Of a DNA stretch of 47,773 nt, positions 1 to 47,773 are shown in pieces. The DNA lies in the IMG/VR virus record IMGVR_UViG_3300037307_000061, positions 1 to 47,773 of that record. One strand, given 5' to 3'. Positions within the stretch are counted from its first letter, which is position 1; every line of letters starts with the position of its first letter. The notes under the pieces are model-generated. The model had not been told where the DNA came from and did no database searches. It saw only the letters and a list, made by a program, of their open reading frames with translations. The DNA comes from a virus. Its lineage: Duplodnaviria; Caudoviricetes. The translations under genes were made by a program, and so were the position numbers.

Positions 1-1
1 A

Positions 2-541
2 CAGACTTATATTAAGGGTACTAGTTTATTATATGCAAATGCTCAGGCACAGATCAAGGCAACTTACGCTGGTTGGGCGCAAGCACAAACTCAAATTAAA
101 ACAACTTACCAAGGATACGCAAACGCCCAAACAAGTATTCTCGCGGGGAATATAGTATACGGTCAAGCATTAGCACAGATCGAAGCAACCTACGAAGTAT
201 ACGCACAATCTCAAGCCCTGATCCTGTTCACCAGCACGGTAACGGCTCAAGCGGCAGCGCATATCCTGAATTCCTATAGCGGGCAAGGTCAAGCCCAAGC
301 CCTGTTAATTAAGGCTGCTGGTTATGGTCAAGCCCAAGGATATGTCAGAATTGTCCATCTCTTAAAGAGTATGACAATCTCTGACACTATAGCAATTAAT
401 CTGACAGTATCAGATTACGAGAGTGAAACTGTTACCTCTGATACTGGAACAATAAGTATAACATTAAGTGAGTATGTTCTTGGTCTAACACTCTCAGATC
501 ATGCAACTCCTGATTTAATAGTAAGTGACGAAAACTACTAA
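2..541 (+). CDS. C-terminal part (5'-truncated) of a GQAQAxI-repeat virion fibre-like protein
   Basis: Not in the ORF track. Frame 2 is open from base 2 to TAA at 539-541 and reads QTYIKGTSLLYANAQAQIKATYAGWAQAQTQIKTTYQGYANAQTSI...YGQAQGYVRI, ending in short (L/I)-T-(V/I/L)-S-(D/E) units. Same repeat as the genes at 32940, 35018 and 42928. Confidence 0.85.
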   Translation, partial: QTYIKGTSLLYANAQAQIKATYAGWAQAQTQIKTTYQGYANAQTSILAGNIVYGQALAQIEATYEVYAQSQALILFTSTVTAQAAAHILNSYSGQGQAQALLIKAAGYGQAQGYVRIVHLLKSMTISDTIAINLTVSDYESETVTSDTGTISITLSEYVLGLTLSDHATPDLIVSDENY

Positions 542-543
542 AG

Positions 544-855
544 GTGGTGAATTCGGTGGCCAGTTATGACCCAAATGTTTATGTTCTAGGTGCAAGACCG
601 GAGTTAAGGTTAGCCCCGGTTGATGAGGATGGTTTATTCTTTGCACCAACAGAAATGAGAATGAGTATTGAACAACCTGATGGAGTGATCGTCACTTATT
701 CTGGTGCCGAGCTAACTCTCGCATCGGGTTATTATTATGTTATGTATAGACCACCAACAATCGGTTGGTACGAGTACGAGGGATGGGTAAAGGATAGCGC
801 GGGCCGTGAAATCGCTCAAACACACGGCTTTGATGTAATCGATAGAGTTGGCTAG
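544..855 (+). CDS. small beta-sandwich (BppU-N/Ig-like) virion protein
   Basis: Pattern 'SIEQPDG...GYYYVMY...IGWYEYEGWV...GFDV' resembles BppU N-terminal-like adaptor domains that follow phage fibre genes (recognition, not a search). Confidence 0.55.
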   Translation: MVNSVASYDPNVYVLGARPELRLAPVDEDGLFFAPTEMRMSIEQPDGVIVTYSGAELTLASGYYYVMYRPPTIGWYEYEGWVKDSAGREIAQTHGFDVIDRVG

Positions 856-856
856 G

Positions 857-886
857 TTGAAACTGAACATACCAATCTGCTATAGT
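857..886 (+). promoter_or_regulatory. sigma70-type promoter for the tRNA island
   Basis: TTGAAA (857-862), 18-nt spacer, extended -10 TG-C-TATAGT (881-886). Predicted +1 near G893, the first base of the downstream hairpin RNA. Confidence 0.7.
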
Positions 887-892
887 ATGGTT

Positions 893-969
893 GTGGGGTA
901 AAGTGGAAGGATAAACGACCAGTATTCCAGAGGACGCTTTGGCTGCTCGCCTTCATTTATCCCACGCCA
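893..969 (+). ncRNA. unknown CCA-terminated rod-like RNA with a tRNA-type acceptor stem and no cloverleaf
   Basis: GTGGGGT/ATCCCAC 7-bp stem followed by G-CCA. The stem extends through AAA/TTT, GAAGG/CCTTC, CGA/TCG and CAG/CTG. No TTCRA T-loop. One base separates it from tRNA-Leu. Confidence 0.6.
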
Positions 970-970
970 A

Positions 971-1054
971 GGCGGCGTGGTGGAATGGTATACACGGTTG
1001 ACTTAAAATCAACTGCCTTCGGGTATGGGAGTTCGAATCTCCCCGCCGCTACCA
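971..1054 (+). tRNA. trnL: tRNA-Leu(TAA), long variable arm
   Basis: GGCGGCG/CGCCGCT acceptor, GTTGA-CT-TAA-AA-TCAAC anticodon arm, GTTCGAATC T-loop, ACCA end. Confidence 0.96.
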
Positions 1055-1087
1055 TTTAAATTTTAAATCAATGACCGAAGGAGGTCA

Positions 1088-1423
1088 ATGATAAATAGTA
1101 GTAATAAAATAAAGGCTGATCTATTAGGTATGCCGTATGGAACGGCTAATAACAAATTAAGAAAAGCCCTACTATTTGATTGCGCAAAGAGACTAAATGA
1201 AGATCGTTGTTTTAGGTGTGGGATAAAAATCGAAACGATTGAAGAATTTTCAATCGAACATAAGAACGCTTGGGCAAGGCAAGATGACCCAATTGATGCT
1301 TTTTTTGATTTAGGCAATCGAGCAGCCTACCTTGTTATGAAACAACATTCTGATAGATATTCCAAGCGCCTTAAAAGTAAGCGGGAAAGATATCACAGAA
1401 ATCGTGGCTCAGTAGCCCAATAG
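1088..1423 (+). CDS. HNH-endonuclease-like protein, probably internally deleted
   Basis: GAGGT RBS; 'CFRCG...FSIEH' (CxxC plus first HNH His) and 'FFDLGN', but no downstream H-x-x-C-N half. Stop codon lies in the D-loop of tRNA-Leu(CAA). Confidence 0.65.
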   Translation: MINSSNKIKADLLGMPYGTANNKLRKALLFDCAKRLNEDRCFRCGIKIETIEEFSIEHKNAWARQDDPIDAFFDLGNRAAYLVMKQHSDRYSKRLKSKRERYHRNRGSVAQ

Positions 1424-1484
1424 GTAAGAGGCATAAGTTTCAAAAACTTAAAAGGTAAGAGTTCGAATCTCTTCTGAGCTACCA
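1406..1484 (+). tRNA. trnL: tRNA-Leu(CAA), short variable region
   Basis: GGCTCAG/CTGAGCT acceptor, TAAGT-TT-CAA-AA-ACTTA, 6-nt variable region, AAGAG-TTCGAAT-CTCTT, ACCA. Confidence 0.92.
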
Positions 1485-1498
1485 AAAAATTAATTCGT

Positions 1499-1575
1499 GG
1501 CTTCGTAGCCCAATAGGTAGAGGCGTATGCCTTAGGAGCATATTAGTAAGAGTTCGAATCTCTTCGAAGCCACCA
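1499..1575 (+). tRNA. trnL: tRNA-Leu(TAG), short variable region
   Basis: GGCTTCG/CGAAGCC acceptor, TATGC-CT-TAG-GA-GCATA, 5-nt variable region, AAGAG-TTCGAAT-CTCTT, ACCA. Confidence 0.93.
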
Positions 1576-1631
1576 TTTTATTGCCCACAAATAATCTAAA
1601 CTGTACGGTAGTATAAAGGGGAACAATTCAC

Positions 1632-1707
1632 GCCCCCGTAGCTTAATGGACTAAAGCCAAGGACTTCTAAGCCTTAGATATAGGTTCGATTCCTATCGGG
1701 GGTGCCA
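1632..1707 (+). tRNA. trnR: tRNA-Arg(TCT)
   Basis: GCCCCCG/CGGGGGT acceptor, AAGGA-CT-TCT-AA-GCCTT, ATAGG-TTCGATT-CCTAT, GCCA. Confidence 0.94.
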
Positions 1708-1725
1708 ATTTTAGGAGGTAGATAT

Positions 1726-1944
1726 ATGCCAATTACAGTTAGAGATAATCAAAAGGTTTGGCCCACTTGTCCAGAGTGTGGTTGTAGATTAAATACTGAT
1801 GCTTTTGCTTTTATGGCTGAGTGGGTTGGGTTAAGTCATTTTGGTACAGATAAGGAAAAAGATGCACGGGGTTGTAAGTGTTCTTTAGTTAATAAATGGT
1901 TTTGGCTCCCAGAAGAATCCTTATCTTATTTAGAAAGGGGGTGA
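1726..1944 (+). CDS. small Cys-rich hypothetical protein
   Basis: AGGAGGT RBS before ATG 1726 (the track start at 1702 is inside tRNA-Arg). CPECGC...H...CKC could bind zinc. Confidence 0.7.
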   Translation: MPITVRDNQKVWPTCPECGCRLNTDAFAFMAEWVGLSHFGTDKEKDARGCKCSLVNKWFWLPEESLSYLERG

Positions 1945-1948
1945 GTAA

Positions 1949-2320
1949 ATGTCAAGACGAGTAACAATATTACCACTACAGGCAAGAACAGCAACTATAG
2001 TATCACCAGTTGTTAAAACTTATGATGCCGTAGGTGCTGTCGTTATTGTTAATGTAACGGCAAAAACAGACTCTCCATCAGTTGTATTTACAGTTGAAGG
2101 AGTAGATGAAACTAGTGGATTAAATACAGCCTACACGCTATTAACATCAGCCGCAGTTACAAGTACAGGGTTAACTAGATTAACTGTTCATCCACAGTTA
2201 ACAGCAGCAGCAAATACTATTGCTAAGGATATTATTCCATCACATATTAGAGTTACAGCAACGCATGGTGATGCGGACTCTATTACTTATGCAGTATCAG
2301 CATATTTGGTAGATGCATGA
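1949..2320 (+). CDS. small all-beta (jelly-roll-like) putative virion decoration/spike-base protein
   Basis: GGGGTG RBS; Thr/Val/Ala-rich beta pattern 'ARTAT...NVTA...PSVVFTVEG.D..SG..Y.LL.SAA...TG...L.V.P.L...AN...D..P...RV...H...TY.V', which I recognise from small phage structural proteins. Confidence 0.55.
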   Translation: MSRRVTILPLQARTATIVSPVVKTYDAVGAVVIVNVTAKTDSPSVVFTVEGVDETSGLNTAYTLLTSAAVTSTGLTRLTVHPQLTAAANTIAKDIIPSHIRVTATHGDADSITYAVSAYLVDA

Positions 2321-3042
2321 AACAAGGTATAGTTGTTTGTACATGGAGCGGGGGTCAGCCTTGGGCTGACCTCTGCCTTGATAGTTTAAAAAGCCTTTAT
2401 GATAAGTATCCTATCTATGTTGTAGTCAACGACATTTTAAATGCCGATCCAAAATGGATCAATTCATTATGGAGTTCTTTTTCAATAATTGGGATCAACA
2501 AAGATGAAAGAGAACCGGGGGGATTAAGACAAGTATTGACTGAAACAAACTTAAATGAATTCTGGTTCCTACAAGATACCGTTGAGATAACTGATACAGA
2601 CTTTATAGAAGAGTCTTTCCAAGAGTACTCTGGTTATAGCGTTTCATATATGAGAACCTTTGCTCAATTTTACTTGGCTAAGTGGCAAAGAAGTGTACTA
2701 GAGTCAATAGATATCTCTATACCTAAAAATAAATTAGAGGCTATCAAGTATGAAAATACCATTTCTAATGCTTATCAAGAAGCTATGTTAGATAAAAGAT
2801 TTGCTGTAGTTGATCCTAAAATGGGCTATGGAAATCTTAGGAGTAATTATATAGACACTCTGTTTGGAGAAGAGCGGTTTGCTGTTGTAGGAAAAAATCT
2901 AATAAAAAGAGTCTCCATAGTAAAAGAAAATTTTAGAAAGGATAACTCGTCTTTAGATAACCCTGAATATCTTTCTGAAGAAGAAGTTAAGCAATGGCGT
3001 AAGGTATGGAGAGTAATGACATATAACAATACCGGGGTGTAG
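2317..3042 (+). CDS. glycosyltransferase-like protein (GT-A fold)
   Basis: N-terminal 'IVVCT...CLDSL...IYVVVN' and 'EFWFLQDT' (DxD-equivalent position) match a GT2-like layout. ATGA overlap with the upstream gene. Confidence 0.6.
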   Translation: MKQGIVVCTWSGGQPWADLCLDSLKSLYDKYPIYVVVNDILNADPKWINSLWSSFSIIGINKDEREPGGLRQVLTETNLNEFWFLQDTVEITDTDFIEESFQEYSGYSVSYMRTFAQFYLAKWQRSVLESIDISIPKNKLEAIKYENTISNAYQEAMLDKRFAVVDPKMGYGNLRSNYIDTLFGEERFAVVGKNLIKRVSIVKENFRKDNSSLDNPEYLSEEEVKQWRKVWRVMTYNNTGV

Positions 3043-3044
3043 CT

Positions 3045-3185
3045 TTGGAGAGATTTTGGAGCAAAGTTGACAAATCTAACAAATGCTGGAATTGGATGGC
3101 ATCCAAAAATCGTGAGCGTGTTTGTACTATCTGCAAAAATGCTGCAAGAAGGAGTATGCATAAATCTCGTCGGGGTATCGCCTAA
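3045..3185 (+). pseudogene. remnant HNH homing endonuclease (N- and C-termini fused, 46 aa)
   Basis: Not in the track. TTG start after GGGGTG; translates MERFWSKVDKSNKCWNWMASKNRERVCTICKNAARRSMHKSRRGIA*. 'RFWSKVDK...CW.W' is the typical N-terminus of phage HNH_3 endonucleases; the HR...H..N...N core is absent. Confidence 0.7.
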
Positions 3186-3248
3186 TTTGGCAGGGCACTT
3201 GGTTTGGGTCCAAGCATAATCAGCGTTCAAATCGCTGTACCCCGACCA
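3171..3248 (+). tRNA. trnP: tRNA-Pro(TGG)
   Basis: CGGGGTA/TACCCCG acceptor, CTTGG-TT-TGG-GT-CCAAG, CAGCG-TTCAAAT-CGCTG, ACCA. Confidence 0.94.
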
Positions 3249-3261
3249 CCCCTTTAGAAAG

Positions 3262-3543
3262 GTGGTGATGAAGTTGGGGCGTAAAAAGAAAGTCCCAATA
3301 CCAAAAGGACAAGCATTTTATCCTTTAGATTATAATTTTGTATTTCATAAATATGATGGAAAGGTTCAATGTTCTTACTGTGGAACATTTGAAGCATATG
3401 ATATAATCACCCGCGATCATGTGTATCCTAAGAGTAAAGGTGGATCAATAACGGTCCCTTGTTGCTATAGTTGCAATGAAGCGAAGAAAGATCAACTTCC
3501 CATAGAGTGGGCTATAAATAAATCAAGCGCCATTGATGTTTAA
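3262..3543 (+). CDS. HNH endonuclease (McrA/HNH_5-like)
   Basis: CSYCG...TRDHVYPKSKGG...VPCCYSCNEAKKD is a complete Zn-binding HNH motif. Stop codon is inside tRNA-Gly. Confidence 0.88.
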   Translation: MVMKLGRKKKVPIPKGQAFYPLDYNFVFHKYDGKVQCSYCGTFEAYDIITRDHVYPKSKGGSITVPCCYSCNEAKKDQLPIEWAINKSSAIDV

Positions 3544-3603
3544 CGGCTAGCATTCCTGCCTTCCAAGCAGATCGTGCGGGTTCGAATCCCGCATGGCGCT
3601 CCA
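3527..3603 (+). tRNA. trnG: tRNA-Gly(TCC)
   Basis: GCGCCAT/ATGGCGC acceptor, CTGC-CT-TCC-AA-GCAG, GCGGG-TTCGAAT-CCCGC, TCCA (U73). Confidence 0.95.
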
Positions 3604-3605
3604 AT

Positions 3606-3679
3606 AGGACTGTGGTGTAATGGGAGCATAGGTGTCTCCAAAGCATTTGGCGAGGGTTCGAATCCTTCCAGTCCTGCCA
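3606..3679 (+). tRNA. trnW: tRNA-Trp(CCA)
   Basis: AGGACTG/CAGTCCT acceptor, GGTGT-CT-CCA-AA-GCATT, GAGGG-TTCGAAT-CCTTC, GCCA. Confidence 0.95.
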
Positions 3680-3693
3680 TTTTAGAGGTTCAT

Positions 3694-3906
3694 ATGAAGT
3701 GTGAAAGTATTTACTGTTTTACAGAGACAGATCATTTATACTCAGTTATATTTATGAAACCTTCTAAACATATCTCTATTAACTTGTGTGAAAGATGCTA
3801 CGCTACCGTTTGTCATACTTTAACACGACTAGTTGGCGAAAGTAAAAAATCTGAGTATAATAATTACATTGCCACGGTAGCTCAGTCTGGTAGAGCGATG
3901 GTCTGA
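3694..3906 (+). CDS. small Cys-containing hypothetical protein
   Basis: GAGGT RBS and ATG 3694 (the track start at 3574 lies within tRNAs). C-x4-C...CERC. The C-terminus reads into tRNA-Phe. Confidence 0.6.
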   Translation: MKCESIYCFTETDHLYSVIFMKPSKHISINLCERCYATVCHTLTRLVGESKKSEYNNYIATVAQSGRAMV

Positions 3907-3947
3907 AGAGCCGTGCGTCGTTGGTTCGAATCCGACCCGTGGCACCA
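3871..3947 (+). tRNA. trnF: tRNA-Phe(GAA)
   Basis: GCCACGG/CCGTGGC acceptor, ATGGT-CT-GAA-GA-GCCGT, GTTGG-TTCGAAT-CCGAC, ACCA. Confidence 0.95.
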
Positions 3948-3963
3948 ATAGGAGGTAAAGGAA

Positions 3964-4260
3964 ATGGTAGCAAAAGGTTGGGACTTTAATTATACAATTA
4001 AAGATTCTTATAAACCAGTAAGTACAAATTCTTCTACTTATTATTGGGACGATAATACTTATACAGTCCCATCATATACTTACTCAACTTATTGGTATCC
4101 AACAACAGTTTATATGTATCAAATATTCTGTCCAAAACTAAGATGCAAGGGAGTATTTTGGGGGCAGATAGATTCAATAGTAGTATGTCCTAAGTGTAAA
4201 TCAAGGGTAAAAGTTACAGACTCTCCTCCACCGGATTATGAAGTGGAAGTGACAAAATAG
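3964..4260 (+). CDS. zinc-ribbon hypothetical protein with Tyr/Thr/Ser-rich N-terminus
   Basis: AGGAGGT RBS; CPKLRC...CPKC. Confidence 0.75.
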   Translation: MVAKGWDFNYTIKDSYKPVSTNSSTYYWDDNTYTVPSYTYSTYWYPTTVYMYQIFCPKLRCKGVFWGQIDSIVVCPKCKSRVKVTDSPPPDYEVEVTK

Positions 4261-4276
4261 AGGGGGTGGAATATGC

Positions 4277-4444
4277 GTGGTAAGAATATGGATGATCTTT
4301 GAAGACAACACATATTATGCCACGCCTCCTATGGAGCGCTATTTGGCAGAGTTACTTCTTGTAAATCTTGGTGTAGACTCATTGTGGGAGATAACACAAA
4401 ACCCGAGTACATTTAAACGAGTACTTAGGGCAAGAATAATTTAG
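4277..4444 (+). CDS. small hypothetical protein (55 aa)
   Basis: Below the track cutoff. GGGGGTG RBS, GTG start, MVRIWMIFEDNTYYATPPMERYLAELLLVNLG...RARII*. Fills the gap to tRNA-Lys, and the G of TAG is the first tRNA base. Confidence 0.55.
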   Translation: MVRIWMIFEDNTYYATPPMERYLAELLLVNLGVDSLWEITQNPSTFKRVLRARII

Positions 4445-4518
4445 GGTGCGTAACTCAATGGTAGAGTAAGAGACTCTTAACCTCTAGGTTGAAGGTTCGA
4501 CTCCTTCCGCACTCACCA
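4444..4518 (+). tRNA. trnK: tRNA-Lys(CTT)
   Basis: GGGTGCG/CGCACTC acceptor, AGAGA-CT-CTT-AA-CCTCT, GAAGG-TTCGACT-CCTTC, ACCA. Confidence 0.94.
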
Positions 4519-4519
4519 A

Positions 4520-4596
4520 GGGCCATTAGCTCAACCCGGCAGAGCAGGGGACTTTTAATCCAACGGTTGTAGGTTCAAATCCTACATGGCTCACCA
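4520..4596 (+). tRNA. trnK: tRNA-Lys(TTT)
   Basis: GGGCCAT/ATGGCTC acceptor, GGA-CT-TTT-AA-TCC, GTAGG-TTCAAAT-CCTAC, ACCA. Confidence 0.93.
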
Positions 4597-4680
4597 GATA
4601 AATAATATTAGGTTTCTACGGGGGACGCCTATCGGGTTGGAGGAAGATGAAATAGGGCCAATCAAACAGGAGTGATATCA

Positions 4681-4767
4681 ATGATGTTCTTAGGCATAAT
4701 TATTCTGCTTTTACTATTTGATGTAGTAGCACTTGAATATGGCGAAGACACTAGATGGACCCACTAG
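4681..4767 (+). CDS. 28-aa single-pass membrane peptide
   Basis: AGGAGTG RBS; MMFLGIIILLLLFDVVALEYGEDTRWTH*. Stop codon overlaps the first base of tRNA-Asp. Confidence 0.6.
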   Translation: MMFLGIIILLLLFDVVALEYGEDTRWTH

Positions 4768-4841
4768 GTTCGTTAGTATATCGGAAAGTATATCTGTCTG
4801 TCGAACAGAAGGGAGGGGTTCAACTCCCCTACGAACCGCCA
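4767..4841 (+). tRNA. trnD: tRNA-Asp(GTC)
   Basis: GGTTCGT/ACGAACC acceptor, TCTGT-CT-GTC-GA-ACAGA, AGGGG-TTCAACT-CCCCT, GCCA. Confidence 0.94.
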
Positions 4842-4857
4842 AATTAATGAGGGATAA

Positions 4858-5418
4858 ATGGATACAACTACATGGCTGTGTGGACCCCCACCAGCAAAGG
4901 GTCAATACCAAAGATACCCTAGTAGATTTATGTACAATCTCAAAAAATATTACCCGGAGTTTATAGACGACAATACGCTTCATATGTTCTCAGGTTCTTC
5001 TGACTTTGGTATTACTACCGATTTTCGTCCTGAAACTGGTGCTAGCATTATTGCTGATTATCGCAAGCTTCCTGTGGGGAATAATGTATTTAACAATGTG
5101 CTGGTTGACCCGCCTTACGCGGACCATTGGCAAGGGCAATGGCATGGGGATTTACCCAAGCCTAAGCATATATTACGCGAAGCAAGCAGGGTTGTTAGAG
5201 TGGGTGGCCTCATCGGCATCCTCCATATTATCATTATCCCCGCCTACAAAGAATTAGGTGTTGAAAGAATAGGATTACACCCTATTCTTACTGGACCAAA
5301 TAATGCCATAAGGGTATTTAATGTTTTTCGGCTCGTAACTCAGCCCGGTTCAGAGTACGATCCTGATAAGATCGAAGCCGTTGGTTCAAATCCAACCGAG
5401 CCGACCATAGACCCGTAG
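4858..5418 (+). CDS. small SAM-dependent amino-methyltransferase (N6-A/N4-C type)
   Basis: Motif I 'LHMFSGSS', catalytic 'LVDPPY' and 'EASRVVRVGG'. The reading frame runs through tRNA-Ile and stops in tRNA-Gln. Confidence 0.82.
   Translation: MDTTTWLCGPPPAKGQYQRYPSRFMYNLKKYYPEFIDDNTLHMFSGSSDFGITTDFRPETGASIIADYRKLPVGNNVFNNVLVDPPYADHWQGQWHGDLPKPKHILREASRVVRVGGLIGILHIIIIPAYKELGVERIGLHPILTGPNNAIRVFNVFRLVTQPGSEYDPDKIEAVGSNPTEPTIDP
5329..5407 (+). tRNA. trnI: tRNA-Ile(GAT)
   Basis: CGGCTCG/CGAGCCG acceptor, CGATC-CT-GAT-AA-GATCG, GTTGG-TTCAAAT-CCAAC, ACCA. Confidence 0.95.
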
Positions 5419-5485
5419 TTTAATTGGGTAAAGCGTCTGACTCTGGATCAGAAGATTCTAGGTTCGAATCCTAGCGGGTCTGCCA
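5409..5485 (+). tRNA. trnQ: tRNA-Gln(CTG)
   Basis: AGACCCG/CGGGTCT acceptor, TCTGA-CT-CTG-GA-TCAGA, CTAGG-TTCGAAT-CCTAG, GCCA. Confidence 0.93.
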
Positions 5486-5502
5486 ATTTGGAAGTGATTA
5501 AA

Positions 5503-6420
5503 ATGGATATACCGAATATAACAACTAGTCTTTTAACAAACTCTGCTTACGGTTATCCAACGCGAGGAAATGCACGCAGAATAAAGCCTATGTTATTAGC
5601 ATGTATTCACATTACATCTAATCAAAATAACCTAGGAGAAAATGCGGCAACCAATGAGCGTAACTACGCTAATAGAAGCGGCTCAGAAGGACCAAGCGCA
5701 CACTACTATCTTAATAGAGATGGAAGTGTGGTAAAAGCAATAGAACCAGTTAAGTATGCTGCATGGAGCAACGGCGATGTTAATGGGCCAAACACAGCAT
5801 TTTTTGGCTATCAAATATTAAAGAATATGTACTTAGATAATGGGTACAATGCTAACGAAGCATTCCTATTAGAGATAGAAAATTGCGGCTATGGATCATC
5901 ATATCCTATCACTAACGCGCAGAAAGATACGATGGCTTACTTGCTAGCAACTTTCAGTATATCACAGGATATTCCAATTAGCCGTGATACCGTATGGGCG
6001 CATAGTGATGTTAACTCTGTTACCCGTCCTAACTGTCCTATAGTAAAAGCCAGTAAAGAAGTGTTTCTTACAGAGGTCATAAATCTAGCCGAATCAGTTA
6101 AAGCAAAATTAATAGCTCAGCCGTTTATTAAACCTTATCAGGCTCAAATAGATATTCTGCAAATACAGGTAAATCAACTACAGGCAGATTTAACAATTGC
6201 CAATCAAAGAATAATAGATTTAGAGGCTCAGATTGTACATCTTCAAGAAGAGTTAGATAGTGTTAACCAGCAGTTGGCTATGTCTATCTTAGAGAAAGAT
6301 AAACTAGAAGAAGATTTAGATGCTGCTAATAGAGAGATAGCAGCATTAAAAGATGTAGTAGATGAATATGATGAGGTTAAAGAATTGTGGGCCAAACTCC
6401 ACTATACTCTAAACAACTAA
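5503..6420 (+). CDS. endolysin: N-acetylmuramoyl-L-alanine amidase (Amidase_2) with C-terminal coiled coil
   Basis: 'CIHIT', 'SAHYY', 'AWSNGD', 'LLEIE' and 'AHSD....TRPNCP' give the H/H/C Zn ligands of Amidase_2. The last ~100 aa are heptad-like. The start could instead be TTG 5488. Confidence 0.88.
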   Translation: MDIPNITTSLLTNSAYGYPTRGNARRIKPMLLACIHITSNQNNLGENAATNERNYANRSGSEGPSAHYYLNRDGSVVKAIEPVKYAAWSNGDVNGPNTAFFGYQILKNMYLDNGYNANEAFLLEIENCGYGSSYPITNAQKDTMAYLLATFSISQDIPISRDTVWAHSDVNSVTRPNCPIVKASKEVFLTEVINLAESVKAKLIAQPFIKPYQAQIDILQIQVNQLQADLTIANQRIIDLEAQIVHLQEELDSVNQQLAMSILEKDKLEEDLDAANREIAALKDVVDEYDEVKELWAKLHYTLNN

Positions 6421-6497
6421 CCGCCCGTAGCTCAATGGATTAGAGCGACTGACTTCGGATCAGTAGGTTGAGGGTTCAAATCCTTTCGGGCGGGCCA
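6421..6497 (+). tRNA. trnR: tRNA-Arg(TCG)
   Basis: CCGCCCG/CGGGCGG acceptor, ACTGA-CT-TCG-GA-TCAGT, GAGGG-TTCAAAT-CCTTT, GCCA. Confidence 0.95.
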
Positions 6498-6499
6498 AT

Positions 6500-6583
6500 G
6501 GACTAGTTGAGCAATTGGCTGGCTCGCCTGACTGTAGATCAGGTCTGAAAGGCGTGTAGGTTCGAATCCTACCTAGTCCACCA
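6500..6583 (+). tRNA. trnY: tRNA-Tyr(GTA)
   Basis: GGACTAG/CTAGTCC acceptor, CCTGA-CT-GTA-GA-TCAGG, long variable arm, GTAGG-TTCGAAT-CCTAC, ACCA. Confidence 0.94.
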
Positions 6584-6584
6584 A

Positions 6585-6657
6585 GGCGGGGAGGCTTGGT
6601 AGCCCAGCCAGTCTCATAAGCTGTGCTAAGAGTGTTCGATTCACTCCCCCGCAACCA
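6585..6657 (+). tRNA. atypical tRNA(CAT): Met, initiator-like or Ile2
   Basis: GGCGGGG/CCCCGCA with a 1-72 mismatch, reduced D-arm GGC-TTGGTA-GCC, CAGT-CT-CAT-AA-GCTG, GAGTG-TTCGATT-CACTC, ACCA. Confidence 0.85.
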
Positions 6658-6680
6658 AAATTTTTTAGGCGAGGAATATT

Positions 6681-7313
6681 ATGGACGAAAAACGATTGCG
6701 TAGATTGAAGAACCTACGAATGTTCAAGGACTGGTCAGACGAGCAAATCATTTCCTACATGGAGGAAAAGGATGCCAAGAAATCTGAGGAAACGATTATA
6801 ACAGTCACAGAAACAGACGACAAGGACTACGACAAAAAATTTAAGAAGATGCTTTCAGTCCTGAATGAAGATTATACCGTCGATATGAATAACTCTAACG
6901 ACGCACAGGCGTTAATGGCATTAGCGCGGCATCTTATACAGGCAGAAAAGGCTGATCAAAGAATCAGGGCTATTCAGGATAAACCTGTACTTACTGATGA
7001 TGATGTACGAACACTCAAAAATCTAGGGGATTACCAATCAGGAGTACAGCGCACGATAAATGATCTTCAGGATAAGTTAGGTATCTCACGAAAGCTTCGT
7101 AAAGAAAAGCAAGCAGATGATATACCACAATATATTGCGGGACTACAAAAAAAAGCAAAGGATTTTTGGGACCGTAAAACAGTAGGAGTAAAGTGTGGGA
7201 ATTGCCAGATAGAGTTATCTAGATACTGGATTAATTTTCCTAATCTTGCTTATACTGTTAAGATGGAGTTGGAATGCTGGAAATGTCACGAGAAGATAAT
7301 ATATACAATATGA
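6681..7313 (+). CDS. putative terminase small subunit with C-terminal zinc finger
   Basis: Directly upstream of and overlapping terL. Helical core ('LQDKLGISRKLRK') and CGNC...CWKC at the C-terminus. Assigned by position. Confidence 0.6.
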   Translation: MDEKRLRRLKNLRMFKDWSDEQIISYMEEKDAKKSEETIITVTETDDKDYDKKFKKMLSVLNEDYTVDMNNSNDAQALMALARHLIQAEKADQRIRAIQDKPVLTDDDVRTLKNLGDYQSGVQRTINDLQDKLGISRKLRKEKQADDIPQYIAGLQKKAKDFWDRKTVGVKCGNCQIELSRYWINFPNLAYTVKMELECWKCHEKIIYTI

Positions 7314-8929
7314 CAGAGTTAGATGAAGCTGAATGGGCACTAACTCAGATCATTGCTCATCCTGTTTTATTCAGAGAATTTATCAATGAAGCAGATGAAA
7401 ACTGGTCGCCATTAGAAAATCACGAACGCGCTTGGTCAACCTGTTCTAATTCCTATATGTCTATGTGTTGTGGACGAGGGGTTAGAAAAACAACAGCGAT
7501 GATTGAGTTGCTGTATTGGTGGATGATAAACAATATGTTTGTGCCGGGTGATCCCGGCCTTTTTGTTGTAGTTCCAAATAAAGCGCAGAAAGATGTTATC
7601 TTTTATCGTATCAGATCAGCCTGTGAAAAACATTGGCTTATTAAACACTTTGTAAGTCTAAACTCTATTAACCAGAATGAAGGGCGCATTGATTTTGTAA
7701 ATGGATTCCAGTTTATACTGCGGATAGCAGGATCAGCAGGAACAGAGTCTAATGTTATCTCTGTTCATACATTTCGTATATGGGTAGATGAGGCACAGGA
7801 CTTCCCGTGGAGGACATGGTTATCACTACAAAATGTTTTAAAGAGAGAGATTAAGGGTTATCAACTGATCACTTCAGGAGTACCGAATGGAGAGCGTAGA
7901 GAAAATGTTCTCTTTGAATGTGATCAAGTAGACGATAAATATGTTACTTTTAATATCCCACAAACAGAAATGAGTTGGTGGAATCCCGAAGTTGAGTATG
8001 AGAGAAGAAAAGAATACCACGCGCTGCAAGAAGATAGTGAGGACTATAAGCACTATGTTCTAGGTCAGCATGGAATGCCTACCTACTCAGTATTTGATAG
8101 AATTAGATTCTTACAGGAAGATTTTGAAGTTCCTAAGGTTGTTGTTACTCAGCGTATGTTTGACTCTTTTGCTGAAAATGTTTGGGACGAAAGAAGTCAG
8201 CAGATGAAACGGGTAGATCACCCTGAAAATGTTTTAACACCGTGTCCTCCACTTCCCTTAGAAAATGGTGTTAAGCCTGTAGTTGGTCTAGGCTATGATG
8301 TAGGATATTCCCCTGATCCAACGGTATTCTTTATTATGTATCAAACTAGTAATGGTACATGGAGAAATTTAGCCCGATTTATACTACAACGAGTAGAGTA
8401 TGGAATACAGAGGGAATCTTTAGCATATTTAGATAGAATATATCAATTTGATTTTATGGGTATAGATATGGGTGGTCCCGGTAAGGTACAGTATCAAGAT
8501 TTAGCCGGTGAAACATCAGACTATGATCCAATCTATCATTTCTCAGAAAGGTTATATCCAGTAGAATTTGGCGGCTGGATGGTTGTTGCAGCGCGTAACG
8601 AAAAGGGAGAGGTTATAGAGAAAAAGGATCAAACAAAAAGGGTGGCAGTAGAAACTGTTTCCCGATGGGTACATGAGAAAAGGTTTGCATTTGCAAAGAT
8701 GGATACCGATTTAATGGAAGAGTTGGAGCGAACAAAATTTACCAGAACAATGACAGGTGAACCTGTATATAGAACAGAGGACGATCACCAGTTTTCGGCT
8801 ATGATGTGTGCTATTATGGCATACGAACATAGATTTGGAAAGCCTCTATTGTTTGCTAGATCAGACTTTAAACCAAAACTGCTTCCTGCGGGTTGGTTAA
8901 ATATTAATAAGTATGGGGTAATGATATGA
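7310..8929 (+). CDS. terL: terminase large subunit
   Basis: Walker A-like CGRGVRKT, Walker B IWVDEAQD, coupling motif ITSGVP, nuclease motifs GLGYDVG..DPT and 'DDHQFSAM'. Start placed at ATG 7310 (track: 7274). Confidence 0.92.
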   Translation: MTELDEAEWALTQIIAHPVLFREFINEADENWSPLENHERAWSTCSNSYMSMCCGRGVRKTTAMIELLYWWMINNMFVPGDPGLFVVVPNKAQKDVIFYRIRSACEKHWLIKHFVSLNSINQNEGRIDFVNGFQFILRIAGSAGTESNVISVHTFRIWVDEAQDFPWRTWLSLQNVLKREIKGYQLITSGVPNGERRENVLFECDQVDDKYVTFNIPQTEMSWWNPEVEYERRKEYHALQEDSEDYKHYVLGQHGMPTYSVFDRIRFLQEDFEVPKVVVTQRMFDSFAENVWDERSQQMKRVDHPENVLTPCPPLPLENGVKPVVGLGYDVGYSPDPTVFFIMYQTSNGTWRNLARFILQRVEYGIQRESLAYLDRIYQFDFMGIDMGGPGKVQYQDLAGETSDYDPIYHFSERLYPVEFGGWMVVAARNEKGEVIEKKDQTKRVAVETVSRWVHEKRFAFAKMDTDLMEELERTKFTRTMTGEPVYRTEDDHQFSAMMCAIMAYEHRFGKPLLFARSDFKPKLLPAGWLNINKYGVMI

Positions 8930-10635
8930 CAGAAGAGGTAAGATTGGCAAAAGCATCATCAGAGTATATAAAGACAGCATTGTCTGACTCAGGTGGATTC
9001 TACATGCCTTCGCAGACTTATGATTCATTAGCACAACGCTATGGATTAGCCCCTGAAAAATTAACTGTACCAAAAAACTATCATAAAGTTTTAACAATGT
9101 GTTATGACTTTTATCAAAGAGGCGGTTTAGTAACCACAGTTATAAATCGACTGTCAGAATTTTCTATTACAGATATTCGTAACGGTCAACGAAAAACTTC
9201 AGATGAAGCCAATGAGTACTACCAAGCGATACTGCACAGAAACCCGTCAAGAATGATGCGGTTCTTACGATCAGCAGCGCTTGAATATTATTTATCTGGT
9301 TTAGTTATTCCTAATGTTACTTGGGAAGAAAAGACGGGAGCCGAAATATCTCCTTCCCTTATTGCGGGCAAGAGATATATGGTTCCCGTTTTTGATTATT
9401 ATCCACCTATTTTGGTACATATTGAGTGGGCAGGATGGGGCAAAAAGAAATACTATCTAAAAGTTTCAGATGATGATATTAAAATTATTAGAAATGCCAA
9501 GAAGGTGAAAGAGCAGCAAAAGAGGCGGCTAGAATTACTTCAGCAGTACCCCGACTTTTTTAATGAGGTTGCTAATGGGGCAGACATGGTAGAGATACGA
9601 GATGTTGACCCTATATTAAGGAAAGAGATTTCCTATTCACCTTATCCAACTCCATATCTTTTCAATGTTCTTGAATCACTAGTATTCAAGCAGCAAATCA
9701 GAAGAATGGATTTCTCAGTAGCATCTAGAATAATTAACGCTATTTTACTTGTTCAAGAGGGTAGCGATATGTTCCCTCTAACAGAAGAGACACGGGAAAA
9801 TCTGGATGAATTAAAATCGCAGATATTAGCGCGGGCCAATAACCCACTAGCAATGGAAAGACTATTCATGCTGTTCTCCAACCACACTACTAAATTAACT
9901 TGGATTACACCAGATGTTCAAGCGTTGCTTGATCAAGAGAAATATCGACAGACGAACGAAGAGATTTATGATGCTCTAGGATTCCCCAAGATACTTATCA
10001 CAGGTGAGTCAAGAAATAGTAGTGGTGGCGATATTTCTACATGGTCTATTCAACCGCAGATGGAAGAACTTCGCTCTAACTTAAAAGAGTGGATGGTAAC
10101 TATATATGAAGAGGCCAAAGAATTGAATAAATTTAAGAACATTCCTGATCCAAACTTTAAGCCTATTAGACTTGTAGACTTCGTTAAGAATGCTGCAATG
10201 TTCCAGCAAGGATTTACAGAAGGTAACATATCAAGAACAACTCGTTCAGAATCTTTGGGTACAGATTTTGAAACTGAAGTAGAATTGATGAAGGATGAAA
10301 GGAAGTTAATGGAAGGCTTACCGGAGTTTCCTGCCATGCCTTATAGCCCCGTAGCGCCGCTTGTAGGCGGTCGTAGCGGAATGCCCGGTATACAGGGACC
10401 GAATAATGGTAGACCACAAGGAAGTCAGAATGTTCCTGTTAACAACAGGAATTCAGGTGTTAAGCCTAAAGGCCAACAACCAGTATCTAGGCTTAAATCA
10501 GTATCAGAGGACTTATCTGACGATGAGGTTATTAACCTGATCGATAAGGTAGCAAAGGATCGAGGTATATCAGTAACGATGGATTTACTATCCAGAACAG
10601 GGGATTTATTAGATGGCGAAGGAGAAACAATATAA
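8926..10635 (+). CDS. portal protein
   Basis: Follows terL, 569 aa. Portal-like C-terminal motifs 'ALGFPKILITG' and 'GNISRTT..ESLG.DFE.E', plus a Gly/Pro-rich disordered tail. Confidence 0.85.
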   Translation: MTEEVRLAKASSEYIKTALSDSGGFYMPSQTYDSLAQRYGLAPEKLTVPKNYHKVLTMCYDFYQRGGLVTTVINRLSEFSITDIRNGQRKTSDEANEYYQAILHRNPSRMMRFLRSAALEYYLSGLVIPNVTWEEKTGAEISPSLIAGKRYMVPVFDYYPPILVHIEWAGWGKKKYYLKVSDDDIKIIRNAKKVKEQQKRRLELLQQYPDFFNEVANGADMVEIRDVDPILRKEISYSPYPTPYLFNVLESLVFKQQIRRMDFSVASRIINAILLVQEGSDMFPLTEETRENLDELKSQILARANNPLAMERLFMLFSNHTTKLTWITPDVQALLDQEKYRQTNEEIYDALGFPKILITGESRNSSGGDISTWSIQPQMEELRSNLKEWMVTIYEEAKELNKFKNIPDPNFKPIRLVDFVKNAAMFQQGFTEGNISRTTRSESLGTDFETEVELMKDERKLMEGLPEFPAMPYSPVAPLVGGRSGMPGIQGPNNGRPQGSQNVPVNNRNSGVKPKGQQPVSRLKSVSEDLSDDEVINLIDKVAKDRGISVTMDLLSRTGDLLDGEGETI

Positions 10636-10894
10636 GATTGTAGCCGTACTATGGGAAGATCATATACAGGTAACACGATCTGAAATACCTAAAAACCCTC
10701 ATGATGTTCTTAATAAACCATCATTGTCATTTGGAGTACTGGCAAAGGAAACGGATAAATGTGTAATGCTAATATCAGATATAGAGCGGTATCCAGACCA
10801 CGATGACGGTAACTATATAATTATATTTAAATCAACAATAGTTGGAATCAAAGAGTATGGAGAGATACCGCTTAGGATCAGATTTACTTCCTAG
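10613..10894 (+). CDS. small hypothetical protein (Sm/SH3-like beta barrel pattern)
   Basis: 'VAVLWED...SFGVL..ET...VML.SD...IIIFKSTI' pattern, common in small phage proteins. Confidence 0.6.
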   Translation: MAKEKQYKIVAVLWEDHIQVTRSEIPKNPHDVLNKPSLSFGVLAKETDKCVMLISDIERYPDHDDGNYIIIFKSTIVGIKEYGEIPLRIRFTS

Positions 10895-10913
10895 GTAAAG
10901 GCGGTGACTCTAT

Positions 10914-11222
10914 TTGGAGACAGTACTAGCAGCAATCGTGGGGGCATCCGCAACTATCGTTGTTGCTTTAATAGGAGTAATTGCTGCATATAAATTGAAG
11001 ATAGGGGTAAATCAAGATCGTTTAATTGAGACTTTAAATTATTTAATCAGGGCTCAAGAAGCAAAAATTAAATTGCTTGACGATCAGATTAAAGCTTATG
11101 AAGTAAGAGTTGCAGAATTAACAGTTAAACTAAATGAGCTAGAACGAGTTGTAGTGTCCCAAGCAGAAACGATTGAGAAACTATCAAGGGCATCGGGCGG
11201 AAATAAAAATATTTCGCCCTAA
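10914..11222 (+). CDS. membrane-anchored coiled-coil protein (holin/lysis-associated candidate)
   Basis: N-terminal hydrophobic helix (VLAAIVGASATIVVALIGVIAAY) followed by heptad repeats. Confidence 0.6.
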   Translation: METVLAAIVGASATIVVALIGVIAAYKLKIGVNQDRLIETLNYLIRAQEAKIKLLDDQIKAYEVRVAELTVKLNELERVVVSQAETIEKLSRASGGNKNISP

Positions 11223-11266
11223 AATAATATTAAATGAACGATAAATTAAAGGGGGTGATCCCATAA

Positions 11267-12340
11267 ATGAAGGAAAAGATAGCAGTATTTAATACTACAA
11301 TCGCTGAAATAATGGAAGTAAAAGCCGAAGATGAGGAATTTAACCACCCTCTTTTAACTGTTGCTAAATTTGTGTTCTCTGATGATAAAGGGAATGCTAA
11401 CAAGCAAGGTATCAAGGCTGAAGATTTTGATGATGTAATTAGAACAGCCATTCATATGCCAGTTAAAATGCGTTATCTTGGAGTTTCTGCTGGTGGCCAT
11501 CAAGCCTCAGTTCCTATTGGTCATATAATCAAGATGGAAAAGGATACTATCGAAGATACAAATAGGCTGGTTGCATCCGCTGTTTTATACTCTGATGAAT
11601 TCTCAGAAGAAGTTGCATTCTTGAAGGAATCATTTGCTAAGGGTGAAGCGCCGGGTATATCATACGAGGTACTTTATCTTGATAGCATTGAAGAAAATGG
11701 GATTCAATGGTTAAAAAAGATTTTTACAAAAGCAGCGACTTTTGTTAGATCACCAGCATATGGAAAAAGAACTGCTCTACTAGCCTTAGCTACTCGACAG
11801 GATATTGATAGCGAGGAATTTTTAAATGACTTTGTTACTATGGCTAATGAATGGTCTGGTAATGAATCATCAGAAGAGAGCGAGGAAGATACCCAAGAAG
11901 GAGGGAAACTAATGGAGGAAGAGCTACAGCGATTAAAGGCTGAAGCAGAAGCATTCAAGGCAGAAATTGAAGCACTTAAGGAAACTAATAGAGAGGTAAG
12001 TGAAAAACTTGAAATTGCTAATGCAGAAATTTCAAAGAAGAATCAGGAAGCCTTAGTTACAGCAAGAGAAAAGGCGTTTGTTGAAGCAGGGTTTACTCTT
12101 GAAGCAGACGCAGAGAAGGCAGAGAAGAAGCGAGCCTTTTGGCTATCGCTATCAGAAGAGGCGTTCGAAGAGTATCTGGCTGATCTTAAGGCGGCAAAGG
12201 AAGCAACCAAAATAGCGGCTGCCTCAAAGAAAGAGATAAAGCCGGAATTACCTAAACTAGCGGTTGCATCAGGAAATGATAAGGTTGAATATACTATAGA
12301 AGACCTTAAAGCGGAACTAAGAGAAGCCGCTAGACGATAA
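11267..12340 (+). CDS. prohead protease / scaffold fusion
   Basis: N-terminal 'NANKQGI...P...H...PIG.I...GISYE...TFV.SPAY' protease-like domain and an acidic/Ala/Lys coiled-coil C-half. Internal GGAGG RBS before MEEELQ (~11912). Confidence 0.8.
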   Translation: MKEKIAVFNTTIAEIMEVKAEDEEFNHPLLTVAKFVFSDDKGNANKQGIKAEDFDDVIRTAIHMPVKMRYLGVSAGGHQASVPIGHIIKMEKDTIEDTNRLVASAVLYSDEFSEEVAFLKESFAKGEAPGISYEVLYLDSIEENGIQWLKKIFTKAATFVRSPAYGKRTALLALATRQDIDSEEFLNDFVTMANEWSGNESSEESEEDTQEGGKLMEEELQRLKAEAEAFKAEIEALKETNREVSEKLEIANAEISKKNQEALVTAREKAFVEAGFTLEADAEKAEKKRAFWLSLSEEAFEEYLADLKAAKEATKIAAASKKEIKPELPKLAVASGNDKVEYTIEDLKAELREAARR

Positions 12341-12367
12341 GGTAAATAAAGGAGGTTAGAGGACAAC

Positions 12368-13021
12368 ATGGCGGATTTTTACACAACAAATCCCGTTAAG
12401 CCGTTATTTTTAGTTAATAAATATGACGACATTGATGGTGGACGAGTGGCACAGGAAACTCCTAGAGGACGATTTGCTTTCAAGGACGCTACTACTGGAA
12501 GATTAACCCTTCCTAGAAATCTTGGCGAGGCACAGAAAGCTGTTTGGCCTGTAGATTGGGCAAAGCCACTTAACCCCGGACCATATTTCCTAAATGGAAA
12601 TGGGCTTAATGGAACAACACTATATCCATTCAATGATGGAAGTCTATATCAGCAGGAAAACGATTTTGATATCGATCCCGATGTAGCGTTCACAACACCT
12701 TGGCCAGCAGCGGTTGGTCCAGAGTACGATATTTCACCACTATTCTATAACAAGCCAATTCCTTCAGGAGCTATGTGCTTGGTTTATGATGGTACCGCAA
12801 CATTCACATTCGGTTCAGGTGCGTATGTTGGACAGACTGAGAACTATGTAATTGGTTCAAAAGTTTATGTTGACTATACTACAGGAAACGAAGGAAAGTT
12901 GACAGTTTCAGGTTCAGCAGCCGGAAACACAGTTGTTGGTGTGGTTGTAAACAAGAATTTGTTTGCAGACCCCGGCAACGATACTATTACAGTTAAGATC
13001 AAGGGCGTAGACGCTCTATAA
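12368..13021 (+). CDS. capsid decoration/cement protein
   Basis: Lies between scaffold and MCP. C-terminal 'IGSKVYVD....GKLT......VVGVV' beta-tulip-like pattern. Confidence 0.65.
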   Translation: MADFYTTNPVKPLFLVNKYDDIDGGRVAQETPRGRFAFKDATTGRLTLPRNLGEAQKAVWPVDWAKPLNPGPYFLNGNGLNGTTLYPFNDGSLYQQENDFDIDPDVAFTTPWPAAVGPEYDISPLFYNKPIPSGAMCLVYDGTATFTFGSGAYVGQTENYVIGSKVYVDYTTGNEGKLTVSGSAAGNTVVGVVVNKNLFADPGNDTITVKIKGVDAL

Positions 13022-13046
13022 GCGTGATAAAGGAGGGAATTGACGA

Positions 13047-14051
13047 ATGAAGGAGCTTACTAAAGAGCAGCGATTAGCCCTTGCAGAATTAGCAAAAACA
13101 GATAAGAAGGCATTTGCTGAAGTAATTACTGAGTATGTAGACCCGGTATATCTAACACTAGATATTGCCAGCGCGTTTTTAAATACTCGGGAAATGAGAT
13201 TTGGCGATATACTTGTTAAGCGATTTAAGGGAAAGTACCATGTCCAGCAATTAGTGCCCGGTCAGATCACATTAGGTGAGCAGATCGTAGTACGAGACAA
13301 GGCCATGAGTATCAACCTTGATATTCTTTCTGCAAAGGCGGCTTATAACACACTAGAATTAGAACACGGTGGACCAGCGTTTTCACCAGAAACAGTACGA
13401 AGCGATGTTCGAAAGGCGCTAGAAGAAAGAATTCTTATGCGCACTTGGAATGCCCTAGGAAATATTTGGAGTGCTGGAAACCAATCAGCGTTAACAATAA
13501 CAGGTTCTTCTAGTTCAAACTTCATCGATGCTTCAGGTGCATTAACCGAATCAGCACTCGATGCTGCTATTGACCATACAAATTATTGGTCAGGATCAGT
13601 CAAAGCAATTATTGGAACCGAACAGGCACTTGCACCACTTTCAACATTTGGTCAGTATAAGTTAATTAACGGCGTAGCCATTAACACAACTGAATTCCAG
13701 TATCTTCTAAAGAAAGAAGGACAGGAAGGAATGTGGGACAATCGCTCACCTTATGGAACAGGATCAAAGCCTGTTGAATCATATCGTGGCGTAAATAACA
13801 TCATCAGAATCCCACAGATTTTTGATGAAACAGAATATCCTCCAAAGCCTCTTCTACCTACAGATTTCGTTCTAGTAGTAGGAGACAACATTGGAGAATT
13901 CATCACATACGGTGGACCTCAGACTAAGGAATTTGTTGATAACGACCCAACTCCCCCATACTGGAATTTCGAAGTATGGGTTCAGTTTGGTATGATGATC
14001 TGGAATGCTCGCGGGCTAACTAAGATCAAGGTTACATCAACTGTTCCGTGA
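13047..14051 (+). CDS. major capsid protein (HK97 fold)
   Basis: 334 aa, strong AGGAGG RBS, canonical position, followed by a terminator. C-terminus 'QFGMMIWNARGLTKIKV' is typical of MCP ends. Confidence 0.85.
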   Translation: MKELTKEQRLALAELAKTDKKAFAEVITEYVDPVYLTLDIASAFLNTREMRFGDILVKRFKGKYHVQQLVPGQITLGEQIVVRDKAMSINLDILSAKAAYNTLELEHGGPAFSPETVRSDVRKALEERILMRTWNALGNIWSAGNQSALTITGSSSSNFIDASGALTESALDAAIDHTNYWSGSVKAIIGTEQALAPLSTFGQYKLINGVAINTTEFQYLLKKEGQEGMWDNRSPYGTGSKPVESYRGVNNIIRIPQIFDETEYPPKPLLPTDFVLVVGDNIGEFITYGGPQTKEFVDNDPTPPYWNFEVWVQFGMMIWNARGLTKIKVTSTVP

Positions 14052-14093
14052 TAGAACGCCCATAGAAACCTATGGCTGAGTGTTAGTAATAAG

Positions 14094-14135
14094 GGGCCAT
14101 CGGTCATTACAATGGCCGGTGGCCCACTTATTTTA
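14094..14135 (+). terminator. intrinsic terminator after MCP
   Basis: GGGCCATCGGTCATT / AATGGCCGGTGGCCC stem followed by ACTTATTTT. Confidence 0.7.
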
Positions 14136-14163
14136 TTAAGGAAAGGTACAGGAGGAAAGTGAA

Positions 14164-14589
14164 ATGGCAGACGAGGAAATTGTCTACTACGAGAAAACAA
14201 CAAGTTATCCAATAGTTGTTAGGGAAAATATGAGGGACCACAGGGGATTTTTGCTAAACAGCGAACAACCCTATGTGGGTGTAAAGAAAAATCTTCTAAG
14301 GGATTTTGTATTAGCTAACCGCTATGCCATAAGTAATGGTTTAATACTAGAAATACCTGAACCATCAATTGAGATTCAAACACCTAATGCATATACCAAT
14401 GATGAAATAAAGGTATTACTTAAAAATTATATTCAATTAAAGAAAAAGTTACCAGAGATAACATCTGAACCGCTTCTTTATAGAATATTAAATCTTGCTA
14501 AAGAAGAAAACCGTCCACCCAAAACTATTCAATTAATCATGGATAGATTGGAAGAACTAACACCTGTTGCTATGAGGGGTGTGGAATAA
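14164..14589 (+). CDS. hypothetical protein in the head-neck region
   Basis: AGGAGG RBS, 141 aa, helical C-terminus. No recognisable motif. Confidence 0.7.
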   Translation: MADEEIVYYEKTTSYPIVVRENMRDHRGFLLNSEQPYVGVKKNLLRDFVLANRYAISNGLILEIPEPSIEIQTPNAYTNDEIKVLLKNYIQLKKKLPEITSEPLLYRILNLAKEENRPPKTIQLIMDRLEELTPVAMRGVE

Positions 14590-14590
14590 A

Positions 14591-15052
14591 ATGAACTTAC
14601 TCGATCTAGTCCCAGCATTTAAGAGACACTTAGGGGTTTACTTAGATGCTGATAAAGATACTGACTCTAAACTCACAGGATATATCGCGGACGGGATCGA
14701 GGCTTTGTCATTCCGATGGGCGCGAACATATGCTGTTACTCAGGTAGGTCCAGAATCATTTACAGTATCACCAGATATTGTTGCTAAAGATAAACGGCCT
14801 ATCATTTTAATGGCGTCCATCATCTATAAACTGGCTAGTTTACAGTTGGCTAGTTTTACAGATCAAGACTTTTCATATGATCCGCAGCAGGGTAGACAAA
14901 ACCCGATTCAGTTAGATATTGAAGAATTAGCGCGATTTCTTCCTATCTATCGTTTAGCAAAGCCTGTGACAGCACCGATGAGAGGTTTTAATAATATTTA
15001 TAATGCTGAATCATATAATTATATGTATTGGTTAAATACTATTTGGCCATAG
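14591..15052 (+). CDS. putative head-tail adaptor
   Basis: Position; 'FKRHLG...D..L..YI..GIE' N-terminal helices and 'SFTDQDFSYD' beta hairpin resemble gp6/gp15-type adaptors. Start placed at ATG 14591. Confidence 0.6.
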   Translation: MNLLDLVPAFKRHLGVYLDADKDTDSKLTGYIADGIEALSFRWARTYAVTQVGPESFTVSPDIVAKDKRPIILMASIIYKLASLQLASFTDQDFSYDPQQGRQNPIQLDIEELARFLPIYRLAKPVTAPMRGFNNIYNAESYNYMYWLNTIWP

Positions 15053-15066
15053 TAATGAGGTAAGGA

Positions 15067-15759
15067 ATGGATAAAAGGACAGAGTATCATAGAGAAATGA
15101 ATGATACTATAATTCTTGTTGCTACTTACTTTGGGAACAGTATGACTACTTCATGTTTGAGTAGCATATTAAATGCTGTTACCCACCCGAAGATTCTAAC
15201 TTATAAGAACGATGAAGGCTGGGTAAAAGCATGTAATAGGATGATAGATTTAGTACCTAATTCAGATGTTATCTTACTAAACGATGACACCTATGTTACT
15301 ACAGATATCGTAAAGGAAATGTCTGAGATAGCCTACTCTGATCCCTCTATCGGGATCGTAGGTGGTAAAGCCTTATCGGCGGCAGTCAAAGATATGATAA
15401 TTAACTATGGGATATATGTAGCACCTGATGGAAATACAGCACACAGATTTTACGGTAAGTATGATAACGAAGTAACAGAAGTTATTAAACAGCAAGCAGT
15501 CGAAGGCTCTTGTATGTTTATAAAGCGTGAAGTAATTAATAAGATCGGAGCCTTTGATGAAGGCTACGGCATGGGCTACAGAGAAGAAGTTGACTTGTGT
15601 TTCAGAGCAAGACAGGCGGGCTATAAAGTAGTCTCAGCACCCAATGCTAAATACATGCACTTCACTAGTCAAACGAATAGTAAATTAGGTATCAAGAACG
15701 ATACTCACGAATATTTTATGAAGCGATGGGCTACACCGCTAGCCTTAGGGGAAGTATAA
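15067..15759 (+). CDS. glycosyltransferase family 2
   Basis: 'VILLNDD', 'GIVG', 'VEGSCMFIKREVINKIGAFDEGY.MGY.EEVDLCFRARQAGYK...H...T' is the GT2 signature. Confidence 0.93.
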   Translation: MDKRTEYHREMNDTIILVATYFGNSMTTSCLSSILNAVTHPKILTYKNDEGWVKACNRMIDLVPNSDVILLNDDTYVTTDIVKEMSEIAYSDPSIGIVGGKALSAAVKDMIINYGIYVAPDGNTAHRFYGKYDNEVTEVIKQQAVEGSCMFIKREVINKIGAFDEGYGMGYREEVDLCFRARQAGYKVVSAPNAKYMHFTSQTNSKLGIKNDTHEYFMKRWATPLALGEV

Positions 15760-15771
15760 AGGAGAAGGAAA

Positions 15772-16752
15772 ATGGCGCAAAGAGCAATTGGAGATATGGC
15801 AATATTCTATGGGGACAAGCAGAACACAGGTTACTATGATAACGGTGTTTGGATGGACCTATTAGATATACCTTTTATACAAAAGATAGAGGAAGCATCG
15901 CTATACAAAGTGGTTATCAGGACTTTATGGTTGGAAGCTACTGGATGGTCAAGAGAAATACGAAACAGGTATCCTGAAGTTATCCAAATAGGATTATCTG
16001 ATCATCCCCTTTCAACTCATATAAGCAAACTACCCGCTGATAGACAGCACGCTTATCTCAGCGATTTACAGTATTTAGACGGGATTATGGCACTCTCAGA
16101 AGAGGAACGCCAATGGTATCAAGTAGCATTACCGTCCAAGCCTGTGATACATGCTGGCCTACCATTTCCATTTGAAAACTACGAGAAGAAGTTTGGCAAG
16201 TTTAGGGATAGTCCTAAACAATGGGTAGGTTTAGGAGTCGGGGCATCTGATAACGACCGTAATTTCGTGAGTAATTTACTCGCATTCAAGCTCTTAAAAC
16301 TTAAGAATCCGGATTTACAGGGTGTGTTCCTATCAATCCCTCAACAGCTTATATCGCAAACAGCGTTTTGGGCTGATAAGATTGATGGTGTATATATCCA
16401 TGAACGCACAGAAATGGATGAATACTTAGAATATCTATCTAATTGTAAGTTTGTCATTAATCTTGCTGATAGAAATACACCGGGCAGATTACAAGGTGAA
16501 GCCGCGTTTTTAAATATCCCCGTCATTGGCTCAAACCGTCTTGAATTACAGCGATTGTTATATCCTGATCTTGCTGTATCACCATATGAATTGGAAAAGG
16601 TTGTAGAGTTAGGGCAGATGCTACTCGATAAGCCTGACGAGGGTACGCGGCTAGGAAAGAAAGCCTACGAATCGCTTAAGGTATGGAATTATGATAACAG
16701 TCGGGAAAGGTTTAATAAACTTCTAGAGGAAATTAAGAGGCGGCGATCTTAA
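15772..16752 (+). CDS. glycosyltransferase-like protein (GT-B/GT4-like C-terminal domain)
   Basis: 'YLEYLSNCKFVINL...TPGRLQGEAAFLNIPVIGS' matches the GT4 E-x7-E region, with the first Glu replaced. Confidence 0.75.
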   Translation: MAQRAIGDMAIFYGDKQNTGYYDNGVWMDLLDIPFIQKIEEASLYKVVIRTLWLEATGWSREIRNRYPEVIQIGLSDHPLSTHISKLPADRQHAYLSDLQYLDGIMALSEEERQWYQVALPSKPVIHAGLPFPFENYEKKFGKFRDSPKQWVGLGVGASDNDRNFVSNLLAFKLLKLKNPDLQGVFLSIPQQLISQTAFWADKIDGVYIHERTEMDEYLEYLSNCKFVINLADRNTPGRLQGEAAFLNIPVIGSNRLELQRLLYPDLAVSPYELEKVVELGQMLLDKPDEGTRLGKKAYESLKVWNYDNSRERFNKLLEEIKRRRS

Positions 16753-17225
16753 TGCCAGAAATCATACAGGTTAACCGAAGGTGGATTAAACGGCAGATTG
16801 ATTCTGCGCGCAAAAGCATCGGGCGTAATGTAACTTTCTATGTTCCTACAAGAACAGCATGTTCTTTATGTTCGGTTAGCGGCTGGTATGATACAACAAA
16901 TGATACAACTTATTATGCTACTTGCCCTATATGTGCAGGGCAGTACTGGATAACAGGGTATGATGCTCATGTTATTTTAGCAAGAGTCCATTGGGTATCA
17001 GATGAGGCAGCACAGGTAACACCGGGCGGAAAATATTATATCGGTGAAGCTACTGTTACTGTAGAGAATAAATATCTTGATATAGTAGAAGCAGCGCAAA
17101 GCGAGAAGGGCAAAGTAGTTGTAGATAACCATGAGATGAACATTGTTAGAATAACGCCTTATGGCGCACCGGAAATATCTAGGTACAGAGTAGTACTTAA
17201 AAACGCAGGAGAAAGACCAGCATAA
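16752..17225 (+). CDS. putative head-closure (stopper) protein with zinc-finger insert
   Basis: Position; CSLC...CPIC insert followed by a beta-barrel-like remainder. Confidence 0.55.
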   Translation: MPEIIQVNRRWIKRQIDSARKSIGRNVTFYVPTRTACSLCSVSGWYDTTNDTTYYATCPICAGQYWITGYDAHVILARVHWVSDEAAQVTPGGKYYIGEATVTVENKYLDIVEAAQSEKGKVVVDNHEMNIVRITPYGAPEISRYRVVLKNAGERPA

Positions 17226-17242
17226 AGGGGAGTGGTTAAGGA

Positions 17243-17521
17243 ATGGATAAAACTATATTTAATTCAAACTATGTGGTATGCCCCCATTGTGAGAAAGAGT
17301 TTGTTTATAATAAAGTTAACGGCATTGCATTGATCGAAGCAGCACAGAATATAGAATCCAGAAAAAGAATGTATCTAAGACTAACCTTAGATAACTTGGA
17401 AAGACTTTCGCGCGAAGGAAAGATGGATTTCCTTGCAGTAAAGAAAACAGTATTAGACAACATGAATGATTTAGTAAGAGATATACATACTATATTGGGG
17501 TTTGGTAGCGAGGCTGAGTAA
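17243..17521 (+). CDS. hypothetical protein
   Basis: GGGGAG RBS region, CPHC motif, helical C-terminus. Confidence 0.65.
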   Translation: MDKTIFNSNYVVCPHCEKEFVYNKVNGIALIEAAQNIESRKRMYLRLTLDNLERLSREGKMDFLAVKKTVLDNMNDLVRDIHTILGFGSEAE

Positions 17522-17523
17522 AT

Positions 17524-18351
17524 ATGCCTAGAGGATTTTTAGAGGCAGACACTAGTGAAGTAGTAGGAATGTCTGAAAGATTTTCTATTTACCTTGCCGC
17601 AGAATTGCGTGCTTTACGATCTGAGGCACAAACTGAGGTTAGGAATGTTGTTGCGGATATTTTATGGGATATTGCTATAAGCGCTAATAATTTTCCTGAA
17701 GCATATGCAGATCATTTAGTTGGTGTATTTCAAAGAAAAGCCTTTAATTTAGTAACAGCAACAAACAATCAATTAATATGGACTTTCGATTGGGAACGCG
17801 AGTTAGGGGATAGAATAAGTTTATCACTAGGCTATCACCAAGAAGCTGCATTAAAAGGCGGTGGTCATCATCCTTTAGGTGATCCTTGGATAGGCGGTGA
17901 TCTTAAAAACGCTTTTCCTACAAGATATAAAGCATGGCAAGTTGTAGCTAATAACGGTTCGTGGACAACACAAAAGGTTTCTAAAAAAACGGGTAAACTA
18001 GGAAAACCTCATACATGGACTCCCAAGTATACAGCAGAAGAAACATATGAAGCAAGAACAGAAATATGGGGATGGGAAATGGCACCAGAATGGATAATCT
18101 TGGATCAGGGTACTACCTTTTATCCTCCTGTTGCACCTACTGCTGTAACAACAAATATTAATGTTGTTGCTACAAATTTATTAGCCACTTATACAGCCCG
18201 CGCTGTAGATATGGCACAATTAAGAGCTGATCAAGTTAGTTCAGGGGCAGTAAGAAAACAAGATTATCAAAGCAGAAGTGAATTTTTAAGTGAAATTTCT
18301 AATATAAGAAATAGAACAGCCGGTGGACAATTTGCTCCCGGTTATAAGTAG
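17524..18351 (+). CDS. putative neck / tail-completion protein
   Basis: Position between stopper and terminator; 'APEWIILDQGT' resembles the HK97 gp10-like 'A.Y...vE.GT' motif. Confidence 0.5.
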   Translation: MPRGFLEADTSEVVGMSERFSIYLAAELRALRSEAQTEVRNVVADILWDIAISANNFPEAYADHLVGVFQRKAFNLVTATNNQLIWTFDWERELGDRISLSLGYHQEAALKGGGHHPLGDPWIGGDLKNAFPTRYKAWQVVANNGSWTTQKVSKKTGKLGKPHTWTPKYTAEETYEARTEIWGWEMAPEWIILDQGTTFYPPVAPTAVTTNINVVATNLLATYTARAVDMAQLRADQVSSGAVRKQDYQSRSEFLSEISNIRNRTAGGQFAPGYK

Positions 18352-18360
18352 GGGTAAGTT

Positions 18361-18816
18361 ATGACTAGAAAAAGATATGAAATAACAGCATTTAGAACCG
18401 CTCTTAGTACTTATCTTGTTGCGCGTGGCTGGACAGGAATAACTTACCGGGAACGCTTTCCTACAGAAGCACAGGTTGTAGTACCTATGGTGGCTATTAC
18501 TTTTACACAACCAAGTAGAAAAACTGCTTTGCAGATAGGTGGATCAACTGAGCAGTTATATAGAAGAGTTGTTCAAGTAGATTGTTTCATGGAGAACGGG
18601 GAAAGGGCAGAGGATATATCTGACGACATAATGGATTTTATGGATTTAGAAGCTATCACAATTAGCGATAAGATGACAAATCAGAATGTGGGGACATTAA
18701 TTTGCTACGATACAGAAACAATTTTCGCAGATGTTGTGCCCCCGGATTTAGAAATTGAGAAGGTTAATAGGTGGCGGGCTATAGTTAGAGGTAACTATGA
18801 AGCCCATTATTTCTAA
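18361..18816 (+). CDS. putative tail terminator protein
   Basis: 151 aa just before the tail tube gene; 'P.VAI...IGG...VQVDCF......EDISDDI' pattern. Confidence 0.65.
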   Translation: MTRKRYEITAFRTALSTYLVARGWTGITYRERFPTEAQVVVPMVAITFTQPSRKTALQIGGSTEQLYRRVVQVDCFMENGERAEDISDDIMDFMDLEAITISDKMTNQNVGTLICYDTETIFADVVPPDLEIEKVNRWRAIVRGNYEAHYF

Positions 18817-18902
18817 ACTACTGACACACACAGCAGGGCAGTAAGTTAGATAAAGGTAAAGGTGATATTATTGAGAGAATATTTAAGGAGGATTTGATTT
18901 AG

Positions 18903-20084
18903 ATGGCACGAAGAGCAAGGGTTCACTCAAGAGATTTGCAGCCGCAAATCGTAGCACCTAAAGGAATGTTCGCTGCTGCTAGAGTTCAGAGATTTGATTG
19001 GCCTATGTCCTTACCGACTACTCCAATTGACGAAATTGGACGAAAGCTCCATGTAGGAACAACTACAGAAATTCCTGAGGTTACAGTTACACTTGAAGCA
19101 TTTGATGTAAGCACAAATATTGATGCCTATATGACAGGATACACACCGGGAACATTCCCTGTATCTGGTGCTTCAATCACAGATATTAAGAATGTTGATG
19201 TTGTCGGGCAGATTAGAGATGCCTCAACACAGCAGATTGTTAACGCAATTTATGTTAAGAGAGGAATTGTTACAGGACTGGATGCTTCATTCGGTGTGCG
19301 AGATAATTCTTCAGTAACATATACAGTTACAGCAAACTCAAAGAAAGAATTCAGACAGCCTGTTTACTATGATACATTCACAGCATCAGGTTATCAATGG
19401 GCTTTCTCACTATCAGAGACACCAACATGGCTACCAAGAACATCTGGTTATCTAATTAATGCCAGCCGAATTAATGCTAATGGTTCACAGACTTTTCTTG
19501 ATGAAAGAGTAGACTATAATATCACAGGCACAGGTATTTCATTAGTAACAAGTGCATCAAATAATGATACATATTGGTTTACATATTGCTCAACTACAGC
19601 AAAAACATTCCAGCCTCTTGACGATGTTGCACCAGCAGCCGTTCAGGGTAAGTATGTTCCGGTAACAATTTCAGTTAACAGCATCCCAAGAGTCCAGAGT
19701 GCTACCGTTAGAGCAGCATTCGAATCAGAACAGATTCTAGAAATGGGTGGGCTAGGAAAGCCTGTTGGAACAGAAATTGGTATTCCAAGTGTTACAGGTG
19801 ATATCTCAGTATTAAAGACAGACAACGATCTTCTTTCAATCCTTACAGGACAGTCTATATCAGCCGTAGAAGCCGATCTAGAGTACCAAGTGCCTCTATC
19901 ACTTAAGATTCAATTGAAAGACCCAGCAAATCCAGCGAGAGTTGTCAAAACATATTATGTACCATCAATTACAGTCACACAAGAAAATGATGAATCAACA
20001 GTTAACCAGTCAATGAATGAAACATTCTCATGGGAATCAAAGACCGGAGAACTGTTCATCGTTTCTGGTGCTGGTCCTTGGTGA
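18903..20084 (+). CDS. major tail (tube) protein with two tandem tube domains
   Basis: Strong AAGGAGG RBS, followed by a terminator and the chaperone/TMP genes. 'RVQ...EIG...VG...IP.VT' occurs twice. Confidence 0.85.
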   Translation: MARRARVHSRDLQPQIVAPKGMFAAARVQRFDWPMSLPTTPIDEIGRKLHVGTTTEIPEVTVTLEAFDVSTNIDAYMTGYTPGTFPVSGASITDIKNVDVVGQIRDASTQQIVNAIYVKRGIVTGLDASFGVRDNSSVTYTVTANSKKEFRQPVYYDTFTASGYQWAFSLSETPTWLPRTSGYLINASRINANGSQTFLDERVDYNITGTGISLVTSASNNDTYWFTYCSTTAKTFQPLDDVAPAAVQGKYVPVTISVNSIPRVQSATVRAAFESEQILEMGGLGKPVGTEIGIPSVTGDISVLKTDNDLLSILTGQSISAVEADLEYQVPLSLKIQLKDPANPARVVKTYYVPSITVTQENDESTVNQSMNETFSWESKTGELFIVSGAGPW

Positions 20085-20141
20085 GATTAGACTGGTAATA
20101 CAATATCAGGGTATTTGTAGAATTAAATCTATGAATCTAAA

Positions 20142-20189
20142 GGGGATTAGGCTCGCAATTTGCGGGCCTAGTCCCCGTTATTTTATTTT
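20142..20189 (+). terminator. intrinsic terminator after the major tail gene
   Basis: GGGGATTAGGCTCGCA-ATT-TGCGGGCCTAGTCCCC followed by GTTATTTTATTTT. Confidence 0.8.
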
Positions 20190-20195
20190 GGAGGA

Positions 20196-20939
20196 ATGGT
20201 AATGGGCAAGTTAGCAAATCTTCTTCGTTGGAAGAAGAGGGTAGAGTTAAGGAACGAAAGCAATAAGCCTTTACTGGACGAGGATGGAAATCCTGTTATA
20301 GTTTGGGTTAGACTTTTAGGCGATTTTGATATGCAAGAAGCATTTAAATTAGCACGAATAGACTCAGCAAAGACAAGAGAACTTTTAAGAACACCGGATT
20401 CTATTGAGTATAAAGATCAGGTTCAGCCTTTAATTGAAGCCGATGTAGATCAATGTAAGGAAATAATAAGGGCCGCAAGAAGTGCTAACTGGACAGCAGA
20501 AGCTTATTCGGTTGTTGTTAGGCCGGACCTTCCAGAAATTGAGGAAGTAGCGGTTGATCCCGATGCCCCTACATTGGAAGAGCAGGAAAAACTCGATAAG
20601 AAAACTAAGACCTTAGAAGATAAATATAGAAAAGAAATTGATAAATATATAGAAACAAAGTCAAATGAATTAGAAGCAGAATTAAAGGACATGGAGTTAG
20701 ACGCTCTAAGAGCGATGGCTAAATATGAAGTTTCAAATGTACTTCCCTTAGCCGCTTTTGTTTCTAGATTAAATGACGAGAAAGTTTGGCGTTCTGTGTA
20801 TGTCGATTCTGATTGTAAAGAGAGGGGTTTTTCTAGTTTGGAGGAATTTAAAGAGGCTTCATCAGTTGTACGCGAGCAGTTAATTCAGGCATATACAGCC
20901 TTAGAAAATAATACGAATAGTGATGAACTAAAAAACTAG
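20196..20939 (+). CDS. tail assembly chaperone (gpG-like)
   Basis: Between tube and TMP genes, acidic and helical, ends ...ELKN* on a slippery heptamer. Confidence 0.82.
   Translation: MVMGKLANLLRWKKRVELRNESNKPLLDEDGNPVIVWVRLLGDFDMQEAFKLARIDSAKTRELLRTPDSIEYKDQVQPLIEADVDQCKEIIRAARSANWTAEAYSVVVRPDLPEIEEVAVDPDAPTLEEQEKLDKKTKTLEDKYRKEIDKYIETKSNELEAELKDMELDALRAMAKYEVSNVLPLAAFVSRLNDEKVWRSVYVDSDCKERGFSSLEEFKEASSVVREQLIQAYTALENNTNSDELKN
20930..20936 (+). promoter_or_regulatory. programmed -1 ribosomal frameshift site A AAA AAC
   Basis: CTA AAA AAC TAG. The -1 frame is open (LAEGNAFGTALALAKATG-MPVVEG...) and continuous with the ORF at 20990-21229. Confidence 0.88.
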
Positions 20940-21229
20940 CGGAGGGTAACGCCTTCGGCACAGCTTTAGCGTTAGCCAAAGCTACAGGGATGCCTGTTGT
21001 AGAGGGACTACCAACTTCTACAGAAGAGTTGCCCGCTATTGTAAGTTTTGCAATTCTACATAGAATGAAGATAGATTCATTTAACGAGTTACCTAAGGAT
21101 AAACGACCTCCCCGTGATCTATGGGATAAACAATCTAAACTTGACGAATTCTTTGATGAGGTATTTGAAGTAGATAAATCTAAATCTAATAAACAATTTA
21201 TACCATTTAATAGTGAGGAAGTGGAATAA
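20936..21229 (+). CDS. frameshifted extension of the tail chaperone (gpT-like)
   Basis: -1 frame relative to the 20196 ORF, open from the slippery site to TAA 21229, 3 nt before the TMP start. Confidence 0.8.
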   Translation, partial: LAEGNAFGTALALAKATGMPVVEGLPTSTEELPAIVSFAILHRMKIDSFNELPKDKRPPRDLWDKQSKLDEFFDEVFEVDKSKSNKQFIPFNSEEVE

Positions 21230-21232
21230 GCC

Positions 21233-24200
21233 GTGGCAGATGTACGAGTAAGGTTTATTGGTGATGCTGCATCGCTGCGTGCTTTCTATGCCCAATTGGG
21301 ACAGGAAACGCGAGCCTTTGGAAATGCTGTTGGCAGAGATTCAGAAAAAATTGCCAAAGAATTTTTTAATATTGGTAAGAATACTCCTGTCCAATTAGGT
21401 AAAGTACAAACACAAGTTGATAATGTTAACAGAACCTTTCGTACAATGGCCGCTACAACTGTTCAATGGACAGAAAAAGTTCAACGATTTACTACTGCAC
21501 AACAAAATTTATGGAAACAATGGAGAGCTTCTGGACAATCAATTCAAAATTTTGCTGCCGGAGATAGGGGTTTAGAAGATACTCTAACAAAAATGGAAGA
21601 TAGAGGGCCATTCTCTAATATGACTGAAGTAAATAGAGTCATGTTGGATCAAAAAGAAATCATTCGTGGTAATGTTGATGCATGGGAATCTGCCAATAGG
21701 GCAGTAGATGGCTATAAGCAACAAGCTGTTGCAGCCCTTCCAACAATCCGCAATCTAGTTAATCAGGCTAAAGCACTAGGGCCAGCCGATCCACGAAATG
21801 TAACGGCGGCAAATACAGGCCAAATTCAAAATATGACTCAAATGTTAAATGGGTTATCAAATATATATGGGCGTATTCAAAGAACTGTTGTTAATGGTAC
21901 TGTTCGATACCGTGATCCAGAAACAGGACAGTTTCTTTCTCCGCAATATGTTACAACTCTTCAAAATACTATGCGGCAATACGCTAATATTATAACACAG
22001 TTAAGACAACAACGAAGACAAATAACAAGTGAATTAACTCAACAAGCCGAAGCTTTAAAGGGTGTTGGGACAGGTGGGCTATCAGGTATTGAAACAGCAA
22101 GACAGGCAAGAGCGGCTGCTAGATTAGCACTACCTCCTGTACCACAGGATTTTCAGCAAATGATGGCAGCAGATAAAAAGGGTCAATTACTTAGATTACT
22201 AGGTAAGTCTGGTTTTGGTATGGGTCAAGATACAGCAGGTATTTTAAATACCATGTACGGTTCTAATTTCCGTGTAGTTGATGATCTTGTTCGTGGTGTT
22301 ACTAGAGTTAGTGGTGAATTTACTGACGCCAAAGGTAGGGTAAAAGAATTCTCCGCTGAATTAGACAAGAGCGGTAATGTGGTAACTAGATTTGGTGGGC
22401 AGTTAAGAGGCTTAAAGCAGTTTACCTCTCAAACTATACGAGACTTCCAGAAGGTTGTTGAATGGACTATTGCTACTACAATAGTCTTCTCAACCCTTCG
22501 GCTAACTATGGAAGGATTAAATATTATTAAAGAGTTTGACACCCTTCTTCAAAGATTTGGTATTACTGCACAACTAACAACAGAACAAGCACGAAACTAT
22601 TTTGGTGAGTTTGCTCAAATTGCTACAGCGACCGCTACCCCTTTAAAAGAAATGTTAACAGTAGCAGATGATATTGCTCTAGGTACTCGACAAGCAGGGC
22701 AAACAACTGACGAATGGAAAGATAAGATGATGGAGTTAGCAAACGCTGTAGGAATCTATACAAACCTAACAGGTCAGGATGCTACTCAAGCCACAGATAT
22801 ATTAGTATCTTCAATGAAGCAGTTAGGTATTGAAGCAGAAGATGTAATAGGTATCTTAAATAAAATTACGGCTGTTGCTGGTGGGCAGGCGGGAGCAATT
22901 GCGGATATTACACAAGGTCTAGCCGTAATGGCAGAAGCAGGAAAACAAGCAGGGTTAAGCGTTGATGAAATGATAGCAACTGTTCAGGTGCTATCACAGG
23001 TAACAGCGAAGTCTCCTGCTGAAGTTGCTACAGCATTTAAAAACTTAGTAGGTTCTCTTGATAATCCTGCCGCACTTAAAGCCCTAGAAAAATATGATAT
23101 AGCACTTAAAGATGCTGGTGGTAATCTAAGAAATATTATAGAAATTTATAGTGAGATTGCGGATAAGATACGAAAGGGCATCATAGCAGAAAGCGATGTT
23201 AAGGCGTTGCTAAGAGCCATTTCTGGTGGGCCTAGAAGGCTACCGGATGCTGCTGCTTTACTAGGTAATATCGATTCTGTTAATGAAACAGCACTAAAAA
23301 GTGTTGGAGCAACTAATGAAGCTTTACTTGCCAACGAAAAAATTCTAGGTACACTACAGGCTAAATGGACACAACTTCAAAACTCTATTCAAAAAAATCT
23401 ATTCGGTTCGTTTGGAGCAGATTTCAGACAGTTAGCGGAAAGTGGTATCCAATTCCTTAGAGTTTTAACAGATATAACATCACAGTTTTCTAGTTTGGTA
23501 ACACTATTTATTAAGTTTGCTGTTGTAGCTTTAGCTGCTAGAGCGGCACTAGCGGGTATCAAATTTGTAGGTACATCGTTTGGAGACTTGGCCTTTGCTT
23601 TCTCTGGTGGCTATAAAGCAATGCGCAATACGGTTAATGAAACCTTAAGAGCAACCGATGCTCAACGAGGCTTTAATAATGCTATAAGAACAACTTCTTA
23701 TGGAGCCCTTGGATACGCGCAAAATCTAAAAAATGCTACCAATGCTACAAGTTCCTATATATCTAGAATAGTTGCTTGGGGTAAAGCGGCGAAAGGCGCA
23801 CTACTTGCAGCGGGTGTAGCAGGAATAGCAGGGGGGCTTCTAGGGGGCGCTACAACAGGTGATATGGCCGGTGCCCTTGGGTCAGGCTTATTTGCTGGTG
23901 GTATGGGATTAGCAATGGTTCCTTCACCTTATTTCATTACTCAAATTGCAGGAATTGCAGCAATGCTTGGAGGATTTGCTTTAACTCAAACAACGGGTAA
24001 CGACAATAAAGAAAAGATGCGTTCAGAAGAAACACAGCAAGCCTTAATAACTCTTATTAAACAGTACGGTGAAGCAAGTGATGCTTACGGTAAAGCTCAA
24101 AAAGATAATGAAGAGTTAGGAAAAACTATAGAGGAACTTAACGGTAAACATAAATTAACATCAGATGAATTAATAAGATTACAAGATGCTCAAAATTCTT

Positions 24201-26368
24201 ATACACAAAATATTTTAGCAATGGCTGATGCTACTAAAATATTAGATGACACTCAACGACAAATTATCGATAACTCAGGATTATTAGGAAATAAATTTAC
24301 TCAGGTTTTAATAAAATCTGGTAAATTAGACCCTAATAGTTTACAGCAATTATATAGTCAGCTTGTTTCAAGTTTCTTAGGAATTAGTGGACCAGCACCG
24401 GACATGCCATTAGCGGCTAAAGGTCTAGGTGGATTAGCATCAAGTGGTGGAATGATTGCTGAGTTTACAGGGGGAGCAGGAAAAGTACCATTAGGGCAAA
24501 GTTATTTTGAAGACCTTACAAAATTAAAAGATATTACAAAATTATTTACTTCAGAAGGACGACTCCAATATAATATTCCAATTAATGCAGAAAGTTTACT
24601 TCTTATTGATAGGGCTTTACAAGATATTAAAGGTACAATAGATGAAGATGTTTTTGCTAATATGGAAATGTCTATATTAGAAGCGGCTGCCGCTGGTTCT
24701 CAGTTATACCATGTACTATTTCAAATTGAATGGGTTAAAGCAGCCTTATCTGCTAAATCAGTAACAGGTTTAATTAAGCCTGAAGATGAGGCAAGAGCGA
24801 GAAAAATTTTGGATTTAATGAAGCAGTATGCCCCGCAATTAGAGTCTAATAAAGATGTTATGGGACGAGATTTAGGTTCAGTTGGTTTTGGTGGGGATGC
24901 TGTACCTAAGGGACAAGCAATGCTTGGCGAATGGTCTAGACTTATACAAGATTTATGGTTTAATCCTGATATAGACACTAAGGAATTTTCCGCTAGATTT
25001 GAACAAATGGCCAAGGATATAAATGAATCTCTAGGTGAGGGTATTAGATGGGAAGATACAGAATACAGACTTAAATTCTTGGCTAATTTAGCAAAGGCCG
25101 CAGGATTAGAGGGTATGCTGGCATTTGACGGGTGGAATAGGTCTATACTAGTAGCTAGTGCAGAATTAGAAACCATGCAGGAAACTCTTGATAAAATAAA
25201 AACTGATTTTATGGCTAATATTGCTAAAAGATCAGGAGAATTACAGAATAGAGTACAGGGTGGAGAATTTAAGGATAACCCACAAGAGGCCACCTATCTT
25301 AGACAGCAACTAGAGGGTATGGCGGGAGCCGAAGAAACAATTAATAAACTAAAGGCAGCATTAGATCAGCTTGATGTAACGGCACAATCAGCAGGGATAT
25401 CATTCGCAAACTTTGCTCAAGCAATTGCAGGAGATTTAGCTGAACCACTATCCACAATACCGGGCCTAGAAGATGCAGCAAGTCTATCTATGGATGGTTT
25501 AATAGATAGGTTATTTGCTTTAGGCGACGCGGCCAATTTAAGTAAACAACAATGGGTAAAATATTTAGATCAAATATCATTATTACCGGGATTATTAGAA
25601 AAAATTTCTAAAATACGAGTTGAACTAAAAATCCCTGTTGGTCTATCTTTATCAGGTTTTAAAGCCCAACTTGAAAAATTATTAAGGGGATTAAACGCAG
25701 CAAGCCGACTACCCGGTATAGGACCATTTATGGCCAATCTAGCATCCGGTATCCAAGCTATGCTTAGTACTGTAAACTCTGTCCAAAGTGAAATTACATC
25801 TTGGAGTAATACTACATCAAGTATACTACGCAGCGGTTCTGGTACTGGTAGTGGTACTGGTAGTAGTGGTGGTGGTGGTACTCGTCGTAACGGTAAAGAT
25901 GTATCGACACTTGATCTACCGGAAGAAATCGCTAACGCTGCTAATAGAAGTGCTTTAATTGCTGAAGCCATTAAGAGAGCCAAAGCATTACAGGCTAAAA
26001 TACCGGGAGCAAGAGCAGAAGCGAGTAATGATATCGTAGAATTACTAAAAGGAACACAAAGAATTCTTGAAGTGCGTGGAGTAAAAGATGATCTACTACG
26101 CAAGGCACTAGAAGAATTAGCGGACATAGAAAGAAAGCGACTTGAACAGCAGATGAAGGTTGATCAAATCTCCCGTATTAGGGTTAGTGGTGGTGGGTTT
26201 GCTTTATTGGCTAGCCTACCTACAAATGCTCTAGGAGTAAGTCTAGGTGGTCCAAATGGTCCTATTAACATCAACTTAAATATCAATGGTCAAGTATTAA
26301 CACCCGCACAGTTTGATCAATTAGCAGCAAAGATTGCTTACTACATTAAGAAAGAAATAGCGAGTTAG
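21233..26368 (+). CDS. tail tape measure protein
   Basis: 1711 aa, Ala/Gly/Gln-rich and helical. TP901-like core ('GLSVDEMIATV..L......EVATAFKN'), hydrophobic segments, follows the chaperones. Confidence 0.93.
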   Translation: MADVRVRFIGDAASLRAFYAQLGQETRAFGNAVGRDSEKIAKEFFNIGKNTPVQLGKVQTQVDNVNRTFRTMAATTVQWTEKVQRFTTAQQNLWKQWRASGQSIQNFAAGDRGLEDTLTKMEDRGPFSNMTEVNRVMLDQKEIIRGNVDAWESANRAVDGYKQQAVAALPTIRNLVNQAKALGPADPRNVTAANTGQIQNMTQMLNGLSNIYGRIQRTVVNGTVRYRDPETGQFLSPQYVTTLQNTMRQYANIITQLRQQRRQITSELTQQAEALKGVGTGGLSGIETARQARAAARLALPPVPQDFQQMMAADKKGQLLRLLGKSGFGMGQDTAGILNTMYGSNFRVVDDLVRGVTRVSGEFTDAKGRVKEFSAELDKSGNVVTRFGGQLRGLKQFTSQTIRDFQKVVEWTIATTIVFSTLRLTMEGLNIIKEFDTLLQRFGITAQLTTEQARNYFGEFAQIATATATPLKEMLTVADDIALGTRQAGQTTDEWKDKMMELANAVGIYTNLTGQDATQATDILVSSMKQLGIEAEDVIGILNKITAVAGGQAGAIADITQGLAVMAEAGKQAGLSVDEMIATVQVLSQVTAKSPAEVATAFKNLVGSLDNPAALKALEKYDIALKDAGGNLRNIIEIYSEIADKIRKGIIAESDVKALLRAISGGPRRLPDAAALLGNIDSVNETALKSVGATNEALLANEKILGTLQAKWTQLQNSIQKNLFGSFGADFRQLAESGIQFLRVLTDITSQFSSLVTLFIKFAVVALAARAALAGIKFVGTSFGDLAFAFSGGYKAMRNTVNETLRATDAQRGFNNAIRTTSYGALGYAQNLKNATNATSSYISRIVAWGKAAKGALLAAGVAGIAGGLLGGATTGDMAGALGSGLFAGGMGLAMVPSPYFITQIAGIAAMLGGFALTQTTGNDNKEKMRSEETQQALITLIKQYGEASDAYGKAQKDNEELGKTIEELNGKHKLTSDELIRLQDAQNSYTQNILAMADATKILDDTQRQIIDNSGLLGNKFTQVLIKSGKLDPNSLQQLYSQLVSSFLGISGPAPDMPLAAKGLGGLASSGGMIAEFTGGAGKVPLGQSYFEDLTKLKDITKLFTSEGRLQYNIPINAESLLLIDRALQDIKGTIDEDVFANMEMSILEAAAAGSQLYHVLFQIEWVKAALSAKSVTGLIKPEDEARARKILDLMKQYAPQLESNKDVMGRDLGSVGFGGDAVPKGQAMLGEWSRLIQDLWFNPDIDTKEFSARFEQMAKDINESLGEGIRWEDTEYRLKFLANLAKAAGLEGMLAFDGWNRSILVASAELETMQETLDKIKTDFMANIAKRSGELQNRVQGGEFKDNPQEATYLRQQLEGMAGAEETINKLKAALDQLDVTAQSAGISFANFAQAIAGDLAEPLSTIPGLEDAASLSMDGLIDRLFALGDAANLSKQQWVKYLDQISLLPGLLEKISKIRVELKIPVGLSLSGFKAQLEKLLRGLNAASRLPGIGPFMANLASGIQAMLSTVNSVQSEITSWSNTTSSILRSGSGTGSGTGSSGGGGTRRNGKDVSTLDLPEEIANAANRSALIAEAIKRAKALQAKIPGARAEASNDIVELLKGTQRILEVRGVKDDLLRKALEELADIERKRLEQQMKVDQISRIRVSGGGFALLASLPTNALGVSLGGPNGPININLNINGQVLTPAQFDQLAAKIAYYIKKEIAS

Positions 26369-26382
26369 GGAGGGTAATTGAT

Positions 26383-27213
26383 ATGCCTTTAGGACCAACC
26401 CCGTCATATAAAGTAATATTTAATGGGTATCAGTTACCCGGTTATGTACAGGAAGAATCAACTGATTTTAATTTTGGCACAGTAAATAGCCCTGTTCCCT
26501 ATTCGTTAAACGGTAGTGTGCAGCAGTATGCTGGAATTCATAACAAGATTGTATCACTTCGATTAAAGGTATGGGAACAAGATTTATTAACTTGTAAAAC
26601 TGAGATAGCGAGAGCAGCAGACTTTCTAATGAGTAGAATTAACAGTCCGTCCAATCTCTATGTTGGTTATACAGACAGGCACTTAACAGCGGTTCCAGTA
26701 ACAGTAAGAAGACAAAAAGAAACGAGTACTTCTTCTAGGACTTTAGAGTATGATGTAGATTTTAACTGCCGACCGTATTTTATAGGGGAAACAACTTATA
26801 CTATAAGTGGTTCAATTGTTGGAACAGGAACAACTTACTTATCAACATCATCTTTATTTTCGGGGACCAGAAATATAGGAGAGGACGGTACATGGACCCC
26901 TGTAAGAATAACACTTACAGGAACAAATGTAACAATTTCCGGCTATACTGAAGAGGCCAATAAATACACACCATTTGTAGGTACATTTCATTCAGAGCAA
27001 ACAGGGTTTATATCTGTTTCTGGTGCTGTAACAAATATGCAAATCTTACCAGAAACCTTAACCGCTACAATAAATGGAGCAAATGCTAATGATAGAATGT
27101 TGTGGACAGATTATAGTTTATATGTAGCACCTTCAGTTACTCATACAGGTTTTAAAGTAACAGGAACAAATGTATCTATATTAATGAATTATGAGAATAG
27201 GTGGGCACTATAA
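26383..27213 (+). CDS. putative distal tail protein (Dit-like)
   Basis: First gene after TMP; 'FNGY.L', 'YDVDFNCRPYF.G' and C-terminal 'Y.NRW' are Dit-like. Confidence 0.7.
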   Translation: MPLGPTPSYKVIFNGYQLPGYVQEESTDFNFGTVNSPVPYSLNGSVQQYAGIHNKIVSLRLKVWEQDLLTCKTEIARAADFLMSRINSPSNLYVGYTDRHLTAVPVTVRRQKETSTSSRTLEYDVDFNCRPYFIGETTYTISGSIVGTGTTYLSTSSLFSGTRNIGEDGTWTPVRITLTGTNVTISGYTEEANKYTPFVGTFHSEQTGFISVSGAVTNMQILPETLTATINGANANDRMLWTDYSLYVAPSVTHTGFKVTGTNVSILMNYENRWAL

Positions 27214-30200
27214 TGGCACTTTTAATTAGAATAACAAACGGGGATGAGTCTAATCCCATAGTATTAGAAGATGCTAGTGAAATAATACTCTATGAAAGAT
27301 TTAAAGATAAGAGTAATATTAGATTTACTTTACCACCTAATGACCCTAAGATAAAATCTATAGGTATAGAAAATTTGTATACTAAATTATGGGAGTGCTG
27401 GGATACTGCTACAAATGAACGCTTGGATCATGGCCCTATACACAATGTATCAGAATCAGATTCAAATAACTTAGAAATTACTGGTCCCGGTAAGGCTCAA
27501 TTCTTAGAAGATATTATATCTTCCAAGCGTACTTACTTTTATCCTATTAATAGATTATTAGATGATCTTCGATACGAAAACTTGTCTATTGCACCGGCTA
27601 CCACAGCATGGGCGGTGGGTAATGATTCTCCCTCTAATATTAATGTTATAGATGCTACCGTAAATAGTGCGCCAATTGCTACTGGACCTTTTCTAGTATC
27701 TGCTATGCAAGTTGGTCCAACAGATACTTTTGATCAAGAAAAATTTAATGGTCTTTCCAAAAAAACTGCTATCAATGCGATTGATGATCTTGATCCTTCT
27801 TATGATTTTGGTGCTAATAAACCTAAAAATACTTGGTATACTACTAATTATTATTGGGCGGGGTCAAATAATTCAGATACATTAATAGTAGATTTAGGTA
27901 AAACATTTAAAGTTGCTAAGGTATCGTTATTATTTCCTTGGTGGGGTGGTCCTGCTACAACTTCAAATAGAACCTATGATTGGGCACTATTTTATTCAAG
28001 AGATGATGAGGCTAATCCTTTATCCCCTGATCGTATAATCGGTAAACCACACGCTTATATTTATCCCTCTCATTATGAACCTGAAGATTGGTACTCTTGG
28101 TTTAGACCACCTTTTCCTAACAAACTTGTTACTTCCCCACATAATGAAATATATGTATATGCTACTGCAAGTGGTTACGAGCCTTGGCAATACTTAGCAG
28201 GAACAGGAAATCCTATTGAAGCACGACATATTATGGTTGATATTCCTTATGTATATGCTTGGTATGGAAGTATTTGGGACGATGCAAATCCTACTAATAG
28301 GTGGAATTATCAATGTAATCCCAGCTTTGTTCCGGGGTACCCCGCTTTAGTTACTCCACCTGATCTTAGATATGGAAATTATAGTTATTATGATAGTGGC
28401 GGTATAGGTACAGGCTGGACAAGTAAAAAAGGATTAATGACGGGCAAAACTTTTTCTTCGTCAGCTATCGATGCACGCGGAGATTGTCGTGCATCTCTGG
28501 TAGAGGTTGGCGTTTATCGTGAAATATTCAAAAGAAAAAAAATAACTAACCATGTTCTTAGACAAATACAGCATGATAATAGACAAATTACTTATCAACA
28601 TACTCCTGATGCCACAGAAACTAGAACAATTAATAAAAGCGGTACTAATTATAGATATTTTGAACCCGGTACTTTTTTTAAAAGCGTAGTATTAAATTAT
28701 ACTACTGGTTCATCTCTATACGATAAATTTTATAAAAATGATTGTTCTAGTTGTTATGGGAAATTTAGTTTTGGCTTATTAGATCAAAATAATAGTATGA
28801 TAAAATACTCAACTGAATTAAGTAAAACATTTTCAAATGTTACAGTAAATTTACCAGCATTTACTAAACATATAATTATAAAACCGGGAAATTCTTCTAC
28901 TGTAGTAACAAGTGTGGATGCATGGCATGGTAAAATGGATGGGCTATCTTTTGGTGGCAGTTATGCTTATACTCATAAAGCAGGAGATACGGCTATCGTA
29001 CACTTTAGAGGAACATCATTTATCTGGTGGTCAACGGTTCCTGCTGGCTCTGATGCCGGTCAAGTTAAAATTGAAATACGCTCTAAACCAGATGGCAGTA
29101 ATTGGGGTGCATGGTCAACAATAGTTGATTCACTTACTTTACCTGTAGGAGTAGCTGCCTATAAGGTATGGGAAATTCCACTTAACTCAGGAATACTTGT
29201 AGAGAATACTGTATATGAAATTAAAATTACAACACTTAATTCAGGGTTTGTTAGTATCGATGGTTTCGGTGGCTACTGGGAGTCAGAATATTCAGAGATT
29301 AATGAAGACCACGAAAAAGTTAGAATGTCTAGTCCAAATAATTTTAAGCAAATTTATAATGAAAAATTATCAAATGCTTCAGCCTATAAACTAAATAAAA
29401 CAGGGTCTTCATTATCATATACCTTTAAAGGTGATAGAGTACTATTAAAAATGGCGAAAGGTCCAAATAATGGACGAGTAAAAATATGGATAACCCGTGG
29501 TTATAGACCATACGACGCACTTGATGCTGTAGTAAATATACCCGGCGGCAATACTGATGGTAGTTTAGTACTAGACATGGAAACAGGGACAAGCCGTGGG
29601 CATGTTATACCTCAAGCTGTAGTATTTGATAGTAAAAATTACTTTGCAGATGGACTTCCTTGGGGAACATACACAATAAGTTTATGTCTAGAAAGAATTG
29701 AAAAGAAAAAAATACCTGCCAACGAGGCAACCGACGAAGATTTTGTTAATACTTGTGACAAATGTAGAATAACTTCATCTAAAACACAGGTAACAATTGT
29801 TAAACCTCTTTATATTGATGGGTTTGGCGCTCATGAAGAAACAGGTATAAGTCTTAAATTTGTAAATGAAAACCAATTTAAACAATTACAAACAGTTTGT
29901 GATTCATTACATATGGATTGGGAGATAACTACAAAAGATGAACTTAATGTGGTTCCGCGTATAGGTACTGATTATAATATTATTATTAAAGAAGGTCATG
30001 ATGTTTTAGTTAGAAAACAGATTGTAAGGGACGCAAGTGTAGTTGCAACACACTTGTTATCTTATGCGGGAGATGTAAATGGAGAGCCAATCTATAATGT
30101 ATTAGAAGATAAGTATAATTCGGCTATTATGGGTAGAACAGTTACCCGTACATATGACTATAAAAATTTAACTGATTATATTACGCTAGCAGGAGCGCAG

Positions 30201-30416
30201 AGAATAGAGTTAGAAAAACGAAGACGAAAACCAGAATACAGGATTATGGTAACGCTAGCAAATACAGATTATGGGCTTAAAAATGGAGATACTTTTAGAC
30301 TAAAGGCTAAAGACTTTGATGAAAGAGTACAAGTTATTGCTAAATCTTCAGGGCAGAGTGTTTCAGAGGGCCGTTATTATGAGTTGGAGTGTGTTAAATG
30401 GGTACCGATGATCTAA
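27213..30416 (+). CDS. tail tip hub protein (Tal-like) with inserted discoidin/galactose-binding-like domains
   Basis: Position after Dit; 'LIVDLGKTFKVAKVSL' (F5/8-type) and two 'G...F.G.......G...G.V.I' beta-sandwich repeats. TAATG overlap at 27213. Confidence 0.65.
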   Translation: MALLIRITNGDESNPIVLEDASEIILYERFKDKSNIRFTLPPNDPKIKSIGIENLYTKLWECWDTATNERLDHGPIHNVSESDSNNLEITGPGKAQFLEDIISSKRTYFYPINRLLDDLRYENLSIAPATTAWAVGNDSPSNINVIDATVNSAPIATGPFLVSAMQVGPTDTFDQEKFNGLSKKTAINAIDDLDPSYDFGANKPKNTWYTTNYYWAGSNNSDTLIVDLGKTFKVAKVSLLFPWWGGPATTSNRTYDWALFYSRDDEANPLSPDRIIGKPHAYIYPSHYEPEDWYSWFRPPFPNKLVTSPHNEIYVYATASGYEPWQYLAGTGNPIEARHIMVDIPYVYAWYGSIWDDANPTNRWNYQCNPSFVPGYPALVTPPDLRYGNYSYYDSGGIGTGWTSKKGLMTGKTFSSSAIDARGDCRASLVEVGVYREIFKRKKITNHVLRQIQHDNRQITYQHTPDATETRTINKSGTNYRYFEPGTFFKSVVLNYTTGSSLYDKFYKNDCSSCYGKFSFGLLDQNNSMIKYSTELSKTFSNVTVNLPAFTKHIIIKPGNSSTVVTSVDAWHGKMDGLSFGGSYAYTHKAGDTAIVHFRGTSFIWWSTVPAGSDAGQVKIEIRSKPDGSNWGAWSTIVDSLTLPVGVAAYKVWEIPLNSGILVENTVYEIKITTLNSGFVSIDGFGGYWESEYSEINEDHEKVRMSSPNNFKQIYNEKLSNASAYKLNKTGSSLSYTFKGDRVLLKMAKGPNNGRVKIWITRGYRPYDALDAVVNIPGGNTDGSLVLDMETGTSRGHVIPQAVVFDSKNYFADGLPWGTYTISLCLERIEKKKIPANEATDEDFVNTCDKCRITSSKTQVTIVKPLYIDGFGAHEETGISLKFVNENQFKQLQTVCDSLHMDWEITTKDELNVVPRIGTDYNIIIKEGHDVLVRKQIVRDASVVATHLLSYAGDVNGEPIYNVLEDKYNSAIMGRTVTRTYDYKNLTDYITLAGAQRIELEKRRRKPEYRIMVTLANTDYGLKNGDTFRLKAKDFDERVQVIAKSSGQSVSEGRYYELECVKWVPMI

Positions 30417-31765
30417 GAAAAATTTCGCGGACTATAAATACTGCCAATAAAGAAGCTCGTTATGCTTCAACAAGAGCGCTAACTCAACACGCCAAAATTG
30501 AACGAGTAAGAGATGTAGTTAATCCTTTACAGCCATTTAAGATGCAGTTTAATATCGAGGATAATACTAAAATTGCTGTGAAGTTTGATCTTGTAACTAT
30601 TCCACCCGCACCCGGCGAATCTCCTATTGTAGTTGGTACAGGACTTGGCTCAACTGATCCTTCTGGTTCTGGTACTCAAACAATTTATATTGATCCAAGA
30701 GTTGGGCATTTTACTCCCTCGGGATTTAGTTATTTTACAGGATATCCACGCACATTAGGACCAACTGTAGATGATAATTTAGCATTTATTACTAATGAGG
30801 ATTTATATTATGTATATTCCCCCGGTTATACTGTCAGACCCGGTAATGTATACACCTTCACTAAACAAGTAACAATTACTGGGGTAGGATTTTTCTCTGA
30901 ACCTTCTAGTGATTTTGAAATTACTGTAGGTAAAACAGGGCCGGGTGGAATTTCAGATGAACCTTACGATAATCCAGACCCGGTAATATCTACACCTACG
31001 GACTCATCATTTGATTGGCAAGAAACTTATGAGTTAGCAACGGGGGCTAGAAATACACACCATAGTAGTTATACTGGTGGTAATTCTTATGGCTGGCATG
31101 TAATTACAGGATTAAATTATACTTTTAGTGGTGGAGATATAGGTATATTTTTATTCAAAGGAACTAGTTTAAGACCTATTCCTAACTCTAATAACTACTA
31201 TCAATCTGTAGCATTACATGATACAAATGTTTCATTTTTTCCTTTTGCAAAATATTACGGCTGTAACATCTACCAAGTTGGCTACCCTAGAGGTAGTGAA
31301 GAGGATTATTTTGTCCAAGTATGGCCACCAGATAATCCTATAGTATCGCCTACTATTGGTGTTAACTACGAGGGTCCGCCATCACCACCAACTTTGCATG
31401 GTATAATTAATACACCCGCAGGGGCACCAGTACCACAATATTCTATGATGCTACTAACTACTGATTCTGTACCTACAGGGGCAGAACAGTTGGATGAAGT
31501 ACCATTAGGAATTAATGGTCAATCTTATGGTGATCCTGCATATATTTTTGGAACTAGAGAATTTCAAACATTGTTTAATTATCGACCGGGAACACTAAGA
31601 GTATGGATTAATGGTATTCAACAAATAATTCAACCTATGCCGGGATTAGGAGAGGTTCCTAACTATTCTGTACAAGAAACTGATTTAAATAAATTTGAGT
31701 TAGCAGAAGATGTTGCCGCATTAGAGGATTGGGAACGAATAACTTGTAGTTATATTGTGGGGTAA
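30398..31765 (+). CDS. minor tail protein
   Basis: Tail tip cluster, Pro/Gly/Thr-rich. C-terminal 'YRPGTLRVWINGI.Q...ETD...F.L.........CSY' small domain. Confidence 0.6.
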   Translation: MGTDDLRKISRTINTANKEARYASTRALTQHAKIERVRDVVNPLQPFKMQFNIEDNTKIAVKFDLVTIPPAPGESPIVVGTGLGSTDPSGSGTQTIYIDPRVGHFTPSGFSYFTGYPRTLGPTVDDNLAFITNEDLYYVYSPGYTVRPGNVYTFTKQVTITGVGFFSEPSSDFEITVGKTGPGGISDEPYDNPDPVISTPTDSSFDWQETYELATGARNTHHSSYTGGNSYGWHVITGLNYTFSGGDIGIFLFKGTSLRPIPNSNNYYQSVALHDTNVSFFPFAKYYGCNIYQVGYPRGSEEDYFVQVWPPDNPIVSPTIGVNYEGPPSPPTLHGIINTPAGAPVPQYSMMLLTTDSVPTGAEQLDEVPLGINGQSYGDPAYIFGTREFQTLFNYRPGTLRVWINGIQQIIQPMPGLGEVPNYSVQETDLNKFELAEDVAALEDWERITCSYIVG

Positions 31766-31767
31766 TT

Positions 31768-32772
31768 ATGTCACGAACAGTATTAGGTCAATTTATTATA
31801 GAGGCTGATAGGTCTACCAAGAAAAAATTGCCCACCCATACACCTATTTATCATCTTAATGAGGATTGTTATTGTAATACCTCGTTGGCTAATTTTACAT
31901 TAATAGGAAGACAGAACGAGGTTTCTAAAACAAGCAGATCAGATGATGAAACAGCACAAGATTCTCATGATAAACCTGTTACGGTTAGTTTAAATTTACA
32001 AGCTTTTCCTACGATTAAACAATATCCCTATTTTGGTTCAGGTCTATATGTAAGACGAGCAGAAGATGGGAGCATGGAAAGAGTTTTAGATTATAACCCC
32101 GGTCCATTTACAACAACTGTGGGAAGTACTAAGCCTGTCTCTTCTGGTGGATTTTTATCTCTTCATAGTCATTCTACTAGAAATGTTTATTATTGTACTA
32201 AAGATACCTATGTTACTCGTATTGTTTATTATACGCATTTACTTGGTGGGCCATGTGGAGCATGGAATGATTATCATTTATTTATAGCAGAGAGTGACGA
32301 TATAGTAGCCGCTAGTGTATGTGGATTAAGAATGGATATGCCCTCTCCCTCTATGTGGCAAAATTCTGTGGGTGCAGCAAATAATACTTATGTTGGTTGC
32401 GATAAAGTTAGTGTACCTATAGCACCTTTAATGTTTAAATTTGACCCACCAGTACACTTAAAAGCGGGTTATATGTATAGTATACATTGCACAACAAGCC
32501 CAATGGCTGCTTTAGGTCAATTAGGAACAGCTAGGCATGACCCACCTTGGGGTGTATTTATAAAAGCTGTTGTAGGTGAAGAGGATTTTACTTATGATTG
32601 TGGTTATGATTGGTATGATAATTTTGAACAAAGTACAGTTTATTGTGATCGAGCATTTAAAATGACTATATATACAACAGATGATGTAGAAGAAGATATT
32701 GATACTATACAAGAAGATACAGAAGTAACTGGATCATATAATAGTGAAACAGGGGTGTGGGTCTTTGATTAA
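31768..32772 (+). CDS. minor tail / receptor-binding-like protein
   Basis: Tail tip cluster; 'FKFDPPVHLKAGYMYSI' beta-sandwich motif; Cys/Tyr-rich. Confidence 0.55.
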   Translation: MSRTVLGQFIIEADRSTKKKLPTHTPIYHLNEDCYCNTSLANFTLIGRQNEVSKTSRSDDETAQDSHDKPVTVSLNLQAFPTIKQYPYFGSGLYVRRAEDGSMERVLDYNPGPFTTTVGSTKPVSSGGFLSLHSHSTRNVYYCTKDTYVTRIVYYTHLLGGPCGAWNDYHLFIAESDDIVAASVCGLRMDMPSPSMWQNSVGAANNTYVGCDKVSVPIAPLMFKFDPPVHLKAGYMYSIHCTTSPMAALGQLGTARHDPPWGVFIKAVVGEEDFTYDCGYDWYDNFEQSTVYCDRAFKMTIYTTDDVEEDIDTIQEDTEVTGSYNSETGVWVFD

Positions 32773-32938
32773 TAATCAGCAATTATTCAGATTTTTAAAG
32801 AATGGGCTTAAAAATACATCAAAAGATGTTATACCCAACGCAGCTTGGAGACAGGTTGGCGACAAAGTTTACTGGTATGGTCAGGTTGACCCGAATGACA
32901 GATGGATGATTGAGAAGCATCCTAGAACGGGAGGTTAA
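32744..32938 (+). CDS. small hypothetical protein
   Basis: Fills the gap between adjacent genes; the true start is uncertain. Confidence 0.45.
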   Translation: MKQGCGSLINNQQLFRFLKNGLKNTSKDVIPNAAWRQVGDKVYWYGQVDPNDRWMIEKHPRTGG

Positions 32939-32939
32939 T

Positions 32940-33767
32940 GTGGGAACAATAAAGATAAACCCATTAACACAAATACGATGGGAGTTGTGGGGAGAAAGTG
33001 AGTCAGGTATACCCGTTATTTCAATTGCCCCTCATGCCTATACACACGATATAAACGGGGGCGACCCTGTATATATCACTATTCCTCAAGTTAATGGTTT
33101 ATCTGATATTGTTAATATGTTACCACAATTATTAAGCGCTGATACCTCTGCAACGGTATCAGGTTATTGGGAATTTGCAAATACTCTAACGGCTGATATT
33201 CTTACAGCACCAAAAGTGACCGTAAATAGTATTCAATTTACACCAATGGTTAGACCTGATGATCTAGCTATTGGTGAAATATACATGGATATTGATAATC
33301 AACTTTATCTCCAAACAGTATACGGTACTAAACCTTTTACTATGGCTCATAGCACTTCACCTTGGATAAGGGTTATGTTTGCACAAGCAAGAACCTATAT
33401 TATGGGTACAACTGTTCAGGCTCTTGGGCAAGCACGAACCACTATCTATCGAATGGGCTTTGCTGGTGCGCAAGGAATTGTTAGAACCCAGTATAAAAAT
33501 ACTGGTATGTCCAGAGTCAAAATTGCTCGTCATATTGTTAGAACATCTCAAGCACAGGCAATTGTATCGGCTACTATGAGGTATCGCTATCAAGCACAAG
33601 CGCTAGCGATTATTTATACAGGAAAAGATTTGGTGGGCTTGGGACAAAGCTTTGCTAATATAGAAGTACCTTATCCAAAGCAGGGCTTCTCACAGGCAGA
33701 AGCAAAGATTAATGCATTTGCTGTAATGGGCCATGCTAATGCGATAGCCTTTATAGATTATATATAG
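32940..33767 (+). CDS. tail-associated protein with C-terminal GQAQAxI repeats
   Basis: GGAGGT RBS before GTG 32940. 'HAYTHDINGGDP' fibre-type motif, then FAQARTYI, LGQARTTI, SQAQAIV, AQALAII, LGQSFANI, FSQAEAKI. Confidence 0.75.
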   Translation: MGTIKINPLTQIRWELWGESESGIPVISIAPHAYTHDINGGDPVYITIPQVNGLSDIVNMLPQLLSADTSATVSGYWEFANTLTADILTAPKVTVNSIQFTPMVRPDDLAIGEIYMDIDNQLYLQTVYGTKPFTMAHSTSPWIRVMFAQARTYIMGTTVQALGQARTTIYRMGFAGAQGIVRTQYKNTGMSRVKIARHIVRTSQAQAIVSATMRYRYQAQALAIIYTGKDLVGLGQSFANIEVPYPKQGFSQAEAKINAFAVMGHANAIAFIDYI

Positions 33768-33776
33768 GGTGATTTT

Positions 33777-34880
33777 ATGTTTATATATGCAACAGGATTT
33801 GAGGGACTTCCAACAGGTGAAATAGGTTATAATAGTAGTCTTGCTACCTATTGGGCACAAATGGGCTGGTCCCCTAGTACTACTACAGGAGAAATTATAA
33901 GCGATGGTAGATATGGTAATGGGTTTAAAATTTGGGGGGATTGGGCTAGACCCTACAACTATGTTTATGTTAAAAGAATTTTTTCTAATACAGAAACTAT
34001 AATTATTGGTGCCGCTGTTAAAGCTCTTTCTACTACAGAAGATTATACTTATCACTCAATTTTTCATTTTAAAGATGGGGAAACAACTCAAGTACAATTA
34101 TGTTTTTCAGGTGATGGTAGACTCGTAGTTTATCGTGCTGGGGATCAAAATGATGGTACAACGGCAGTTACACTAGCAGTTGGTAATACTTATTTAGCAA
34201 CTGATACTTGGTATTATATTGAGATGAAAGTTACATTTCATAATAATAGTTTAGGACAAGTAGTTGTTAGAATAAATGAATCAGAAGAAATAAATTTACA
34301 GGGTGTTACTACCTCTATGACTTCTAATAACTATGCAAATTCAGTACAATTTCGTAACAATGCCGGGGGAGAAGAGTCTAGCAAATATTATGATGATATT
34401 TATATTTTTAACGGCGTAGACTCTGGTGTTGCTGGAATGCCTAATAATGATTTTATTGGTGATTGCCGAGTTGATAAACTAGTACCTAATGGTGGTGGAT
34501 CAACCACAGAATTAACGCCTATAAATGCTGCTTACAACTGGGATGCTGTAAATGAAATACCATCTAATCAAGATGCAGATTATGTAGAATCTAATGTGAT
34601 TGGGGCCAAAGATACCTACACAGTAAGTACACCGTCTGTTACTAATCCAGTAGTTTATGGAATGGTACTATATACACACGCTAAAAAAAATAATCCCGGT
34701 ACCAGAATAGCAACAAGCGTTATACGCTCTAATAGTGCTGAACAAGATGGATTAAATATGAATCTAGGTACAGGATACCAATATTTTATGGATACATATG
34801 AATATAATCCGATCACAGACACACAATGGTCGGCAGAAGATATAGAAAATTTAGAAATAGGTATTAAAGTAAAATCTTAG
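33777..34880 (+). CDS. concanavalin A/LamG-like virion protein
   Basis: 'GFE...TWYYIEMKV...G.VVVRIN...YYDDIYI' ConA-like domain, then a 'FIGDCRV..L.P...G...WSAEDIENLEIG' domain. Confidence 0.7.
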   Translation: MFIYATGFEGLPTGEIGYNSSLATYWAQMGWSPSTTTGEIISDGRYGNGFKIWGDWARPYNYVYVKRIFSNTETIIIGAAVKALSTTEDYTYHSIFHFKDGETTQVQLCFSGDGRLVVYRAGDQNDGTTAVTLAVGNTYLATDTWYYIEMKVTFHNNSLGQVVVRINESEEINLQGVTTSMTSNNYANSVQFRNNAGGEESSKYYDDIYIFNGVDSGVAGMPNNDFIGDCRVDKLVPNGGGSTTELTPINAAYNWDAVNEIPSNQDADYVESNVIGAKDTYTVSTPSVTNPVVYGMVLYTHAKKNNPGTRIATSVIRSNSAEQDGLNMNLGTGYQYFMDTYEYNPITDTQWSAEDIENLEIGIKVKS

Positions 34881-34938
34881 TACCAAAATCTCTAATACAA
34901 TAGGGTTTCTCATACAAGAGGAAGTGGTTTAGATGTTT

Positions 34939-34984
34939 AAAATAGCCGAAGCAAGTAATTATAACCTTGCTTCGGCTATTTTTT
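34939..34984 (+). terminator. intrinsic terminator
   Basis: AAAATAGCCGAAGCAAG-TAATTATAAC-CTTGCTTCGGCTATTTT-TT, a perfect inverted repeat with a U tract. Confidence 0.85.
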
Positions 34985-35017
34985 GTCTTTCCACCCGGTT
35001 TTTGGGGGTGAGGGTAA

Positions 35018-38000
35018 ATGACAACATATTATCTGAGTACAACAGGCAATAATAACAACAACGGAACAAGTACATCAACCCCTTGGGCTACGCTGGAAAA
35101 GTTTTTAACCCTTCCACCACAACCGGGTGATACATTATTAATTCTCGGTGGCACCTATACTGGAACAGGTAATAAAAAGTTATATGTTAGTGGTATTAGT
35201 GGTACGGCTGGAAACCCAATTACTATTAAAAATTATAATGGTGAAACTGTCATATTCGATGGAGGAATAGCTGGAAACGGTGGATCAAAAACTTGGACTT
35301 GGTGGGTTTACTTTTCTAACGGTAATCGTCCAGCCACAGGTGGTAATGGTTGTAGTTATTGGGTTATTGAAGAATTAATTTTTCAACATTTTGAAGCTTC
35401 TGATAATGCTGTTCTTGCATGGGGAAATTGGAATGATAATGATACTGTTAAACATCAATATAATATTATTCGTAAATGTATCTGGCGTGAAAATTATGCG
35501 GCGACAGATGGTACCGGAAATCTAGACAATCCACATGAATTATATCCCGGCGGCGGGTGTCAGTACATCACAGTTGAATATTGCCAGTTCTACGGTGCTG
35601 TCTACGGCCAAGGCAGCCAAACCCCTGCCGCTGGTGCATTCCATATCTATCATTCGCCGGGAGGACCGGGCAATATCGTTCGTTACAATATCTTTGATGG
35701 CTATAACAGAGGATTTTGGGTATTTCAGGCCTCCTATGAGGCCGAAATATATCACAACACATTTCTTGATTGTTATATCAATATGGAAGTATCTAGAATT
35801 GCTACTATAGATAGCGCAGTTGAAATTTATGATAATGCTGGCGAAACAGCCGACTCTGGAACAAATATTTTTGAAGATACTACCTATGGTGATTATACAT
35901 CTTATACAAATATTTACAATAACTTTTGGAACCAAAGTTTTGACTCCAACTACTACCTTGATCCAAGCGACAGCGGTTGGAAAGCTGCAACTGATGGTAC
36001 TGATGCTGGTGCTAGAAATGCTGCCACACAAAAACATGGTCAAGCACGGGCACAAATTGGGACTGGTATTGTTCCTGATAATGCTTACGAGGTTGAAGTT
36101 TTAGCAGATAATCCTGTATTTTTGGCAACACTAGAGGAATCATCAGGAAGTATTTTAGATATTGTTGGATTGCTTACTGGTACTGCTTACGGTTCTCCTA
36201 CATACGGTGTTACTGGACCTATTAGTGGTAAAACAGCAATTGATTTTCCTACTGGAAATGATTATTTCTCAATAACTGATCCCGGCACTAATTCAGTACT
36301 TGATCTAGGAACAGGTAACTTTTCAGTCGAATACTGGTTTGCCCGTGACGAGGACGCTACAGGTGTTGAAGTACATCTATACAAGGGAGCAGGAACCTTT
36401 AACTTTGGTATAACAGACGGTGACAAGTGGATGCTCGGGTATGCGGGTGTTGGGGTATTTGCTTATGGGAGTGTTAATGTTTTATCTAATAGCGTATGGC
36501 ATCATGTAGTATGGACTCGTACATCTGGTGGAACAAATACCCTATATGTGGACGGTGTTTCTGAGTCTACTGCCTATACGCAAAGTTATACCGCAGTAGA
36601 TACAAATAATCCATTTATTATTGGTAGAGAGAATACGAGTGAACGGGCCGCAGGGAAAATAGCCTATGTAGCAATATATAAAAGTGTATTAGACAGTACA
36701 AGAGTTGCGGCTCACTACTCTTCTGCTAGCTCTAGCAAAGTTACTAGAACAGCATCAGCACAAGCACAATCAAAATTAAAGGCTTTTAATATACGCTCTT
36801 ATGCGCAAGCGCAAGCTATTTTACCTTCTATTAGTGGCGCAACTTATAGAGGCTATGCTCAGGCTCAAACTAAAATAGGTAAAGTCTATTATATTGCTCC
36901 ATCAGGAAGTAATAGTACTGGTAATGGGTCTAAATCTACTCCTTGGAGAACAATGGCAGCATTCTTTTCAGTTGCTTCCGCAGGAGATATATTATTTGTA
37001 AGAGAGGGAACCTACACAGGATCAGATATTGGTAATCACTCATGTTATGCGACTGGAACAGCTAATGCACCTATCCTGATTTCTGGATATCCGGGTGATA
37101 GTATCCCAGTATATGATGGAAATTCTTCTGGTGATGTTTATGCTATATGGTTTAGGGATACTGCTGCTTATATCACCGTTCAAGATATTAAGTTTACTAA
37201 CTGGGAGGGTGGAGATTCGGCAGTATTAACCTCGTCAGGAACAAGCCCTAATTTTCCACACCATTTAACATGGCAAAGACTTACTTTACATAAAAAATCA
37301 ATGAGTCCTATATCTGGAACGCATGGTGCTTATTGGGGAAATGGGGTAAATAATTCTGTTGTTCAAGATTGCTTTATTGATGGTAATAGCATGGAGGGTG
37401 CGGGAGTACATGCTTACCATAACCCTAGCCCTCATGATAATATAGCTCAAAGAAATATTATTTTAAACTGGTCTGGTAGTTTAGTAACAGGTGGTTGTGG
37501 CGTTTTACTTTGGATAACTCCTGAAAATGGTGGAACTAATTTTGATATTTTACATAATACATTCATAAATAATCTTACTAATATTAGAGTGGAGTATGCG
37601 GATTCTGTCACTATTCAAGATAATGCAGGAACCAATTCTATATCCGGTCCTAATATTATTTCTGGAACTTATTCACCAACACCAACTAATTTAGTAATAA
37701 ATAATAATTATTGGGATCAAGAATTTAGTAGTACCTATCATCTACTGTACGGGGAAACAGGTAGAAATGCTGCTACAGATGGTAAAGATGCCGGTGCTTT
37801 AAACTATGAAATGGCTTGGGGACAAGCACAAACTGCTATAGCTTATCGTTCATATTATATAAGTCCAACTGGTAGCGATACTACAGGAAATGGTTCATAT
37901 AATTCTCCTTGGGCATCTATTAATAAATTTATTGCCATTCCGCCTTCCCCCGGTTACACTCTTTATTGCCGTGGAGGAACTTATACAGGCATATCTGATA

Positions 38001-41000
38001 TAGTAATAGCCAATATATCTGGTACAGTTTCAGCACCTATTACAATTCGTAATTACCCCGGTGATATACCAATTTTCCAAGGAACTAATACTACTTACAA
38101 TTATGGATTATTGATTCAAGAAGCAACGTCTTATCTTGTTATTGATGGACTTCAATTTACTAATTTTCGGCCTACGTCTGCGGGTGTAATTGAAATATAT
38201 GATGCCAATACAACGGTTGGGCCGCACCATATTACGATTCGCAACTGTAAAATTACACAGGTTAGTGGTTTAACAGTAGCCGAGCATTGTATAGATGTGG
38301 GTAAATATTCGCACGATGTTACAATAGAGGGTTGTGTTTTAATTGGTAATTATGTAACTGGAACAGAGGGTTGTGGTATTAATAATGATCATGCTCCTGT
38401 AAGTTACAATATGCTCTTCCAGCGTAATATATTTTATGATTGTGCTAAAGGTATCTATATTTGGGGAAGCTCTGCAACTGGTTCATTCCTTCATAATTCA
38501 TTTATCAATTGCTATGCTAATATTCGCCTAAATACTAATCATGGAGCAATTCTTGTCCGCGATAATGCTGGAACTGATGCCGCAGCAGGAACAACCTATA
38601 ACTTATATGACCCTGTTCCTACAGGAACAACTGCCGATCATAATTACTGGGATCAAGAATTTGATAGCACTTACCATCTGCTGTATGGAGAAACAGGAAG
38701 AGCCGCAGCAAGTGACGGTAAAGATGCTGGTGCATTAAGCTGGGTAGTTAGGTCTGGTCAAGCTCAAGCACAGATAGGTTTAATTACTCGTAGAAATTAT
38801 GGACAAGCACAAGCATATATAAATGCACGAACCTACTACATTAGCCCAACCGGCTCTGGTACAGTCGGTAGCCTAGCCCAACCATGTGCGCTTTCACGCC
38901 TTGCAACGGCTGGTGTTGTACAACCGGGCGACACATGGATTCTTTTAGATGGAACATATGGGACGCTAAATCTTGATGGCTCATCCGGCGTTCTAGACGG
39001 GACTTCTTCGATGCCTGTTACTGTTCGTGCGCAGAATGAGCGTGGAGCGCATCTTATCGGTCCCGGTAATGTATCAGTCCTTCGGGTCGCTAATCTCTCA
39101 TACTGGACATTTGTAGGACTGCGTATTCAGAACAGCGACCTTGATGCCCAATGGCTAGATAATGTCGATATCTTTGGTTGCGATCATCTAACTTTCCGGC
39201 GTTGTTTATTCCATCACAGTAATCAAGGACTTGAACCGGGCAGCTTAACTGGCTACAACAATGTTGGTCTAGTTCTTGTGCAGGATAGTGATTACTGTAC
39301 TTTTGAGGAAAATGAATTTTGGGACTGTATTAGCAACTTCCTTCAATTCTCCAACTACACTTCAGGTTACGGCAACCATGTTGCTCGTCGTAATTATTTT
39401 AATTATGGTAACGCATATCTGAAGCGGCGTGGAGCCGGTATATCTATCTACCCCTCAAATGGTTGCATCATTGAAAATAATTTCATGGATGAAGTACATG
39501 CCGACATTCAAGGAGCCTATTCCTATGGTCCCTTTGAAGAACAGAATCGCTTCTTCGGTAACATCATGCTTGATGATTATCTTGGGTATGAGCAATGCCG
39601 CGAGGATCGACCTACAGGCAGTATTTGGAGAAACAATGTTGCTATTGCCAACTCTAGCTATGTTGCAATGTTTATTCGTGGTTCTGCCGGAACATTAGTA
39701 GAAAATAACACAGTAATTGGCGGCTATGGTAACTACGCTTTCGATGAACAAGAGGATGCTTGTTTCGGTAGTGGTTCGGCAAGTATTACTTTCTGCAACA
39801 ACCTAGGACTTTACGGTAGTGAGTTTGGCTTTATAGCCAACGATCCTCTTGCACCCGCTTGGACAACTGATCATCAGAATCAATATGGGGCTACAGGTTA
39901 CGGCAATTTCACGCCTAGCGAAAGCGATTCTCGCCACACAAGCCCAATGCAAGTAGCACCAAATGCTGCACAACTTAGGTGTCCTGCATTTATTGTGCCG
40001 TCATCCCCATATTACCAAACAGGAGCATCGGGTGCTAATGTAGGAGCTACAGTACTCTATACCTACGAGAACGGCACGATTACAACTAACCCGATTTGGA
40101 ATACGACTACCAGCGAAATACTCTCAACATACATTGGTGCTGTTGTAACAGGTGTTAATGATGGATCGCAAAACGCTAATAAGCGACTACTTAATTTTGG
40201 AAGTCGGCTTCATCCAAACATCACGGCTGATGATTTTGCTTCTGTCTATACTACTGCCATTCGAAGTTATGCTCAAGCACAAGCAAAATTAAAAGGTTTT
40301 AATGTTCAGGGATACGGTCAAGCACAAGTTAAACTTAGTGGTAGTGGAATAACAGCAGATAATTTATATGAATATGAAGTAATTACAGATAACCCAATAT
40401 TTTTACTCCCAATGGAAGAATCATCTGGTAATTTGACAGATATTATTGGGGGCAAAATAGCAACTGCTAATGGATCACCAACTTATAGTGTTGCTGGTCC
40501 AATACAAGGTAAAACTGCTATACAAATCACAGGTACAGGTACTAATTATTTTTCTGTTGCTCATCATACAGACCTAAATCTTGCTGATGGTCCATTTACT
40601 CTTGAAATGTGGTATTACCGTGATGCTGATCTTGGTTCTGTATATGAGTCAGTTATTGCCAAAGGTGTAAATGGGTATGTTTTTGGCATAACTGCTACGG
40701 GATCGACTCCATACGATGATCGAATTCAGTTAGGTAAGCAGGGAGTTATTGGATTAGCCTATAGTACTACTGATCCTGTTCCTATTGGATCGTGGCTACA
40801 TTGGGTCATAACACGATCTGCTACCAGAGGGGTAGGCTCTACAAAAGTCTATAAGAATGGTGTAGAAGAAACTGGTTATGAGCCTTCGACTACTACTACA
40901 CTTAATAATACCACTAGTCCTTTATTGATTGGCCAAGAATCAGGAACAAACTATGCTAATGGTCGTATCGCATATGTTGCAATATATAAAACTGTTCTCA

Positions 41001-42925
41001 GCAGCACAAGAATTGCTGCTCACTATGCTGCATCTAAAGTAAAAATTAGTACCGCGCAAGCCCGAACAAAAGTTATTGGTCCTACTACATATAAACTATT
41101 TGCGCAATCTCAAGGAAAAATAAAACGAACCTATAAAAATTTGGCGCAAGCTCAAACTCAAATAGCAGGAACAATTCCTAGAGGATATGCACAAGCAAGT
41201 GCTGCCGTAGCAGGAACATTTACATCTGTATCAGACACATTTACTAGAAGTGTAACTGATGGTTTGGGTACTGCTGATACTGGCGGGACTTATACTGTCT
41301 ATGAAACAGCGGCAGATTGGGATATTAATGGATCAAAAGCGGTTGTTGTTACTGCCCATAGTTATACTGTAGGTAGTCTAGCAGTTTTAAAATCTGTTGC
41401 CATGTCAACGGTTGGCGGCTCCATAGAATTTAATCTGAATCAATTACCCGGTCAAGATGAAGTATATTATTTATATATATTAATAGATAGATCACCTACT
41501 AGTGTTACATCTTGGCCCTATTCAATAACCGGCCCTAATATAATGATAGATTCAGATGGTAATATTTATATACAAGCTATTTATAATGGTTCTGGTCTAG
41601 GAACAACAATAGGTACTTATACAGCAGGAGATACATGGTTATTAAAATTTACTTATTTAAAAAATTCTACAGATGCACTATTTAAGATAAAAACTTATAA
41701 GCAAGGAACTACAGAACCCGGTTGGCAACTCGTAAAAACTACCACACAAGCTATTGATCCAAGCTATTACAGACAGTTTGCAGGGCATGTTGGCCTATTA
41801 GCAATGTTTGCTGGGACGGCTGGATCAAGAACACTTACGCTAGATAACTGGAATCTTTATGTGGTAGGAAATGATCAATCTGCCCAAGCGCAAGCACGAA
41901 TAAAGCGAGTCTATCAAAGTTTTGCTCAAGCACAGACACAAATAATAGTAGGAAGTTTTAATAAAGGATTTTCACAAGCAAATGCTGCTATATCAGGAGC
42001 ATTTACATCTGTAGTAGATACATTTACTAGAACTGTGGCAAGTGGTTTAGGTACTGCTGATACAGGTGGAACCTACTACAATTCTACTAATGCTTGGAGT
42101 GTTAATGGTAGCAAGGGTGTTGCAGCTTCTAATTATAATTTGACGCATTTTGCAACATTACCTAGTGTTGCACTTAATAATTTGGAAACTTCCTTAGAGT
42201 ATGCTCATTCCGCTCTTCCAACTAGTGGTACTGGTGGTGTAATTTCGGTAACTTTCCATAATAGTGGTACCTCGGCCCCTTATAATCCATCGGGTAATTT
42301 TTATGACCATTTTGAAATTTCTATATTACTAAGTAGTAATGCAGAATTAACATTAACTATATGGGGAGGATCATATGGATGGAGCTATAATGTAGAAAGT
42401 ACTTATACAGCAGGAGATATCTGGATTTTAAAAACACTTTATTGGCCAACTTCTACAAGATATTTAATTAAAGCCAAAACTTGGAAACAGGGTACAACTG
42501 AACCTGACTGGCAAATTATTAAAACTAATAATGATTACCCAATTTTTAATTATATTAACTTTAAAGGTTATGTTGGATTAGCTACAACTCAAGTAAATGC
42601 TATAGGTTCTGGCTTTACTACAATTGATAACTGGAATGTTTATACAGCATGGGATAGCGCAAAAGCACAGGCGCAAGCACAGATTACAAGAGCTACTAAT
42701 TACAAAAAATATGGTCAAGCACAAACAAAAATTAAACAAGTATATCGTGTATTTGCTCAAGCACGAGTAAATATTAAACAGACTTATAAAATGTTTGGTG
42801 CAGCACAAGTCTCGATAATAAATACATATAAAACAACAGGACAGGCGCAAGTGTCAATATATATTTCGAATCATTTAACATTAGTAGATATTTCTACTAA
42901 TGGTTGGGTAGGGGTGGTGATGTAG
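35018..42925 (+). CDS. giant modular virion protein: 4 right-handed beta-helix (pectate lyase-like) + 2 LamG + 2 'DTFTR' lectin-like domains joined by GQAQAxI repeats
   Basis: Four 'YY(L/I)(S/A)xxG...P(W/C)...PGD...GTY' starts, two 'DN.YE.EV..DNP.F...EESSG...G.IAYVAIYK.VL...R.AAHY' domains and two 'DTFTR.V..GLGTADTGG' domains. Confidence 0.88.
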   Translation: MTTYYLSTTGNNNNNGTSTSTPWATLEKFLTLPPQPGDTLLILGGTYTGTGNKKLYVSGISGTAGNPITIKNYNGETVIFDGGIAGNGGSKTWTWWVYFSNGNRPATGGNGCSYWVIEELIFQHFEASDNAVLAWGNWNDNDTVKHQYNIIRKCIWRENYAATDGTGNLDNPHELYPGGGCQYITVEYCQFYGAVYGQGSQTPAAGAFHIYHSPGGPGNIVRYNIFDGYNRGFWVFQASYEAEIYHNTFLDCYINMEVSRIATIDSAVEIYDNAGETADSGTNIFEDTTYGDYTSYTNIYNNFWNQSFDSNYYLDPSDSGWKAATDGTDAGARNAATQKHGQARAQIGTGIVPDNAYEVEVLADNPVFLATLEESSGSILDIVGLLTGTAYGSPTYGVTGPISGKTAIDFPTGNDYFSITDPGTNSVLDLGTGNFSVEYWFARDEDATGVEVHLYKGAGTFNFGITDGDKWMLGYAGVGVFAYGSVNVLSNSVWHHVVWTRTSGGTNTLYVDGVSESTAYTQSYTAVDTNNPFIIGRENTSERAAGKIAYVAIYKSVLDSTRVAAHYSSASSSKVTRTASAQAQSKLKAFNIRSYAQAQAILPSISGATYRGYAQAQTKIGKVYYIAPSGSNSTGNGSKSTPWRTMAAFFSVASAGDILFVREGTYTGSDIGNHSCYATGTANAPILISGYPGDSIPVYDGNSSGDVYAIWFRDTAAYITVQDIKFTNWEGGDSAVLTSSGTSPNFPHHLTWQRLTLHKKSMSPISGTHGAYWGNGVNNSVVQDCFIDGNSMEGAGVHAYHNPSPHDNIAQRNIILNWSGSLVTGGCGVLLWITPENGGTNFDILHNTFINNLTNIRVEYADSVTIQDNAGTNSISGPNIISGTYSPTPTNLVINNNYWDQEFSSTYHLLYGETGRNAATDGKDAGALNYEMAWGQAQTAIAYRSYYISPTGSDTTGNGSYNSPWASINKFIAIPPSPGYTLYCRGGTYTGISDIVIANISGTVSAPITIRNYPGDIPIFQGTNTTYNYGLLIQEATSYLVIDGLQFTNFRPTSAGVIEIYDANTTVGPHHITIRNCKITQVSGLTVAEHCIDVGKYSHDVTIEGCVLIGNYVTGTEGCGINNDHAPVSYNMLFQRNIFYDCAKGIYIWGSSATGSFLHNSFINCYANIRLNTNHGAILVRDNAGTDAAAGTTYNLYDPVPTGTTADHNYWDQEFDSTYHLLYGETGRAAASDGKDAGALSWVVRSGQAQAQIGLITRRNYGQAQAYINARTYYISPTGSGTVGSLAQPCALSRLATAGVVQPGDTWILLDGTYGTLNLDGSSGVLDGTSSMPVTVRAQNERGAHLIGPGNVSVLRVANLSYWTFVGLRIQNSDLDAQWLDNVDIFGCDHLTFRRCLFHHSNQGLEPGSLTGYNNVGLVLVQDSDYCTFEENEFWDCISNFLQFSNYTSGYGNHVARRNYFNYGNAYLKRRGAGISIYPSNGCIIENNFMDEVHADIQGAYSYGPFEEQNRFFGNIMLDDYLGYEQCREDRPTGSIWRNNVAIANSSYVAMFIRGSAGTLVENNTVIGGYGNYAFDEQEDACFGSGSASITFCNNLGLYGSEFGFIANDPLAPAWTTDHQNQYGATGYGNFTPSESDSRHTSPMQVAPNAAQLRCPAFIVPSSPYYQTGASGANVGATVLYTYENGTITTNPIWNTTTSEILSTYIGAVVTGVNDGSQNANKRLLNFGSRLHPNITADDFASVYTTAIRSYAQAQAKLKGFNVQGYGQAQVKLSGSGITADNLYEYEVITDNPIFLLPMEESSGNLTDIIGGKIATANGSPTYSVAGPIQGKTAIQITGTGTNYFSVAHHTDLNLADGPFTLEMWYYRDADLGSVYESVIAKGVNGYVFGITATGSTPYDDRIQLGKQGVIGLAYSTTDPVPIGSWLHWVITRSATRGVGSTKVYKNGVEETGYEPSTTTTLNNTTSPLLIGQESGTNYANGRIAYVAIYKTVLSSTRIAAHYAASKVKISTAQARTKVIGPTTYKLFAQSQGKIKRTYKNLAQAQTQIAGTIPRGYAQASAAVAGTFTSVSDTFTRSVTDGLGTADTGGTYTVYETAADWDINGSKAVVVTAHSYTVGSLAVLKSVAMSTVGGSIEFNLNQLPGQDEVYYLYILIDRSPTSVTSWPYSITGPNIMIDSDGNIYIQAIYNGSGLGTTIGTYTAGDTWLLKFTYLKNSTDALFKIKTYKQGTTEPGWQLVKTTTQAIDPSYYRQFAGHVGLLAMFAGTAGSRTLTLDNWNLYVVGNDQSAQAQARIKRVYQSFAQAQTQIIVGSFNKGFSQANAAISGAFTSVVDTFTRTVASGLGTADTGGTYYNSTNAWSVNGSKGVAASNYNLTHFATLPSVALNNLETSLEYAHSALPTSGTGGVISVTFHNSGTSAPYNPSGNFYDHFEISILLSSNAELTLTIWGGSYGWSYNVESTYTAGDIWILKTLYWPTSTRYLIKAKTWKQGTTEPDWQIIKTNNDYPIFNYINFKGYVGLATTQVNAIGSGFTTIDNWNVYTAWDSAKAQAQAQITRATNYKKYGQAQTKIKQVYRVFAQARVNIKQTYKMFGAAQVSIINTYKTTGQAQVSIYISNHLTLVDISTNGWVGVVM

Positions 42926-42927
42926 TA

Positions 42928-45900
42928 ATGAGTACTTTTACAAAGTATGCAGATAGGAATACTACAATCACAACTGGTTGGACTAATCCAACTAATGCTT
43001 ATGCAGACGATAATACCAACTTAGCTACGGCTGCACCATCTAAGAACAACGAAATAACTACTGAGTGGGGATTTCCAGCCTTAACAGATGGCGAATTACC
43101 TGTAGGTTCGACTATCAATAGTGTGACATTTGAGTATGGTTGGTATGTTAGCACCGTCGATTCAATTGCCAACTTGTATGTCTCTACCTATAACAACAAT
43201 ACGCTAGTAGGTAGTGAAACAGATTCCAGTACAGAGCCTCTATCAGAGACAATGGATAGCAAGGCATTTTCAACCGTGCCATCTGAATCTGATATCAAAA
43301 CCGCTGGACGACTTGAATGTAGGCTTAGGGGAAGAAGAAGTAACTCCAACACAGCGGTTACTTTTAATCTTGACTATGTACGCATGGTAGTTGACTATAC
43401 CCCGGCACCCAATCGTGGATATGGCCAAGCACAAACAAAAATAAACGCATTTGCCGTAAAATCATACGCTCAAGCACAAACAAAAATAGCGAGTAACATA
43501 GTTGCTGATAATGAGTATGAGACTGAGGTTTTAGCAGATAACCCCGTATTTGTACTTCCAATGGAAGAGTCATCAGGAAGTTTGACAGATATTATAGGAG
43601 GATTAACTGCTACTGCTAGTGGCTCTCCATCATATAGCCAGCCCGGTCCCATTATTAATAAGACTGCAATTGACTTCCCTGCTGGTACAGACTATTTCTC
43701 AGTAACCGATCCCGGTACTAACTCAGCACTTGATCTTGGTACAGGAGGATGGACTGTAGAGTATTGGTTCGCTAGAGATGAAGACTTGGGAAATTATGCT
43801 GTAAGTCTTTATAAAGGCGCAGGAACATTCAACTTCGGTATCGCTGATACTGATAAGGCATTCTTAGGCTACGCTGGTACAGGCACTTTCGCATATGGGT
43901 ACACAGTACCAACAAACAGCACATGGCATCACTATGTATGGGTAAGAGATGCTGGTGCTGATTCTACTGGTGAGACTAGGTTATATGTTGATGGTTCAGC
44001 AACCACCCTCGATTATGAAGTCTATACATGGACTCCAACAGATACCAACGATCCTTTCATTATTGGTAGAGAAAACTCTACTGAAAGGGCGGGTGGAAAG
44101 ATTGCATATGTAGCAATCTATAAGAGTGTACTAAACAGTACAAGGGTTGCTGCTCACTATGCTGCCGCAAAAATTAAACGAGGCTATGGTCAAGCACAGG
44201 TATCAATAGCTACTAGTACTGCAACAACTTATCGTGGGTATGCTCAAACACAAGCAACCATTAAACAGACTTATCAAAGCTATGCACAAGCACAGGCTCA
44301 AATTAGTAGAGTAGTTACTACTTACCGATCATCCGCTCAAGCACAAGTTGCAATAAAAGCTTTTGACATTAAAACCTATGCTCACGCACAGGCACAAATT
44401 GCTGGTCAAGTTACTACTTACCGTGGATTTGCACAGACAAACACCAAAATTATTTCGCCTAGAAATAGTTATGAAACTGCTGTATTTACAGATAATCCTG
44501 TTTTCCTACTAACCTTTGAAGAGGCTTCTGGTAATCTAACTGACTTGATTGCTGGATTGACAGCAACGGTTGGTGGCTCTCCTACCTATGGGGCCAGCGG
44601 ACCAATCTTTGGCAAGAACGCGATAGGTTTCTCAGCGTCTACCCAATACTTTACAGTAGATGATCATGAAAATCTAGACCTTGGCAATGGGCCATTTACT
44701 CTTGAATACTGGGTAGCGCGTGATACAGATACAAATGTGTGGCAGATAATTTTAAATAAGGGGACCAACGGGTACTCTACGGGCATTGGTTCTGCATCTG
44801 ATTCATTATACAGCGACCGCTATACCATAGGCAAGACAGGTATAGCTGTTATTGGTTACAACGGTAGTGAGACTGTTACAGCAAACAGTAAATTTAATCA
44901 TGTTGTCATTACCAGAAGTGGGACGGGCGGGGCTGACACCCACAAAATCTATGTGAATGGCGTTGAGAGAACCTTCACGGCCTACGGGATCGGTGCTACT
45001 ACGGCTATCGAAAACACAACTGCTGCGCTAGAAATCGGACGAGAAGGCGCTGGATCAACCCTATCAGGAAAACTTGCTTATCTAGCACTCTATAAGACTG
45101 TCTTATCTTCTACAAGAGTTACGGCACACTACGAAGCCGGTAAGTTAAGATGGGGATATGCTCAAGCACAAACCTATATATCAACAGCAGTTACAACTTA
45201 TCGTAATAGTGGTCAAGCCAAAGCACATCTTAAGACAATAAATTTTGTTTATGGTCAATCTTCATCGCAAATTAAAAATACCTATAAGGTACATGGACAA
45301 GCTTTATCTAGAATAAAACAAATTTATTGGGTCTACGGTCAAGCCAACGCTAATATTGGTAATGTTTATCGTTCAATAGGTCAGGCACAGGCAAAAATTA
45401 AGTCTACTGTCCTTGTTCATGGACAATCTCAGACTAATATTTCAGGCATGGCAATCTATAAATCATTTGGACAATCTAATTCTCTAATTGGCGATCCAAC
45501 TGATATCTATGTATATGTAGATGAACAACCATATGATGATACAGATAAAATTATATCACCACGCGGCTCTACTAACTACTATGAAGCCCAATTAAATACA
45601 TATGTTCCCGCACTATTTTACAATTATACTATTAAATTTAGAGCCTTAAGATATGGTGGGGCAGTAGATTTACTTGTTCAATTAATAGAGACTACTACTG
45701 TTCGTGCTAGTACACAGGTAACACTCTCTGGTACAGAAACACAGTATGAATATAGTCTAACATCTGCTGAAATTGCTTCTATAACCGACTATAATGATCT
45801 TCGATTAAGATTTACTCCTGTTAGCCCAGCAGCAGATAGCCGTGTTGTAATTACATGGGTAGATTTTACCTTCCCACCCTCAGGTATTATTGCTGGTTAT

Positions 45901-47773
45901 GCTAACGCTCAAGCGCGTATCAAGACTTTTTATAAAGTATATGGACAATCATTAGGTTTAATCAAACAAACTTATCAAATATTTGGACAAAGTTTAACAC
46001 TTGTTAAGGCAAAAACTGCCGTATTTGGACAAGCTAATGCCAAGATTGGTGGACTAGCCTACGCATTTGGGCAAGCTCTGACTAGGGTGTTTGCTACTAA
46101 TAAAGTTTATGGTCAAGCACAAACACGCACAAGACAATTTTCACGGGTATATGCACAATCAGGGGGCTTTGTTAAGCAGACTCGGTTTATTGCTCATGGA
46201 CAAGCATTTGCATTAATAAAACAAAAAAGTTATGGAATAGGACAAGCATTAGCTTTGTCAGGACAATTTCGGTTTTCTACAGCAAATGCTCAGGTTCGGG
46301 TTAAGGGACGCACTAGAGTTTATGGTCAAGCACAAGCACGCATTAAAAAATCTACCTATAAAATAGGTCAAGCACAAACAAGAGTAAAAAAAAACATAAA
46401 CATATTTGGTCAATCTGTTGTTAAAATTTACGCTAATTTTAATATACCAGAAGTAGGGCAAGCACAAACTCGTATTAATAATAGATATCCTACAGGTCAG
46501 GCACAAGCAAAAATAAATATCTCAACTACAATTAGTATACGCTCAACCCAACAATTTGTCGAGATTTTAGTAAAAACTGATCCTATTTTGCATACATCTC
46601 AGATGTACTCTGAAGTACTTATTAAAGGAGCATCCTACCTACAATTTACTCAGATATATACTGAAATACTAACAAAACTTAGCCCTAGTATAAATATAAC
46701 CCAAGAATATCTTGAGTACTTAGCACAGTATGGAAATCCTTCAATTAGAATTTCACAAGAATTTATTGAAGTACTAATTAAGGGTGGATTACAGTCCGGT
46801 CAAGCTATGTCTGCAACACTTGCACCCAGTTATCCTACAGGTCAGGCTCTAGCGAATATTTATCAAAGGTTAAATCAACCTAAAATTGGACAAGCTCTTG
46901 CCTATATTCTTACTGAGGTACGATCAGGTCAAGCACGAACTAAGATTATGTACCGTAAGTGGAATGGCGCTAACGCATTAACTTATATCAAAAAACAATA
47001 CAGATCAATAGGGCAATCATTGGCTCTTATTGATACCCCATATAGATTCGGTCAAGCACAATGCTTGATTACTGGTCGTCCAAGTAATAACTATCTTCAA
47101 AATATTGAAGAAATGGTTAATCCCAAAACACAAATTTACTGGCATCGATGGGAGACAATTAGACCTACTGAAATACTTCCATTACCATCAATTACTCAAG
47201 TACAATCACATTATCCGGGTACAATAAAGAGTTTAGATAATTGGTCAGTTGAAGGGGCACCAAACGCCGTATCAGTACTTTCTAGAATACCACCTGAAGG
47301 TATACGAGAATGGAGTGCTGATACATTTAATAGTCACCCATCTAATGAAAGTGAATTTAATACTATTAGATTATCATGTCTAGCCACAGTTAGTATTCCT
47401 ACAATACGAATTAGTTTATTTAAATTTGAAGACATTCTTACTATTAATAAGGAATCAAGCTATATTGAAAATATAAGACTATTTGCTCATGTTTCTCAAA
47501 CCCTTAGTACCACCCAGTACCTTGCTGTTCAAGACGGTAATGGTATAGTTTATACTCTTAATAGTACTAAATCTTCAACCTTTAGTAACCTAACCTTCTA
47601 TGCAGACATGCGTACTAAACCTTGGGATAATAGTTCTTGGACTTGGGAAGATTTAGATAAATTAGCAGCAGGAGTAATTGGTCCCTCAGGTGGACTACCG
47701 GGCGATAATAAATATTGGTTCTTTTTATGGGCTGAAGTGCATCTTTTACCAGTAGAAGAAGGTACTATACCAG
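42928..47773 (+). CDS. second giant modular virion protein (3'-truncated, >1615 aa): LamG x2, GQAQAxI arrays, TQ-x-Y-x-E-V-L repeats
   Basis: ATG 42928 after GGGGTGG, reading MSTFTKYADRNTTITTGWTNPTNAYADD... I found no in-frame stop where I checked, and its absence from the ORF track fits a frame open to the window end. LamG domains at ~43507-44165 and ~44464-45135. Confidence 0.88.
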   Translation, partial: MSTFTKYADRNTTITTGWTNPTNAYADDNTNLATAAPSKNNEITTEWGFPALTDGELPVGSTINSVTFEYGWYVSTVDSIANLYVSTYNNNTLVGSETDSSTEPLSETMDSKAFSTVPSESDIKTAGRLECRLRGRRSNSNTAVTFNLDYVRMVVDYTPAPNRGYGQAQTKINAFAVKSYAQAQTKIASNIVADNEYETEVLADNPVFVLPMEESSGSLTDIIGGLTATASGSPSYSQPGPIINKTAIDFPAGTDYFSVTDPGTNSALDLGTGGWTVEYWFARDEDLGNYAVSLYKGAGTFNFGIADTDKAFLGYAGTGTFAYGYTVPTNSTWHHYVWVRDAGADSTGETRLYVDGSATTLDYEVYTWTPTDTNDPFIIGRENSTERAGGKIAYVAIYKSVLNSTRVAAHYAAAKIKRGYGQAQVSIATSTATTYRGYAQTQATIKQTYQSYAQAQAQISRVVTTYRSSAQAQVAIKAFDIKTYAHAQAQIAGQVTTYRGFAQTNTKIISPRNSYETAVFTDNPVFLLTFEEASGNLTDLIAGLTATVGGSPTYGASGPIFGKNAIGFSASTQYFTVDDHENLDLGNGPFTLEYWVARDTDTNVWQIILNKGTNGYSTGIGSASDSLYSDRYTIGKTGIAVIGYNGSETVTANSKFNHVVITRSGTGGADTHKIYVNGVERTFTAYGIGATTAIENTTAALEIGREGAGSTLSGKLAYLALYKTVLSSTRVTAHYEAGKLRWGYAQAQTYISTAVTTYRNSGQAKAHLKTINFVYGQSSSQIKNTYKVHGQALSRIKQIYWVYGQANANIGNVYRSIGQAQAKIKSTVLVHGQSQTNISGMAIYKSFGQSNSLIGDPTDIYVYVDEQPYDDTDKIISPRGSTNYYEAQLNTYVPALFYNYTIKFRALRYGGAVDLLVQLIETTTVRASTQVTLSGTETQYEYSLTSAEIASITDYNDLRLRFTPVSPAADSRVVITWVDFTFPPSGIIAGYANAQARIKTFYKVYGQSLGLIKQTYQIFGQSLTLVKAKTAVFGQANAKIGGLAYAFGQALTRVFATNKVYGQAQTRTRQFSRVYAQSGGFVKQTRFIAHGQAFALIKQKSYGIGQALALSGQFRFSTANAQVRVKGRTRVYGQAQARIKKSTYKIGQAQTRVKKNINIFGQSVVKIYANFNIPEVGQAQTRINNRYPTGQAQAKINISTTISIRSTQQFVEILVKTDPILHTSQMYSEVLIKGASYLQFTQIYTEILTKLSPSINITQEYLEYLAQYGNPSIRISQEFIEVLIKGGLQSGQAMSATLAPSYPTGQALANIYQRLNQPKIGQALAYILTEVRSGQARTKIMYRKWNGANALTYIKKQYRSIGQSLALIDTPYRFGQAQCLITGRPSNNYLQNIEEMVNPKTQIYWHRWETIRPTEILPLPSITQVQSHYPGTIKSLDNWSVEGAPNAVSVLSRIPPEGIREWSADTFNSHPSNESEFNTIRLSCLATVSIPTIRISLFKFEDILTINKESSYIENIRLFAHVSQTLSTTQYLAVQDGNGIVYTLNSTKSSTFSNLTFYADMRTKPWDNSSWTWEDLDKLAAGVIGPSGGLPGDNKYWFFLWAEVHLLPVEEGTIP
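46537..46785 (+). repeat. five 17-18 aa tandem repeats (T/S)Q-x-(F/Y)-x-E-(I/V/Y)-L
   Basis: IRSTQQFVEILVKTDPI / LHTSQMYSEVLIKGASY / LQFTQIYTEILTKLSPS / INITQEYLEYLAQYGNPS / IRISQEFIEVLIKG. Confidence 0.8.

Follow-up and report, generated by a model that had tools for sequence, protein, structure and literature searches.

Protein genes that end on or inside the next tRNA in a phage tRNA array: probable tight packing against the RNase P cleavage site

Introduction

RNase P cuts at the first nucleotide (+1) of a tRNA, and mRNAs without a stop codon get tagged by tmRNA. A phage array in which protein genes end within the tRNAs that follow them raises the question of whether losing the stop during tRNA maturation is a regulatory device or a by-product of compact gene order. 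We studied such an array in the window, the whole 47,773 nt of IMG/VR record IMGVR_UViG_3300037307_000061 (a Caudoviricetes phage of an uncultured family), and in related phages. An earlier note on this DNA had suggested an off-switch, timer or sensor; the off-switch idea was already published in 2008 for T4 SegB and the T5 HNH enzymes (PMC2330249).

Results

The array holds 16 tRNA genes, all on the + strand, with 11 ORFs in between (Table 1), that is, many co-oriented tRNA genes with interleaved protein genes as in arrays of the T5/T4 type. ARAGORN and Rfam agreed with the tRNA placements made before, and the terminase genes start at 6681, downstream of tRNA-Met(CAT). Transcription of the whole array probably starts from the promoter-like site ahead of the first tRNA: a similar motif, judged by eye, lies before the first tRNA in 8 of the 10 relatives displayed, while the overall hit count of the promoter scan of the window was not above that of shuffles. 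No terminator-like sites were found on the + strand after any tRNA of the window array. These two features and the leader composition described below are indirect signs that the array may be co-transcribed and processed by host RNase P.

Table 1. Features of the tRNA array. Overlap is the number of ORF bases, stop included, that lie inside the tRNA.
Feature	Coordinates	Strand	Overlap with next tRNA	Remarks
Conserved ORF upstream of promoter-like site	544..855	+		ends 115 nt before tRNA-Leu(TAA)
Sigma-70-type promoter-like site	857..886	+		TG before -10 hexamer; 10/12 matches; upstream of first tRNA
tRNA-Leu(TAA)	971..1054	+		first of array; ARAGORN, Rfam
HNH-family ORF	1088..1423	+	18 nt, Leu(CAA)	PHROG 23251, E 3e-15; last 5 codons and stop within tRNA
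tRNA-Leu(CAA)	1406..1484	+		variable arm short; ARAGORN, Rfam
tRNA-Leu(TAG)	1499..1575	+		ARAGORN, Rfam
tRNA-Arg(TCT)	1632..1707	+		ARAGORN, Rfam
Widespread family ORF	1726..1944	+		family overlaps at 1/8 close junctions
Widespread family ORF	1949..2320	+		family overlaps at 0/10 close junctions
241-aa ORF	2317..3042	+		TAG is positions 8-10 of relic tRNA-Pro 5' end
Relic tRNA-Pro 5' end, 12 nt	3033..3044	+		identical to family's usual tRNA-Pro 5' end
Short HNH-related ORF	3045..3185	+	15 nt, Pro	PHROG 3593, E 1e-5; TTG start
tRNA-Pro(TGG)	3171..3248	+		foreign type
HNH-like ORF of Pro-Gly slot	3268..3543	+	17 nt, Gly	Pfam HNH_5, E 1.6e-8
tRNA-Gly(TCC)	3527..3603	+		ARAGORN, Rfam
tRNA-Trp	3606..3679	+		ARAGORN, Rfam
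Small four-cysteine ORF	3694..3906	+	36 nt, Phe	stop TGA in anticodon loop
tRNA-Phe(GAA)	3871..3947	+		ARAGORN, Rfam
Conserved 55-aa ORF	4277..4444	+	1 nt, Lys(CTT)	6 members in family; tRNA +1 is G of TAG
tRNA-Lys(CTT)	4444..4518	+		ARAGORN, Rfam
tRNA-Lys(TTT)	4520..4596	+		ARAGORN, Rfam
Hydrophobic 28-aa ORF	4681..4767	+	1 nt, Asp	3 homologues, none tRNA-adjacent; tRNA +1 is G of TAG
tRNA-Asp(GTC)	4767..4841	+		ARAGORN, Rfam
Predicted DNA methyltransferase	4858..5418	+	90 nt, Ile	PHROG 3816, E 6e-13; stop is U8-A9-G10 of Gln
tRNA-Ile(GAT)	5329..5407	+		ARAGORN, Rfam
tRNA-Gln(CTG)	5409..5485	+		ARAGORN, Rfam
Amidase (endolysin-like), coiled-coil tail	5503..6420	+	0 nt, Arg(TCG)	Pfam Amidase_2, E 7e-14; own TAA, flush
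tRNA-Arg(TCG)	6421..6497	+		ARAGORN
tRNA-Tyr	6500..6583	+		ARAGORN
tRNA-Met(CAT)	6585..6657	+		sixteenth; relaxed-threshold call

None of the eight ORFs examined before stops short of the next tRNA: seven overlap it and one, the amidase gene, is flush with it. The claim that every ORF before a tRNA does so held within that range but not for the ORF at 544-855, whose family has nine members directly before tRNA-Leu(TAA), ending 38-389 nt upstream (0/9 overlap). By established knowledge, an RNase P cut at +1 would leave the seven overlapping mRNAs without a complete stop, as the earlier note had proposed.

Across the family, 149 of 180 ORFs end within about 20 nt of the next tRNA or inside it (close junctions), counted after de-duplication by exact sequence only, with related phages not independent, and from a simple purpose-made gene caller whose misses include two overlapping ORFs (window 3045 and L005:4656). 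The close junctions comprise 59 overlaps, 10 flush ends and 80 genes with their own stop 1-20 nt upstream; by distance, the gap is 0-6 nt in 69 and 7-20 nt in 21, one or two bases are shared in 12, and 47 overlap more deeply. The layout is thus family-wide but not universal, the stop being kept at 90/149. Overlaps use all three reading frames (22/19/18), and deep ones run shorter than random: 10/47 exceed 30 nt, compared with 18 expected from frame-random read-through (P = 0.005). HNH genes are enriched for overlap (14/22 vs 45/127 others, P = 0.018), widespread non-HNH genes avoid it (5/29 vs 54/120, P = 0.006), and in 45 of the 59 overlapping cases the gene is not classed as a nuclease. The window is at the high end, with 7/8 overlapping where the remaining 135 close junctions of the family give a rate of 0.356 (P = 0.004); heterogeneity across the 15 phages was not significant (chi-square P = 0.10), and four of the window overlaps were inherited jointly with the closest relative, L009.

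Spacing is just as tight elsewhere in these arrays. The tRNA-tRNA spacers have a median of 2 nt (135/182 are 20 nt or less), the median distance from a tRNA end to a start codon is 20 nt, and overlap occurs in 29 of 81 ORF-ORF pairs. For RNase P, A(-2)U(-1) is the optimal leader (PMC10731613), and the last codons of overlapped ORFs carry RNase P-type leaders, poor in G (0.11 vs 0.22, P = 8e-8) and with A at -2 in 29/47 (P = 8e-5).

The individual cargo genes behave differently at their junctions. The ORF at 1088-1423 lacks the second half of its catalytic motif (S-H-x-x-C-N), present in 4/4 aligned and 32/34 further homologues. Among these 34, 30 have a tRNA within the 3-kb locus, and the family overlaps at 11 of 18 tRNA-adjacent loci and keeps its stop at 7; like homing endonucleases, it occurs sporadically beside different tRNAs. 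The ORF at 3045-3185 matches phage HNH genes over residues 2-23 (68%, E 1e-3) without the HNH catalytic core, so that two of the three HNH-type ORFs of the window lack a core. No homologue of it was found in the phage family, and, with L009 lacking it, its presence is sporadic too; short clusters without a name that resemble it exist. The third, at 3268-3543, retains D-H and CxxCN with a 4-residue gap relative to PDB 4H9D; a fully intact nuclease active site was seen in none of the three. With 16 non-redundant family members, it is fixed in the Pro-Gly slot rather than sporadic, and its stop requires four changes of state on the tree (at least three are forced by well-supported branches) without clustering (144/500 shuffles as low).

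Orthologues of the widespread ORFs at 1726-1944 and 1949-2320 that precede a tRNA nearly always keep their own stop. A stop that the RNase P cut would remove is conserved across orthologues only at the Phe junction, where the four-cysteine ORF overlaps in 7/7 homologues (two frames, 36-53% identity to the window copy), and at the Lys junction, where 4/4 tRNA-adjacent members of the 55-aa family overlap (by 1, 1, 1 and 26 nt); it is not conserved for the Pro-Gly HNH gene, the 1088-1423 family or the methyltransferase. In the latter, the conserved core extends to codon 157, right up to tRNA-Ile +1, and the frame crosses Ile into Gln. Its homologues end a median of 4 residues past this fusion point, and a tRNA-derived tail is present in 1/115 of them, with the tail of protein P0001 matching; window and L009 reach the same Gln TAG through Ile despite a 30-nt longer spacer.

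The Pro slot appears to record an exchange. The tRNA-Pro relic lies 138 nt before the present tRNA-Pro and is the single match in the window; 8/5000 Markov simulations of the relic interval contain any of the family's Pro 5' 12-mers. The stop of the ORF at 2317-3042 falls within it and is likely a ninth overlap. The present tRNA-Pro(TGG) is 59% identical to that of L009, compared with 88-100% for seven other tRNAs of the pair, and similarity between window and L009 resumes at 3225, in the T-arm of tRNA-Pro. Likewise, the amidase-Arg block matches L022, which has the identical flush arrangement, from 5461, in the Gln T-arm. These breakpoints are approximate, as local alignments run into T-arms from tRNA similarity alone. 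It appears that phages exchange modules of gene plus tRNA by recombining within tRNA genes. Fragments of tRNA 5' ends like the Pro relic number 2 in 103,479 positions, with about 2 expected by chance.

Discussion

We consider it probable that cargo genes are packed tightly against tRNA +1, that lost stops are a tolerated by-product and that the cassettes are swapped as units. Transcription would yield one RNA from the promoter-like site at 857, punctuated by tRNAs, with cargo translated before or during tRNA processing. RNase P would cut every +1, leaving an unprotected mRNA end 0-6 nt past the stop in most cases where gene and tRNA do not overlap; where they do, the mRNA would end without a stop and be rescued by host tmRNA. 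Genes without their own stop are likely just extended to whichever in-frame stop comes first in the tRNA. Such overlap is probably tolerated because processing would destroy these mRNA pieces anyway; in E. coli, secG mRNA survives RNase P cleavage by less than 30 s although the stop and 14 nt are retained (PMC2241853). We propose that overlap lowers protein yield somewhat and is for this reason purged from widespread genes while persisting in HNH and accessory genes, and that through module swapping via tRNA genes the junction is carried along as one unit. The tight spacers elsewhere, the use of all frames, the flips of stop state and the similar spread in T5 (below) count for packing, and the genome compaction that the earlier note had listed as an alternative fits best. 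The Phe junction (7/7), the 7/8 of the window and the methyltransferase read-through common to L009 count against it. That protein output and tRNA production compete stands in part: the bias among gene classes suggests that overlap costs expression, without supporting designed regulation.

If packing is the right reading, annotators and gene callers dealing with compact phage tRNA arrays should count on genuine CDS-tRNA overlaps and should not take them for switches as a matter of course. The family provides a baseline: about 40% overlap, widespread genes avoiding it, HNH genes enriched and leaders preserved under the last codons. We found no comparable family-level overlap survey in open-licence PMC and bioRxiv texts.

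Selected attenuation, in which a stop inside the tRNA yields a non-stop mRNA after the RNase P cut and tmRNA tagging keeps the dose of nucleases, methyltransferase and four-cysteine protein low and linked to tRNA processing by the host, seems unlikely to us. It also predicts the HNH enrichment and would account for the constancy at Phe; it was proposed before for T4 SegB, whose activity was undetectable in infected extracts, and for the T5 F-Tfl enzymes (PMC2330249), and a genuine control circuit built on a non-stop mRNA is known from arfA (PMC8012679). No tmRNA above cut-off and no RF-1/ArfB domain was found in the five family genomes searched (5/5), so rescue would depend on the host. However, orthologues of the Pro-Gly HNH gene flip, the 1088-1423 family often keeps its stop, long read-through is under-represented and the amidase, the most obviously host-damaging product, has its own stop. 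An off-switch, timer or sensor is not supported: most junctions keep the stop and most overlapping genes are not classed as nucleases; the proposed switch for nucleases meets two window nucleases without a core, and that for the methyltransferase meets homologues that end near the fusion point. Were attenuation true, it would give phages a general means, readable from sequence, of coupling the dose of cargo to host tRNA processing. A test of the 2008 SegB proposal was not found in open-licence PMC and bioRxiv texts.

Equally doubtful is a dose dial, in which the position of the stop relative to the RNase P site is selected, an own stop giving full output and a stop sharing +1 or lying in the tRNA giving output limited by how often the ribosome outpaces RNase P, while tmRNA disposes of the losers. 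If it operates, the family offers single genes that occur naturally as alleles of either state, and the SegB/T5 proposal becomes directly testable.

It is still less probable that the overlaps are insertion scars, that is, that homing nucleases and further cargo arrive in cassettes, each a gene plus a tRNA fused at the 5' edge of the latter, overlap being a property of cassette formation and movement. The succession at Pro of relic, HNH-related ORF and foreign tRNA-Pro, the T-arm breakpoints with L009 and L022, the tRNAs near most 1088-1423 homologues and the T-arm motif that SegB recognises (PMC2330249) would all fit. This account explains how junctions travel and not how stops are lost; vertically inherited slot genes (Pro-Gly HNH, four-cysteine ORF) overlap too, neither position nor frame of the junction is fixed, the breakpoints are approximate and tRNA 5' fragments are no commoner than chance. 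That the small ORFs are spurious and the pattern an effect of picking frames open into stop-rich tRNA 5' ends is very improbable: all are predicted genes read from sequence and ORF 3045-3185 has a TTG start and no family homologue, but the other seven of the eight have homologues in related phages, all eight carry Shine-Dalgarno-like matches of 3-7 nt and four have Pfam or PHROG hits with E of 2e-8 or lower.

The window array joins a known T5/T4-type layout, and the idea of processing-limited nuclease expression dates from 2008. As in T5 (GenBank AY543070; HNH genes hegC = F-TflI and hegD = F-TflII), ORFs and tRNAs are interleaved on one strand. Of 12 annotated T5 CDS directly before a tRNA, 4 overlap (hegD by 23 nt, hegC by 14, T5.069 by 24, T5.057 by 6), 1 is flush, 6 have 4-20 nt gaps and 1 is far, so that 11/12 junctions are close. 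T5 differs in having several internal promoters, compared with one strong candidate here, while the window array has shorter spacers and one ORF that reads through a whole tRNA; no homology to T5 through the terminase was found (50,697 phage records gave a single weak match).

The T4 SegB gene likewise lies inside a tRNA precursor transcript (PMC2330249; PMC13096335), and the authors of that work suggested that maturation of the tRNA harms the mRNA at its stop codon and keeps expression limited, citing the same idea for T5 (PMC2330249). SegB, however, is a GIY-YIG enzyme with activity and homing shown and a stop upstream of +1 (the gene ends 5 nt before tRNA-Arg), whereas most affected genes of the window and family are non-nuclease and known here from sequence. 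In CDS-t(m)RNA overlaps of bacteria, including Carsonella smpB-ssrA, RNA-gene maturation is also predicted to remove the stop (PMC4131195), but upstream-CDS overlaps are rare there (250 per 115,660 t(m)RNA genes; PMC4131195), compared with about 4 in 10 close junctions in this family. RNase P parts mRNA from the downstream tRNA in E. coli secG-leuU as well, with quick destruction of the mRNA, although secG keeps its stop (PMC2241853). A deliberate non-stop mRNA as a control device is a feature of arfA, which relies on RNase III or termination and plays a defined part in feedback (PMC8012679), unlike anything seen in the window array. Finally, the exchange inferred here resembles PeSL shuffling in T4-like phages, where short conserved repeats are exchange points between unrelated cargo (PMC4122927); PeSL elements are promoter-terminator motifs, whereas here, judging from a few pairwise alignments, tRNA genes would take that part.

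Junctions in the window and the family survey

The pattern of ORFs ending in or on the next tRNA is real and family-wide, and it is of an already known kind; what this analysis adds is counts across the family, cases among non-nuclease cargo, and pairs of natural alleles on which the idea could be tested. All eight junctions described in the earlier note were found as claimed: seven overlaps (18, 15, 17, 36, 1, 1 and 90 nt) and one flush end. At four of the seven overlapping junctions the first tRNA base (+1, the RNase P cut site) lies at a codon boundary; at the other three a cut at +1 is predicted to leave the TA of TAG (two junctions) or a single base (one). Homologues of seven of the eight ORFs exist in the family, the related uncultured phages collected for comparison. 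The rule that every upstream ORF ends this way held for these eight cases but not for the ORF preceding the array, whose stop lies 115 nt short of the first tRNA, with a promoter-like site in between; family members in its position overlap in 0/9 cases. A ninth overlap is likely, formed by the stop of ORF 2317-3042 at positions 8–10 of a 12-nt tRNA relic that matches, at every base, the 5' end of the tRNA-Pro usual in the family (a family tRNA-Pro 5' 12-mer arose in 8/5000 simulations).

Features of the window discussed in the text
Feature	Position	Strand	Remark
ORF preceding the array	544-855
Promoter-like site	857-886
Leader before the first tRNA	887-970
tRNA array	971-6657	+	16 tRNA genes, upstream of terminase
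First HNH ORF	1088-1423
tRNA-Leu(CAA)	1406-1484		79 nt
tRNA-Leu(TAG)	1499-1575		77 nt
ORF with likely ninth overlap	2317-3042
tRNA-Pro relic	3033-3044
Probable cassette scar	3033-3248
HNH-related ORF	3045-3185
Pro-Gly HNH-like gene	3268-3543
Four-cysteine ORF	3694-3906
Conserved non-coding element	4627-4663
Methyltransferase	4858-5418
Amidase	5503-6420
tRNA-Met(CAT)	6585-6657
Terminase and portal genes	from 6681
Fibre-like proteins	35018-47773 and 1-541		very large, Gln/Ala-rich repeats

Relatives were collected through terminase matches, and the complete ones measure 115-120 kb. Terminase searches found no close isolated phage; they gave one weak phage record and one contig within a MAG labelled Flavobacteriaceae, which may be mis-binned and does not establish a host. 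In the 47.8-kb record itself, the terminase and portal genes are followed by long ORFs of structural or fibre-like appearance.

Genes between tRNAs were called with a custom caller that scored codons and ribosome sites only on sequence 5' of +1. The 740 tRNA calls at 62 loci gave 403 sequence-unique junctions, 180 of them internal with an upstream ORF. Of these 180, one 863-nt overlap, likely a mis-call, and 30 junctions with a gap of more than 20 nt, some of which conceal small ORFs, were left out of the counts. In this survey of stop-to-tRNA distances, of a kind proposed in the earlier note, the ORF ends within 20 nt or overlaps at 149 junctions: 59 overlap, 80 have a gap and 10 are flush. 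Overlap was more frequent in the window (7/8) than in the remaining junctions (0.356, P = 0.004), with no significant heterogeneity among phages (P = 0.10); relatedness makes the junctions non-independent and all P values given here optimistic. The arrays are tightly packed throughout, with a median of 2 nt between tRNAs and 20 nt from a tRNA end to the next ORF start.

ORF ends peaked at −5, −1, 0, +2 and +10. At −1 the sequence is TAA followed by T in all 13 junctions, so that the stop provides the A(−2) of the RNase P leader that PMC10731613 gives as optimal. The leader bias is kept beneath the last codons of overlapped ORFs, which suggests that the tRNAs behind them are still processed.

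Evidence for and against selection on the overlaps

The earlier note suggested that the overlap could be an off-switch, timer or sensor working through RNase P removal of the stop and tmRNA, and named compaction or insertion as alternatives. Our results speak mostly against a purposeful device. Frames were used evenly (22/19/18), with none preferred; deep overlaps were shorter than random read-through predicts (P = 0.005); 9 of the 15 tree rows for the Pro-Gly HNH-like gene show overlap, with at least three state changes; and two of the three HNH-type ORFs in the window lack the catalytic core, leaving little to switch off. A fixed stop such as U8-A9-G10 was rejected, +10 accounting for only 14/59 overlaps, as was an old stop moved out of frame just before +1 (0.112 per position at −12 to −1 versus 0.119 at −60 to −25, P = 0.79). 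The family of the first HNH ORF, although associated with tRNA arrays across many phages, shows overlap at no more than 11 of its 18 tRNA-adjacent loci (34 loci in all). In favour of purposeful overlap counts the higher overlap rate of HNH genes (14/22, versus 45/127 for the others). Widespread non-HNH genes avoid overlap (5/29), implying that it carries an expression cost.

Two further genes favour maintenance. Read-through of the predicted methyltransferase to the Gln TAG is common to the window and its closest relative, L009, despite a 30-nt spacer difference, and the four-cysteine ORF overlaps tRNA-Phe in 7/7 homologues, in two frames. The latter's alignment is highly variable, and a single-query search returned no further homologues. 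Other methyltransferase homologues speak against maintenance: they end a median of 4 residues beyond codon 157 (115/120 measurable), whereas in the window gene these terminal codons are gone and a tail derived from tRNA sequence has been gained. One family phage carries an 83% identical copy that lies away from any tRNA and ends at a stop of its own.

Proposed mechanism and probable module movement

Geometry, distribution, lability and leader bias of the junctions were directly observed. In the mechanism we propose, cargo proteins would come mainly from unprocessed transcript, and stop loss would be cheap for dispensable genes. As to phage-encoded rescue, we found no tmRNA in the window, and five family genomes had neither a tmRNA above the cut-off nor an RF-1 domain.

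Modules appear, from sequence comparison, to move together with their downstream tRNA. The window tRNA-Pro is foreign, and within its T-arm similarity to L009 restarts. From the Gln T-arm onwards, the block of amidase and tRNA-Arg resembles that of the relative L022; both breakpoints are approximate. Upstream of this tRNA-Pro, a relic tRNA-Pro 5' end is fused to the HNH-related ORF, probably the trace of a cassette of nuclease plus tRNA, followed by a deletion. Widespread tRNA 5' relics were discarded as an idea (2 found, about 2 expected). No full-length relatives of the HNH-related ORF were found in a large protein set, which is weak evidence.

In 16 family members the Pro-Gly HNH-like gene occupies a fixed place between tRNA-Pro and tRNA-Gly; its catalytic loop is shortened. 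Its behaviour is that of a core gene close to the terminase, and its product may have a gp74-like role as a cofactor in packaging.

Comparison with known arrays

In the T5 annotation, 12 CDS directly before a tRNA give 4 overlaps, 1 flush end and 6 short gaps, and in T4 segB ends 5 nt upstream of tRNA-Arg. With our caller, overlaps numbered 3/13 in T5, 0/8 in Faust, 0/13 in CM1, 0/6 in Amme-3 and 0/1 in T4; phi1_175008 gave 2/4, unmatched by its annotation, and Hendrix no ORFs. Lak-A1 (0/4) was left out because Lak phages use another genetic code. With four arrays other than T5 showing no overlaps, the layout is not universal. A tRNA-processing limit on expression like that of the earlier note is already proposed for SegB and T5 enzymes in PMC2330249, and bacterial non-stop mRNAs arising from CDS-tRNA overlap are catalogued in PMC4131195.

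Other features of the array

The tRNA-Leu(CAA) and tRNA-Leu(TAG) genes of the window, which are closely alike, have short variable arms, as do most family copies of tRNA-Leu(CAA); a long arm is usual for bacterial tRNA-Leu. The tRNA-Met(CAT), 100% identical in L009, carries a 1:72 mismatch and was missed at default thresholds and found with relaxed ones. In several relatives ARAGORN reports a Pyl-labelled tRNA whose anticodon is CUA (amber), at L005:3548, L006:5769, L015:8009 and L020:5713; the window has none. The leader before the first tRNA varies among relatives (equivalents in L009, L022 and L034 compared), L009 and L022 having a common one with an apparent hairpin.

The conserved non-coding element lies 30-50 nt past a tRNA-Lys and recurs at L009 ~7715, L022 ~6409 and L034 ~6002. 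A search of Rfam gave no match, and 14 matches to the pseudoknot-like motif in viruses outside the family, none with a tRNA nearby, look like chance. The element could form an H-type pseudoknot: 44/44 cells pair across the four sequences, and 3 of 11 pairs are changed on both sides (13/500 shuffles as high). A stem lying further upstream could form in competition with the first helix of this pseudoknot.
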